Of a stretch of DNA of 64,000 nucleotides, positions 1-64,000 are shown in pieces. The number at the start of each line of letters is the position of its first letter. Within the stretch, counting starts at the first letter, position 1. A program made the position numbers and the translations under genes. The notes under the pieces were generated by a model. That model was not told where the DNA came from, did not search any database, and was given only the letters and a program-made list of their open reading frames with translations. Source of the stretch: Naegleria gruberi. Taxonomy: Eukaryota. The DNA lies in the NCBI GenBank assembly GCA_000004985.1, contig GG738872.1; one strand, written 5' to 3'.

Positions 1-1942
1 TCTCTAATGTATACCAAGTATTCAATCAAGGTGTTTTCATCACCTCTATTGAAAATTTCGTTACAAATCATTGAAATTTGACTTGGTCTAGATTGTCTTG
101 GAGCAATAGTGGTCGATCTCATTACTACCATTCTACGTCCTTCACTATTCAAAGAAGATTGAGGTAAAAGAGGAGAAGTTGTGGCTGGTCTTTGAGGAGT
201 TTGAGTGGTTGGAGAAAGTGCCAAATCAGAGAAGTTTTCACTCAAGCTACGTTTGTGAATATTGGCATTTTGAAGTTGGAGAACTTTTTGTGGTTGAGGA
301 GTCATCAAAGTAGGAGGCTTGGCTTGTGGTACAGGTGAGCTGGCTTCTTGCCAATCAAGTTGAGAGAATAAATCTCCACCTCCAGAAGGTTGTGGTGGTT
401 TTTGAGAAACTGGTTGAGTTTGAATTGGTGTTAATAACTTTTGGACTTTTTGTGGTTGAACCTTTGGGGTAGATGGTTGTTGGACAGGCGGAGTGCTCGA
501 TGGAGCCTCAAAATCAGAGAAATCAGCATCCCAATTGTCATCTCCAAATGAATTTTGGAAACTTTCAGGTTGTTGGAAAACTGGTTTCTTGACAACAGCA
601 GGTGATTGTGGAGTAGTGGTCTTTCTTGCAATGAATTGAGATTTTGGTTGTTGTTGAATTTGTTGAGTAACAACAGGTTGAGTTGGTTGTTGGGAAGGAG
701 CATGTCCATCATTACTGAACCAGTCGAGTTGGGAGAACAAATCACCACCACCAGCACCTCCAGATTGAGGTTTTGGAGTGGTTGGCTTTGTCAAAACTGG
801 TGAGCTCTTTGATTGAGTGTTTTGAGTCAAAATTGGTCTTTGTGTTGGTCTTGGCATTGAAATTTCTTTTCCGAGCAATTTACCAACTTTTTCAGTGATA
901 TCAAAAACAGATGGTCTATCCTTAACAGCTGGAACAAGCATACTCTTAATTAAATCAATAATTGGTTGTGAGTAAACAGGAGATGGTGGAATTTTGTACT
1001 TGGCATTAATGACAGAAATTGAACTTTCGGCATCTTCGAAAGGTCCCTTGAAGAAACACAACTTGAACAAGACACAACCCAAGGCCCAGACGTCAGCCTT
1101 TTCAGTGATTGGATCACCACTATAAAGATCAGCCATTTCTGGAGCTCTGTAGGCCAAAGTTGTATTCTTTTGAATGTCCTCTTCAGCTTCTTGTTTTTCA
1201 GCTCTTGATGAGAGTGTATAAATTCTTGTGGTTGTTGATCCAAAGTCGCAAATCTTGTAGGTTCCGTTTGTACACAAAATATTTTCAACTTTCTAACAAT
1301 TACTATTAGAAATTGCAACAGTAAAATATAATTACTTACCAAGTCTCTGTGAATCATTGGTGGATTTTGGGAGTGCATGTGAGCAACACCTTTACAAACA
1401 TCAAAGAAGATGTTCAAAATTTCTTGTTCCGAGAATTTGGATCTTTGGTTAAGTCTTTCTTCCATCATACCGACAACTTCGGAATCAGCAAGTTCCATAA
1501 GAATATAAATTTCGTTAGTTCTATTGTTTTGAATTTCCTTGACGCCAATGAGTTTGACAACATTTTCGTGATTGTTCAATTTCTTCATTACGTCAATTTC
1601 CTTCTTTGCTTGTACACTTTGTGAAGAATCTTGGATTAATAAACGCTTGAGAGCATAGTCAACTCCGGTTTGAATATTCTTCACTATAAAAACAAAGGAA
1701 AAACCACCTTCTCCCAATAATTTGGTAATTTTATAGGTTTCTCCGTTAATTTCAATTGTCTTTGGAACATCAACAGGCAAATTAGAAAAAACTCCACTAT
1801 CTTCAACTAAATCCTCTCCAAAATTTAATGCTGATGTTGGTAAATTGGAAACAGCGTGATGACGAACTTTTTCTACAGCATCTTCCATTCTATTCAGACC
1901 AGCATTAGCAAGCTGCTTGGTCTTGTTCAAAAATCCTTGCAT
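1..1942 (-). CDS. Ser/Thr protein kinase of the NAK (Ark1/Prk1/AAK1-like) family. 5' complete, with ATG at 1942..1940. 3' end runs off the window. Two exons, about 1340..1942 and 1..1292, with intron about 1293..1339.
   Basis: ORF 950..1942 carries the Gly-loop GEGGFSFV, VAIK-like ALKRL and HRDL. The motif HRDL|KVENIL is split by a 47-nt GTAAGT...TTAG intron. Downstream in the new frame are DFGS, APE and DVWALGC. A long Q/P/T-rich tail follows, containing the GGDLFSQLDW motif twice. There is no stop before position 1. Confidence 0.8.
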
Positions 1943-2276
1943 GGTGTGATGATGAAGGTTTAGATGTATTTTTTTAAAAATAAAATTGTTGGGTGATTTT
2001 TAAATGATCCACGTAACGTTTTTGTTCTCTTGCTCCGTATTTGTTTCACTCTCATCAAAAAGCTGTCCGTACAGGAAATTCGACAACGGCTAATTGAGAG
2101 ATTGAACAATAAGGGTTTTTGAGACCTTTGAGGAATGGGTAATAGTCTAGAGTAAGGAAAACTTTCAATTTTTTCTTAAGTTTAATCGAAAAAAATCATC
2201 TAAGAAGGGTGTTGAATAACATCATCACAACTAGTTAAAAATCAAATTGTATATTATTTAAAGAGAGGAATCGGAA

Positions 2277-3245
2277 ATGGGAAATCATGTTTCAATAGAT
2301 GAGAAACCACAAACAATAGAGGACTTGTTTAAGGACTATCCCTACAGGGAACAAAACTTCTTCTCTTCTAATATCAAAATTTGGAAGTTTGAGGAATCAT
2401 CATCTGATCAGTGTGTTGTGAGTCCTCTCAATTTTACTATGGAATTTTCATCTTTCAATCCTCATCATTGCTATGTTGTTTTACATACATTTAATAAGGG
2501 TGAAGAATTTCAGAATCAGGATAATCAAAGAAAGGCCATCAAATTAACAAGTCATTCACTTCTTCAGTTAGCAGCATCCACAGTTAATTTGACTCTCCCT
2601 GGATTGGAAAATAGGTTTTGTGTGAATGATTTGCAGAATTTCTTCTTTTCGAAATGTTCTAATATTGGATTTAGAGAAAAACTTACACTTCTTGGGGAGA
2701 GCTTGAACGGATTTTCATATTGTGTCTATGTGTGGCATGGTAAGAATGCTTCAACCTTCCTTCAATCTTCATCGACCACAGCAGGATTGGACCTGGATAG
2801 AAAGCTCTTACTCAATGAAAAGGTTGTGAGAAGGGCATTCAGTTGTGGAGAGCCGTCATCCATTTGTAATTACTATCACAATGATATACCTTCCTTTACT
2901 TCTGAGAGCATTCTAGAAATCAAGAAAACAAGCTCAAGCTCGTTAGCCATTTGTATGACACTGTTTCAGTATTGCCATTTATTTAGACAGTTGATTCATA
3001 ATCCAGAGACTATTTCACAATTGCCAGATAATGTTGGAAGTAAGGATGTTGCATTCAGAGCTCTTCTCCAACTTCCACCAACTGTAGAAATCACTTCTAG
3101 TTTTCAACCAGCTGAGCAAGAGAACCAGATTCACGATAATGACATTCCAGAATATATGGCATCTCCAGCAGCTTCTCCTATTGGTTCAGAGGAGAGTGAT
3201 TCCTACCATACATCGGATGAAAGTACAGAATATTTTGATGAATAA
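2277..3245 (+). CDS. hypothetical protein (322 aa) with an N-terminal MGNHVS N-myristoylation consensus and an acidic S/E-rich C-terminus
   Basis: Uninterrupted ORF ending in TAA. No recognisable catalytic motif. MGxxxS at the N-terminus. Confidence 0.5.
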   Translation: MGNHVSIDEKPQTIEDLFKDYPYREQNFFSSNIKIWKFEESSSDQCVVSPLNFTMEFSSFNPHHCYVVLHTFNKGEEFQNQDNQRKAIKLTSHSLLQLAASTVNLTLPGLENRFCVNDLQNFFFSKCSNIGFREKLTLLGESLNGFSYCVYVWHGKNASTFLQSSSTTAGLDLDRKLLLNEKVVRRAFSCGEPSSICNYYHNDIPSFTSESILEIKKTSSSSLAICMTLFQYCHLFRQLIHNPETISQLPDNVGSKDVAFRALLQLPPTVEITSSFQPAEQENQIHDNDIPEYMASPAASPIGSEESDSYHTSDESTEYFDE

Positions 3246-3531
3246 ACAATGAAATTCGTTACCCAAACTCCAAATAATGAAAAAAGTTTGTGAGGGACTC
3301 GTTCAGGTAGTAGTATCGTCAACTTTGATACCCTACCGCTTAAATCCTTCAAATGATTAAGAAGATTTCTAAAGGCTACATAGACAGGTTATCAGAGTAC
3401 ACTTACTTCTACGTGCTCTCTGATTTAAGCAAGCTGTCCAGCCATTTACCATATAACTGTGCCTATAGTTTAAGCAAAAAATCATATTATCTAAACAAAA
3501 AATCTTTTTGAATTTATGGTTTGAAATTTAT

Positions 3532-4776
3532 TTACACAGACAACTTGATGAGTTTACCAGATGTTTTGAAACGAAGTTTCAAAAGACGAGAGTAAGAATT
3601 AGATTCATCACCAATGTAACCAGCATAGGTTGGTGTAAATATTTCAGCAGCATCTCCACCAAATGAGGTTGGATAATTCTTTCTAGAAGTGAGTGAAGAA
3701 TATTGGGTAACAGTGTGATATGTTTGACTGATGGCACTGGTATCCAAGTTTGGTGATTGAATTTGAAGTTCTCCTACAAAATCATCCTTTCCTAATGTAA
3801 CATCAATATCTGATTCCACAGTACCAACTTCAAGAACCTTAGCACCCTTGATACCATTGTGAACTTGCTTCTTCTTGTTAGCAATAAGTGTGACATTTCC
3901 TGAAGAGCCCAACATTTGAATATTTGAACCTTCCAAAGCTCCCTTAGAAGTATATAATTTCAAAGAAACAGCAGAGCTCAAATCCTTGTAATAAATATCA
4001 CCTGTTGTTGAAGTGACAAAGATAGCAGCAAAGATATTTGATAAGTAAATTTGACCTTTTCTTCCACTGACAACAAATTGACCTGCTTGGATTTGTGTCA
4101 TATTCAAGAGATTAGTTCCTCCCATAATAGTCAATGCCTTAATTGATAACATTGTAGAATTTGTTAAGCTTGGATCTGGACCGATATAAAAATTGTTGGC
4201 ATAAACGCTAGCTTGCATACTAATTGTTGTCAAAGTAGCTGGAATTCTAATAATTCTCGAAACAAAGTAACAATTTGTAAAATCAGTAGATGGAATCTTT
4301 GATGAGATTGTAATATAATCGGAACCATTTGTTGTAAGATACACTGAATTATTAATATTAGTATAGGTCTTATCTAAAAGTGAGGTTCTTTCAAAGGTGA
4401 CTTCAATTTTGTTCTTTAAAGATGGATCAAAGTAGATTGATGTCTTGGTGTCACCAGTTATATAAATTGTACTCAGTGTACTAGTATTGTATTGGAGAGT
4501 AAAACTCTGAGTGTCTCCGTATGGAAGAGTTTTCGAGCAAGAGTCATTATTCTTTGCTGAGAATGAACCAACAATGATACCTGCTACAGTAAATAGGAAA
4601 AGAATGCTCAATATGCAAATAACTGCAAGAACATCCGAAAAGGAACAATCAATTGTTTTTGTGGGTATAAAAGCTTGTGTTTCTTCCTTAGCCATTCTTG
4701 TTATTCTTGTTGTATATACAATTTTAGTTATTGATGAAGATGAATTTAAAAGCAATAAAAATAGGAGATGAAACAA
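3532..4776 (-). CDS. hypothetical single-pass (type II-like) membrane protein, S/T/N-rich, probably a glycosylated beta-rich ectodomain. Start likely the internal Met at about 4695 (MAKEETQ).
   Basis: ORF of 414 aa. Hydrophobic segment VLAVICILSILFLFTVAGIIVGSF near the N-terminus. Many NxS/T sites. Confidence 0.5.
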   Translation of the reverse strand: MFHLLFLLLLNSSSSITKIVYTTRITRMAKEETQAFIPTKTIDCSFSDVLAVICILSILFLFTVAGIIVGSFSAKNNDSCSKTLPYGDTQSFTLQYNTSTLSTIYITGDTKTSIYFDPSLKNKIEVTFERTSLLDKTYTNINNSVYLTTNGSDYITISSKIPSTDFTNCYFVSRIIRIPATLTTISMQASVYANNFYIGPDPSLTNSTMLSIKALTIMGGTNLLNMTQIQAGQFVVSGRKGQIYLSNIFAAIFVTSTTGDIYYKDLSSAVSLKLYTSKGALEGSNIQMLGSSGNVTLIANKKKQVHNGIKGAKVLEVGTVESDIDVTLGKDDFVGELQIQSPNLDTSAISQTYHTVTQYSSLTSRKNYPTSFGGDAAEIFTPTYAGYIGDESNSYSRLLKLRFKTSGKLIKLSV

Positions 4777-5223
4777 TGTGTATTGATGGTAGTGTCTCTA
4801 TGCAAAATACCAAGTGTATTGTTTCCGATTGAATTGATGTTGTTATTCTTTTTTTAAAGAAGTTGTTGGAGTTTTATGATTTAATTGTCCACCTTTTTCA
4901 AGGCTCATCAAATGAGCGCCAAGAGATTGAAGCATTAATTGTAGCGTCCTTTTAACGCACATTTCAACAACTATATTTAAGCGCTTGGGCCAAGTTGAAC
5001 AAATCTCAACTGTGACTGCCACAAGCGGAGAGTGGTGTTTTTAATATTCTGATTAACTGCGTCTGGAATTGATTATCGAGTAAGGAATATTTTATGAGCT
5101 TCCAATAAGTCTTATGAAAATTCTTTCCAACTTGTAAAAATCAAGGAATAAAATATCATTGAAACAATCTTTCTTCAAATTAGCTAATAATGTTACGTAT
5201 TCCAAAGAAAACAACAAAACAAT

Positions 5224-5297
5224 TACCGACAATGGGGCTCGAACCCACGACCCCAGGATTAGAAGTCCTGTGCTCTATCCAACTGAGCTATGACGGC
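5224..5297 (-). tRNA. tRNA-Arg (anticodon TCT)
   Basis: Cloverleaf read by hand on the minus strand: GCCGTCA / TA / GCTC-AGTTGGATA-GAGC / CAGGA-CTTCTAA-TCCTG / GGGTC / GTGGG-TTCGAGC-CCCAT / TGTCGGT+A. There is one T.T mispair in the acceptor stem. A T-run follows downstream in the transcribed direction. Confidence 0.8.
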
Positions 5298-5411
5298 TTA
5301 CATTCACTTTGAAATTCTTCTTAATATCCATTTCCAACAATCACTGGCTTTAATTAAAATACTGTTTCAATGTTGTCGAAATGAAATAATCGCTTACGTA
5401 CAAAAATTCTT

Positions 5412-7730
5412 CTATTTATTTGTTGACTGTGGTCTAGAAGAAGATGATGTTTGTGGTCTAACTGGAGCTGATGCCTGCCTTGGTCTTGTTGAGGTTGTTG
5501 AATTTACGCTAGGCCTTCTTGTGGTTCTTGTTGAGGATGGTGCTCCTGTTGACGTTGAATTACTTCTTGCAGTGCTTGGTTCAGGATTCAATTCTTCAGT
5601 TAATCGTTGGATTCTTCTTACTAGAGAGTATAACTCCTTTTCTGAGGAAGCACTTTTTTGTTTTTCCTTATTATAGTTATTCTCCTCTTGTTGTAATTGT
5701 TCTAAAAGTGGTGCGGTTTCGTTAGACAATAATTTCAATTGATCGGTCACTTCCTTATCAAGAGCAATTTTTGTTCTTCTCAAATCTTCCACCTTTCTTC
5801 TTTCTGATTCTGTTTTCTCGTCCATTTCTCTAAGTTGTTCGACAAACAAGTCTTCTTCGTCTCCAAATCGTTCAACTAGGAAACGGTACTTTTTTTCTGT
5901 TTCAAAGGTTTCTGCTTTTTTGGATTCTAGCTCATCTTGCAAGCTTTCTAAATGTGCTTGACTGTTATGTCTTACCCTGGAAAGAGACGTCTCAGACTCT
6001 TCCAATTCTTTGTACAATACAACTTCCTCCTCTTTTTCTTGAGTGAGGCTGTCATTTACCTCGATTAATCTTTGTTCTGTATCTTGAAGCTCCTCAATCT
6101 TTTTCTTTAGTCTGTCAACCTCAGATGATTTTAGGAGCTTGTCATTTCTCTTTAGTGCCTCTGAAATGAAACTAAAGCTCTTGTAACTAAAGTCATTGAA
6201 AGAAAAGTCCATTGAGGTCAAACTAAAATTCTTTCTCATTGCTTCTGCAATTTGCTCTCCAGATTCCTTCAACTCATTTTGTTTCAAATTCAAGGTTTTT
6301 AGTGATCGGTTTGTTGCCAACACTCTTGCAATTTCTACTCCTGCCCTATCTCCAATACGATTGAATGACAAATCCAAGTGTTTCAGTTTTGTTCCATCAG
6401 TGAGACCTATCATAATTCTCTTTGTACCAGAGTCTTTGATAAGGTTATTGTTCAGGAAAAGAGTTTTAAGAGTTTTGTTTAAAGCCATAACCTTTCCGAT
6501 TTCTTTTGCTCCTTCATCTCCAATAGCATTCTCTCCTAGGAAGAGCTTCTTCAAAGTTTTGTTAATTTCCAATAATTGTGCAAACTCTTCGGCTCCCTTA
6601 TCACCAAACTCATTGCACTCAATTTTTAAAGTTTTCAAGCATTTGTCAATTTTTAACATTTCACATATCGAAAGAACACCTTCATGAGAAATCTTATTTT
6701 CTGTCAAATCCCAATAGGTAAGCGTGGGGGTTAACATGTTTTTCATCTTATCACACATTATGGAAACACCCTTGTCACCAATTTGATTCCTCTCCATAAT
6801 CAACTTTTGCAGGTTGGTGCTATCAAGAACTTTTGCCAAAAATTCACAACCAGCACTTCCAATATTGTTGGAGGAGATATCTAATTCAGTTAAAGAAAAA
6901 TTATCCACTAATCCTCTACAAAGAATTCTTATACCATCGCTTCCCATACCATTACTTGCCAAATTAAGTTGGCACAATGTTTGATTTTGTTGAAGTAACT
7001 CGCTTAAGTGCTTAGCACCTTTGGTGCTGATGTGATTTCTGTTGATACCACTCAAGCCAGATAAATCCAGACTTGTTAATGTTTGATTGAATAAAAGAGC
7101 ATTGAATAAGGCCTTTGCTCCTTTTCCTCCAACATCATTAGATCTTAAATCTAATCTAACAATGGATGTATTATTTTCCAGAAGGGGTGCAAGTTCAATA
7201 CATCCAGTATCTCTCAATCTATTACCACATAAATCCACAATTGTGTAGGTGTTGTTTTTGGACAGAATTTTTGTGAGTGATTTTGCTGCCTCGTCACCCA
7301 GTCCATGCTCCTTCAAGGAGAATAGTAATCCACTACAATTCTTTTGAATCAAATCAACAAATCTATCCTCTCTTTCTTGAATATACTGTAAATTTTGGTC
7401 TGCACACTTTGCTCTAAACAGATCCTTAATATCCTCATATGTCAAGGATATTTTCTGTTCTTCATCCACCTCAAGTAAGTTTTTTTCAATTAGCTCTTCT
7501 GCTGAAGTATAACTTGCAGCTAATATCAATCCCGAAGGAATATTTTTTTGTACCTTAATTTTTTGAACAGCTTCTTTATCTTTAGGCGTTAAGGGAGTAT
7601 TCTTTGTTTTTGTTGGTGTATGATCCGAGGAGACAAAAGTAGAAGCAACACCTCTTCTAGAAGATGGTGTGCTTGGAGATTTTGGTGAAGGAGAGTTAGG
7701 TGATACACCTCTCGAAGTACTTTGGCTCAT
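5412..7730 (-). CDS. ribonuclease-inhibitor-type leucine-rich-repeat protein with a C-terminal coiled coil (LRRC45-like architecture)
   Basis: 772-aa ORF. N-terminal S/T/P-rich region. About 12 LRRs of the LxxLxLxxNxIGDxGa type. A long heptad-rich, E/K/L-rich segment follows. The C-terminus is S/T/R-rich. Confidence 0.7.
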   Translation of the reverse strand: MSQSTSRGVSPNSPSPKSPSTPSSRRGVASTFVSSDHTPTKTKNTPLTPKDKEAVQKIKVQKNIPSGLILAASYTSAEELIEKNLLEVDEEQKISLTYEDIKDLFRAKCADQNLQYIQEREDRFVDLIQKNCSGLLFSLKEHGLGDEAAKSLTKILSKNNTYTIVDLCGNRLRDTGCIELAPLLENNTSIVRLDLRSNDVGGKGAKALFNALLFNQTLTSLDLSGLSGINRNHISTKGAKHLSELLQQNQTLCQLNLASNGMGSDGIRILCRGLVDNFSLTELDISSNNIGSAGCEFLAKVLDSTNLQKLIMERNQIGDKGVSIMCDKMKNMLTPTLTYWDLTENKISHEGVLSICEMLKIDKCLKTLKIECNEFGDKGAEEFAQLLEINKTLKKLFLGENAIGDEGAKEIGKVMALNKTLKTLFLNNNLIKDSGTKRIMIGLTDGTKLKHLDLSFNRIGDRAGVEIARVLATNRSLKTLNLKQNELKESGEQIAEAMRKNFSLTSMDFSFNDFSYKSFSFISEALKRNDKLLKSSEVDRLKKKIEELQDTEQRLIEVNDSLTQEKEEEVVLYKELEESETSLSRVRHNSQAHLESLQDELESKKAETFETEKKYRFLVERFGDEEDLFVEQLREMDEKTESERRKVEDLRRTKIALDKEVTDQLKLLSNETAPLLEQLQQEENNYNKEKQKSASSEKELYSLVRRIQRLTEELNPEPSTARSNSTSTGAPSSTRTTRRPSVNSTTSTRPRQASAPVRPQTSSSSRPQSTNK

Positions 7731-7797
7731 TTTTTTTGTTATTGGCCGAACTGTAAATTATTATGCGGGAATGTTGGTGTTGAAAGAAGAATAAAAA

Positions 7798-9628
7798 ATG
7801 TCTGATGAAGAGGTGGAGATACAAGTTGTTGACTACGACGAAACCCTGAAGGAAAAAATTGCGGAAGAACAATTGATCAATGAAAGATTAAAGGAAGCTT
7901 CAACAAAATTAGAAGTTGTGAAGAAAGTTTGGGGCACTTGTAAGTTGTTTACTTGATTATCTTGTTCCGATGGTAATAATGATGATAGTCAACACTGATC
8001 AAATGATTTTATTTTCTAATTTTCTAAATTCAAAATTAATTTACAAGGAGGCTAATTATGTTCGTAAGAGGATTGTCATTGGAAATACATCTCAATTTAT
8101 TCCACAAAAATTTAGAGGTGATGATTATACACACAAATGGACAGTTTATGTGAGAGGTTCGAAAGAAGAACCAGATATTAGTAGTTTCGTAAAAAAGGCT
8201 AGAATAACTATTGACCCTTCATTTGCTCCAAATGATGTAATTGATGTACATCATCCTCCTTTTCACTTGTCAAGAAGAGGTTATGGAGAGTTTCAAGTTA
8301 TTATTCAACTTCATTTTAAAGGAAATACTGATATTAACAAACCTTTGGAAATTGTACATAACTTACGTTTAGATAAAGCCAAGACTGGTAAAATTGTGAA
8401 TGCTACTGAAACTATTGCTGATATTGAATTGGATAAACAAGCTTTAGCCGAAACAGACACTTTCACTGAGGCTCAAGAAAAAAAAGTTAAACAAAGGCTT
8501 ACTATCAACTCTGATGATGAATTTGCTGATGATGAAGTTGTTCATGTCAAAGCCAAAACAAAACCACCTTCAAAAAAGAAGAAACGATCAACTGGAGCAG
8601 AGGCAGTTGATGAAAATTCTGTAAGTAGTAATTCAAGGTTTATTTGATATATTTGTGTAGAACTAGATCAATAATGAAATATTATCATCTTATAATTTCT
8701 TTATACCAGATACACCCTTTCCTCCAATTAGTTCTGATCCTGATGTACTCAGTAAGTTTTCGCCATCATCAATAGTAATATTTATAAATGTTAAGCCTAT
8801 CCAACGACATTGTTTAAGAGTTTGACAATAGAGGAAATTCAAGTCAGAGAGACCTGCCAAATGTTTCCGATCATCAAAGAGTCGAATATGGAACTTCCTT
8901 ATTTATCAGCAACCGAATCAACATTTACCAAATGGACCTTAGGGAAAAGGTTAGCAGCTGAAAAATTACGAGCTCTACATGTTAAACGATACCTTTTGGA
9001 AAAAGATTCGAATTTCTCCTTGACAACCTCCAATATTTTTAAATTATGTAGATGTACTGGTCTATCACCAATTGTAAATAATCAAACCGAAATAGATTTA
9101 AATGAAAAGGATCAAGTGATTGAGAGCCCTAGGTTTTGTAAATATTGTGGCTCTCATCATCAACAAAATGATTTCGATCATCTTCAAGACAGATGTAGAA
9201 AGAGAATGAAAATACCTTCATCTACAAACCATTTAGCCAACTCGTGTACTCACTCGCTAGAGGAAATCCTAAGTAGAGAAGATTCTCATACACCATGTAA
9301 TATTTGCTTATCCTCACAAAGTGGTCAACAAGTGGATTTTAGCGAAGATATTGGAATAACTTCAATTTTAGATGAATGTGGATTTAAACTTCAGGATAAG
9401 GATTGTGAAAATCTATTTAATGGATTGTTTAAAAAGTTTGCTTCCAACCTACTTTCTCACTCCGTCTCAATTTATAAGGAACAATCAACACATGAAACAT
9501 TTAAAGAAAAGGAGGGCAAAGTTCTAGTTCCCTATCATATCTATCAAGCTATCATTGATTGTGACCAGTTTGATTTTCTAAGAAATAACCTTAAAACTGA
9601 TCAGAACAATAAAAGAAAGAGGCCATAA
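7798..9628 (+). CDS. YEATS-domain protein (Yaf9/GAS41/AF9 family) with a long Cys-containing C-terminal extension. Proposed exons 7798..7939, 7989..8620, 8667..8751 and 8796..9628. The first intron is uncertain.
   Basis: YEATS core: IVIGNTSQF...THKWTVYVRGSKEEPDISSFVKKARITIDPSF...HHPPFHLSRRGYGEFQVIIQLHFK. Three in-phase GTAAGT donors at 7940, 8621 and 8752 have matching AG acceptors. These join ORF 7970..8647 to ORF 8810..9628, which itself lacks an ATG start. An alternative is two separate genes. A further alternative for the first intron is a GTTTGG donor at about 7925 with an acceptor at about 8045. Confidence 0.5.
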
Positions 9629-9799
9629 GGTCTGTTATATGGATAACAAGTGTTTTGATGTTGTATTTTTAGAATTTCTGTATTCAATTGACTAAAATGA
9701 TTGTCAGCAAAGCTGTATGTCACAATCCAGTGAATTGGTGCTGTGAGGATTGTTGTACAATTATACGGTAAGATAATAGCGCCACACAATCCAAAAAAA

Positions 9800-10978
9800 A
9801 TGCAACAAGAGAGCCGAACCCTTACATCACCTGAAAAGTTTCAAATTGCAAGATTAAGGGTAATCAAAGGTATGAAAGATGGAGGATTCTTATCAGAAGA
9901 AGACTTCAACAAGGAGAGGATGAAAATCATTGATAATATGGTTGGACTATCGCCAAGAAAACAATCAAATCCTAACACCCCCATAAAACCAAATACTGTA
10001 CTATCGCCTCCTTCCACTCCTCGTCTACCAACTCCATCACCTAGTACAATAACACCCCCAAGACAAAATGAACAATCGGATCCAATTCTATCACAAAATA
10101 TTAGATTAACAGAGGACTCTGCCGAAGATATTGAAAGAATAAGGGAACAATTTAGGGATTTTAAGATTATGATCATGGCCAAATTACAAATCCTTGAAGA
10201 GGGTTATTTACTTCATTTCAAATCAATGAAAACTCTTCCATCATCATCAGAATTAGGGGATTTAAATAAGAATTTAAATAAGAGAATGGATCAAATTATT
10301 CAACAATTTTCTGAAAAAGTGGCAACCCTGTCTTTAGAGCTTAAAGACATTAGAAGCGATTTGGAGAAGAGAAATCAAAGCGATTATGACACCAAGTTAA
10401 TTGAAATAGAGGAAGAGATTTCAAATATAGCTTTCCAAACACATGAAAGACTCGATGATATGGATCACAAAGTGTCTGAGATGGAAATCTCAAATGTAGA
10501 TATTTACAAAAAACTAGGAGAAACTGTAACATTATTCACTAATCAAAATGAACTCTCAATGAAGAAAGTTGGAGAGACGGAGAAGAAGATTTTGGAAGAG
10601 TTTGAAAATTTCATTAATCAAGCAAAGATAAATAAGGAGAAGGATTTTGCAAACTTGGAATCGAAAATGAAGATATCATTGGCAAAGATGCAAGAACATC
10701 TCGAAAGCTCGCAGGAGGAAGCCTTATCGAACATGGATTCAGAACTGTTTGTCATCAAACAGAGAATGGGAATGGAAGAGATAGACGAAGAAGAGAAAGA
10801 CCCAGTACAAATATTAAACAAACTCAAAGAAGGAGTGGGTGACCAAATGAAATCATTCGAGAAGAAGCTGGAAGAAATATCAAAACCACCACCAGTTGAT
10901 TATGCATCCTTAATACCAACTCTCTTATCAAGAATAGACTCTTTAGAAGAAAAAGTTATATTATTAGAAAAACAATAA
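9800..10978 (+). CDS. coiled-coil protein with an N-terminal SHOCT-like motif and a TP/SP-rich linker
   Basis: ORF 9743..10978, with the first ATG at 9800. TPxxSPxTP cluster (likely proline-directed phospho-sites). Long E/K-rich heptad region. Confidence 0.55.
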   Translation: MQQESRTLTSPEKFQIARLRVIKGMKDGGFLSEEDFNKERMKIIDNMVGLSPRKQSNPNTPIKPNTVLSPPSTPRLPTPSPSTITPPRQNEQSDPILSQNIRLTEDSAEDIERIREQFRDFKIMIMAKLQILEEGYLLHFKSMKTLPSSSELGDLNKNLNKRMDQIIQQFSEKVATLSLELKDIRSDLEKRNQSDYDTKLIEIEEEISNIAFQTHERLDDMDHKVSEMEISNVDIYKKLGETVTLFTNQNELSMKKVGETEKKILEEFENFINQAKINKEKDFANLESKMKISLAKMQEHLESSQEEALSNMDSELFVIKQRMGMEEIDEEEKDPVQILNKLKEGVGDQMKSFEKKLEEISKPPPVDYASLIPTLLSRIDSLEEKVILLEKQ

Positions 10979-10979
10979 G

Positions 10980-13004
10980 TTATTTATCATAAACATTATG
11001 TGAACCAATATTCATGTTGCCTGATATTTCCATAAGAATATTTTCTCTTCTATTTCCACTAAAAGTACATCTATCAATACTACCACGTGAATCATCCTTC
11101 ACCCAAATACCACTTTGTCTTCCTGAGCTGATTTTACAACCAAAAATGGTAGCTGTTGAACTACCTCCCAGTTTGATGTTTGTAAATTGATTGCTGTAAA
11201 TTTCAGTGTCTTGTAATTTAAGAGTACCATTACCTTTGGCTGAAATGCCAGTTTGCTTTCCATTATATACTTTACAATTCTCTATTTTTGCTTCGGATGT
11301 GTCAACTGATAAAATATTTGGATTATTGTTTTGGTAAATTGAACAATCTTTGACTGTAGCACTTGCATAACCTCTAACAAGAATTCCATTCTTTGTATTG
11401 TCATGAATGTCACATGAACACAAAATTGGTCCTGCTCTTCCTCCAACATCAACCCCAGATGATGTGTGTCCATAAATGTGATCGTACTCGAATATTGGTT
11501 TACAAAGATCCTTAAGCACAATACCTCGTAATTCTTCATTTTGTTTCTTTGTGCCTGTAAAATAAATAGTGTTAGAATGGAAGCTTGGCTTGGCAAACTC
11601 AGATACCAAAACATTCTTTCCAAAGTTATCATAAATAGAATTATTCTTAATTTCTGATGAGCATTTTCCTTTGGCCCAAATTCCAAAAGAAAGACCATCC
11701 CTAATCTTGTTATTAACAATTTCAGCATCAGAATCCTCGGTAATATATACATTTGGATAGGCATTTTGATAAATGTCGTTTTCCTCTATCTTTCCACCAG
11801 CATCCATTTTGAGAACTATACCATTCTCCTTGCAGTTGTGGATTTCATTTCTCGAAATAAATGGTTTGGCCTTATGTGATACAAATATGCCAGATCTTTT
11901 GTTGTTAGAAATAATATTCGAAATAATATGTGGATGAGAGTTATCACGAATGAATATTCCTCCAGATTTGCCATCAGAAATATCATTATTCTTAAGTATT
12001 GGATGAGACTTTCCTCTACAAGTAACACCCTCATAATTGTTTCTTAATATTTTGTTGTTTTTGATAATACCACTAGCATTCTTGCAAAATAAAATACCAA
12101 TCTTTGTACAATCCATAATGGAACAATTAGCAATAATTGGCTCTGCAAAGCCAGTCAAGTATAAACCATGTTCTACACTTGACATTATGTAACAATTAAG
12201 GATCTGGGTCTGGAATGAATTTTCAACTCTAGGACCGTCTACTTCTAACAATCCAGTATTTCTACTGCTTGTTGCTGGATCAATCTCTGAGCTACAGTCA
12301 TGATAAAAGGCCAAGTTAGAAAGTGTCACGTAATTTTCCACTACAGACATTAGGGGAACAGGTTGTGTACAAATAATTTTCACATTTGCTGGATTTTCTC
12401 CTGTAATATGTACACCTTCGACATTTACTGTTATGGTACTAGATACCTTATGTATGCCCGGACTTACTTGAATAGTATCATAAGGTAAAGCATTGGCTAA
12501 TGCTGCCTCAATAGAATGATAATGAGAAGGCTCATTGGAAACGTATAAAGTTCTTTTTCCTGCTCTCCTATCATCCAAATCTATTGCTACAATTTTCTTC
12601 TTTTTAGTTTTTGGAGCCATATCACATGATGATGAAGATGAATAATTGTTAGAAATATTTCTAAGTGGTTCTCTATCATCATTAGCAAAATTTCTCTTTC
12701 TCTTTTGCATGTTGGATTTTGGAATTTCATTTTCATCGGTCAATGAACATTTTGTCTTAAGCTCGGAAGTAATACCAAATGTTGAATCATTCAGAGAATT
12801 ACTAGATAAAATCATATTGTGAGGAGTTATTGTTGTTTGTTTAATACCAAACCAGCCTGACTCGAGATCAAGTCGGGTTTTGCTATCCTCCTCTACAATA
12901 ACTTCTTCATCGTCAATACCAAACAAATCCATATTGATTGCACGTGTTGGTGTTGGGGTTACTAGTTTGTCATTATCAAAATCTAACGAAAAGGACGGAA
13001 ACAT
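10980..13004 (-). CDS. right-handed parallel beta-helix (PbH1/CASH) repeat protein
   Basis: 674-aa ORF with about 10 repeats of the form N.I..N...GI.V..........N.I, typical of pectate-lyase-fold PbH1/CASH domains as in FBXO11. The N-terminus is disordered. Confidence 0.6.
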   Translation of the reverse strand: MFPSFSLDFDNDKLVTPTPTRAINMDLFGIDDEEVIVEEDSKTRLDLESGWFGIKQTTITPHNMILSSNSLNDSTFGITSELKTKCSLTDENEIPKSNMQKRKRNFANDDREPLRNISNNYSSSSSCDMAPKTKKKKIVAIDLDDRRAGKRTLYVSNEPSHYHSIEAALANALPYDTIQVSPGIHKVSSTITVNVEGVHITGENPANVKIICTQPVPLMSVVENYVTLSNLAFYHDCSSEIDPATSSRNTGLLEVDGPRVENSFQTQILNCYIMSSVEHGLYLTGFAEPIIANCSIMDCTKIGILFCKNASGIIKNNKILRNNYEGVTCRGKSHPILKNNDISDGKSGGIFIRDNSHPHIISNIISNNKRSGIFVSHKAKPFISRNEIHNCKENGIVLKMDAGGKIEENDIYQNAYPNVYITEDSDAEIVNNKIRDGLSFGIWAKGKCSSEIKNNSIYDNFGKNVLVSEFAKPSFHSNTIYFTGTKKQNEELRGIVLKDLCKPIFEYDHIYGHTSSGVDVGGRAGPILCSCDIHDNTKNGILVRGYASATVKDCSIYQNNNPNILSVDTSEAKIENCKVYNGKQTGISAKGNGTLKLQDTEIYSNQFTNIKLGGSSTATIFGCKISSGRQSGIWVKDDSRGSIDRCTFSGNRRENILMEISGNMNIGSHNVYDK

Positions 13005-13346
13005 TTTGTTGACTCGTGTTTAATATAGAGCGCTACAATGAAATATTATTCCTTGTTGTGATGAGAGAAAAAGAAGAAGGCTTGTTGTTCTTGTGTTCTG
13101 AGCGGCAGAGTGTTTTTTGATCACAACAAGTGGCGCGCTTTTTTTTGATGAATTTTTAAATTGAAACGGTTCGATTTTTAAAATATTGTGAAAATTGGCT
13201 CGGTTCGAGTGTTGGCAAGAATTGCAAAAAGTGTGGCGCCGATTCATGGCTACAGAAAAATATCAATTTGGCTATTCGCAAAAGAAAAAGTATTCTCAAT
13301 GTGTTGTGGTGCAATTTCGAAATGATTAAAAGATGAAGAGAAAAAA

Positions 13347-15779
13347 ATGTTGCCAACTCTACAATCATTGTTTGATCCGATTGTCGGATCGGTGGAGAAG
13401 GCACTAGAAGGATTTGAAGAAGAAAATCAAGTGATATTCAATAGAGAATTGATAAGAGGTATTTATTTGTTCGGCTCACAGGTTTACTTTTGTAGGAAAC
13501 ATGGAGTATTAGATGAAACTTATTCCAAGTTAAAGTTTCAAACAAAAGATGATGAAATATTGGAATATTTGGATGATTCCGATTTTGATTTAATAATAGT
13601 GTGTGATGAGATGGTTTCTAGGAATTTTAGTGAAGGTGGATTGGCTGCTGATTTGCAATTTAAATTATATTTTGATTTACCAATTAAAACTTTTGATGGA
13701 AAAGAGTTGGAAGTGGAATTTGAAGTGTCTTTGGTTAATACTAAATACTTTATTTCATTTGTGAACTATCATCAACCTGTGCTGTTGCAACTTATTTGTG
13801 AGGAGAAATTAGACGAAAGATTTGTCATTTACGAAGAGGATTCAATGAGAAGGTGGAGAAGAGAATTTGGAAATTATTTTCTAAGAATTCCAAGGCTGAA
13901 ATATGCCTTCATTCACGAGTTAAATTATTCCATGAACAAATCTTTTAGATTTTGGAATTCATACATTGAGAGCTCACAAACGGATGAGACTTCATTGAAA
14001 AAAGTCAAGAAGAATATCTGTCACGGTTACAGATTGTTGAGGGTATGTTTCATTGAAGATAGTCATATTTAAACTTTATAGTTTGCTCACCAAATCCTGA
14101 TTCATGGAAGTGTATCTGACTTTTCAGAAACCAATGACTTTTACCAGCAAGTGTTTGTCAAGACGCAAAATTATACCTCTTGGAAGGAATATGAACAAGA
14201 ATATCAGAAATTTTATGATGACCTTGAAGAAAAATTTGAATCTCTTTGTAATTTTATTTTGGATAAGGCTGAGTCCTTACTTGTTGGAAATAGCTCAGAA
14301 CTAGCTATACTATCCTTTTTAAGGGAATCAAAACAAATCACCGATGAGTTTTTACATATATCCAACACGGATAATAGAAGTGTTGCTGTAAACTCTTTAG
14401 ATTTTCTGTACAGAGGAACAAGTAGCTCTTCAAGATTATTCTCATTAAGGGTTCACCCATTTGACTCACTTAAAACCACATTCGAGTTTTCACTAGATCC
14501 TCGCATTCATAGATCTGAAAATCCTCTCCTATATTTCAAAAGAGAAGATATTCGACAATGTAACGGATTGGTTGTGGAACAAATGGAAGGAACGAACAGA
14601 GCTATTTGCCTTCCGAGACCTCAATTACTTGATGTGAGAGAGTTTGAAAAGAGGGTTGGATCTGTAGAGCAAGAAAAGATCAACGCATTCTTATTCAATT
14701 CGGTCAAATACTACAGATGCTTCAAAAAACCATTTGGAAAGAATGTAAATATGTTTTTTGCATCTGATAACTGGGTACTAGCTTCCCCAGATTTGGATTT
14801 TAATGACTGGAAAGATACAATCTATTTGAGGAGGAAAGATACATGTTGGAGGAAAGATTTTTGGGACTGCTTTAATGATCTAGGAATGAAAAATCCTACC
14901 GATAGAACCAGTACTTTTATGTTTTGTTGGAATACGACCAGAAATAGCATTATGTTTGTTGGTAGCATTAAAAATGAGACCTATGTAGAGAATGTATTTG
15001 AATATGAAGAAACTGGAAAGAATTTGAATTGGGAGGTGATAGAAAGAGTTGCATCCTTGGATTTGGAAAAATGTTCACTCCTATCAATGAAAGAACAAAA
15101 TGAATGGATGTCCTCTCTTTCTCAAACTGTAATAGAGCTTAATCCTGAAATTTATGAGGGATTGCTATTTATTTCTCTTGAAAATCATTCAACAATTAAT
15201 TATCATGAATATAGAGCTTTTGAAATGAAGTGCCCTGTTCATCACCATATCAAAATACTCAATCTAACAAATAAGAATTATCCTAGCAGTGAGGTTCTTG
15301 ATTCTGTTGTAATTGAAAATCCACCTAGATCACTTATTAATTCTGACAAGATTGACCAACACCTTCTTGAGTGTGCGGTTCTTTCCAATTTTGATATCAC
15401 CCAAACAATTAGAGAAATTAATCCACTCTTCCAAGCCCCTTATAAGACTGTGCTAGAGAAATACGAAAGACTATGTCTTGATATTGACTCATTCTACCAT
15501 GAACAAATCCAGCAACACCCACTTTCAAAAATCAGCTCACTTTCCCTTCGCCTTTGCTTGAATCAACAAAAAATCCCTCAAAAACAACTCAAAGACCTTG
15601 TATTCAGACTCAAAACTTTTGAGGAATCTAGAAGTGATCCATTACTCAAATCTCACACTTTCTTTCAACATTTCATTTCACTATTACAGGTCCAACCGAA
15701 TCAGAAAAAGGCACGAGTTGAATTACAAACATTAATCAAACTTATCAAAATCTATGATTCCTCAAATACTCTGTACTAA
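13347..15779 (+). CDS. large hypothetical protein of about 770 aa. Two exons: 13347..14042 and 14082..15779, with a 39-nt GTATGT...TATAG intron.
   Basis: ORFs 13347..14072 and 14151..15779 are in phase across the GTATGT/TATAG intron, removing the TAA at 14070. No confident domain. There is a weak nucleotidyltransferase-like GS...DSDFD pattern near the N-terminus. Confidence 0.5.
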
Positions 15780-16141
15780 TGACCCATATCCAATTCATGT
15801 AATGAGTAATATTATCTTACAGTCCACAGTATTGTTAGATTTCAAGAAAATTAACACGACAAAGTGTGGTAAATCCATAATCCAGACAATGCTAAATACC
15901 ATCAGTTCAAAATTGAAAGTGAGTAATAATTCCAAGAAACTCAAGTTGTTTGTAAAATGATTGTATTTGTTCAATTCTCTAAATCGTGCGACCAGTTTTG
16001 AAAAAATCCAGGTACCGCTTCCATTAGGAGTTTAAAAAAAATCGGAGAACAGGCTGTGCTAGGATTCTTGTTGTTAGAGTGTTTTTCAGTTAAATTAAAT
16101 AATCATTATTATAAATTTTGTACAAAGCCAACAGAGTCACA

Positions 16142-16879
16142 ATGTCTTTAGAACAACAACAAAACGTCGCCGAACAAGATCCTTTGGAAGGATGCCAATT
16201 AACAAATAGTGGAAAACATTTATCCCTTGTAGGAAAGGACATTTCGATAATTCCTTCGGCCTTGTTTAGTAGATTTGGTGCTTCTATTGAATCATTGGAT
16301 TTTAGTTTTAATAATTTGAAGAGAGTGGAAAATTTAAATAGATTTACAGCCTTGAAATCTCTCGTACTTGATAATAATTCTATTGATGATGTTAAACATT
16401 TCCCAAGTTTGTCAAATCTGGAAACATTATGGATGAATAACAATAGTATTTATGATTTGGATGCTACTATTGAAGCTTGTCTTCAAAAATTCCCTAAACT
16501 TATTTACTTGAGTTTACTGAAAAACCCAGCTTGTCCAAATGAATTTACTGGAAATGATACTGATGACTATCAACATTACAGACTTTATGTACTTTATAGA
16601 ATGCCAAATTTGAAGTTTTTGGATTCCCGACAAGTAACAGATGAAGAAAGAAAAGAAGCAGCTAGAAGAGGTAAATTCTGTAAAGTAGTCACTCCAGATT
16701 ATTCTCAATTGCAACAACAATCGGATGATACTGCTGACGATAGTCCTAAAGTTGATTATCTTGCTGCAAAGGATTATTATGATAAGGAAAAAACACACTC
16801 ATATTTTGGATATACTAGACATGTGTATACTGGTAAACACAGTGAAGGAAATAGATTTATCAAGAATAACGACTTATAA
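16142..16879 (+). CDS. small SDS22-like leucine-rich repeat protein with an LRR-cap
   Basis: Repeats LxxLxLxxNxI with N/D-rich consensus (LDFSFNNLKRVENL, LVLDNNSIDDV, LWMNNNSIYDL), followed by cap-like LSLLKNPAC. Confidence 0.6.
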   Translation: MSLEQQQNVAEQDPLEGCQLTNSGKHLSLVGKDISIIPSALFSRFGASIESLDFSFNNLKRVENLNRFTALKSLVLDNNSIDDVKHFPSLSNLETLWMNNNSIYDLDATIEACLQKFPKLIYLSLLKNPACPNEFTGNDTDDYQHYRLYVLYRMPNLKFLDSRQVTDEERKEAARRGKFCKVVTPDYSQLQQQSDDTADDSPKVDYLAAKDYYDKEKTHSYFGYTRHVYTGKHSEGNRFIKNNDL

Positions 16880-16906
16880 GTCTACCAAAGTTTTGTGTAC
16901 AGCTGC

Positions 16907-18154
16907 TTAGTTATTTATTGAATAATCATTTTCCAATTCTGTTATTTGTATTATTCGTTCCACTATTTCTTGTTGTTCTGTGGTGAGAGGGATTGTCGAG
17001 CTTTTCAATTTTGGCACAATGCTCTGTTTGATATGAAATAGATATTTTAGTGATTTCTTATCGTATTGAGCTATTTTTTCTTCTGTAGAAGAATTGTTAG
17101 AGATTGGTGTTGTCGTTGTTTCATCTATTTCTGAATCGAAATCTTTTGGTTGCTCCTGTTGTCTATATGTCATCAATTCTTGTTGTTGTAACAAGTGACA
17201 TTGCCAAAAAGCAATAATCGCCTTGTGGTAATATCCTGCTTTTTCAAGACATTCTCCACAGATAGCATAGCTCTCGATACTATTGTTTCCTGTCAGATAC
17301 ATGAAATGAGAATAGCTCTTGAAGGCATTCAAATAGTCATCAAATTTCAAATATAAATCATACTGGCTCAAGAATAATTGCGGATCTAGTGATGGAGCCA
17401 ACTTGATAACAAGTCTATTCAACTCCAAAGCGTACCTTTCCAATTTGTTTTGTTGTAACATCTCGATTATCATTTTAAATTCTTGAACTTGTTCCATATT
17501 TAGCATGGAATAATTTGCTTGAATATTTACAATTTTTGAAATGTATTTTCTATTGAAATAGTCCAACACAAATTTGTATATTTGGGACTCTAATTCTCTC
17601 TTTTCATCTCTTTTAGTGGCTCCTAAATATTTGTCAATTAATTTCCTCAAAAAGAATACCCTCAATTCAAAATCTGATGGATTAACCATCAATTGTCTTA
17701 ATTGTAATTCCTTTAGTGACCTATTTTCCTCAATATTTGTCTTTCTAGCCAATTGTCCACTCTCAAAATCTCTCACTTGACTTCCTTCAATAATACAACT
17801 CTGCAATGATTGAATATTATTCAAATTTGTCGGATACAAGTGTGAATTAAGAACAAAACATCGAAAGGCTTGTTCATATTGTCCCATCCTCTCAAAACAC
17901 TTTCCATAATACCAGAAAATATTCATCAATTCGGTTGGTAATTTTCTCATCAGGAAATTAATTCTCCCTATCAGAGTTAAGCATTCCCGATCATCTTCGT
18001 GGAAATGTTGTTCAATTCTTTTAAATTCATCCTTTAAATATTCAATAGTGTATTTAATATTGTTATTTTCCAATGTAGGATCGGAAGAAGATGATTTCCT
18101 TCGTCGTGCAAAGTATTTTACTTGATGTTGTTGTGGCTTGTTTGCATTTTGCAT
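16907..18154 (-). CDS. hypothetical alpha-helical (TPR-like) protein
   Basis: 415-aa ORF. Helical-repeat composition. No specific motif recognised. Confidence 0.45.
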   Translation of the reverse strand: MQNANKPQQHQVKYFARRRKSSSSDPTLENNNIKYTIEYLKDEFKRIEQHFHEDDRECLTLIGRINFLMRKLPTELMNIFWYYGKCFERMGQYEQAFRCFVLNSHLYPTNLNNIQSLQSCIIEGSQVRDFESGQLARKTNIEENRSLKELQLRQLMVNPSDFELRVFFLRKLIDKYLGATKRDEKRELESQIYKFVLDYFNRKYISKIVNIQANYSMLNMEQVQEFKMIIEMLQQNKLERYALELNRLVIKLAPSLDPQLFLSQYDLYLKFDDYLNAFKSYSHFMYLTGNNSIESYAICGECLEKAGYYHKAIIAFWQCHLLQQQELMTYRQQEQPKDFDSEIDETTTTPISNNSSTEEKIAQYDKKSLKYLFHIKQSIVPKLKSSTIPLTTEQQEIVERIIQITELENDYSINN

Positions 18155-18262
18155 ATTTTTTTAATATATTAATTTAAATAATTATAATATTATATTATTT
18201 AATCTTTAATATTATAATAATATTAATTTTTTAAGGAATAATAATAATAATTTTTTTAAATA

Positions 18263-19780
18263 TTAAAACCCATCATTCATTAATGAAACATTCATTTCCC
18301 TATTTCCAAAAGTTGGTTTTTCTTCTTTTTTATCCGATTCCAAATTAGTTCCTCCAAGACAATCATTTAAAGATCCCATAACCTTATTGACCTTTCGAAT
18401 ATTGGCAGTCTTTCTAAACACTTTAATGAAAATCATCTCAAAGAACAAAACCAACCAAGCCAACACAAAGAAAATAATCAATAATAAGAAAATTCCCCAA
18501 AAATCATGAATTGTAATTCCAGACGAAATTGTGACTTCTTCCTCTCCAGAATGACAACTTCCCTTATCAACCCACCACGATTGAAACAATCGATTCACAA
18601 CTCCACTCTCCCTTAATTCCAATAAAATTACAGAAATATCTTCCATTAATTTCTGATCTGGACTAGCTGTCATATTTCTAGAAATTGCCAAAGCCATATT
18701 CTTTTGATCGAATAGCTCACCAACTTTGAGTGTATCACAAGGAGCCTGATTGGCCACATACTCCACGATTGTATTATCCCAAATAATTGCCTCAATCTCA
18801 TTCTTCCTCAATGCATTCACACAACCATCCAAATCAGGATAAAGAATCATATTCTTTCTAATATCTGCCATTTCATTCGATGTTTTAATATACTCAGCAG
18901 GGTCAGAATTAGCTGGAACTCCAAATTTAAATCCATACTTTCTCAAATCGGAGAGTGAAGTAATTTTTGTTACCTGAATTTTGGTTGTTAAAAAAGCTGC
19001 CAAATTTGCAGTGTAAGTTGCCAAGCAAATCATGGCAAAGATAAAGTAACCAATCATCATGATACGCGTGCTCCAACTTCTGCCAGTTTCACCTCCTGAA
19101 ATTCCTGTGATTGTTGACATGGAATTGAGAAAACTTGAAGATATGGTCAAGTTACTCTTGTCATTATCTTCAGATTCAAGTTTAGAATAACCAAATGGTG
19201 ATAATCTATCAAAAATCCATGAAAATATGCCAATGAGAAAGACTGAAACCAATATTAGAATCCAAACTTCATACGAAAATGGTTTCAGAAATGAGAATGG
19301 ATTATCAGATTCGTCAGCTTTAGGTACCAAAATTGATAAACCAGTATCCAGATAACTTGGTGTGAATTGTATCACAGGATATCTCACAGATGAAACTGAA
19401 AGTGGTCCAACAGCAACATGTGCCTTTCCACTTATCAAATCTCCAATCATTCCATTCCAAACATATTGTAAAGTGCCATCAGAAGTTTTGACTTGTTGTC
19501 TACTTCCGAATAAACCATCTTCTACTTCATAGAGCTCGAGTGATACGTTGTGTAATCGTGATGTAATTTCTCTGAATATATCAATGAGAAATCCATAATA
19601 TCTTCCATCTTGAGAAGTTTCGTTTCTGTTAATAAATACGAAAGGTGGTTGATGAATGGCTACTCCACGAATTGTCATGTCCTTGGTTGCGTAGGCAGAA
19701 ATAACTTGTAATTTAGCATGAAGAAACAATACAAGTAAAAGGAAGGATAAATGCAGCAAACGAGACTTTCGAATAATCAT
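18263..19780 (-). CDS. ionotropic glutamate receptor-like ligand-gated channel lacking an amino-terminal domain (GluR0-like architecture)
   Basis: Signal peptide. S1 lobe with WNGMIGDL...AVGPLSV...R...F..PY. M1 is FSYEVWILILVSVFLIGIF. A pore-loop region follows. The hallmark M3 motif YTANLAAFLT is present. S2 lobe is KYGFKFGVP...WD. M4 is FWGIFLLLIIFFVLAWLV. Confidence 0.75.
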   Translation of the reverse strand: MIIRKSRLLHLSFLLLVLFLHAKLQVISAYATKDMTIRGVAIHQPPFVFINRNETSQDGRYYGFLIDIFREITSRLHNVSLELYEVEDGLFGSRQQVKTSDGTLQYVWNGMIGDLISGKAHVAVGPLSVSSVRYPVIQFTPSYLDTGLSILVPKADESDNPFSFLKPFSYEVWILILVSVFLIGIFSWIFDRLSPFGYSKLESEDNDKSNLTISSSFLNSMSTITGISGGETGRSWSTRIMMIGYFIFAMICLATYTANLAAFLTTKIQVTKITSLSDLRKYGFKFGVPANSDPAEYIKTSNEMADIRKNMILYPDLDGCVNALRKNEIEAIIWDNTIVEYVANQAPCDTLKVGELFDQKNMALAISRNMTASPDQKLMEDISVILLELRESGVVNRLFQSWWVDKGSCHSGEEEVTISSGITIHDFWGIFLLLIIFFVLAWLVLFFEMIFIKVFRKTANIRKVNKVMGSLNDCLGGTNLESDKKEEKPTFGNREMNVSLMNDGF

Positions 19781-20189
19781 GTGATTGATTAGGATAGGTG
19801 ATGTGAAGCTTTTTTTCTGTTTGATTTGCAGGAGTGTGAAACCAAAATGTTCCTCTGGTATTTGCTATCGTGCCAATTTTGGTGGAGTTTGTTGTTTTCA
19901 GTCAACTTGGCAACACGGACCAATACCAATTCTTCCACTCGCATTGTAAACATCACACTATTCGAAAGTGGCAGAAAAGTCTCCCAATTGTTTTCTTAAT
20001 AGATTAATCCAATAACATGTGTTGTTATTCCTCAATAGAAGTAACATTTAGATTTTTGAACATTTACAGTTTTTGGAATGAAAACTAAAATTTTCGTTCT
20101 TTCGTATTCACAAACTTCACGTTCATTCTAAGATCTATTTTTGTAACCTGGAAAAAAACAAAATATTTCGATCAAATAATAGAAAAAAA

Positions 20190-20945
20190 ATGAAACGAGG
20201 CTTTTCGCAATTTTATGAAAGTTTTGAAACTCTGAATGAATATGAAGAATATGAGCATGGGAATTTGATGTATCAATGCTGCACTAATAACAATACCTGC
20301 AATAATAATTATTCATCATCATCGGAAGAAGGAAATGCTTTTGAATATTCTCCATCCAATAAGAAGAAAAAGACAACAACACAACAGACAATAATACTGG
20401 ATAATAATGGTACTCCTACTACGATGTATTATAATAGTGATAGCAGTAACAATGATAGTAGTAATATTATGGATAATGTGATAATTACTGCAACCAATAA
20501 TAAGAGCCGATCATTGTCCATGCAATCAATTTTGCAAGGACAATATTTAGTGCAATATGGTGGTAATAGTGATAGTGTAAATAAGAACAATCATGATATG
20601 AATTCAAGGGGAGAGAGAAGAATTGCTCTATCGATAGTTAGCTCTGAACTACATGGTGGGTTGTTTAATTTTGAGATTGTAGAGTGGAGCTTATTGAAGG
20701 AAGAAGGAAGATCGAAACTTGATGTGTTATCAGGAATAATTCAGTTGAATGGAGATAATAGAATTGGTATGGTGTGCCATAAGAAATCTGTGTTTAAATC
20801 TCTAATATCAGGACCTGAACAGTATTGGAAATGTGAGGAGATTCCACTTGACGAATATCAATCAGTGGTTGCCTTGAGGAAGGGTAATCAATTGGAATTG
20901 AAAATTGTTGTAAGAGGAATCGAATATACCTTCTCTAAACGATAG
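20190..20945 (+). CDS. hypothetical N/S-rich low-complexity protein
   Basis: 251-aa ORF. N-rich N-terminal half. No domain recognised. Confidence 0.45.
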   Translation: MKRGFSQFYESFETLNEYEEYEHGNLMYQCCTNNNTCNNNYSSSSEEGNAFEYSPSNKKKKTTTQQTIILDNNGTPTTMYYNSDSSNNDSSNIMDNVIITATNNKSRSLSMQSILQGQYLVQYGGNSDSVNKNNHDMNSRGERRIALSIVSSELHGGLFNFEIVEWSLLKEEGRSKLDVLSGIIQLNGDNRIGMVCHKKSVFKSLISGPEQYWKCEEIPLDEYQSVVALRKGNQLELKIVVRGIEYTFSKR

Positions 20946-21119
20946 AATATAGTTTCACATTTGAATTTACCCTTTCCCAAAGAAATGGAATGTTATTTAT
21001 GTAAATATCTTGAAAATTAAATTATTCCAATACAAATCATTAGCTCTTTAAAAATTGGTTAAGTGAGGAAATTCGGAAAGAAAATTATTGAAATAATAAT
21101 AATTTATAATCTACAAATT

Positions 21120-23316
21120 TTAAAGATCTGAATTGTTAGGATTTGAATCTATAACACTCGACAAGTAACCAGCATCACCTGGATCATTATAAGAGAATCC
21201 AGAAAATGATGGAGATTGAGATGCTTTGAAAGGAGTTTTTGGCATAATCATTCCTTGTTCCTTAGCATTAAGTAAATTATCAGCTACGAGTGTTCCATTT
21301 TCAGAAATGTTATTACCCAAAATCTTTTGAAGATTTTCATTTGGATTATCAGAAAGTGGTGGTTTAAATGGAGGAGGAATTTGTTTTTGTAACATTAAAT
21401 CCCAATCAATATCATCAAAGAATGGATGTGATTTGATTTCTTCAATTCCATTAGCACCTAATCTTTCTTCTGGTTTCTTTACAAGTAATCTGTCCAATAA
21501 ATCAACCACAACACTTCTTTCAACTGGTTGAGCATATTTTACACCCTTGATTGGATCATCATAAACAGTGATAGTCCTCGAAGTGGCTTCTGTAATTTCC
21601 TTTGGATAAACTGGATGTGTATGAATAATTTGTTCGTACAATTCTTTTCTATTGCTACCACGGAATGGTGATCTACCTGTCAAAAATTCAAATAACAAAA
21701 CACCCATTGACCAATAATCAACTGCTTTACCATGTGGCATTCCTTTGATAATTTCAGGCTGTTTCAAAATATATTATTAAATTCAAAAAAAACAGTTATA
21801 TTTAAAAATATATAAATATATATTAATAATATTTAAATAATAAATAAATAATAAATACATGAGAAAAGATAATAACTACTTACACTAAGATAATCAGGAG
21901 TACCACAGAAAGTTCTAGTTTTTGTACCTGAAGAATTACCACCAACACTGGTAATTCCTTCTTTAGCAAGACCAAAATCTGTCAATTTGATGTGACCGTC
22001 AGAATTCAACAAAATATTCTCAGGTTTCAAATCTCTGTATATAATATCATTACTATGAAGATATTCAATAGCAAGAATAACTTCACACAAGTAAAATTTG
22101 GTCAATTCCAATGGGAAACGATGAACTCTTCTCAAATGGCCGAACAATTCACCTCCAGGAATAAATTGTAAACACACTATTGTTATCAATATTAAAATTT
22201 CAACATGAATGGGAAAGAAGTTCAAGTTTCAAATCACACTAAAAATCTCAATATCTACTTACTGTACAATTTGTCTTCAGCTTGGAATGAATGATACATT
22301 TTGATAATGAAAGGATGTCTATGATTTGATAAAACTCTCTTCTCTGTAATTGTGTGTTCAACTTGATTTCTTCGTTTAATTTCAGATTTATCCAAAACTT
22401 TGAGTGCATAAATTTGACGAGTGTCCTTCTTTCTCACAAGACAAACCTTTGAAAAACTTCCTTCACCAATAACTTTTAACAATTCAAAACTGTGAATTCC
22501 AATCTTTTTACCCATAAAAGCAGCCAATTGTTGTTGTTGATGCAAAGTTGGAGCTTCATGATCTTGACCACCAAATTGACCAGTAGAAGAAGAGGAAGTA
22601 GAAGAATTACCACCACTACTGACATTTGTAGTACTACTACTACTATTACCAATAGTAGTAGAAGTAGAGGTACTAGTATATTGTTGATCGATTCCTTTTG
22701 TTGTTATTGTGGAAATGGCTGTGGCTGTAGGAGTAATGTGACCTGAAGGAGAAGAATTGGATGGTGGATTGAAAGTAGAAGCCATATTCATTTGTGAAAC
22801 ATAATCACCAATATATGCTCCATATCCATTGTATTGTTGTGCATTATTAATTGGTAATCTATCACTGTACAATTGATAAAATACCTTTGTAATCCTATCC
22901 AATTGTTCATCAGATTCACATTCAAATTGATATTTCTTAATAACTTTTAAAAACAGAGTTGGTTTACCACCACCATTATTATTAGAATTGGTATTTGATA
23001 AAGATTGACTTGATGACAAATTTGTTGTTGGTGTTGAAACTTGAGAAGATGAATTGGAAGCATTATTTAGTGGTCCTGGTTCAATTCCAAATAAATCTGT
23101 TATATGAAAATACCACTGTCTTGATTTACCCTTCATATTTGAAATACCATCATCAGAAAAAACTAATTCTCTCTTTTGACGAGCTCCTCTACGGTTGATC
23201 TTGACTAATTCAAAGGAAATACGTGGAGTTTGTTTAGAGAGGATATCTTGTTGAATTTCACTCCCTTTTCCTTCTTTACCACCCCAAACTTTTTCAAATT
23301 TTCTTCTTACGGACAT
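21120..23316 (-). CDS. AGC-family Ser/Thr kinase with an N-terminal PH-like domain (Akt/PKB-like). Three exons: about 22263..23316, about 21886..22176 and 21120..21758.
   Basis: Exon 1 carries GEGSFSKV and ALKVL. Exon 2 carries [23 protein letters not shown] and TFCGTPDYL. Exon 3 carries [20 protein letters not shown] and an AGC C-terminal tail with FSGFSY. Introns are GTAAGT...AG, 86 and about 126 nt. Confidence 0.8.
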
Positions 23317-23912
23317 TCGTTAACTTTCTAATTTTCTTCTCCTCAAAGTAAAAAATTAATTTACCTACTAGTATGGATGATGAGTTATTTATACAGAAGA
23401 AACACACAGGATGGTCCAATTAACAAAACAAAGTAGTAGTTGTTTTGATCCAAGAAGACAATCGTGTATTTTTTTTTGAAAATGGTGATTGACATTGACG
23501 ACTGTCATTTGTTGTGTTTGGAATATGTTGTCATAGAGTGGTCAGGTAGAACTCAGGCAAAACAAGTTTTGAGGAACGAAATTGGATTTGGATAGGAGAA
23601 TGACATTTGTAAGAATCATGATAATTGACTCAAATGTTGAGAGTGAAATTTTTCACTTTATTTCCAATCAAAGAAAATTTACAGAAACAACAAGGAAAAT
23701 TGTTCAACTTGTTTGTTCAATTTCTCTATCATTTCAATAAGAAAGTGTTTAATTTTTTTACATAAAATTCATACTCCTAACGATACATTACCATTCTGTA
23801 TCATTTCATTGCACTTTCAATGCAAATTATCAAGCTAATAGTCAACTAGTATCGTCTTCCATTTCCCAATTCAAAATAGAAATTTAAAAAATTAAAAAAA
23901 TATTAAAAAAAA

Positions 23913-25472
23913 ATGTTGGCAACTCCATCAACACCACCTCAGCAACAACAACAAGCCAATACTACTACCACCACAACTACAACAACATCCTCCTCAACAT
24001 CGGCTGTTTCTGGTGGTGAAGATCAATTGTTGAAATTTTTTGCTAGCAAATTATCGAGTCTCAATGTACCTACATCATTAGAAGCATCATCATCGGAGGA
24101 TAAAGCAAATAATCCAATTAATAAGATTGTGTTTGCTGATTTGGAGAAGGAATTTTCAGATATTGTTGGTAAATTATTATCGAATGAGGATGTTTGTAAA
24201 AAAGTTGATTTGTTCTTGTTAGATTTATTCACAAGTGAAAAGAGTACACAATCAACAAATTCTGATTACGAATTGTATGAAAATTATATTAGAGTTGCCT
24301 ATTATTTATACTTGTTGAGTAGTAGAGAAAGCACAAAGAATAATTTTGATTTAATATTATTACAACATGTTCCTATTTGTCTCTATGTTTATTTCCAAAC
24401 TAAAAACAATTCCAAACTTGATGAAACTCAACAATTATTCCTCTCTAAAATTGAATCTGTACTCTTACTGATCTACAATAATGAAGGTGTTAAGAGACGT
24501 GAAACACCTGATAATGAAAAGACCTTGACTTTTATTGCAAGTCAAATTAATGGTATTAAAACAAGATATAATAATACTGAAAAGATTAATGCAACTATAA
24601 CACCATCAAAGTCGGATCCAACTCTTTCCACAAGTTTATTATTGGGTTCGTCTCATGCCAATGAAGATTTTTACACTGGTATTTCATCTAAAACACTCTA
24701 TGTTAGAAGTGAACTCATGAAAAATCAAGAATCTCTCTATCCATTATTTTTCAGAGATCACGAAAGTTCTCTCCCACTTGCAACTGAAATTAATGATAAG
24801 GTTTTAGGAGTTGTTTGCCAAACATTTTCAAAGAGATTGGATGTTTTGTCATTAGGGTCAATTTTCACATTTATGAGAGTTGTTCAAAAATTAGTTTCAC
24901 AAAAAGTACCATACAGAATTCCTACAATGGAACAAGTTGAAATTATTAGAACTAGAAATGAACAAGCCAAGAAAATTATGGAAGAAAGTTTGAAAGTTAT
25001 CAGAGAAGATACTACTCATGAATCTCAATCAGCTGGTACATCAGAATTCACTAGTTCAATTAGTGAAACTGAAATTCAACTTGATATTGAAACTCCAACA
25101 CCAAAGAAAGATAAGAAGAAGAAAATGTACTATCACGAATATCTCACTCAACTTGATTTAATAACAATGTATTCTGAACATTATGGAGATGTGGAATCTA
25201 ACGAATCCACAAATGAGCCAGTCAATGCAAGAAGAATTCCTCTCTCTGAGAGCTTTATCAATGAAACACTTGCCGTTCTCAAACATACCTCCCAAAGTTT
25301 GGACAAGTTATCCCAACAATATGCTCCACAAGATTTATTTGGTTCAAAACAAACTTCATCTAAGGCAGTTATTGTTGAAGTATTGTATGCTGTTTATTTG
25401 CGATTAATTTATGATTTTGTAGATTCTAGATCACTGTTACAAGTTCAGTCAATGCTAAAAATGTTAGATTAA
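23913..25472 (+). CDS. hypothetical protein (519 aa) with poly-Q/poly-T N-terminus
   Basis: Long ORF with coding-like composition. No motif recognised. Confidence 0.5.
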   Translation: MLATPSTPPQQQQQANTTTTTTTTTSSSTSAVSGGEDQLLKFFASKLSSLNVPTSLEASSSEDKANNPINKIVFADLEKEFSDIVGKLLSNEDVCKKVDLFLLDLFTSEKSTQSTNSDYELYENYIRVAYYLYLLSSRESTKNNFDLILLQHVPICLYVYFQTKNNSKLDETQQLFLSKIESVLLLIYNNEGVKRRETPDNEKTLTFIASQINGIKTRYNNTEKINATITPSKSDPTLSTSLLLGSSHANEDFYTGISSKTLYVRSELMKNQESLYPLFFRDHESSLPLATEINDKVLGVVCQTFSKRLDVLSLGSIFTFMRVVQKLVSQKVPYRIPTMEQVEIIRTRNEQAKKIMEESLKVIREDTTHESQSAGTSEFTSSISETEIQLDIETPTPKKDKKKKMYYHEYLTQLDLITMYSEHYGDVESNESTNEPVNARRIPLSESFINETLAVLKHTSQSLDKLSQQYAPQDLFGSKQTSSKAVIVEVLYAVYLRLIYDFVDSRSLLQVQSMLKMLD

Positions 25473-25527
25473 ATATAAATTTGTAGATTCACGTAATTTA
25501 TTGTTTGTACAAATAACAACACTATTC

Positions 25528-27579
25528 TCAAACACGGTTAAGGGATCTGTTAAAAAGCACTTGTCTATCTTGATCTTCATCTAATAATCTTTGCAAATGA
25601 GGTTGAATATCTCTAATGTCTGTATTCATGTTAAAATGTAAACCTTCTGACATTACAAAGAATTCTGTTTGAACAACCTTCTTTCTTCCTACCTCAAATA
25701 CACTTTCAATTTCGTCAAGGAAATCAGAAATCATCTCTTTTCTTTGCTCATGAGTACTTTCCAGAGTCATTTTGAAAGCTAAGAATAAACAAGCAGCTGC
25801 AATTCTCTTTCTATTTGTTTTGTGAACTAAATTCTTAAGAATCATTTTTTCTAAATAAACATAAGCTAATGCTGCAATGGTCAATTCGTCAGGTTTTTGT
25901 TTCAAAATGACCTTAAGTATCCTTCTTTTAAGTTTTCTAATTTTTGAAAGACTTAGCAAGCAATGTTCATGTTGTTGTCTAAATTGTTCATTCAAATCCT
26001 TCTTTAAAGCTTTTGATTTAAGGAAAGGAATGGTAGAAGTCATAAGACCAGGGAAAGTCATAACTTTTCTCTTACTTGCAGTTCTAATATTTGGATCATC
26101 TAAGAAGAGTGGATCATAGGCTTCACACTTCAAAGGTTCCAAAATATATGATCTATAACTTGTTGGTTTTTTGCTAACAGTAATTGCCTCTAATTCCATT
26201 TGCTTACTAATCAATTCCTCACTGGTTAATGTGACATCAACCAATGTATGATCCACTACAGGAGAACAAAGAGTTGGAATACTTGTAGCAGAAGTTGGAA
26301 GTGGAGTACTACCTGTAGATGAATTTGGAAAAGTACTTGGATTTTTCTTTGGTTTAATGAAAGAACAAACCAAAAATGGAATGGATGAATTCTTTTGCAT
26401 CAAGTGTAAACGACGTATATAATCATCTTCATTTGATTCATCAACTTCTTTTTGGTTTTCAATATCTGGAGATTCATTGGTTGAATCAAATACTTCATCC
26501 ATTGTGTTAATTTGCTTCAAGAACTTTGGCAGAGTTTTTGGTATGGTGCTTGTATTACCATTACTTGTTTTCAAAGTAAACTGAGTTACATTCTTTTGTT
26601 GACTTTCTTGAACATTCTCTAAACTTTCTACTTTCTTCATTGGAATATTAGAAAGGAAATCAAGAGCTTTTGTTTTTGTTTTGTGTGCATGATGATGGTG
26701 TTTGGGATGAGGATGATGCAACTGATTATAACGATGATGATGGTGATGATCCGGGAGTTTTTTGTCATTGTTGTTATTGTGAAGTTTAGTTTTTGAAGTT
26801 AGTTGATCATTTTGTTCAATTGGTTTTTGTTCAGAACCATCAACAATCGGATTTGCAATTGTTTTTGGTTCAGGATTTGGAATATTTACAGTAAGTTTTG
26901 AAGAATGCTGTTTTGTTGCATTGCTGGATGAATTTTCCAATATTGTGGTTGTGGTGGCAGTAGTAGATGACACCACAATAGTATAGGCACCGTTTGATTT
27001 GTCTTCTGTTGGAGACTCTAATCTACTACTAGCTGTGTATCCTCGTGGTCTTGGACTCACATTTGTGATTGCACTTTTAGTTGTTGTTGTAATCAAATTT
27101 GGTGGTGAGGAACTTATTGCATGGCTTCTACTACCGCCACCACCACTGCTGCTATCAGTAATGGTTGGTTTTAAAATAGTACCAGATGATTGTGTATGGG
27201 CATGGGAATCTCTATTTACGTGTTCGGTTGGAATGTTATTCAAAAAGTTGAGAGCTCTCCTCTTCTTCTTATCGTTATGAGATTTGTGATGATGGTGGGA
27301 GTGATGTGGTTGTTTATGACTGGTATTTGTTGTAGTGGATTGTTTGCTATGGGAATGAACCATGTGTGATGATGAAGGTGAAGTTGAAGGTACGCTTCGA
27401 TCACTTGAAGAAGATGAATTGGAGTGAGTACTTCCACTCCTATTCTTGGACGGGTTAGGGGGTTCAGCTTCATTAGAACCCAACGTCGATGAATCTTCTA
27501 GCAGATCAGCTCCTGATCCAGCACCATTCTTTGAATGTTTAAACGCTGATGAGTTTGAATTTCGGAAGACTAAATTCAT
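25528..27579 (-). CDS. cyclin-box-like C-terminal domain protein (CABLES-like) with S/T-rich and poly-His tracts
   Basis: The C-terminal 200 aa (KVILKQKPDELTIAALAYVYLEKMILK...RIAAACLFLAFKM) resemble a cyclin fold. HHHHKSH and HHHHH tracts. Confidence 0.45.
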   Translation of the reverse strand: MNLVFRNSNSSAFKHSKNGAGSGADLLEDSSTLGSNEAEPPNPSKNRSGSTHSNSSSSSDRSVPSTSPSSSHMVHSHSKQSTTTNTSHKQPHHSHHHHKSHNDKKKRRALNFLNNIPTEHVNRDSHAHTQSSGTILKPTITDSSSGGGGSRSHAISSSPPNLITTTTKSAITNVSPRPRGYTASSRLESPTEDKSNGAYTIVVSSTTATTTTILENSSSNATKQHSSKLTVNIPNPEPKTIANPIVDGSEQKPIEQNDQLTSKTKLHNNNNDKKLPDHHHHHRYNQLHHPHPKHHHHAHKTKTKALDFLSNIPMKKVESLENVQESQQKNVTQFTLKTSNGNTSTIPKTLPKFLKQINTMDEVFDSTNESPDIENQKEVDESNEDDYIRRLHLMQKNSSIPFLVCSFIKPKKNPSTFPNSSTGSTPLPTSATSIPTLCSPVVDHTLVDVTLTSEELISKQMELEAITVSKKPTSYRSYILEPLKCEAYDPLFLDDPNIRTASKRKVMTFPGLMTSTIPFLKSKALKKDLNEQFRQQHEHCLLSLSKIRKLKRRILKVILKQKPDELTIAALAYVYLEKMILKNLVHKTNRKRIAAACLFLAFKMTLESTHEQRKEMISDFLDEIESVFEVGRKKVVQTEFFVMSEGLHFNMNTDIRDIQPHLQRLLDEDQDRQVLFNRSLNRV

Positions 27580-28254
27580 AATACAATTTTTTTAATCAAT
27601 AAATATAATTATAATAATCAATATAACAATAATAATAGATTTTCAACACAGCGATATTTGATGATACTATGTGTGATATTCAATAATAAAATCTTCTTCT
27701 ATATGAAGAGGGTTTGATGATGATTTTCTTTTTGAGGTAGCGACAAATCCGCAGTCAATAATAAACACTATTCAATATAAAAACAATAATTGCGTTGCGC
27801 AGCGTGATGTTGTTTTTTTGAGGGACTTTTCTTGCTCTAATAAAAGATTTCCCAAAGAACCACGCACTCAAGCAAAAAAATAACACCGCCACCAAATGTT
27901 TTATCAATTCCAATCAAAACTGGATTTGTTGATTCGAATGGCATGTACTTGAAGTGGTTGAATGTGTTAAAATGTTGAATGAACATTTTGAGAAGTTATT
28001 AAATATTGTGTGGAATGCTTATTATCGTTGTGAACCACATGAATTTGATTCATATGGAAAATAGTTTAATTTAGTAAAAGGTATGTTTCATTCAAATAGA
28101 ATAACTTCATATTAATGAGCTGTAAGATCTATTTGTAAAAAATAAAACTTTCAATATGTACATATAAACAGTGGGATTCATATTAAGAAAGTTTGGTGTT
28201 GTTAGATAATGAATTCAACAACAAAATGTTCAAACGTTATGAAACATATGAGAA

Positions 28255-28327
28255 GCCGACATAGCTCAGTTGGGAGAGCGTAAGACTGAAGATCTTAAGG
28301 TCCCTGGTTCGATCCCTGGTGTCGGCA
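28255..28327 (+). tRNA. tRNA-Phe (anticodon GAA)
   Basis: GCCGACATAGCTCAGTTGGGAGAGCGTAAGACTGAAGATCTTAAGGTCCCTGGTTCGATCCCTGGTGTCGGCA is near-identical to canonical eukaryotic tRNA-Phe. Perfect 7-bp acceptor stem. One T.T mispair in the T-stem. Confidence 0.9.
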
Positions 28328-28329
28328 AA

Positions 28330-28333
28330 TTTT
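28330..28333 (+). terminator. Pol III T4 terminator immediately downstream of tRNA-Phe
   Basis: TTTT at 28330..28333, three nt after the discriminator base. Confidence 0.5.
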
Positions 28334-28531
28334 GGGTTGACCAGCAAAAAGTTTTAAGGTGTTGTCTTATAATAGTAATTAGGATGTTCTATTATCCTGC
28401 ATTTACTAAATAATTTCAAAATACAAATACCTTTAGAGATAATTGGGATAAAATATAAGAACCATTGAGAGGTGATTTAATGTTTAGATACTTTAACCAA
28501 ACTCAACCTAAAAACTAATAAATTGTGTTTA

Positions 28532-31500
28532 TTAGAAAGTTCTTGTTGTATCATTATCAAGTGGAACAATCTTATTCATCAAGTTACGAATAGGGAAGAA
28601 TTTTTCACTTCTTCCAGTGAGTGAACTAACAATCACATGTGTAGCATATGCTCTGTAACCGTTATCCTTATCGCACAATAAATTGAAAGTAACCTTAAAG
28701 GTAGGTAAAATCTCCTCAGAATGAATCAAAACACTTTCCTGTTGTTGAACTTCGTAATTGTACTTGATTTCTTGCATAGTAATTCTCTTTGGTGGTAAGA
28801 ATCCCTTTGGGCCTGCCATTCCCAAAGATAGGAATTTTCTCTGATTATTCATGCATTGATAGGCAAAAGCTTGAACCCTATTGACTGTGTCATAGACCAT
28901 ACAAACAGATCTATCATTCAAACCATTCAATTCCACATTATTAAATGATTCTTCAGTGTGTAGAGGCAAATCATTGGAGTAAGGAACAACATAGGTCATT
29001 TCCAATTCTCTCTTCTTTCCCTTCGAGTCTTCAATGCTTAAACGAACTTGGAGAGGATTAGGATAACATGTTGGAAGATATCTATCAGCTGGTTTCATAC
29101 GAGCGGAAAGTCCTTTGCATGGCAATTCAGAAGTCACAAAGTACTCCAAAGTGGCACCTGCACCAATATTGAAAGTGTCCAAGAACACTTCATTAACTTG
29201 ATTATAGTCTTTCACGGCAATGATTTTGAATGAAAATGGATCTTCCTTTAAAACTAAAACACCATCATTGTAACCTGCTTGTGTACCATCCATGGCTACC
29301 CAATTTCCGTTGGAGTCCTTATACTCAACCATAATTTTGGTTACAGAGAGAGGTGTGCTTGAAGAATTAACAAAGTAAACTTTTGTTAGAGTAAAGTTAC
29401 ATTCGAAAGATGGTTCATTTCCAACCGTACGTTGACTGTGAATGTTTTGGAGGAGGCAAAAGAATTCATGTCTATCAGAAAGACGTGCCAAACTTGGAAT
29501 TCTCAAACGAATATCACTATCACCAGAATCTGAATAAACTTTCAATGTGGATGGATCAATTGGTTTTGGAGTTTGAATTGGCTTATCAATCACTTCCTTA
29601 TGATTTTGCTCAATAAACTTGTTATAATAATCAATTAGACTCTTTTCGTCTCCTAGAATTGATTGCTCATCTAGTTTTTCATTTTCTTGAATGATGGTCT
29701 TATACTTGGTCTCTATTGGAGTGTATGGAGCTAGAGCATACAATCTAAACATACCAAGGACAATATTTTGTCCATTTCCTCTTTCTAATTTCCAATATCT
29801 TGCTTTAACCCCATCATTTATAGTTCCATCATATTCTTCAGTTTGTGGAAATTGTAAAACATTCAATTTAGGATGAGTTTTGACATTATTAAGGGTGGTC
29901 AATAAAATCCAAGGATCTTCTTTTCTGACTTTGTAGTAGAGTGTGACATTGTTGACATTCAAAGCTTGATAGGACTTTTCATAAAGGGAATGAGTTAAAA
30001 ATTCTACACGTTTAAAGAGGTGAGCTTGTTCATATTCAATTTCAATTGAAGATTTGTGTATATACAAATCATTAATTGCACAGACTCCAAATGAGCAAGA
30101 GCTATCAAGCATACCGCTAATACAATTGTCAGCATATCCAATTTGAGGATTAGAGCTGCTCAATAACTTAACTGGAACTACATTTACTTCAGTACCTTGA
30201 TAGGTGGAGAGGTATGAAGCTCCGATTTCTTTCTTTGGTGGAATGACACCAATCAGATTTTGTATTGGTGTGTATGGAGCATAAGCAAACATTTTCAACA
30301 TTCCAAAGCACACATCACCTGAATGAGGACGATCGAATTTCCAGTATCTGGCCTTGGTTCCATTCAACTTGACAAAGGTATGTTCACCATTCTCCCCAAC
30401 ATTTTGAATGGTTGTAAACAATGTCCATGGTTCTGATTCTTTCAACTTGTAGGAAACGTTGACATCTTTCAAGAATTCACTTCCTCTATTAAAGCCAAAG
30501 TTTTGATGAGCAAACAATTCCATATATCTGAACTTGAAAACTTGCCCAAAATCAAATGAAAATCGAGGCTGAACTGTATTTGTTGTACCCATTCCAAACA
30601 TTCCCGATTCATCTAATAATCCAGGAATGGTATTATTGAAATAGTCATCCAACATGGTTGAAGTAAAGCTGACAGGGGCAACAAGATTAATCTCATTGCC
30701 AGTATATTGAGGTTCATACTTTGCGAGCTCTGCCTCTCTAGTCAAAACCTCACCAGTTTTGGTCTTGTATGCAATGTATGGAGCAAGGGCATACATACGT
30801 AACATTCCAAATGAAATACGTTCTATTGTACCTCTTGGTCTGGAGAATTTCCAATATTTGGCAGTAACTCCATCCCCTGCAAGTTGAATGGTATTCTTGA
30901 CTCGATTGATCTTGACATTTTCAAGTGTGAGAGCTGGAATCCATGGTTCAAATTCTCTGACCTTGTAGTGAACTTCAACTTTGTTTAAATAATCTCTTTG
31001 AGGAGAATCTCCGTACATTGGACATGCAATAAATTCAAAATGTTTGAATACATATACAGCATCAAAATTAAGAATCATATGACTTCCATATACTCTTTCG
31101 GTGGTGTAACCATAATCAGCAGTGTCATCTAAAAGACCCTCAATGGTATTATCATTTCTGTCAGTTTTAGATCCTGTAATTCTTAATGGAGCCACAACAT
31201 TGATTTCATTTCCTGTATAGGAAGGTTTCATTAATGCTAATTCCTCTTCCTTTCTTAAAATAGTTCCATTCATTGTCTTGATTGGAATATATGGAGAAAG
31301 TCCATAGAATCTCACCATTCCCAAAACAACATTATCCATTCCACCCTTGGAGAATCTCCAAAATTGTGCCTTTAAATCATTTAACTGAATAGTATTGGTA
31401 TGGAGGTCTCCATTCAATCCGTTTAAGGTTGTTACATTTGTCCATTGATCGCCTGAGTTTAGCTTGCATGAAATTTTAACATTGTTAAGCTTAAGGTCAG

Positions 31501-32965
31501 AATCAGATGCCTTAGAGTGAGCTTTAATTTCAATATATTTGAAAATGTGAGGCTTATCAAAGTTGACATCAATGTAGGAATCCATTCCAAAATAGGTACG
31601 AGCTCCATAACCTGCTGATTCATCCAAGAGACCTTGAACAGTGTTGTCATCAGAATAGGAAGTAGAACTGAATTTGAGGCTTGCTGGTTCAATAACGTTG
31701 ACTTCTGTTGTTGTGACAACAGCTTCCTCAATCATTGGTTGAGCTACTGGAGTTGAAACAGGAGTTGACTGAGCAGCGACAACAGGTTGGATTACTGGCG
31801 AAGATGTAACTGAAACAGTTGGTTGCGAAACAACATTTGAAACTGGAGGAGTTGATGGTACATTTGGCTGGATAACAACTTGTTGAACAACAGTTTCAAC
31901 AACTGGAGAAGACACAACTGGAGGTTTAATCTCGCTCTCTACAGGTTTAACTAGTGGTGGAATAATTCCAGTCTTGGTCTTAATTTCTCGATAAGGAGCT
32001 AAAGCATAAACTCTCAACATACCAAAGATAATCTCATCACTTCCTGATCTTAATTCGAATTTCAAATGCTTTATAACAAGTCCGTCCCCACCAAAACTCA
32101 TGGTATTAATATGGCGATTTGGTTTTGGTGTTGGCAACATATCGATTAACTTCCATCCTTCATAATCCTTTGATTTGTAGAACACATCGATATTTTTCAA
32201 ATGAGCAATTTGATTAGAGTCTCCATACTTGATATGTGTCATGTATTCAATATATTTTGCCACATACGGAGCATCAAAACTGAGAATTATATGAGCTTTC
32301 ATAGTTCCAGTTGTTGAATAACCATGATTACCGGTATCATCCAGCAAACCTTCAATAGTGTTGGCAATGCCAGACCAACTACCAATCTTTGATCCGCCAA
32401 TTTTCACAGGTTCAATTACATTGACATCTGGTCCTGTGTATGCTGGTGTGGAAAGAGCTAGCTCTTGCTCTTTTGTATAAACTTGACCTTTCTTAGTAAT
32501 GATTGGAGTAAAAGGAGCAATGGCATAAAATCTGGCCATTCCGATAGCAAAATCATTATTTCCTTTTTTTGATAACCTCCAAAACTTGGCATTGATTCCA
32601 TCACCAAATTCATAGATATGAACAAAGTGACCTCCCTTAACATCGTTGATAGTGAGCACAGGAGTCCATTGATCTGTATCGTTCAACTTGTATGAAAGAT
32701 CAGTTCCGTTCAATCTGTTTGGGCCATCATAACATGCCATATGACACTTAACTTCAAGCTTGGTAAATACATGTGGATGATCGAAATTAACATTGATAAA
32801 TGGATCCATTCCAAAGTATGTAGCAGCACCACATTCTGCACTTTCATCCAACAATCCAGCGACTGTATTGTCACCAATTGAGGAAGATCTACTTATCTTG
32901 AGTGATGATGGGGCAACAACATTGCTTTCCAATAATTGACTACAACTGGAAGGAACAAAAACCAT
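28532..32965 (-). CDS. 1477-aa protein with six tandem F5/8-type-C (discoidin-like, galactose-binding-like) domains, a mucin-like P/S/T/V linker and a distinct about 450-aa C-terminal region
   Basis: About 150-aa repeats each end in A[RK][FY]W[KR][FL]...FGM[LVF][RK]hYAhAPY, reminiscent of ARYVRL...YGC of FA58C domains. Each starts with N.I.GLLD[DE]S..YG. Linker PPVVSSPVVETVVQQVVIQPNVPSTPP. Confidence 0.6.
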   Translation of the reverse strand: MVFVPSSCSQLLESNVVAPSSLKISRSSSIGDNTVAGLLDESAECGAATYFGMDPFINVNFDHPHVFTKLEVKCHMACYDGPNRLNGTDLSYKLNDTDQWTPVLTINDVKGGHFVHIYEFGDGINAKFWRLSKKGNNDFAIGMARFYAIAPFTPIITKKGQVYTKEQELALSTPAYTGPDVNVIEPVKIGGSKIGSWSGIANTIEGLLDDTGNHGYSTTGTMKAHIILSFDAPYVAKYIEYMTHIKYGDSNQIAHLKNIDVFYKSKDYEGWKLIDMLPTPKPNRHINTMSFGGDGLVIKHLKFELRSGSDEIIFGMLRVYALAPYREIKTKTGIIPPLVKPVESEIKPPVVSSPVVETVVQQVVIQPNVPSTPPVSNVVSQPTVSVTSSPVIQPVVAAQSTPVSTPVAQPMIEEAVVTTTEVNVIEPASLKFSSTSYSDDNTVQGLLDESAGYGARTYFGMDSYIDVNFDKPHIFKYIEIKAHSKASDSDLKLNNVKISCKLNSGDQWTNVTTLNGLNGDLHTNTIQLNDLKAQFWRFSKGGMDNVVLGMVRFYGLSPYIPIKTMNGTILRKEEELALMKPSYTGNEINVVAPLRITGSKTDRNDNTIEGLLDDTADYGYTTERVYGSHMILNFDAVYVFKHFEFIACPMYGDSPQRDYLNKVEVHYKVREFEPWIPALTLENVKINRVKNTIQLAGDGVTAKYWKFSRPRGTIERISFGMLRMYALAPYIAYKTKTGEVLTREAELAKYEPQYTGNEINLVAPVSFTSTMLDDYFNNTIPGLLDESGMFGMGTTNTVQPRFSFDFGQVFKFRYMELFAHQNFGFNRGSEFLKDVNVSYKLKESEPWTLFTTIQNVGENGEHTFVKLNGTKARYWKFDRPHSGDVCFGMLKMFAYAPYTPIQNLIGVIPPKKEIGASYLSTYQGTEVNVVPVKLLSSSNPQIGYADNCISGMLDSSCSFGVCAINDLYIHKSSIEIEYEQAHLFKRVEFLTHSLYEKSYQALNVNNVTLYYKVRKEDPWILLTTLNNVKTHPKLNVLQFPQTEEYDGTINDGVKARYWKLERGNGQNIVLGMFRLYALAPYTPIETKYKTIIQENEKLDEQSILGDEKSLIDYYNKFIEQNHKEVIDKPIQTPKPIDPSTLKVYSDSGDSDIRLRIPSLARLSDRHEFFCLLQNIHSQRTVGNEPSFECNFTLTKVYFVNSSSTPLSVTKIMVEYKDSNGNWVAMDGTQAGYNDGVLVLKEDPFSFKIIAVKDYNQVNEVFLDTFNIGAGATLEYFVTSELPCKGLSARMKPADRYLPTCYPNPLQVRLSIEDSKGKKRELEMTYVVPYSNDLPLHTEESFNNVELNGLNDRSVCMVYDTVNRVQAFAYQCMNNQRKFLSLGMAGPKGFLPPKRITMQEIKYNYEVQQQESVLIHSEEILPTFKVTFNLLCDKDNGYRAYATHVIVSSLTGRSEKFFPIRNLMNKIVPLDNDTTRTF

Positions 32966-33581
32966 TTCTCTCTATTTTTTTGTTTTACTTGCTTTTTCAC
33001 CTTAGTCCACATCATCTTCCTTTAAATTGGTCAATAATAACACTAAATAAGTTGGCTTTACGGTTCAAACTGTACAAGAAATGTAGCGCTCCACCTACTG
33101 TGGTAATTAATTTATGCTTTGATCCTTTAATCCCTTAGTAAATTTTCCTCTCCCTGCAGAAATGTAAATAGAAAAGATCATTTCGAAAAGGACTCATCAA
33201 TTGGTGTTACATCAATTCCGTGTTGATTGAGCCATGTAGCACGTTAATTGTTGTAATCATAAATATTATTTGTTAAAGAGAAGCACATTTTTTTCGAAAA
33301 ATAATTAACGGAACTTTTTAGCGTAAATGATTATCATTTACGGAGTTTTGTTATGCATTATGGACGAGATTAGAAAACAACAACACCTCTTTACTTGTTT
33401 ACGCTGTTATGACTTAATTAACAATTGTTTTCCAAATTATACTTTCAGTAAACTTCCCAATTTTAAATAATTTCGAATAGTATGGCAATTAATATTGCAT
33501 CCATTTGTTATTCATCATTAAGGCTTCAACCTATTTTAAAATTTCCCACCAATTTCAATCTACAAATCACAACTCAAAAAA

Positions 33582-34008
33582 ATGGCAGAAGAGACAACTT
33601 CAGCAAATGGCTTTATCACACTCATGACAAATATCCAAGGTAAGAGAAGAAACAAGCCTTTGATAACTTTGATCAAAATTCATCCATTGAACAATAATAA
33701 TAATAGACTTTCTGAGTGAGGCTCATACACTGACTGAAAGGACAACTCGTGAATTGGAGTAAGTTTATTTTAATCAACAGTATTGTTTGATAAAAGGCTT
33801 GGGTTGATTGGTTAATATTAGGGAAATTGAGGAAGACTTTCTCACATTGAAGAGATTTATCCACAACGAATTTGAAAATTGCAATGAAATTCATCAACAA
33901 TTACTACAAGAGACGGAAGTTACTCAATCAAAGATTGCTTGTTTTCTAGAGAATCTTCCCTTGCAAATTACATCTATTGTTTCAATGATGAGTAAGAAAC
34001 AAAGATGA
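33582..34008 (+). CDS. small 3-exon gene encoding an about 105-aa coiled-coil protein. Exons 33582..33639, 33707..33758 and 33822..34008.
   Basis: ATG at 33582. GTAAGA and GTAAGT donors with phase-compatible AG acceptors join into ORF 33808..34008. Confidence 0.4.
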
Positions 34009-34226
34009 TAATTCAACACCTTCATCACAAATAATAAAAACACAAGTCAGACATCTCTTGACTTGACATCGATGCGTCAACCATCAAGTAATATTATTTA
34101 AAAAAATCAACAACAATATTGTCTTGTTGTGATCATCACAGCAAGAAGGAAAAATAACATCATCAAAATATTGGGATTAACATCAAATATTTAAATATTA
34201 TATAATTTGTACAAACAACAATAAGA

Positions 34227-37200
34227 ATGAGTGGTACAAAACAAACGATGAGAAAAGTGAGTGATTCGAATTGGGAAGAAACACAAACACGTGCCTTCAC
34301 AAAGTGGGTCAATTCTCACCTGAAGAAACGTGAAGGTATTGCTCTTGTTGAGAATTTAATCAATGATGTTCAAACTGGTGTTCCAATTTTTGTTCTTTAT
34401 GAAATTATCAGTGGTGAAAAACTTGGTAAAATGTACAACAATCCTGAGAGTAAATTTCACAAGATTGCCAATTTGAATATAGTCATTGATCGTATCAATC
34501 AAGTTGTGGAAACAATGGGTATTAAATTGCAATTCTCAGCTGAACAAGTTTTCAATGGAGAAAAGAGACAAATCTTGGGTTTAATTTGGACTTTAATTTT
34601 GAGATTTCAAATTACAAAAACTTTGGAAATTGGTAAGTTTACAACTTGAGTGTGATATTAATATATCAATTTATTAGAACAACCTATTGTTAAAGTTGAT
34701 ACTCCTCCAGTGAAAGTGGAAAGTAATGAAGAACACAAGGAAGCAGTGCCAGTTGTCGAACCTGTGAAACAACAACATACAACAAAACCTCAAAAGAAGA
34801 CAAATGCTGGTGATAGTGCTAAAATGGAATTATTAAAATGGGTCCAAGAAAAATTGGTTCCATATGCTGGTGAGTTCCTTGTAAAGGATTTCACATCAAG
34901 TTGGCAAGATGGTAAGGCACTTGCTGCTTTGATTAGTACTTTGAAACCAAGAGCACTCAAATATAAAAAGATTGATTTTGTAAATACTACACCATTGGAA
35001 ATTAACAGAGAATCAATTAGAATTGCTGAAGAAGAATTGGATATTCCTGAAATTATTGATCCTGAGGACATTACTGATTCACCAGAAGAACTCTCATTAA
35101 TGACCTATATTTCCTATTTCAGAGATTATGACAGACTTCATCCAGAAGAACAAATTGAAGAAGAGGAAGTTCCTGAGGAACCAGTTGTGGAAATTATTGA
35201 AGATATTCGTCCAGAAATTGATCCATCAAAATGTATTGCTGAAGGTCCAGCTTTTGATGAATCAAATCCACCAATTCCAGGTCAACCAACTCATTTCACA
35301 ATTGTCACCTATGATGAAGAAGGGAACAAATATATTCCAAAGAGTACTGAAGATGATGAAAATCAAATTACTGTCAACTTATTCAGTCCATACGTTTCCG
35401 AAGAAATTCCAGAACCTGACATTAAGAATAATGGTGATGGTACCTATGATGTTTCATTTGTAGTTCCAGTTGGAGCTAAGGATTTGAAGGCACTTATTGT
35501 TGTCAATGGTGAAAGTATTCAAGGTACTCCTCACTCTGTTCCAAATGCTTCAATCTTTGATCCTGCCAAGAGTATTGTTGTTGGTGAAGGCGTTCAACCT
35601 TATAATTTATATGTTGACGAAATTACTGACTTTGTTGTGGAATGTAGAGATACTAATGGAGCTAACATTTTACAAAGTGTTCCAGATTTGCAATTTGATC
35701 TTGTCTTGAAGGATACTGATACTGGTAATGAGTACCCAGTTAAAGCTCAACAAGTTGACAATGCTGATGGTACATATACAATCAGCTATGTTCCTGATTG
35801 CCCATCTGGTTCTTATGAACTCTCTGTTTTGACAAACAAAGGAGAAAAAGTAGGAAATTCTCCATTTGATGTTACCTTCCAACAAAAAGTCATGCCAGCA
35901 CAATGCGTTGCCAAAGGTAATGGTATTTTGCCTTTCGGTTTAAAGACTGGTGTTGCCACTAGTTTCACAATTGAAATTAATGATAAGAATGGTAAAATTA
36001 TTCCATATGCCGATGAAGAAATTTTAGTTGATATTTTGAGTGGAGATGAACTTGTTGAACCAAGTGACTATTTCTTAACTGTTACCAATAATCAAAATGG
36101 TACCTATACTGTTAATTACAAACCAAAGAAAGCTGGAACTCACTTCATTTCTGTAAAGTGTAATGATGAAAATATTTCACAAAGTCCATTCAAGGTAGAA
36201 ATTTCAACTCTTCCTTCTGCTCCAAACTCTAAACTCAAACTTGTTTCAGTTAAATCATTGCCAAACTTGATTGAACAAGAAATTGACCTTAAGGCTCTCG
36301 ACTCATTTGGTGTTAAAACAGCAAAGAATTGCAAGTTGGTTGCCTTAGTTGAAGATGATGATGGAAATCTCATTCCAGCAACTATTGTTCCAGGTGAAGA
36401 TGATAAACTCAAGGTTGTCTTCAAGCCAACCAAAGCTGGACAAAAGTACAAGACCAAGATTCTCATGGATGGCGTTCCAGTTGGTGATAGTTTCACTGTT
36501 CAACACAAACCAATTTTATCTTGTCCTTTGACAAGAGTTTTCGGTCCTGGATTGAATGGAGCTGATTTATTCTCCAAGGATAGCGTTCCTGCCATGTTCA
36601 AGATCAAATCAATTGACAATAATCGTAATCCATACCTTCAATCAAACTTGCAACCAGTCAAGGCCTCAGCAAAGAAACTCAAGAGACTTGCCAAAAGTAT
36701 TTTCAAAGAACCAGATTATTTTACAGATTTGTTGAATCCACAATATGATTTACAATTAGATGATGAATCAGTAGTTGAATCTATTGACTTTTCTAAATCA
36801 GTTGATCTTGATGAAGTTAGACCAGCATTGGAAAGACACATCAAGGCAACACCTTTCAAGGTTATTGTTAAAAATGAAAACACTGGAGAAGATATTCCAG
36901 CTATTGTTTTCAATACAGCCCCAGCCGAATATACAGTCTTTTACAATCCAACTACGGCTGGCCCTATTTCTATTAGTGTTGTTGATAAGAAAGATCAACA
37001 TCCAGTTGCTGACAGCCCATACCAAGCTTTCGTTACTGAAGGAGTCAACCCAATGCTTTGCCAAGTTAAGGGTCCAGCATTGTTGAAGGCTTACAAGGGA
37101 AGACCAACCTATCTCACTATTCTTCCAAGAGATGCCAACAATTCACCAATTTCTGTTGGTGGACACGAATTTTATGCCAATCTTGCTGATAATAATGGAG

Positions 37201-37997
37201 TTTCATGTATTGTACCACTAACAATTGTAGATAATAATAATGGTACCTATGATGTTAAATTCACTCCTCAAGCTAAGGGAAAACATTTGATTTCAATCAA
37301 GCATGATGGCCAAGATCTCAAAGATTCACCATTTCCAATCTTTGTCAGAGATGATGAGTTTGCTCCATATGCCAAGAATTGTCAAGTATTTGACAATCCA
37401 TCCAAGATGAAGACTACCAAACCACGTCACTTCTTTGTACAAATGAAGGATAAGGATAATAATCCAATTCTCTCTGGTGGTGATCCTCTCAAGGCCACGC
37501 TCAAGACACCTGAAGGAAAGCTCGTTCAACACCTTGCAGTCATTGATCCAAACACTGGTAAATATAAGATTCCACTCAATCCTAAGGTTCCAGGTAAATA
37601 TATTGTAACTTGTTCACTGGGTGATGAAGAAGATGGAGGTGAAGTCATTTCAGGTTCTCCATTCCATCTCAATGTTACACCTGGCATTTCACCATTGAAG
37701 ACTGAAATTGGTGATTGGGAATTTGACATTCAAACAGCTCAAGACAATGAACCAGAGGACTTATTCATCAAGATTAAATCACCATCTGGAAAAGTCATCT
37801 CACCAACCATCATCAAGTGTCCAAGACCTGAAAATCATCAACCAAATGATGATGACGAATACTCGAAAGGAGACAGATTCAAACTTATTATCAGAACTAC
37901 AGAAGTTGAAAAGGGAGACTACTTGATCTATGCTAATATTTGTGGATACCCAGTAAAGGGATCACCATTCAAGCAAACTCTAGATGTTAGATGTTAA
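34227..37997 (+). CDS. filamin/ABP-120 (gelation factor)-like actin cross-linker with tandem calponin-homology domains and multiple filamin Ig-like repeats. Two exons: 34227..34632 and 34678..37997.
   Basis: CH1 is WEETQTRAFTKWVNSHL...LIWTLILRFQI. A GTAAGT...TTAG intron of 45 nt follows. CH2 is LLKWVQEKL...SWQDGKALAALI. Then about 9 repeats of the filamin type (C.A.G.G...G.....F.V.T..AG.G.........G). Confidence 0.8.
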
Positions 37998-38266
37998 TAA
38001 ATATGAAATGCTTAATTTAATTCAACAATTCCGAACACTTTCATGGGTTTTACACAATTAAGAACCAATTTTTACACCATTTCATTTTGTATTAAGGTAA
38101 ATTCAAATTTTCATTTTTTTTGAGAAGATTTAATTTTGGCGGCAAACTTTTCTCAATTCTAAATGTGAGATTTGTCCCAACTTGAACCTCATCCTCAGAA
38201 CTGTTGGTTAATTTGCCTGTTTTGATCCTCTTACACCAACTGGTCTGGGATTAAAACTTAAAAAAA

Positions 38267-39328
38267 ATGGCACTATTGCAATCATTATCCACACCACCAG
38301 TATTGTTATCGCTTGGTGTCGTGGGTGCTTCTGCAGTTTATTGGGGTAGAAAATTCTTCCTTGGTACTTACTGCCCCGATCACTTAAAACAAGGAAACTT
38401 GAAAGGACAAGTTGTGCTAGTGACTGGAGCTAGTAAAGGAGGGATTGGATATGAAACTGTCAAGGCATTGTATTTAATGGGAGCTACTGTTGTGATGGCC
38501 GTCAGAGATGTTTCCAGAAGTGAAAAAGAAAAGAAAGAATTAGAAATTGAAAGTGAAAGTTCAACAGTCAAAGGTCAATTAATTGTAATGAAAGTTGAAC
38601 TAGATGATTTGGAATCTGTGAGAGAATTTTCAAAAGAATTCCTATCCAAATTCGATAGATTAGATATTCTAGTCAATAATGCAGGAATTGGTGGAATGAC
38701 AGGTATTTCCAAACAAGGAATTGAAATTGCATTTTCAGTGAACCATCTCTCTCACTTTTTAATAGTTCATTATTTGAGACAACTCATTATTGATACCAGT
38801 ATTAAATATTCAAAGGAATGCAAGATTATTAATGTGAGCAGTATGGCACATGCTTATGCCAAGAGTTTGAAGTTTACAAAAGATGAAATTTCAATGAGTG
38901 ATACTTCAGTGAATGCTTATGGACAATCAAAGCTTTGTAATGTTTTGTTTACAAAGTCATTGGCTAGACAGTTGGAAAATACTAAAATTGGATGCTATTG
39001 TCTTCATCCAGGTAAGTTATTTCATTTTCCATCATTATTCATTTTTGGAAATTATTGAACTGTAGGTGCTGTGAATACCAATGTGTTTAGACATTTACCA
39101 TATTATGTTTCACTTGTGTTGAATGGATTGAAATGGTACTTTTTCAAAACACCTGAAAGTGGAGCCCAAACTCAAATCTATCTTGCTTTGGAAAAGATGG
39201 AAAAACTCTCATCTGGATCTTATTATGATGATTGTAAGAAAGCAAATGAATATGAATTATCAAAGAGTGTTGAACTTCAAGATCAATTGTGGAATTTGAG
39301 TGAAGAATTGATCAAGGATTTTATTTAA
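38267..39328 (+). CDS. short-chain dehydrogenase/reductase (retinol-dehydrogenase/WWOX-like). Two exons: 38267..39011 and 39066..39328.
   Basis: TGASKGIG Rossmann motif, NNAG, and catalytic S...YxxSK (YGQSKLCNV). GTAAGT...TGTAG intron of 54 nt. LHPG|AVNTN. Confidence 0.8.
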
Positions 39329-39358
39329 CAGTTTACCTTAAGTAAATATTAAGGTTGA

Positions 39359-40318
39359 TTAGATCTTTAATTTCTTATTTATTGAATTATTAAAAGCATC
39401 CAAGACATCAGTATCATTTCTCAATTCTTCATTCTCAATATGATCATATTCCACTTGATTTCTCCTCACTGCCTTGACAACAATTTCCTTATCATTTCTC
39501 AATGTTTTGTCGATGAATGTTAAAATTGGTGGTACAACACGATTTCTTACTTTGTACCTATCCATTACTTTCAATATCACTTCCTTATCTTTAAAATATC
39601 TTTCATAATATCGACTAAATGACTCATACTTGTAATAAATTAGAATTTGTTTTTCCATTTCTGGATTAGATCTAATACTGTTACATTGATTGTCAAAAGA
39701 TATGAATGATCTAGTAATTAATTGAATATTGAATTCCAAATCCATTTTCAATTCGGTTGGAATCATTTTATAATTCCAATCAGTTACACATTTAAGCATG
39801 AATGAAGTGTCATGTTTCAGCTCTTTACTGACATATCTCATGGCATATGAGTTTACTTTGATAGCTGCCATGACAACCTGTCTATCATTTCTAAGTTCCT
39901 GATTGGCATATTTCAATACATATCCATTTAGTTTACATGCCTTTAGAATAATTTCCTTCATATTTCTGTATTTCATTGGCAATCTTTTAAAATACCAAAT
40001 TTCTTCATTTTCAGCTTCCAATAAATAATAAACAATAGAATAATATGTTAAATATTCGGATGGAATTTGTTGAAATTTAACTTGTTTCGTTTTAATTAGT
40101 TTTATCAAATTTTGTGCTTCGTCAAGTTTATTTCGGAGCAAATTGGTTAGTAGTTGATTAGTATTACTACCATTGCTACTATCCATCCACAAATCAATTA
40201 GAATTACCTTTACACTCATTTTTTTCTTTTTTAACTTTCGAATAATTTCCAATCCTATTAATTTCTTATCATTTCTCAATTCTTTAATTTTGAATTCAAG
40301 ATTGCATGTAAGTTTCAA
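39359..40318 (-). CDS. DUF4116-repeat protein
   Basis: Repeated LRNDKEIVVKAV / LRNDRQVVMAAIKVNSYAMRYVSKEL units. The ORF has no ATG at its 5' end (first in-frame Met is MSVKV). A degenerate extra repeat copy lies upstream. Confidence 0.5.
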   Translation of the reverse strand: MKLTCNLEFKIKELRNDKKLIGLEIIRKLKKKKMSVKVILIDLWMDSSNGSNTNQLLTNLLRNKLDEAQNLIKLIKTKQVKFQQIPSEYLTYYSIVYYLLEAENEEIWYFKRLPMKYRNMKEIILKACKLNGYVLKYANQELRNDRQVVMAAIKVNSYAMRYVSKELKHDTSFMLKCVTDWNYKMIPTELKMDLEFNIQLITRSFISFDNQCNSIRSNPEMEKQILIYYKYESFSRYYERYFKDKEVILKVMDRYKVRNRVVPPILTFIDKTLRNDKEIVVKAVRRNQVEYDHIENEELRNDTDVLDAFNNSINKKLKI

Positions 40319-40681
40319 TTCATTTTTTGCTTTTCCAATTATTCACACTCAAGAAGTGTCAGATCTCAATTCTTTACTGACATATCAAAATTCCTATGAT
40401 GAAGGATTTACTAGTTGATATTATTCTAATCTTAAATACTAATCAATTAGTTCTCTATTTTCGATTAAATAACAAATGATTTCAGTTTGTCAATAGTCGG
40501 TTAAATATTGGAAGGAATTATTTGTTGGAATTTAACTTGATTTACTAGTTTCGTATACTTGTGCAATTCTTAAAGAATAATTAATTGTATAGTTTAGGTC
40601 ATTATACACAACTTCCTAATCAATTTGATCATCACATAAACTTTCGAATAAAAACTTTCTAATAATTTTAATAAATTTAAT

Positions 40682-41119
40682 TTAAAGGAAATTAACAGCA
40701 AGCATTGCTATTACTGCAGGAATTGTTTGTACAAAAAGAATCTTTCTACTGGCAGTTGCAGCTCCAAACAAACCAGCAACTCCAACACATGACAAGAAGA
40801 ACATTTGCAATTCATAATTGAAAGATTTTGAAAATAATGACCAAACTAAACCAGCACCCAAGAATCCATTATAAAGTCCTTGATTGGCAGCCAAAACTTT
40901 AGTTTGTTCTGCAAAGGTTTCGGTTAGATTAAATGCCTTTCGTCCACGAGGAGTATTCCACATGAACATTTCCAAGGCCATAATGTAGAAATGCAACAAG
41001 CCAACACCACCCACTAAACATTGAGGAATCAATGACGACATTTTTTTATAATTGTTGTGATTCTTGTTATCGCTTGCAAGTTTTTGAAATTGTTTAGGAG
41101 CGGAAGAATATTTCCGCAA
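40682..41119 (-). CDS. small polytopic membrane protein of the bacterial-type DUF1304 family. Probable start at the second Met, about 41041.
   Basis: LHFYIMALEMFMWNTPRGRKAFNLTETFAEQTKVLAANQGLYNGFLGAGL matches, as far as I recall it, the DUF1304 signature. Four hydrophobic segments. Confidence 0.5.
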   Translation of the reverse strand: MRKYSSAPKQFQKLASDNKNHNNYKKMSSLIPQCLVGGVGLLHFYIMALEMFMWNTPRGRKAFNLTETFAEQTKVLAANQGLYNGFLGAGLVWSLFSKSFNYELQMFFLSCVGVAGLFGAATASRKILFVQTIPAVIAMLAVNFL

Positions 41120-41365
41120 TCAAGATTACCATTTTTGATCCTAAGGCATATTCACAGTCCTGCCACAAGAATGCTCCGTAATTACGGTTGTTGCAGTTGT
41201 GGAGTTGAGCTTTTGAATTTTCCTATGTTGTTTTCCTGTGTTATTTGATTTTGTAATATTAAATATTTTCAATAAATAGTTTTAATAATTAGTAATATAG
41301 TTGTTAGAGAATGTTAGAGCTGTTTGTTGTGAATTTGATATTTAAGGGAATTAAAGTGTTAGGAA

Positions 41366-42445
41366 TTATCCTTCTACTTTCCAAACTAAAATATCTTGAT
41401 TATCTTTACAAAGGGAATATACATATTTGTAAACATTTTCAATGGTTTCAATTTCGTATGGTTCTTTTAGTTTACTGTCATGATTGAACCACAATTCTCG
41501 TTCTTCATTGAGAATGATTTTACCAACTGCCCACCAATGTCCAGAAGCAGGTCTCCTCTCTACCTGTCTCTTTGATGCAAAGAATGGCAGACAACCTCCT
41601 CCACCCACCTGTACATAATATTGTTGATTGAAAAGAAGGCCAACCATCTTGGGATCTTTCAAATTCCACAAATCATTTGATAAATTATTCTCATTCAATT
41701 CACTTGGTTTTAAATTGTGTAATTTCATTTGTTTCTGTGTCAGTATACTTTCAACAACTTCATATGAATAATTTCCAAAACTTCCCAATAGTAGAATCTT
41801 CTTTTTATGATAATTTGACATGCTCTTCTTTTTAAACCATCGACTCAATCTACTTGATGAACTATCAAAACTTCCATAATATAATTCTCTCTCAGTATTG
41901 AATATACAATCAGCCACTTTATCAAACTCGTTAGTTTCCAACTTTTGTTGTAATAAATTATTAATTGAATGTTTGGCACATAATTGTCTCTTTTGTTTCT
42001 CGTGAATTAATTCAGTTTTACAGCTAGATCTCGGAGCAATACTTTGTAACAAGTAAGTAGTACTAACACAACAACTACTTCCCAAACCATATTGATTCAT
42101 CAATGGTTTATGCAATGGTAAATTAAATTCCTCCTTACTTTCATCATGACGTTCCGAAATGCTTTCATCATGATGATCATCCTTTCCATGATTAGGTTCC
42201 TCCACAATATTCAATGGTGATGATGATTTAAATTCATAACTAGCACCACCAACACTATCATTATTAGTAGTAGTACCATAGGAAGAAATACCATTCGTGC
42301 GATGAGATTGAACTGTTGATGATGAAGAAGATAAATAATGTTGAGGATCAATTAATTTATCAACCGATGATGCAACCACATTGGATTGTTCATCATCATC
42401 AGCATTGCTAAAATCACTTGTTATGGATGAACGTTGTTTAATCAT
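41366..42445 (-). CDS. Josephin-domain (ataxin-3-like) deubiquitinase
   Basis: HEKQKRQLCAKHSINNLLQ matches the catalytic Cys motif QxxxLCAQHxLNNLLQ. GHWWAVGKI...WFNHDSKL matches the His region EHWFTVRKLGKQWFNLNS. Confidence 0.6.
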   Translation of the reverse strand: MIKQRSSITSDFSNADDDEQSNVVASSVDKLIDPQHYLSSSSSTVQSHRTNGISSYGTTTNNDSVGGASYEFKSSSPLNIVEEPNHGKDDHHDESISERHDESKEEFNLPLHKPLMNQYGLGSSCCVSTTYLLQSIAPRSSCKTELIHEKQKRQLCAKHSINNLLQQKLETNEFDKVADCIFNTERELYYGSFDSSSSRLSRWFKKKSMSNYHKKKILLLGSFGNYSYEVVESILTQKQMKLHNLKPSELNENNLSNDLWNLKDPKMVGLLFNQQYYVQVGGGGCLPFFASKRQVERRPASGHWWAVGKIILNEERELWFNHDSKLKEPYEIETIENVYKYVYSLCKDNQDILVWKVEG

Positions 42446-42569
42446 TTTTTTATAATTCTAAAGAAAGTTTTCAACGTTTAGAATTTTGAAATACAAAGCT
42501 CTCAATCTAAATATATAATTGGAGAAGGTTTAGTTTGTTGTTTGGATAGTATTTAATGGATAGTAGTAG

Positions 42570-45500
42570 TTAGATATTTTGAAGTGTTTGGAAGTATTTT
42601 ACATAGGATTGGTCAATTGGTGGACATTTGGTTGAGATGGATTGAGAATTGGAATTGTCATATTTGGGAGTTGGTGGGAATGAAGATTTAATGTAAGGAA
42701 GAAGTGGATAAATTGAAATTCTATCATTAATTGAATCAATCCATTCAGAATAATTCATTTTCCTCAAGTTTTCATTGAGAGATTCTTCCAAATATTGAAT
42801 GAATAATTTGAATGGAATTGGATTTGAATTATTGACAATATGATAAATTTGATGAGGTATTTCAGAGTGAGATATTTCAATAATTGATTTGCAGATATAA
42901 TCCACTGGAACTAAACTCACATTCTCATTGGTGGCTGGGTAGGATTTGAGTTGATGAATGGATTGAATGAACTTGGTAAACCAGTCGTTTGGATTAGCAA
43001 TACCTGATGAGGACCAACTAGAAAGACCTAATCTGTATATCTTGAACTTTTTAAATCCAAACTTTTCCTTGCAATTTTGTAATAATTTTTCAGCAACCCA
43101 TTTGGTTTGAGAGTAACCATCTGAGGATTTTACTCCACTTTGTAAAAACGTTTCTCCAATTGAGTCTTTTTCGTAGAGAGTTGGATTTTGTGATAAATTA
43201 TCTCCATAAACACTAATTGTAGAGGCATGATGTAAAAATACAGAGTGTTTGGCCGTGGAAATAAACTTCAAAAGTATTTTCATAGAATTAACATTTGAGC
43301 CCTTTAGAATTGAATAGCTTTGAGAAAATTCAACTCTAGCAGCAATATGATAAATTGATGTTACACTATTCAGTAATGTTTCATAACTATTTGAATCCAA
43401 TCCAAAGTTTTCTTTTGAAACGTCACCAGCCAATACAGTTATTTTGTTGGAATCAAATAAGAGTTTGTAAGTTTCAAATACTTTGGTTAGTCTATCAGTT
43501 GCCTCATTGTCAGATTCTGCTCTGACCAAACAAATTAATTTAGAGAATTTTCCTTGTTTGGCTAACTCTGCAACGAGATGACTTCCAACAAAACCTGTTC
43601 CACCAGTAATGAGGGCAATATGTTCCTTATCATTGGTTTCCTTCTTATCAGAGAATATCAAAGGTTCAGTGAAACGTAAATCCTCTTCAACTTCCTCCAA
43701 TAGTCCTTTCTGTTGTTGAGATATTAGATGATTGACAATTTTCTTTCCAGATCCGAGTGAAATCAGATTGCATACAGAGGACAATGGTTCGTGAATTAAC
43801 AAATTAATTGGAATATTCTCTGTAATTGAAAATACTCGCTGAATAGAAAAGAGTAATCGAACAGCTTTCTTTTCATTGTTAATGAATATTGATATCGCTT
43901 CAACTTACAATTGATGTTCCTCCCATTTCTGTAAAACTTTTGCTCATATCTAACTCTGTTACTTCCAGAATATTTTTGCACATGTTTACAAAATTTGTCT
44001 CAATATTCGCATCTGCGTAATCAGTGAGATCTGATGAGAAATCTGCATAGGCATTTTCTATGTTTTGAGTATGTTTCTTATAAATATTGAATCTGGAAAC
44101 TTTTCCACTAGGTGTTAGCATATTATTTTCAATAGTCCAATCGTCTGTGTCTATAATGATCTCCCTTGGAATTTCAAAATGTCTGAGTCCATGAATTTTT
44201 CCTAAATTCCTCATAGATTTCAAGATTTGTTTTGATTCCACATCTTGAGAAACTGTACGCACAATTGCAATGATATAATCTCTGCTACTGTCTCCATAAA
44301 TACAACAATTCTCGATGAGATCAATTTGTTCAAATAGACCTTCTAGCTGTGAAGGACTAACAAATTCAGAAATAGCCAACTTGAAAATGTTCTTTCTTCT
44401 GTCAATTATCTTGATTGAATTATTGGATGGATCTAATACCACTATGTCTCCAGTTTTATAATATCCATCAGAGGTGAAATTTTCATTAGATTCTTGTTCA
44501 TTCTTATAGTATCCTTGAATAGTATAACTTGTCTATTCATTTGTTATAAAAATCAATTAGAAAATAATTGTTACAAACCTTAACTGCTAATTCACCTCTT
44601 GGAAGAGGTAAATCAGTGCTGAAGAAATTCATTTCAGGAACATCAAGAAGTTTAAATTGAACATCTGAATGAATTATACCATTGGTTGCTATACCTCCAC
44701 ATTCAGAACAGCCAAATCCCTCAACTATTTAAATTTGAATAATAAAACTACATAAGTTCTACTTACTAGTCGCTAATCCAAGAGTGTCTTTCAAAAAGTT
44801 CATTAATTCTGTTGAAACATGGGCACCACCAATTCCAATAAGTGAAATTCTTTTTCCAAAAAGTCTTCTATACTTTTGAACAATTTCACTGTGAGGAATA
44901 TTTGACGATTTCAAATCCATCAAATATTCGTTATATAGCGAGTTAACTATGGAAGGAGCCAATACTAGTCCAGTAGGATTAACAATTGGCAAATCCTCAA
45001 ATAAATTGACTCCCCTTCTACAATATGCTAATCTACCTCCTCTCATAAGAGTTCCATAAACAAGCACTCTGTCAGCCCCAAGAGATTGTGGACTAAATGA
45101 AGCCTCAACTACCAATCTGTCATGAGAAATTTGCTTCTTGATATCAATAATCCAATGATTGTTCTCAATAATGCATCCTTTAGCTTTTGAAGTTGATCCA
45201 GAAGTGAATATAAGAGCACCACACTTTGAATCTGTGTTCATGTAGAGAAGTTCACTATTGGAATCATCTGATTTCTTGTTGATAACTTGTCCATTACCTG
45301 CAACAGCATATTTGGGAGAGTCCTCTTCAACAACAATTGGAGTATCATATCTAATTCCCATGAGTGTTTGAGCTTGTGAGTTTGATTTGTGCATTTCCTT
45401 TCCCTTCTTGATTAAGGACTCCAAAGTAATAATGTTTACATTAGATCCATTTTCTTTCACACTTGTTGAGTCCATAGAAACAAGAGTGAATTGTGTTCCC

Positions 45501-46798
45501 TTCTTTTCAAGTAAAACGTCTAAAAACTTTCTAATGAGTATTCCCTCACAAACAATTACTTGCATACCAGAAGTATCAATAATTGAGTTCAATTCTGGAG
45601 TGGATCTAGAAGGTTGAAGCCCAACTGTGGTAAATCCATTCCATGAACACATCAAATCAACAAGGGTATATTCAAATCTATTCTCATTTGTTGAAATACC
45701 AATCATTACTTCATTCTGATTTCCTGATAATAACCCTGAAAATCCAAGTGAACAATAGAACAATTCCTCCCTAACATCAGAGTAGGTTCTATACTTGAAT
45801 GTGTTTCCATGTCTAACTCCAACACAAGGTCTGTCATTATAGGTTCTAAACATGTTATTGACAAAAGTGTGAAGATTAGGAGAATTCAAAATATTCAATT
45901 TCATGAATACTACATCATTGTTCTCCAATATATATGGATAACCAAAGAAAGGATCCAATATTTTGATCTTTTCGTATAAATCTCTGTCATTTTCTTCTAA
46001 TTTGATTGTGTCAGTATTAATATCAAACTCTATTTGCTTTTTGAAACAAACTTGTTCAATTGTTTTCATCCAACCATAACAATGTTCACACTTGACAGAA
46101 TTCTTATCATTTGAAGAGATGCACCGATATCTAGGATTTCCCTCTCCAAGACCACCTGATTGAATGACCCAATCGCAAACTCCACATCGATCCTCCCATA
46201 AATTATCTCCAAATCGATCAGTAATTTTCCCAGAGTTGAATTCAACAGTACCTCCTCCGTTTCCCGAATCAAATGAACTACTATAAGTAACTTGCCATGG
46301 TAAATTAATATTCGCACTCTTCAATTCATTCGATAATTCATCCAATTCTCTAACAAACTTTTCATTCAATTTTGCAGATTCAATCATTTTCGGATTTTCC
46401 TCCAAATCATTGATCTTTCCCTGATTTTCAATAATAATAGTCTTGAACTCTCTCAATTCCCTCAAAAACTCATCAATATTCAAACAAGAACTATTATCAT
46501 CATTTTGATCATCATTTTGTAATTTCTTATTAATTTGTTCAATCTTTTCCATTCTCAATTTTACAAACTCTTCCTGAACAATCTTAAAATCAGCCCTCAA
46601 TTTCTCACTCTCCACCACATAGGTCCTTCTCACTAAATTACCCAACCGCAACAATTCAACAATTCTCTCAAAATAATTTTCACTCCTCTCCGGATTTAAA
46701 GATTTTAAATTCTCACAGTCGGCATAACAAGACTTTAAAAAGGGAAATTCTAATAGGATAGCAGTGTCATGATTTTTGATTTCAAGTTCTTGAGACAT
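42570..46798 (-). CDS. NRPS-like adenylation / peptidyl-carrier / thioester-reductase (A-T-R) enzyme, about 1349 aa, four exons: about 44767..46798, 44579..44724, 43909..44532 and 42570..43817. Carboxylic-acid-reductase or Lys2-like architecture with an about 340-aa N-terminal extension.
   Basis: Adenylation domain: A3 is LIFTSGSTSKAKGCII, A5 is EGFGCSECGG (after intron 1), A7 is YKTGDIV, and A10 is PSGKVSR. Carrier motif FTEMGGTSI is split by intron 3. Reductase domain has ITGGTGFVGSHL and YSQTKWVAE (YxxxK). Introns are 42-91 nt, GTAAGT or GTTTGT. ORFs 44759..46798, 43900..44442 and 42570..43802 are the exons. Confidence 0.75.
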
Positions 46799-47351
46799 TT
46801 TTTTTTGATTTTTTAATAAAATAGCATTTAAATAGTGTTACTTAAATATAATGACAGTATTGAACACTTTACAATGAGAGTTCGACAAACAGTTATTTTA
46901 ATGATCAATTATTTTCAAATTAAACTTACATCTAACAACTTTCCAATAGATCTATTTCACAACATTAGTTGATAAGATGTCAAAAGTCAACTTTGTATCT
47001 GAGAAATTGAATTAATTCTGTCAATTATTTTGTTCTGTTGTTATACATGTATTTGTTGTTGGATTATTGGTCGTATTTATTGTGATATTATTAAGTATTA
47101 TTTCTAATATGATTCAATGGTGAAGATTGGTTGGAATTTGTTTAGACATCTTTCGAATAGAGTTTATACGAAAGTTGAACAACCATTCGAAACTAGTAAT
47201 AACATTCAAACTGTAAAATATCGTAAATTTTTGGAGGTAAAACAGCTTAATTGTTGAATCACTGAAATGAGTTTTTGTTTCTTATTGGAATAGCACCTTG
47301 TTGGTCATTTCTTTGAGTCATTAATCAAATGTCAAACCATCAAATAAAAAA

Positions 47352-47912
47352 ATGCAACATAAATTTCTCCTGGCCGTTGTCCTGCTGGTTTTGTTTGCCA
47401 CAACCATCACTCTGGCTCAAAACATGGGATGTTCATCGGATAGAGATTGTCTTTCTAACTACAAGTGTGTCTCAATTTCAAAACCAAATAGTGAAAAGTA
47501 TAATGCTTGTCTTCCTAACTCTGATGACAGATCAACTATTGTCAGTGCAATGAATGCCAAGGCTTCAAGAATTTCCTCAGCAAAGAATAGTTTGAATGGA
47601 ATTGTATTGGCTGATGATGAACAAGTTGCTTTATCTGCCAAATCGGATATTACAGCAACAACAACGGCAACAACTACCACTGCTGCTCCAACAACTACAA
47701 CATCTTCAATTACATTGGTAGATAAGAATTCTGCTATCAGTAGTGATGTTGGTGGTGGTTCGGCCAATACTGAAAATGAAGAACAAGAGGAAAATACTGA
47801 ACAAGAGGAAGAAGAAAATGATGAAGAGGAAAATGAACAAGAGGAAGAAGAGGAGGAAGAGGATGAAGATGAAGAAGAAGAAGAGGATGATGAAGAGGAT
47901 GAGGAAGAATAG
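47352..47912 (+). CDS. secreted small protein with a signal peptide, a 4-Cys module, a Thr-rich linker and an about 60-aa poly-acidic (E/D) tail
   Basis: MQHKFLLAVVLLVLFATTITLAQN, then CSSDRDCLSNYKCVS...CLP, then TTTATTTTAAPTTTT, then EEENDEEENEQEEEEEEEDEDEEEEEDDEEDEEE. Confidence 0.5.
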   Translation: MQHKFLLAVVLLVLFATTITLAQNMGCSSDRDCLSNYKCVSISKPNSEKYNACLPNSDDRSTIVSAMNAKASRISSAKNSLNGIVLADDEQVALSAKSDITATTTATTTTAAPTTTTSSITLVDKNSAISSDVGGGSANTENEEQEENTEQEEEENDEEENEQEEEEEEEDEDEEEEEDDEEDEEE

Positions 47913-48039
47913 ATTTTCAGTTTTGAATAAATCATGGAATTGGAAATACTCTACTTCCAACTTGGTGTTTTATTACAAAAATGATTCTCTTAATTTACAA
48001 AATATATTTCCTAGATTTTCCTAGATTAGAGATTTAACC

Positions 48040-50006
48040 TTACAGATATTCATCGTCGTGTTCCTTAGACTTGTCGAGAAATTTCTTAGTCAGTGAAGAT
48101 AAATCCTTCAACTTTTCAGAGAGTGAATTGGGACTGCTCACAACTGGTTCTCTTGGTGCCAATCGTGTTGTGTTTGTTGATACTGTTGGTGGTTTTGGAG
48201 AGCTTTTAGGTGATACTCTAATGTTGGGTGTGGTTAAATTATTGCCAAAGCTCATATATTCGGTGGGTATTATTGAACTTGCCTTAGTATCAACTGTTGG
48301 GTTAAGGGAATTCAAAGGTCGGTCCGATCTTCTCCTATTTTCTAACATTTCTTCTTGGTGTCGTATTGTTAGGAGGAGAGATCCTCGTTCCTTCTTTAAT
48401 TGTTTGATTTCTTCTTCCTTTACAGAGATTTTCATCTCATAGTAATCAAACTTTTCCCTGTCCTCTTTTTGTTTACTCTCCTGCTCTGCTTGTATCAGTC
48501 TCTCGTAATGTTTGAGCTTGTACACGAGTTTGGTGTTTTCACTCTTTGCTTCGTTTAATTCAATTTCAAGTCTCGTTAATTCTTCGTCTTTTAACCTCAC
48601 TGCATGCAAAACAATATCCTTCTTTTCCTTATCATTTTGGTGCTGGTACTCGTTAAGTTTTGATTTGAGTGTTTTGACAACACCCAATTCAGTTGCTATT
48701 GTTTGTTCTGCTCTAGAAAGAGAAAGAGTTAATTGTTCAACTTCAGAACACTTGAGATTATACTCGTTTCTAACTATTTCAACCTCCTTATTAAGACTGT
48801 CGAATTTTCTTTGTATTTCATCCATATGATTTTTCTCTGTATAGGTTAATATTACAGAAAAAGAAAATGAATCAACTTACTTTGCTCCTCTAGCAATGTT
48901 CTATCTTCCTTCAGAATTTTCAAATCTTGTTCGAATTTTCTGCTCATAAATTCCTTTTCTCTATTTAATCGTTCAATCTCTTTTACGTACTTGGTAATAT
49001 CCAATTTTTTGAGTTGTTCTTCTAGATAATTGTTCGATGCCTTAAGATCCTTCTCTTTATGCCTAGCTACCGATAATTCATATTTTAATTGTTTGATTTC
49101 TTTCTGATATTCCAATTCCTTCTTTCTGAATTCTTTGGCCTTATTTTCATCCTCAATATCGGCCATCTTTGATTGAATTAATAATGCATACACTTTCTGT
49201 CTCCACTTGTTTAGAATTGAAACTTGAAGTTGATGTTTTCCTTTTTTAAGAAAATCATCCTTCCCGTCTTGCACCTTGTTGAATTCGTTAATTTCATTAT
49301 TTTGAATTTCAATGATTTCCTCCAGAGCTGCAATTCTTACAGATAAAAATTCAACTGATTGTTCATTTCCTTTCGAGTAGTGATGTTCCTCCTCTTCAAA
49401 GTGATACCTATTTGGCTCTTCATAATAACCAAAGTTTGATCCCTGTTGTTGTCTCTTCTCGTCAAATTGATGTCTCATGTTTGCTGTATGATCTGAATAA
49501 TCAAACTTTTCATTTTGATTTCTATTATTCATAATTGATGAAGGATTAAAAGTTGGATTTTGGTTCATTGCTGATGAAGGTGGAAGTGTTGAAGGATTAA
49601 ACTCTCTTTGTTTTATCTTTTCTCTTGTCTGTTCAATATCTCGAAGCTTTTGTTTTTCATGTTCCACAGAAAATCCCAAATCTCTAATGTAGGAACTAGC
49701 ATCATAAACTCTAGGTGATTGTTCTTCATATTTGAAACCTTGTGTTTCCTCCCTTAAATAAGAAGATTGATGATATAAATTATTATTTGGAGAGTTTGAA
49801 TTTCCTCCAGCTGAATTCAAGAAGGATTGTTGCCCTGCTCCATTCATTCCGAATTCATGATGATAGGATGAAGGTGATTGCCGCGAATGATTGTTTGCTG
49901 ATAATAGAGCACTTGAATTTTGTGGCGAGTATGAGGATCCAAATGCTTTCATTTTCTTTTTGGTGTAAAATTTGGGCGGGAAAAATTCAAAGCAAATTGT
50001 AGTCAA
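48040..50006 (-). CDS. coiled-coil protein of about 640 aa. Two exons: about 48881..49952(50006) and 48040..48836, with a 44-nt GTAAGT...TATACAG intron.
   Basis: ORFs 48852..50006 and 48040..48825 are joined in phase. Continuous E/K/L/Q-rich heptad repeats. Confidence 0.55.
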
Positions 50007-50158
50007 GGTGGAGGTAAACTTTTTCTAATACCAAATCAGATCAATTAATTGTTAATGCATTAATTATTAGCATTGAATAGACACTCTATTGAAAGTAACA
50101 TGTTTATAATAACACACTAGTGGTGTATGGAAAGGATTTATTTAAAATGTACAATTTT

Positions 50159-50740
50159 TTAGTTCTTTTTCTTATTCTTCTTGGCACCCTTTGATTTGGC
50201 CTTGGAAGCTGATGGGCTTGCTGTGGAAGCACTTGAGCTAGTTCCGGTTGATGAAGAAGTGGATGAAGAAGCTTCTTCCTTCTTTTGGTTGACTCTGTTT
50301 TCAAGACGTGGAATTAAAGATGCAATATGTTCCAATAAATCTGCCTTTGTGGTCCATTCTAATTGAGGAACTGACTCCTTCTTTAATAAAACTCTAACTC
50401 TTCCAAATTCAAAAGGTTCTTGTGGGTATCTCTTTGTTTTCTATATTATTCCGATAATAAAATTCCAAAATAAAATCCGATTATTAATATCTTGATAAAT
50501 GATTCCTACCTCTAATTCGTATGGTATTTTTAAATGTTGACAAATATCGGCAATTTCTGTTGCCTTTGGATTTTCCACACATTTTTCCTTTGCGATCTTT
50601 CGTCCTTGGCTTAAAGTTTTATTCTTATCAATATATACAGGGTAAATAATTTGCATTCTGTTTACTTCATCAGGAGGAGTGGATTTTCTCACTCGTGAAC
50701 GGGCAATCTTGGAAGTGGCTGTTGTTGCTGATGTACTCAT
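50159..50740 (-). CDS. SRP19: signal recognition particle 19 kDa protein (SRP19). Two exons: 50491..50740 and 50159..50440.
   Basis: Exon 1 (NRMQIIYPVYIDKNKTLSQGRKIAKEKCVENPKATEIADICQHLKIPYELE) and exon 2 (FEFGRVRVLLKKE...) match the SRP19 core. GTAGGA...ATATAG intron of 50 nt. K-rich tail. Confidence 0.8.
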
Positions 50741-50954
50741 TTTTTATTCTTCTTCATTAATAATAGTTTTTCGATTTGATTATTTATTAATTTTAATTTG
50801 TTATTTGATGATTCATCATTGCGAATCACAAGTCTCTTTGATGGTTCGATTGAAAAAAATAATGATTTAATTTTTCTTTCATATTGATCAAATCAATAAT
50901 ACTAATATAATACTGATTATCAATCATTTAGAAAATATACTTTTTGGAAAAAGC

Positions 50955-51596
50955 ATGAGTAATAATTTATTATTCAATGAAAATCATGATGTAAAGGCAG
51001 ATTTATCAAATAATTCAAGAAGTATCAAATTTAATGATTCACCTCTAGTATTGTATCATCATAATGACCATTCATCAAATTCTTCTTCTCCTTTAAACAA
51101 CGAACATACATCTCCACAGTGGGAAGAATTTATTGTTCATCTATCCCGATGGAATGTCATTAAAAAGCACTCGGGTTTTCTCATCCTTCTCCTTCTCTTG
51201 CATTATCTAGTATTGGGATGGAGTGGAGTGCAACACTTTAATTCATCCCCTCGATTCATTCTCATTGGATTATGTTGGCTCTATTGGTTCTACTCACTCC
51301 TCTCGAGTACCATCTCGGAGAGTATTGTAGGAATGAAGGGAAAAGGTGTTCAATTGGAAAAGACGACATTCCTCGGCTATAAAACTCATCAACTCTTCAT
51401 TCCAATTGAAAATATCAAACATGTTGTCATAGCAGAGGGCTTTCATATTGATTGTGTGATTTACTATTTGGCCATTATTTTGAAACAAGCCCACAAGAAA
51501 AAGATGGTTATTGTTCCATTCGAAATGTTCAATCCACGATTAAACCTTTTACGAAAGGTCTATCCAAAATTGAAAAGAGTGTTATTTGATGAATAA
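50955..51596 (+). CDS. PIG-H / Gpi15-like subunit of GPI-GlcNAc transferase
   Basis: Two adjacent TM helices, followed by IPIENIKHVVIAEGFHIDCVIYYLAIILK...VIVPFEMFNPRLNLLRKVY, which resembles the PIG-H domain. Confidence 0.5.
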   Translation: MSNNLLFNENHDVKADLSNNSRSIKFNDSPLVLYHHNDHSSNSSSPLNNEHTSPQWEEFIVHLSRWNVIKKHSGFLILLLLLHYLVLGWSGVQHFNSSPRFILIGLCWLYWFYSLLSSTISESIVGMKGKGVQLEKTTFLGYKTHQLFIPIENIKHVVIAEGFHIDCVIYYLAIILKQAHKKKMVIVPFEMFNPRLNLLRKVYPKLKRVLFDE

Positions 51597-51616
51597 TAAA
51601 TAAACAAAGAGTTCGT

Positions 51617-52620
51617 TTAATTGAAAATGTGAGACCACAGGAAATCATCCAAACAGTGCATATTATCAACACCAATTCCAGAATTGATATCCTTACTGTG
51701 TTTTTTCAATTTAAAAAATAATATCCATTTAAATGATTTTAAATTATTATTATTATTAATAACAATCAATATTCCATCACCATAAATGATATATTAATAT
51801 TATTATTATACATTTCATAAATTATAAATATACAATTAATTCCATTATGTTCAAAATAAATACACATACATTTCAGTAGCAGTCATTTTAGTAAAACCAA
51901 CACCAATAGCATTTTCCTTTCCTTCAACCATGATGGCAACAGCTTTATCCTTTCCTACAGACATATCCATACTAGCTCCTGGTGATGTTAATCCTCTACA
52001 CATAATATTGGCTCCACTCAAAATGAATTTAACAGCTCCTCTATCAACTTGGAAGAGTGGCAACATTTGTGGATCTATTTAACCATTCCGATCGTTGAAA
52101 AATTTGAATAGAATATATAACGTACATTGATGTAAAACTTTAAGATGTGGGAAGAATGGTCCATCGTGAACAGAGAAGAATTTGGCTTCATTATTCACAA
52201 CAACAATATTGATTTGTCCGGAACTATTTTCATCAATATAATCAATTTGTAATATTATATCAATAGATACGAGATTATTTCAAAATGGTGATTTTAAATG
52301 TTAGAGTTTGAATTGTTTAAATATTGTTGTTATTGTAATTGTTAATATTATTAAGATAAAAATTGTAATAAAAAAACAATGTAAAAGAATACTCGTGAGT
52401 GAATATAAACATACCATTTGATCAACAATAATGGAACCTTTTTTGGAAGAATTTCTTCCTCCAAAGTTTCACCCAACATTGGATATTGTTCACTGATCGA
52501 TCTTCTGATACCTCTTTCGACAGAGCTCTTTAATTTTGTGGCGCTTCCGACATCCTCCTTGGTCCACCTGTATTTAATTCCGAGAGTGGTTAATCTCGGT
52601 GTTGAAATGATTGCTTACAT
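51617..52620 (-). CDS. MCTS1: MCTS1/Tma20 (DUF1947 + PUA) translation re-initiation factor. Five exons: 52619..52620 (AT of the start codon), 52415..52567, 52126..52223, 51870..52074 and 51617..51695.
   Basis: The spliced product (...[55 protein letters not shown]...VAIMVEGKENAIGVGFTKMTATEIKDINSGIGVDNMHCLDDFLWSHIFN*) aligns along the length of human MCTS1. GTATGT and GTACGT donors. Start codon inferred as AT|GTAAGC...ACAG|G. Confidence 0.7.
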
Positions 52621-52723
52621 ACTTTTTGAACATTTTTTTTCAATTATTTTTTTTTAAATTTTTAAAAATTATTGAAATTAAATATCGAAATTGGTGTCAA
52701 GAGGATTGAAATGTCGTAATTTC

Positions 52724-52788
52724 ATAATTTTTATGTTTTATTTAATAACAGCTAAGCAGACCTAATTTCTTGGTTTTCCCTTTCTCTT
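52724..52788 (-). repeat. diverged partial copy (about 75% identity) of the RPS23 3' end (last about 10 codons + 3' UTR)
   Basis: ATAATTTTTATGTTTTATT ... TAATTTCTTGG(T/C)TTTCC(C)TTTCT occurs at 52724..52788 and again at 54449..54516 (the genuine RPS23 stop region) with the same order, spacing and partly similar spacer. The reverse strand encodes K-R-K-G-K-P-R-N-stop, against GKKEKPRN-stop in RPS23. Confidence 0.5.
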
Positions 52789-52843
52789 ATAGCAATGAAC
52801 TGGAGCATTTTTTAAAGTAAAAAAAATTCACAGTCTGTTTTAT

Positions 52844-52869
52844 TAATTTCTTGGCTCTTGCTTCTTCAT
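52844..52869 (-). repeat. third, shorter copy of the RPS23 C-terminus/stop motif
   Basis: TAATTTCTTGGCTCTTGCTTCTTCAT. The reverse strand encodes KKQEPRN-stop. Confidence 0.35.
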
Positions 52870-52985
52870 CGTTCCTTTTTATTTCCACTAATTATGAGAT
52901 GAAGCGGAATGGCTTTTTTACAACATTTTACATTTTTTTATTTTTGGCGGGTTGAATGAGTTTAAAAAGATCATGAAAATCACAC

Positions 52986-54263
52986 TTGTACCTTATTGAA
53001 ATCAAAAAAATTAAAATTGTTATCATCATGGAATATGAAGAAGGCAAAGTTGACATCTTTGCCACCACTGAAGAGGTATCTGATGTGCACTCATTCTTAG
53101 ACTTGTTAGGTTACTCAAATCTAGACTTGCAACAGGCTAACACCCTACCACTAGTAGAACACAACCTCAATGGTCCACCTACCAACCAACCTCAACCAGC
53201 CAACCAAGGCTTTGATAACCTTGTTCAATCATCTGATCCGAACTCTCTTTTGCATCAAGCAAATGATACCAACATGAATCAACATTTGAATTATCAATCC
53301 AACTATCCTTCACTCAATCAAACTCCATCTCTTAATTTCAATCAAGGCCTTCAACAACCAAACAATTCCTTCCAACACTGCTATCCATTATTTAATGAAT
53401 CTCCTCCAGCACTATTCAATCAAGGCTTCCATCCTCCAATAATGACCAATCCTTTCATGGAAGAACACAATGTTGAACATATCATCATCATGTTGACACA
53501 ATTGAATTCTCTTATTGATAGTTGTAAGAATGCTCCTATTAATCAATCCATGAAGGAAAGACTTTGTTATCAATTAGAAATCATCCAAAATAATTCTAAG
53601 GATATGTTGCTTAAACTTAATTCTCAACCAATCATTGATATAGAGGCTCTAACAAAGAATTGGAAACTCAGAGAAGCCACTGGAAATATTCCTGCTGGAC
53701 CAAAGAGAAAACAATACGATGAAATAATGGAGAGTCATAGCAAGACTCTGTCTACACTCCAAAGACAAGAGAAGGCACAGGCCATAGCCAAGATCTGGAA
53801 GGAGGTGAAGTACCATATTGCTCTCTCTGAAAAAACCTTACTCTCTCCTGAAAGTGGTATTATAAATTATTTAGGCTATTGTAAATCCGAATCATTCGAT
53901 CCGTTTACTAAAAGAATTGATGGCGTTCATGTCAATCCTGACACCTACAATTCCTGGTTGATTTGGCTTGTAGAATCCCACATTAATAATAAGACTTACA
54001 AGTTCGGCTCTGTACAAAGATATTATACTGCAGCAAAGGCATGGTGTACTAGACATAACATTAAATGGCCAACCGATACTAAGAGTTACGACTCAATCAT
54101 GACACTCAAGGCTTCTTCAAATCTGTTAGAAACTGAAGAATCAAGAACATCAATTCTCCCACCTGTAGATATTTATACCGAGGTCAATAAGGAAAGAAAA
54201 GAGGGTAATGAGGTAAAGAGAAAGAGAAATGATGAGGAATTTGTTGTTTCAAAAAAGAAATAA
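52986..54263 (+). CDS. Q/N/P-rich nuclear-type protein. Its C-terminal about 150 aa resemble the N-terminal SAM-like DNA-binding domain of tyrosine recombinases (ALOG / DIRS1-Crypton-like). Likely start at ATG 53028 (MEYEEGKV).
   Basis: C-terminal region: LSPESGIINYLGYC ... NPDTYNSWLIWLVESHINNKTYKFGSVQRYYTAAKAWCTRHNIKWP. The pattern T/S-h-x-x-Y-x-x-x-h-x-x-a-x-x-W is typical of integrase N-terminal core-binding domains. There is no catalytic RHRY domain. Confidence 0.45.
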   Translation: MYLIEIKKIKIVIIMEYEEGKVDIFATTEEVSDVHSFLDLLGYSNLDLQQANTLPLVEHNLNGPPTNQPQPANQGFDNLVQSSDPNSLLHQANDTNMNQHLNYQSNYPSLNQTPSLNFNQGLQQPNNSFQHCYPLFNESPPALFNQGFHPPIMTNPFMEEHNVEHIIIMLTQLNSLIDSCKNAPINQSMKERLCYQLEIIQNNSKDMLLKLNSQPIIDIEALTKNWKLREATGNIPAGPKRKQYDEIMESHSKTLSTLQRQEKAQAIAKIWKEVKYHIALSEKTLLSPESGIINYLGYCKSESFDPFTKRIDGVHVNPDTYNSWLIWLVESHINNKTYKFGSVQRYYTAAKAWCTRHNIKWPTDTKSYDSIMTLKASSNLLETEESRTSILPPVDIYTEVNKERKEGNEVKRKRNDEEFVVSKKK

Positions 54264-54487
54264 ATTTATTTGCCAATTAAAAATTACTCTTCAATTTTTA
54301 TGCAATTTTCATCATTAATTAAGGGAGACTTAGATTGCAATTAAATTACTCTTCACAGATAATGTAGTGAAAGATATTAGAAATGTGTCAAATCCATTTA
54401 TAGTAAAATTGACATTTCTTGTCAAGCTGCCATAAAAACCTATATTTGATAATTTTTATGTTTTATTATGATTGCAATGACAGAATT

Positions 54488-54925
54488 TTAATTTCTTGGC
54501 TTTTCCTTCTTTCCTTTGTAAAGGGCCAAGAGGGAGACACCAGCAACTTTGACGACCTTGAAACGGACTCCCGGAATATCACCAACAGAGTGACCAGCTC
54601 TACCGAAACCAGAAACCAAAACTTCATCGTTTTCTTCGAGGAAGAGCAAACAACCGTCGTTTGGAACGAAAGCAGTGATCTTCTTACCATTCTTGACCAA
54701 TTGGACTCTGACACACTTACGAATAGCAGAGTTAGGTTGTTTGGCTTCAACACCGACCTTTTCAAGGATGATACCCTTAGCATGGGAAGCACCAGCGAAT
54801 GGGTTAGACTTGACCAAAGTACCTAAAGCGATCTTCTTATAGTCAATATCAGCCCATCTGGAATCTCTTCTGTTAGCCTTGATCTTTCTAGCGGCTTTAA
54901 TACCTCTTGGTTTACCTGAGCCCAT
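54488..54925 (-). CDS. RPS23: 40S ribosomal protein S23 (uS12), intronless
   Basis: 145-aa ORF, near-identical to eukaryotic RPS23 along its whole length ([38 protein letters not shown]...[31 protein letters not shown]). Confidence 0.92.
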
Positions 54926-55272
54926 CGTGAATTCTAATATGATTGAAATAAATTGTTATGAAGAGGAAGGCGTCAAGATAAGAAGACTGTATGAGGTTGA
55001 ATGCAAACTTACATTTTTGATATTTTTTTTTCAACAAAATTATTAAAAATTTTATCGGTTGATTGGGGATAATTTGGATTTTACAATGAAAAATTTTAAA
55101 AGGCAAAGCAGTAAATATCGAGATGAACAAGAAAAACCAAGAAATTAAAATGCATTTGATACACCTCTAGATTGAATGTTATTGATACACTCACCAATTA
55201 TTAGTGACTACAGTGTATCACTGAGGATTTCAAAAAACCATGTTATTAGTTTTTGCAACATCAGACCAATTT

Positions 55273-57312
55273 TTAAAAATCATCATCATATTGAATGGTC
55301 TTCTTCTTTGGAGGAGCTTGTTGTTGTGGTTTCTTAAAAGTAGTAGCAACTGTTGAGGTTTGTTTGCTTGGCTTTACGAGTGGAGAATCATTGAAGAGAG
55401 ACTCACCTCCATCACCTAAAATACCTGCCAACAGATCGTCATCATCGTCAATGAGTTGTTTTCTAGTGGTTGTTGTTGAAGACGGAAGATTTGCTTTCTG
55501 CTGCACTTGTTGTTGTGGAGGAGGTGGTTTAAATGTTGTTGTGGATGCAACTGTTGAGGTTTGTTTGTTTGGAATAGTGGTTGGGGCAGTAATATTTCCA
55601 CTACTACTACTGGATAGAGATGATGTCGATTTAGAACTAAGATTGGATGGAAATAAATCCTCTCCGTCCAATATACCTGCCAATGGATCATCATCATCGT
55701 CATGGAAGAGAACAGTCTTTTTCGGAGGATTAGATGTTGCAGCCGTAGTATTGGAGGAAGACGATTTGGTAGACATCTTATTATTATTAGTAAAGGGATT
55801 ACTTGAGGGAACAACTTGCTTAGTATTGGTAACAGACTTTTGAGAGGAGAGATTACTGATACCACTCAGATTAAGACTAGCTAAGTTGTTGGTGGGAGTA
55901 CTGGTTGCAAGAGGTGGAGTCTTGTTAAATATTGGAGGTGTGAAAGGAGGAACAATAATATTACCTGCTGGTTTTGGAGTTTCCAGTTGCTGCTGGTTGT
56001 CTAGTTGATCACTATTATTGATAAGGGGTGGTGAGGATGGAACAGAGAGGGAATGATTAGAACTATCATCAAAGAGTGGATCATTGAAAGAGTCTTTGAG
56101 TAGGGCAGATTCTTCATCGAGTGGTGATTTTCTTCTCTTTCCTCCACTGTCATTGAGTGAGTTTTGTGAGGATATTGAGTCAACTTTACGCTTGTGAGTA
56201 GAGACAACTTCTGGTGATGCAGCATAGTTGGTTCGAGGTGTTGTGAATGGTTGGGATAAATCCAAATTACTATCATCATCCAAAGTAATTTGAGGTGTTT
56301 CAACTGGTTTAAATTTGGAAGAGAATGGATTGTCTTGTTGTTGAGGAGTGGAAAATGTGGGTGGTTTTGGTTTGATAAAGGTGGTTTTTCCAGTTGTTGG
56401 AGGAGGTTGATGTTGTGAAATAGGTTTTGATTGTTGAACTGGTGGTGGATTAAATTGTTTCATTATTACTGGTTGAGAGGATAGAGTTTCCTCTTCTTCC
56501 TCATCTTTGTGCTGATTCAAAAATCTGGTTGGAGTAAATTCATCCAAACTATCAATATTTCTATCAAAAGTAAATTCATCACCATTTCTTTCATGCTTGT
56601 TCGATCTGTTGTTATCAACAAGCATGGAATTTTCCTCATTTTCACTCACCCAAACCTTGGCAGTATTCTTTTCAGAAATAATCAGGTGAAACTTTAAAGG
56701 TTTAGGACAATATATTTGAATCTTTTTCAATAAAACAACAGTTCCAACAGTCAAAATGTTAGTATTCTTTTCAATGGCTTTTTTAGAAATAGTTCCTTCA
56801 ATTTCAGTATCTGATTCCAATTCTCCAAAAAGAACATGGGCTGATTCATTACTATCATAATGTAATATTTGTCTGATAATTACTGGTAAAAGTGGAATCT
56901 TTTCTTTAGAGGTTGTAGAACGATTATTTTGAATCTTTTCCAATGACGTTAGAAACTTGGTTTGTCCTCTCTGTTCCACAATACTTTTCATTTCTTTCCA
57001 ATTTTCCATTTCATGTAATGTTGGTTTTCTTTGTTTTTTAGCATTCAAAGGTTGTCGTTGTTGTGTTGCTGTCAAGGTGTGGTGATGAGTTAAATGGTTG
57101 GATCCAGAATTACTTCCTCTCAAGAGAAAAGAAATCGGACCAGGAATATCATCACGAGGATTATTTTCATAATTTTCCATAGATACCATTCGTTCTTCAT
57201 TTATATCATCTTCAATCATTCCGAATACTGCATCATGATCCAAAAGACAATGATCAGGATTGTATACGTTGGATTCATAACCCTGCTCTTCGTCATCGTC
57301 TCTATGCGCCAT
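55273..57312 (-). CDS. hypothetical low-complexity protein (679 aa) with a possible OB-fold-like N-terminal module and repeated DDDDDxLAGILG acidic motifs
   Basis: Long ORF. Internal DNA and protein repeat: VLFHDDDDDPLAGILDGEDLFPS and LIDDDDDLLAGILGDGGESLFNDSP. Confidence 0.45.
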   Translation of the reverse strand: MAHRDDDEEQGYESNVYNPDHCLLDHDAVFGMIEDDINEERMVSMENYENNPRDDIPGPISFLLRGSNSGSNHLTHHHTLTATQQRQPLNAKKQRKPTLHEMENWKEMKSIVEQRGQTKFLTSLEKIQNNRSTTSKEKIPLLPVIIRQILHYDSNESAHVLFGELESDTEIEGTISKKAIEKNTNILTVGTVVLLKKIQIYCPKPLKFHLIISEKNTAKVWVSENEENSMLVDNNRSNKHERNGDEFTFDRNIDSLDEFTPTRFLNQHKDEEEEETLSSQPVIMKQFNPPPVQQSKPISQHQPPPTTGKTTFIKPKPPTFSTPQQQDNPFSSKFKPVETPQITLDDDSNLDLSQPFTTPRTNYAASPEVVSTHKRKVDSISSQNSLNDSGGKRRKSPLDEESALLKDSFNDPLFDDSSNHSLSVPSSPPLINNSDQLDNQQQLETPKPAGNIIVPPFTPPIFNKTPPLATSTPTNNLASLNLSGISNLSSQKSVTNTKQVVPSSNPFTNNNKMSTKSSSSNTTAATSNPPKKTVLFHDDDDDPLAGILDGEDLFPSNLSSKSTSSLSSSSSGNITAPTTIPNKQTSTVASTTTFKPPPPQQQVQQKANLPSSTTTTRKQLIDDDDDLLAGILGDGGESLFNDSPLVKPSKQTSTVATTFKKPQQQAPPKKKTIQYDDDF

Positions 57313-57401
57313 TTTTTTTATGTTGGTAAAAATACATTTCCAATGTTTTTTGGAAATGTAATAATATTGAAATTAAATAATTTGAAAACAAAGTAATTTA
57401 T

Positions 57402-58865
57402 TTACTCATTACAATTTGAATAATACTCCTTAACTGAAGAGTGGCTGATAGAACCAGCAAAACATCTTTCTTTGCAATTGTTGTAAAAATTTTCCATCAA
57501 TTCTAGTTCACCATCAATCCATCTAGTATCTATGGTATTGTAAATAATTAACAATTGCATGCAATTATCACTACCTTCTTTGAAATAGGTATCATTAAGC
57601 ATCTGCATAACTTGACCATCTTTCCAAACAAAGATCTGCTCCTCGTTATAACCCCAATATCCAGAAATGAGTTCCAAGCAGATTAATTGATCTAAAACTT
57701 CAATCTTTGATATTGATTCATAGTCAAAGAATCGTTTCAAACTAAGGTGAATAATTTTGGGAAAGGTAGATTTTTTGATATTTTCCAATAAGTTTTTTTC
57801 TATGAGCATGTATCTTTCTTTATCACGCGAAATATGTTCTTCATCTTCTAGAGCAATTGAAAGAAGTTTTAAATTTGGAAAATGGCACCCTTGTAACATG
57901 TCATTTACTTCATTGTACTCCTGTAAAGTAATAACAAGTGACAGGTATTGGAGAGAATTTGAAAAGTTAACTGAAGTGATGGTTGACCAAATTGTGACTG
58001 CAGTAATCGATAAATATTTTTTACAAATCTCCAAATCTTGTTCATTAAACTCATCCAATATTAATCCTAAACATCCTTCTCCTAATTTTTTAGAGCTAAG
58101 TTGTAATGACAACAATGTGTGTTCGTTGTTGTGATAGGACAGATAGTAGCTTTCAACTCTTTTTTCAGAATCAAAGTTGGGGACCATTTCCAAACTCATA
58201 ATGTGAGCCTTATAAACAAATAGTTCATAAACTGAAATTCCAGTTTTTTCTCTTATTTTGAGATATTTGGATTTTGATGTAATCATGTGAGACATTCTTT
58301 CTTCAAAATCAGTTTCAATATTTGACATTACAGTTTTTGCTTCCATCTCGTAGAGATCATTGTAAATGTCAGCCTTAATACATGTATTAGCCATTGAACT
58401 TGCACTACTTTGAATCCCCATTTCAATATTTTCTAAAGTTGTCTGTATAAGTGCCATATTTAAAGCTTCGTGGTCATAAAGATCTCCATATGTAAGGTAC
58501 AGGCCTGAAAAATCTTCAAATCTGGTGAAATAGTTTGTCAATTCTACTAAATTAGAAACATTTAGCCAGAAATTACCAACAACAGTAAAATCTCCAAGAT
58601 TATCAAAATCGGAAACAAATAGTCGATTACGTAAATCTGAACAAATACAACTCAATGAATTAATTCCTTTCAAATTATCAAAATCAAATTTAAATATTTT
58701 AGCTTGAATTTCTCTAAGAGTACGGATGAATAACCATTTTTCAACTTCGTCTTTGTATTTACTGACCGGTCCGAGCAAGTACTCGAAAATATGTGAAAGC
58801 CACAACTCATCCGGCAGCTGACACAGGTGATTCATTTTTTTAAAAGTCTTTTTTTGAAATTGCAC
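57402..58865 (-). CDS. F-box protein with C-terminal LRR/FNIP-like repeats
   Basis: N-terminal LPDELWLSHIFEYL F-box consensus. The remainder is leucine/isoleucine-rich repeats. Confidence 0.5.
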   Translation of the reverse strand: MQFQKKTFKKMNHLCQLPDELWLSHIFEYLLGPVSKYKDEVEKWLFIRTLREIQAKIFKFDFDNLKGINSLSCICSDLRNRLFVSDFDNLGDFTVVGNFWLNVSNLVELTNYFTRFEDFSGLYLTYGDLYDHEALNMALIQTTLENIEMGIQSSASSMANTCIKADIYNDLYEMEAKTVMSNIETDFEERMSHMITSKSKYLKIREKTGISVYELFVYKAHIMSLEMVPNFDSEKRVESYYLSYHNNEHTLLSLQLSSKKLGEGCLGLILDEFNEQDLEICKKYLSITAVTIWSTITSVNFSNSLQYLSLVITLQEYNEVNDMLQGCHFPNLKLLSIALEDEEHISRDKERYMLIEKNLLENIKKSTFPKIIHLSLKRFFDYESISKIEVLDQLICLELISGYWGYNEEQIFVWKDGQVMQMLNDTYFKEGSDNCMQLLIIYNTIDTRWIDGELELMENFYNNCKERCFAGSISHSSVKEYYSNCNE

Positions 58866-58988
58866 ATTGTGTCGATGGATGACATATTATACCTTTATCT
58901 CAATACCTCACTCTACTAATGAATGTCAAGTTGAATTTCTGCTCTTAAATATTCCTCCTCCGACTGTTACCATTAAAACCTTAAAAAA

Positions 58989-60056
58989 ATGAGTCTACAT
59001 GATCGATTGGTAATACCCTTAAGATCCTCTCCAACAAAAGACGCCTCCTCACCAGAGAATTCTAAGAAGAATAAGTTGCAACATCTTCGTGTAAATATAG
59101 TGCCAAAAGAAGGTGAGAGGGCCCGATCTTTTTCTCAGAGTTTTTCTGTGAGTAATCCTCCAAAAGCAAAGTCTTTGAGGAAAAGTTTAGGAACTTCATC
59201 AGTTGCGGATTCACCAATCGGATCACCATTGCTTGCATCGACATCATTATTAGAGTGTTCTTCACCAAGGAGAATATCAATGTCATCAATGAATGCTCGA
59301 CATACTCTAATTGGTTCCTCACCTCTCATGGGAAGATTATTGTTTGAGGATTCTTCTCCAACCAGTTCATCGTGCAGTAGCTTTTCGATGAGTGTAAATA
59401 ATAATATTAAGGATACAGGTTTCTTTGCAAATTTTGAAAAGAAGAATATTTCTTTTGTCACCTCAATGCCACTAAGAAAACTTCGATTTGTAAAATATGA
59501 TTCAGAAGATCCACCGAAGAGGGAAGAGCAATCCAAAGAAAAGAGCTATCCAAGCTTTATTCATGAGGTGTACAAATTTAATGATCTAAAGTTGGATGCT
59601 TGTAAAAACCAATTTAAAGTTAGTAATGAAAATGAGGAAATGATCAGAGATTTTATAGATGACATTCACCACTTAAAGGAACGGGAAGGATTTAATACTA
59701 ATATTTTGGACGTATCAGTTACACGAGAATACTTCTCAGAAAAGAAACTGTCCACAATGGAGGAGCAATTACTGAAAAGTATCAATTCCATTCTATTTCC
59801 AAATATTAAGAGTATTGTGGATAACCCTAATAATTTCATGTCCACTTCAAGAGAAATAGTTGCTGAGCTTCCACTAAAAGTTCCACGATTGAGACTAATT
59901 ATGCAATTATATAATACTGACACTGTGAATGCTCTTTTATTACTAATGACCAGTTGGTGTACAGGTTACAAAGTGAGAAGGTGGTACAAACGATTGAGAA
60001 ATTCATGTATTATTATTCAGAGATGGTGGAGAAGTAATAAGAAACGAAAGAACTAG
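58989..60056 (+). CDS. hypothetical S-rich protein with a C-terminal IQ calmodulin-binding motif
   Basis: IIQRWWRSNKKRKN at the C-terminus. Confidence 0.45.
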   Translation: MSLHDRLVIPLRSSPTKDASSPENSKKNKLQHLRVNIVPKEGERARSFSQSFSVSNPPKAKSLRKSLGTSSVADSPIGSPLLASTSLLECSSPRRISMSSMNARHTLIGSSPLMGRLLFEDSSPTSSSCSSFSMSVNNNIKDTGFFANFEKKNISFVTSMPLRKLRFVKYDSEDPPKREEQSKEKSYPSFIHEVYKFNDLKLDACKNQFKVSNENEEMIRDFIDDIHHLKEREGFNTNILDVSVTREYFSEKKLSTMEEQLLKSINSILFPNIKSIVDNPNNFMSTSREIVAELPLKVPRLRLIMQLYNTDTVNALLLLMTSWCTGYKVRRWYKRLRNSCIIIQRWWRSNKKRKN

Positions 60057-60148
60057 CTACCATCAGCTTATCAGGTAGAATAAATAGTGGTTTTGTTTCA
60101 ACCAACTTATCAATAAAATATTTGATGATGGTGTGAATAATAAAAAAT

Positions 60149-63100
60149 ATGAGCACAACTCCATCACTCCGTGCTAAAATTTCAGCCAAACGAAAAGGAA
60201 GAGCTGCAACATCGGCTTCTTCTGCTGTTAGTAACACAGCCACCAAGCAAGAGTTGGCCTCTAGAGCTGTTATTTCAACATCAGCTCCTCAAGAACAATC
60301 AAGTTATTATCAATTTTCGGAGGCTTTGAAGGCTAATGCCCCTCTTGCTTTTACCATGTTTGAATCTGTTTTAAAGAAGAGAGATGTTAATACAGGAAAT
60401 TGGAAAACAATGTGTATATCTATTGAAGCTATAACGGAAACAATTTACAAACAAAAACAACCACTCCAACCGACATCATTCTATGGAGCAATTCTTAAAA
60501 CACTTGCTTCTTCACAAAGCGATGCTAAAAACTGTGCATCACTTCTTCAACTCTTTTCAATTGTTGTTGAACAGTAAGTTTTTTCAAATTGATACGGATT
60601 TTCTAATAGTTTTAGTATCAAACCTGCTGTTGTACACTCATCATTGGACTTTGTTGGACAAGCAATGACAAATATTCACCAAAGTATGGACAAGTTTGAA
60701 TATGTCACAATTCAACTCGTTCCTCTCCTTCTTCAAATTAATGCAAAATTAGGTGATGTTCCACCACAATCTCCACTTTTCCCAAAGAAACAACAATTAG
60801 AAAAATTAATATTTTCATTCCTTTTTGATACTAGAGTTCAAGTTAGAGAAAAATGTATTCAAACTATCCAACAATTGATGGAAAAGAACCAATTATTCTT
60901 AACTGAGGACGAAATGGTTTCAGTTTATCTTATTGAACAATACCAAACATCAAGTAAGACTAGAAATGCTGAAATTGCAATGTCAGTCATTAAAGGAATT
61001 GGATGTTTGAGTGAAAAATTAGGCGAGAAGAATATAGTAGTAGTATTACAAAAAACTTTGGACATTTTATTGAAGGGAAATTCAAACAATTTACCTGCCA
61101 ATATTTGTGCTGAAATTTATAGAACACTTAAAAACATTTTTGATAACAATAAGAATATTGCCGCCCCTAGTATTGCTAAAGTGATAGATTTCCTTACTGA
61201 AAAAGTTTGTCCAACATTGAAGAGTGATGATCCAAAGAAGGTTATTGCCTACATTGTAATGATGACTCACGCCCACAAATGTCTTCATAGACTTGATAAG
61301 GAACTTTCTGCTAGTAGAGTTCACAAGTTTTTCAAATTAATTTTTGAATCACTTATTTTAGCAAAGAATGAATCAGAAGAAACCAGCTCTGCTGCATTCA
61401 CAAATCTTCAAAACTTGATTTGGAATTGTTTTGATGCTGAACTTTTTAGAGAAAGAAACAAGAATAGCTCAATGGATGATGATGAAGAATCTCCAATGTT
61501 GGCTATTGCTAACACATTGCAAACTGGATTGGATAATACTCATTATGCTAAATATGACTTGATTTCTCAACTTACCTTGGATACTATTTTGAAGATTGGT
61601 TTAGTTAGATCAAGAGGTATCAAAGTTTCATCAATCAACAATTGTGTTTTGGACTTTTTACTCTTTACTAGTGACGTCTTGCAAGATTTACTCAAGAGAG
61701 AATCTGATAAGAAGAAAGAAGGAGCCAGTGCACTTGAACAAACCACACTCAAAAATGCTAGATCTGTCTATTATTTGGAAAAGATTGTTGGATACTGTAT
61801 TCGTGTTTTGGGACCAGCCGAAGCATTCAAGGAAGGAGGTATTACATTTGATGGTTGGGTTTTGAGTATTTTGATCAATCATAAAGTTGATTACTCAAAT
61901 GTTCCTAACATGAAGATTGGACAAAATGATGAACAAGATCTTTCTAAACTTACTGGTATTTGTGTTAATGGACAACTTGCTTATTGGGTTAACGTTCTCT
62001 TACCAATGGCCAAGTCATTCTACGATAAGAGCAAGACTACTGAAGTTGATAGACATGGAAATAATTCCTTCTTGACTTTATATGAAAAGATTTGGGCATT
62101 GTTACCACAATTCTGTAGTTATCCAATCGATTTAGAATCACAATTTTCCACTATTGCTCCACTTTTGGGTGAAATGATCAATAGCAGTGCAAAGGAAGGT
62201 GTTGATTATCAAATCAAGATTGCTTGTTGTAACAGTTTGGCATTGACTATTAACACTTATCACAATATTGCAACAACTGGCAAAATTCCTGACAATATCT
62301 TTGGTTTGAATAAGAATATTTGTGAAAAGGGTCTTCGTGCTGTTGCTAACTTTAACAAACAATTTATTCCAATCCTCTTCAACTTGTATGTCGAACAAAA
62401 CTCTAAAGCCACAACAGCTGATCTTCAAAATGCTGTCGGTAAGGCCATTACTGCCTTCTTCTCAGTTTGTGATCATGCAACTGTTACTGACTACTTCAAG
62501 TTGGTTCTTAAGAAGATTTTAGAAATTAACTCCGAGTCTGATGAAGAGAAATTCTTTGGTTTCTTTGATTTATCTATTACAATGCTTAATTCTGTACCTA
62601 ATTCCTGTCTTGAAATTTATTACAAGTTCCTCATCCCATACCTTAAAATTACTACCAGTACCACACCTAAATTGCAAAAGAAAGCATACAAGGGATTATA
62701 CATTTTACTTTCATCATGGAAGAGAGATTCTGGTGTTGCAATGAAGAGGGAAACTATCGATGAAATTTTAACAATTTTCCAATCTATTGCTGAAATTACC
62801 ATGTCAAAGAAATTCAGAGTCAAGTGTTTCAACCTCTTGGTCACTAAATACCATGACTTGATTTTCAATAATCCACTTTCTACAATAATTATTGGTGAAT
62901 GTATTTTCAATATTGATAACACTGAAAATCAAAAGAGTAGAGATTTATCCATTTCCACTTTGAAGGCCTTTATTGATCCACTCATTGATAACAAATATAC
63001 ACAAGAACAAAAACAATCTAATGTGATAGATTTTGTTGTTAGAAGAGTTTTACCAGGTTTGTGTGGTAAATCAAATTCCATGATTGCTTCTACAATCAAC

Positions 63101-63916
63101 GCATTGTCTGAACTTCTTCCTTCTTACTCTAAATATTTACAACCAATTTTGAAGGATGTTTTCGACTCTGTGACAATTGTTTTACAAGATGAAAATGTTA
63201 AGGTTGTTTCATCATTGATGCAATTCTTCAAGAGATGTGTAACCTTATTCGATAAGGAAACACTCAAACCATACGTATCTCTTTATTTGAATACATTCTT
63301 TAACCATTCTAACGAGAAATCAGGAGGAACCAGTTTGAGAGTACAACTCAGATTCCTTGTCACTAAGCTTTTCAAAAAGTTCAGTTTTGATGAACTGAAG
63401 GATACTGTTACTGAAAAGGAACGTCATCACTTTTTGAAGAATACTTTCAAGAGTATGCACAGAGTAAAGAAGACAAAGAAGGATGGAGAAAAGGAAGAAG
63501 AAATGTCTGATGAAGAACCAGAAAAGAAGGAAGATTCTGAATTTGCTGTCAATAAGGGTAAATTGGTTATTAACGATCTACCAGAAGATGAAGATAAGGA
63601 CTCTGAAGAATCAAAGAAGTTCACCGAAAAGCAAAGAACTGTTGATCTCATTAAGCAATCTATTGCTAGAGGTGCACCAGTTTCAAAGAAGAAGGAACAA
63701 GAACTGAATGCTGACCAACTTTTCTTAGCCAAACTGGAAAAGAGAAAACACAAGAGAGAGACAAAGATTGTCTTTGGTGGAGCCAAAGTGAAAGGTCAAG
63801 GAGCTGTTGATCCTTATGCTTACATTCCACTCGATCCAAGAAGACTTAACAAGAGAGAAAGAAATAAGGAAAGTAATTTCCAAAAATTCGAAAGAATTAC
63901 CAAGAAGAAGAAATAA
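60149..63916 (+). CDS. RRP12: RRP12-like HEAT/ARM-repeat ribosome-biogenesis protein. Two exons: 60149..60573 and 60616..63916.
   Basis: FIPILFNLY matches human RRP12 FLPILFNLY. The C-terminal K/E-rich tail ends ...DPYAYIPLDPRRLNKRERNKE, against human DPYAYIPLNRSKLNRRKK. GTAAGT...TTTTAG intron of 42 nt joins the ORFs in phase. Confidence 0.8.
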
Positions 63917-64000
63917 ATTATTACACACACAAATATTTTCAATTGTTTAGTGATCCAATTCTTCTTTATAAATTGTTAAAAACCCAAAATGTCATCTGCA

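Follow-up and report, generated by a model that had tools for sequence, protein, structure and literature searches.

An ionotropic glutamate receptor-family gene of Naegleria gruberi without an amino-terminal domain and with a predicted glycine-type ligand pocket

INTRODUCTION

Several described receptors offer points of comparison for a compact ionotropic glutamate receptor (iGluR) homolog in a protist. GluR0 of Synechocystis (slr1257) has no amino-terminal domain (ATD), and its ligand-binding domain (LBD) is related to periplasmic binding proteins; as Chen et al. are said to have described in 1999, it is a prokaryotic channel with two transmembrane segments and a P-loop, which lacks M4 and carries a TXVGYG potassium filter. 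Plant GLRs, members of the same superfamily found in organisms that have no nervous system, combine an ATD with a YTASLTS-type gate. The IRs are a protostome-specific offshoot of the animal iGluRs, and IR25a among them keeps an ATD-like region. The TXVGYG filter of GluR0 and the gating of some plant GLRs by several amino acids are covered in PMC3483616, and many divergent arthropod IRs also lack the ATD (PMC2924276).

It has long been asked whether early eukaryotes already possessed iGluRs or whether these receptors spread through transfer. Croset et al. (2010) found iGluRs to be absent from the unicellular eukaryotes that they examined (PMC2924276), and an Amoebozoa/Discoba clade of iGluRs has since been described (PMC12226733, Commun Biol 2025). 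In the sections of the latter paper considered here, the clade figures only as a branch of a tree, and their text describes neither an ATD-less architecture nor a missing signal peptide, a pocket signature, a glycine at the Q/R/N site, or a post-M4 motif. Here, we analyze a gene of the amoeboflagellate Naegleria gruberi that belongs to this same clade.

RESULTS

The window (the whole stretch of 64,000 nucleotides that was analyzed) contains an intact ORF of 505 codons plus a stop, starting with ATG. The initial annotation had described this 505-aa ORF, leaving its strand unstated, as an iGluR homolog of a protist with a signal peptide, S1 and S2 lobes, and three transmembrane segments. Hydropathy, the AF2 model, and alignments recovered each of these elements, as listed here.

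18263 to 19780, minus strand: complete single-exon coding sequence of an iGluR-family subunit (ORF, Pfam, phmmer, match to XP_002676467.1)
19694 to 19780, minus strand: signal peptide, residues 1 to 29, MIIRKSRLLHLSFLLLVLFLHAKLQVISA (hydropathy and leaders in relatives)
19676 to 19678, minus strand: Met35, start codon of the RefSeq/EukProt model (comparison with XP_002676467.1)
19301 to 19675, minus strand: S1 half of the LBD, residues 36 to 160 (PF10613, alignments)
19202 to 19273, minus strand: M1 transmembrane helix, residues 170 to 193 (hydropathy, AF2)
19076 to 19144, minus strand: M2 re-entrant pore helix and selectivity loop, residues 213 to 235 (AF2 helix 213 to 225, alignment)
18986 to 19075, minus strand: M3 helix, residues 236 to 265 (hydropathy, alignment, AF2)
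18986 to 19015, minus strand: gate motif YTANLAAFLT, residues 256 to 265 (alignment)
18521 to 18985, minus strand: S2 half of the LBD, residues 266 to 420 (alignments)
18425 to 18511, minus strand: M4 transmembrane helix, residues 424 to 452 (hydropathy, AF2)
18266 to 18424, minus strand: cytoplasmic C-terminal tail, residues 453 to 505 (position after M4)
18350 to 18373, minus strand: SLNDCLGG motif, residues 470 to 477 (family alignment)
19781 to 20189, no strand: intergenic region of 409 bp, common to the divergently transcribed NAEGRDRAFT_80013, whose gene lies at 20190 (ORF positions, neighbor match)

The ORF is a real, intact channel gene of the iGluR family, far beyond chance. Profile searches, which the initial annotation had proposed, matched both Lig_chan (PF00060; 109.8 bits against a cutoff of 30.8; E, 1.3e-31) and Lig_chan-Glu_bd (PF10613; 78.5 bits against a cutoff of 30; E, 5.3e-22; residues 40 to 154) well above threshold, so that the assignment to the family has the significant Lig_chan match on which it depends. 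phmmer aligned residues 36 to 453 with GluA2 (2e-54) and GluN1 (1.3e-53), and Foldseek with the AF2 model (pLDDT, 83.6) returned the LBD-TMD chains of GluA1-4, GluN1, and GluK2 at about 1e-30. The model has helices at residues 170 to 193 (M1), 213 to 225 (pore helix), 236 to 265 (M3), and 424 to 474 (M4), and hydropathy gives a signal-like segment at residues 1 to 29 and transmembrane segments at 172 to 190, 240 to 264, and 429 to 447, the M4 segment being strong (3.12). Together, hydropathy, AF2, and Foldseek describe the iGluR order S1, M1, re-entrant pore loop, M3, S2, and M4. The S2 lobe carries the cysteine pair C348/C409 (C718/C773 in the reference numbering), nearly invariant among 32 aligned iGluRs and predicted to form a disulfide.

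The gene itself is not new. Residues 35 to 505 are identical to XP_002676467.1 (NAEGRDRAFT_58252), which is annotated as a "hypothetical protein" and forms part of the 2025 phylogeny dataset (Supplementary file 4 of PMC12226733); its presence there ruled out our reading of the locus as an unannotated gene. Exact look-up, word-indexed search, and exhaustive search each returned no near-identical N. gruberi protein, misses that do not prove absence, since XP_002676467.1, the window's own protein, was among the sequences that went unreturned. What is new here is the absence of the signal peptide from the reference model. A hydrophobic N-terminal leader is also found in the orthologues L001 and P0130 and in most full-length family members, and neither of these two orthologues has a methionine in the Met35 column.

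The absence of a large ATD, already noted in the initial annotation, was borne out by two observations. A Pfam search found no PF01094 domain in the ORF or its immediate neighbors, and the gap between the ATG and the divergent gene measures just 409 bp, too small for an ATD exon, which would take about 1.1 kb.

The M3 gate (T255-YTANLAAF-L-T265) contains the predicted YTANLAAFLT motif, in which Y256, T257, A258, N259, A262, F263, and T265 are invariant among the 32 aligned iGluRs. The pore-loop string NSMSTITGISGGETGRS spans residues 219 to 235. As had been proposed, it has neither a K-channel filter (regular-expression search and alignment found no T-x-V-G-Y-G in the loop) nor an animal Q/R site: within TITGISGGETGRS, Gly226 takes the Q/R/N column, the loop reads TITGISGGE, and one residue is inserted relative to the rest of the clade. 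This call rests on the agreement between an L-INS-i alignment and an ungapped alignment fixed at both flanks (NS..WF and RS); the "QRN" column of a fast alignment was misregistered, showing G for GluA2. The alignment-based placement of a glycine at the Q/R/N site is new. With that glycine, the acidic E231 just downstream, and no potassium filter, the pore is most likely a nonselective cation pore, by analogy with characterized receptors. After M4, the family alignment shows a further new feature, a clade-specific "FLGG" motif (14 of 22 clade sequences versus 0 of 102 others; consensus, L-K-Y-x-H-R-F-L-G-G), which reads CLGG in this protein.

These features bear directly on the "GluR0-like" label that the ORF had been given, and which fits only in the missing ATD. 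Taken literally, that label would imply a prokaryote-like, potassium-selective, glutamate-gated channel with two transmembrane segments, possibly of bacterial origin. The compact, ATD-less form is compatible with this, as are weak matches to models of bacterial periplasmic binding proteins (SBP_bac_3, 1.3e-10; TIGR01096, 1.8e-10) and the prokaryote-pipeline names of several relatives. However, M4 is present and the TXVGYG filter is not, the S2 cysteine pair C348/C409 is of the eukaryote type and the TYTANLAAF gate of the animal type, and every NCBIfam match falls far below its cutoff. Those relatives that bear "bacterial" names are encoded on eukaryotic contigs. The IMG name "ABC-type amino acid transport substrate-binding protein" had suggested bacterial relatives, an idea dropped when the context of the sequence in question (P0135) proved plainly eukaryotic. 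When 185,579 prokaryotic genomes were scanned for [ST]YTANLAAF, a single confirmed locus emerged, on a MAG contig whose low ORF density is eukaryote-like and which resembles eukaryotic contamination. The GluR0-type reading is largely refuted, and we regard it as very improbable; in its build, the protein resembles a shortened eukaryotic receptor and differs from the bacterial one.

An exhaustive search placed ATD-less relatives (1e-97 to 1e-53) ahead of every animal receptor. They are short eukaryotic proteins from Naegleria (a paralogue), Amoebozoa (Pyxidicula and Pelomyxa), and uncultured protists, one of them encoded on a contig of 253 kb beside genes for PPR-DYW, PARP, and kinase proteins. 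Animal iGluRs dominated the outcome when the family alignment served as a profile query against a word-indexed database, and query members such as P0128 and P0131-P0141 were not returned. An orthologue of 492 aa on a protist-like contig has the identical layout and 57% identity; M3 and M1 are the best-conserved segments (70% and 67%, respectively), and the tail is the least conserved (25%). The gene and this orthologue are under purifying selection (pN, 0.30; pS, 0.73), although synonymous sites are saturated, so that dN/dS is an upper bound only.

All trees of this study are neighbor-joining trees. Without outgroups, the clade stood apart from animal receptors at 88% bootstrap; adding plant, cryptist, and diplonemid outgroups lowered its support to 52% and left the topology unchanged. 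In these trees, the clade adjoins the NMDA-type receptors and lies outside all animal subfamilies, in agreement with the gene tree of PMC12226733. The Naegleria protein is about equally distant from GluA2 and GluN1 (about 30% identity), with no supported nesting in an animal subfamily, and the cores of Selaginella GLR3 lie at distances of 1.9 to 2.0, versus 1.3 to 1.8 for animal receptors. In a first tree, built from word-indexed matches only, the protein fell among long-branch sequences of insects and myriapods together with a fragment; we discarded this grouping as a long-branch or fragment artifact when the protein's true relatives had been found.

Outside the protist clade, the best named matches are animal AMPA, kainate, and IR25a receptors (about 30% identity) rather than plant GLRs, of which none appears among the best 150 matches. 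This might suggest animal contamination or a recent horizontal transfer from an animal. Yet four neighboring genes are exact N. gruberi matches on a scaffold of 413 kb, confirming the protist host, and the GC content of the gene (0.35) equals that of the window. N. gruberi has three paralogues (XP_002676467.1, XP_002681313.1, and XP_002677912.1, all members of the clade in PMC12226733), the orthologue lies on a protist-like contig, and the clade is nested in no animal subfamily. Genomic context effectively refutes an animal origin, whose probability we consider negligible. A giant-virus origin, prompted by the high ORF density, was likewise rejected: the neighbors are cellular eukaryotic genes, including an intron-split kinase and the four exact matches. 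A scan of IMG/VR for a viral counterpart found nothing.

Alignments, in columns that read correctly on reference receptors, place F64, P126, and S128 of S1 at GluA2 positions Y450, P478, and T480 and R133 at R485, an invariant residue that binds the ligand alpha-carboxylate. In S2, S292-D293-P294 correspond to positions 653 to 655, W334-D335 to 704 and 705, and M362 to 732. D335 occupies the position of the alpha-amino aspartate (Asp/Glu705), so both backbone contacts, R133 and D335, are present. According to the rule set out in PMC12226733, glutamate receptors carry Thr655 and Tyr732 with Leu704, and glycine/D-serine receptors have Phe at 732. The Naegleria pocket fits the glycine/D-serine rule of GluN1 and GluD in Ser653, Pro655, and Trp-Asp at 704 and 705 and lacks Thr655 and Tyr732; it departs from that rule in Met at 732 and has an unusual Asp at 654. 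This GluN1/GluD-like reading of the pocket, drawn from alignment, is new. The S-D-P and W-D signatures make glycine or another small neutral amino acid a likelier agonist than glutamate.

Going by the family name, and by the label "delta-2" that the Pelomyxa homologue bears, one would instead expect a genuine L-glutamate-gated receptor, and R133, P126, S128, and D335 would indeed suit any alpha-amino acid, glutamate included. The residues of the glutamate signature are, however, replaced by Pro294, Met362, and Trp334, and Asp293 adds a negative charge near the would-be gamma-carboxylate site. Furukawa and Gouaux in 2003 reportedly found that the Trp at position 704 occludes glutamate in GluN1, and W334 would be that residue. 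We therefore consider gating by L-glutamate unlikely.

The D335 column is less constant: it holds Ala in the orthologue, and Asp is found in only about half of the clade members, so that the agonist may vary from one to another, and some may behave as leak channels or be atypical in other ways. In Trichoplax AKDF1, loss of the same D705-equivalent residue gives leak currents subject to block by ligands (PMC12226733). Together with the unusual pore loop (Gly at Q/R/N and the one-residue insertion), this precedent might suggest that the Naegleria protein does not conduct, serving as a binding or adhesion module as once thought for GluD, or leaks constitutively until a ligand blocks it. Against this, it retains D335 and R133, and conservation peaks in its gate motif and M3, which points to selection on channel gating. 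A silent or leaking subunit thus seems quite improbable.

DISCUSSION

In our view, the ORF probably encodes a ligand-gated channel subunit of N. gruberi that belongs to the iGluR family and to the ATD-less Discoba and Amoebozoa clade, with agonist, pore, and role assigned by analogy. Judging from solved and recorded iGluRs, four subunits would assemble into a cation channel. Its S1/S2 clamshell would be shut by an extracellular amino acid, and the pull of closure on the M3 bundle crossing (TYTANLAAF) would open the pore. From the pocket signature, the agonist might be glycine or another small neutral amino acid, and Gly226, E231, and the missing potassium filter suggest that the pore would not select among cations. 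In a free-living bacterivorous amoeba, such a channel could plausibly sense external amino acids.

Among characterized receptors, GluN1 and GluD provide a close parallel, sharing the LBD-TMD fold, the M3 gate, the S2 disulfide cysteines, and M4, as well as pocket residues typical of glycine/D-serine binders (Ser653, a hydrophobic residue at 655, and Trp704-Asp705). In contrast, the Naegleria protein lacks an ATD, ends in just a short C-terminal tail, carries Gly rather than Asn or Gln at Q/R/N and Met rather than Phe or Tyr at 732, and, at about 30% identity, is nested in neither subfamily. From plant GLRs it differs in its YTANLAAF gate and its lack of an ATD. IR25a is among its top named matches, but the neighbor-joining trees give no supported grouping with arthropod IRs. 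Both the IRs and the protist clade vary at ligand-contact positions, consistent with chemosensory diversification (PMC2924276).

The description of such compact receptors as poorly characterized holds for their function, a literature search having found no electrophysiology, ligand-binding, or expression data for this protein or other clade members, but not for the gene and clade, which are already in the literature (PMC12226733). In practical terms, the RefSeq model XP_002676467.1 should gain 34 codons so that the signal peptide is restored; expressed as annotated, it would probably yield a mistargeted protein. The sequence further yields three predictions, namely, a glycine-type, GluN1/GluD-like pocket, a Gly at the Q/R/N site, and a conserved post-M4 motif.

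The clade of Discoba and Amoebozoa receptors, whose existence was published in 2025, bears on the question of iGluRs in early eukaryotes. Tentatively, and as a possibility that we would not favor at present, its ATD-less members may represent the ancestral eukaryotic iGluR design, consisting of LBD, pore, and M4 and predating the ATD. The Naegleria subunit would then be a nonselective cation channel, gated by glycine or another small amino acid, that senses amino acids from prey or the environment, and the post-M4 motif might be a previously undescribed element in trafficking or regulation.

Family membership, fold and gene model

The features below concern the open reading frame (ORF) of the ionotropic glutamate receptor (iGluR) family, which starts with ATG and encodes 505 amino acids.

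18263..19780, minus strand: ORF
residues 1-29: hydrophobic N-terminal leader (Kyte-Doolittle hydropathy)
residues 172-190, 240-264 and 429-447: transmembrane segments (Kyte-Doolittle hydropathy)
residues 170-193: M1 helix (AlphaFold2 model)
residues 213-225: short pore helix (AlphaFold2 model)
residues 236-265: M3 helix (AlphaFold2 model)
residues 424-474: long M4 helix (AlphaFold2 model)

The initial annotation had recognized an iGluR-family gene here, accurately so. A chance gate motif in a protein of different topology, or a missing Lig_chan match, is contradicted since Lig_chan (109.8 bits; cut-off, 30.8) and Lig_chan-Glu_bd (78.5 bits; cut-off, 30) both score well above their cut-offs and phmmer aligned residues 36-453 with PDB sequences in a single alignment (GluA2, 2e-54; GluN1, 1.3e-53). 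The Pfam profile SBP_bac_3 reached 41.6 bits. Likewise, a Foldseek search with the AlphaFold2 model (32 input sequences; mean pLDDT, 83.6) retrieved the chains of the ligand-binding and transmembrane domains of GluA1-4, GluN1, and GluK2 at ~1e-30. Most positions of the gate motif Y256-TANLAAFLT-265 are invariant in the alignment, as is R133 (GluA2 R485), while C348 and C409, equivalent to the C718/C773 disulfide pair, are nearly so. In profile, fold, and conserved functional residues, the protein is an iGluR.

The gene was provisionally taken as unannotated, as an exact look-up gave no match and the protein searches yielded no near-identical N. gruberi entry, a reading that we rejected: Supplementary file 4 of PMC12226733 holds "XP_002676467.1 hypothetical protein NAEGRDRAFT_58252" (EukProt EP00686_P008538), which is identical to residues 35-505. 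Our protein searches never returned this entry despite its presence in NCBI and EukProt, so that negatives there do not amount to absence. The word-indexed search also overlooked a paralogue at 51% identity and the greater part of the protist family, since animal iGluRs saturated its candidates. The gene is thus already annotated, if under the label of hypothetical protein and with a shortened N terminus, and both gene and clade appear in a peer-reviewed phylogeny of 2025, which means that the finding as first stated is already known. We found no literature combining Naegleria or Heterolobosea with iGluRs and no functional work on the ORF, nor are these receptors taken up in a 2026 preprint on glutamatergic evolution.

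The reference model starts at Met35 and omits 34 in-frame upstream codons (19676-19780, minus strand) that encode the signal peptide. The longer model is better supported, and orthologues show the leader to be real, because N-terminal hydrophobic leaders occur in two of these (L001, on a metagenomic contig, and P0130) as well as in the majority of full-length members of the family, and because L001 and P0130 have Thr or Val at the Met35 column with the upstream "KD" conserved. A signal peptide is also to be expected as the ligand-binding domain is extracellular. On other scaffolds, the N. gruberi paralogues XP_002677912.1 and XP_002681313.1 are both annotated from "M[TS]NVSIEFYE" in mid-S1, without signal peptide and S1 start; in XP_002677912.1, M1 and the loop from M1 to M2 are missing as well. 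Both look like defective gene models.

Genomic setting and the missing amino-terminal domain

Four neighboring ORFs are exact Naegleria gruberi proteins (XP_002676388, D2VHS5, D2VHT1, and D2VHT5; 413,107-bp scaffold), and other neighbors in the window are ordinary eukaryotic genes (filamin/CH protein, RRP12, YEATS, HROB, cyclin, Josephin, PIG-H, and kinases). The window holds no paralogue of the ORF. The claimed absence of the large amino-terminal domain (ATD) was borne out: a Pfam search found no PF01094 in the ORF or its immediate neighbors, and an ATD of ~380 amino acids cannot lie hidden upstream, because a divergently transcribed gene lies 409 bp from the ATG.

Further features of the window are as follows.

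5224-5297, minus strand: tRNA-Arg(TCT)
28255-28327, plus strand: tRNA-Phe(GAA)
10980-13004, minus strand: 674-amino-acid ORF with right-handed beta-helix/NosD repeats (Beta_helix, 9e-63)
21120-21767 and 22255-23316, minus strand: two ORFs dividing a protein-kinase domain (profile positions 166-263 and 1-74)
42570-43802, 43900-44442 and 44759-46798, minus strand: tandem ORFs (NAD_binding_4 "male sterility" reductase, 180 amino acids, and AMP-binding)
14151-15779, plus strand (542 amino acids), 23913-25472, plus strand (519 amino acids), and 28532-32965, minus strand (1477 amino acids): large ORFs with no Pfam match at E <= 1e-3

The middle of the kinase domain is missing from both ORFs, evidence of introns in an otherwise intron-poor stretch. 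The tandem ORFs spanning 42570-46798 are probably exons of one carboxylate-reductase or aminoadipate-reductase-like gene. The beta-helix gene is a possible horizontal-transfer candidate, its domain being more typical of bacteria. The 519-amino-acid ORF is the annotated "predicted protein" D2VHS5.

Relatives and phylogeny

In an exhaustive HMMER search (5404 matches at E <= 1e-3), short proteins without an ATD form a graded series (31-59% identity; 1e-97 to 1e-53) that outranks every animal receptor (1e-50 or weaker). They span 326-592 amino acids, and some are fragments. Members with a labeled source are all eukaryotic: XP_002677912.1, Pyxidicula operculata, Pelomyxa schiedti ("delta-2"), and one EukProt entry; the dataset of PMC12226733 holds three N. 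gruberi paralogues. Another member, P0135, lies on a gene-dense 253-kb contig (L003; JGI metagenome 3300037860, Ga0401357_00056), which is a protist genome contig given its neighbors (kinase-IQ, DYW-type PPR, ankyrin/WGR/PARP proteins, and ThrE). Its IMG name, "ABC-type amino acid transport substrate-binding protein," is misleading and stems from a prokaryote annotation pipeline. The L001 contig (4.9 kb) encodes a 492-amino-acid orthologue of the same layout and 57% identity, adjoining an adenylate/guanylate cyclase gene. Identity peaks in M3 (70%), M1 (67%), and S1 (64%) and drops to its minimum in the tail (25%), and this pattern, together with a pN of 0.30 versus a saturated pS of 0.73, indicates that the core has been under purifying selection as a working channel.

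In a neighbor-joining tree without outgroups (Kimura distances, 389-392 core columns, and 200 bootstraps, as for both trees), one bipartition separated all 20 ATD-less protist-type sequences from 97 animal-type sequences (88%), and the former joined the NMDA-type branch (88%). Upon addition of the third N. gruberi paralogue and of Selaginella GLR3, Klebsormidium, cryptist, and diplonemid sequences from the PMC12226733 supplement, the topology was unchanged, with support down to 52% and 41%; core distances were 1.9-2.1 for plant, cryptist, and diplonemid sequences versus 1.3-1.8 for animal ones. The clade falls within none of the animal subfamilies, and this excludes animal contamination or recent transfer from animals.

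The comparison with bacterial GluR0 did not hold beyond the missing ATD. GluR0, as reportedly described by Chen et al. in 1999, lacks M4 and has a TXVGYG potassium filter. The ORF differs: M4 and the pair of cysteines in S2 are present, its gate is of the animal type, and its pore loop reads TITGISGGETGRS. The TXVGYG motif is mentioned in PMC3483616. Among 185,579 bacterial and archaeal genomes scanned for [ST]YTANLAAF, a single locus was confirmed, at 3001-3960 of a 13.6-kb contig (CAXXBX010000090.1) of a "Dehalococcoidia bacterium" metagenome-assembled genome. Its very low ORF density (four ORFs of at least 100 amino acids in 7 kb) suggests a eukaryotic contaminant binned into the bacterial assembly. 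A scan of IMG/VR returned nothing related.

Ligand pocket, pore and post-M4 motif

By analogy with solved iGluRs, the subunits would assemble as a tetramer, clamshell closure would be passed on to the M3 bundle crossing, and cations would flow through the re-entrant loop. The pocket was mapped to GluA2 numbering, which reads correctly on the references (GluA2, G-S-T / L-E / Y; GluN1 and GluD, S-S-V(I) / W-D).

Pocket residues (GluA2 position: ORF residue)
450: F64
478: P126
480: S128
485: R133
653: S292
654: D293
655: P294
704: W334
705: D335
708: I338
732: M362

In PMC12226733, glutamate-type pockets carry G/S/T653, T655, and Y732, and glycine/D-serine-type pockets carry S653, a hydrophobic residue at 655 (Pro included), and F732. 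By this rule, as given there, the ORF pocket is not glutamate-type and fits two of the three glycine-type positions; its Trp-Asp at 704-705 also resembles GluN1 and GluD. The ligand is predicted to be glycine or some other small neutral amino acid, tentatively so because Met732 and Asp654 are atypical. Within the clade, most members keep the Arg at 485, while only about half have Asp at 705, the others carrying A, N, V, F, T, or P (Ala in the orthologue). Such variability resembles that of ligand positions in chemosensory IRs and recalls placozoan AKDF1, in which, according to the same paper, loss of D705 leads to ligand-blocked leak currents.

Gly226 falls at the Q/R/N site in the L-INS-i alignment, as it does when the loop is aligned without gaps from anchors on either side. 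The clade consensus is [TV]-G-Q-G-G-[EN] versus M-Q-Q-G-C-D in animals, and the N. gruberi pore has one extra residue (I-S for Q) compared with the orthologue and other clade members. Acidic E231 follows the site, as D590 does in GluA2, and we infer a non-selective cation pore.

Beyond M4, 21-34 residues past the conserved Glu at its end, lies a motif with the consensus L-K-Y-[LIV]-H-R-F-L-G-G, which in the ORF reads S-L-N-D-C-L-G-G (residues 470-477; 18350-18373, minus strand) and is modeled with low confidence (pLDDT, ~57-65). Fourteen of the 22 clade members match the pattern [FLCIM][LF]G[GRAH] there, versus 0 of 102 other receptors. The motif, of which we found no earlier description, is clade-specific and cytoplasmic. 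What the finding still adds is a corrected gene model, along with concrete, testable predictions on the ligand, the pore, and this C-terminal motif.
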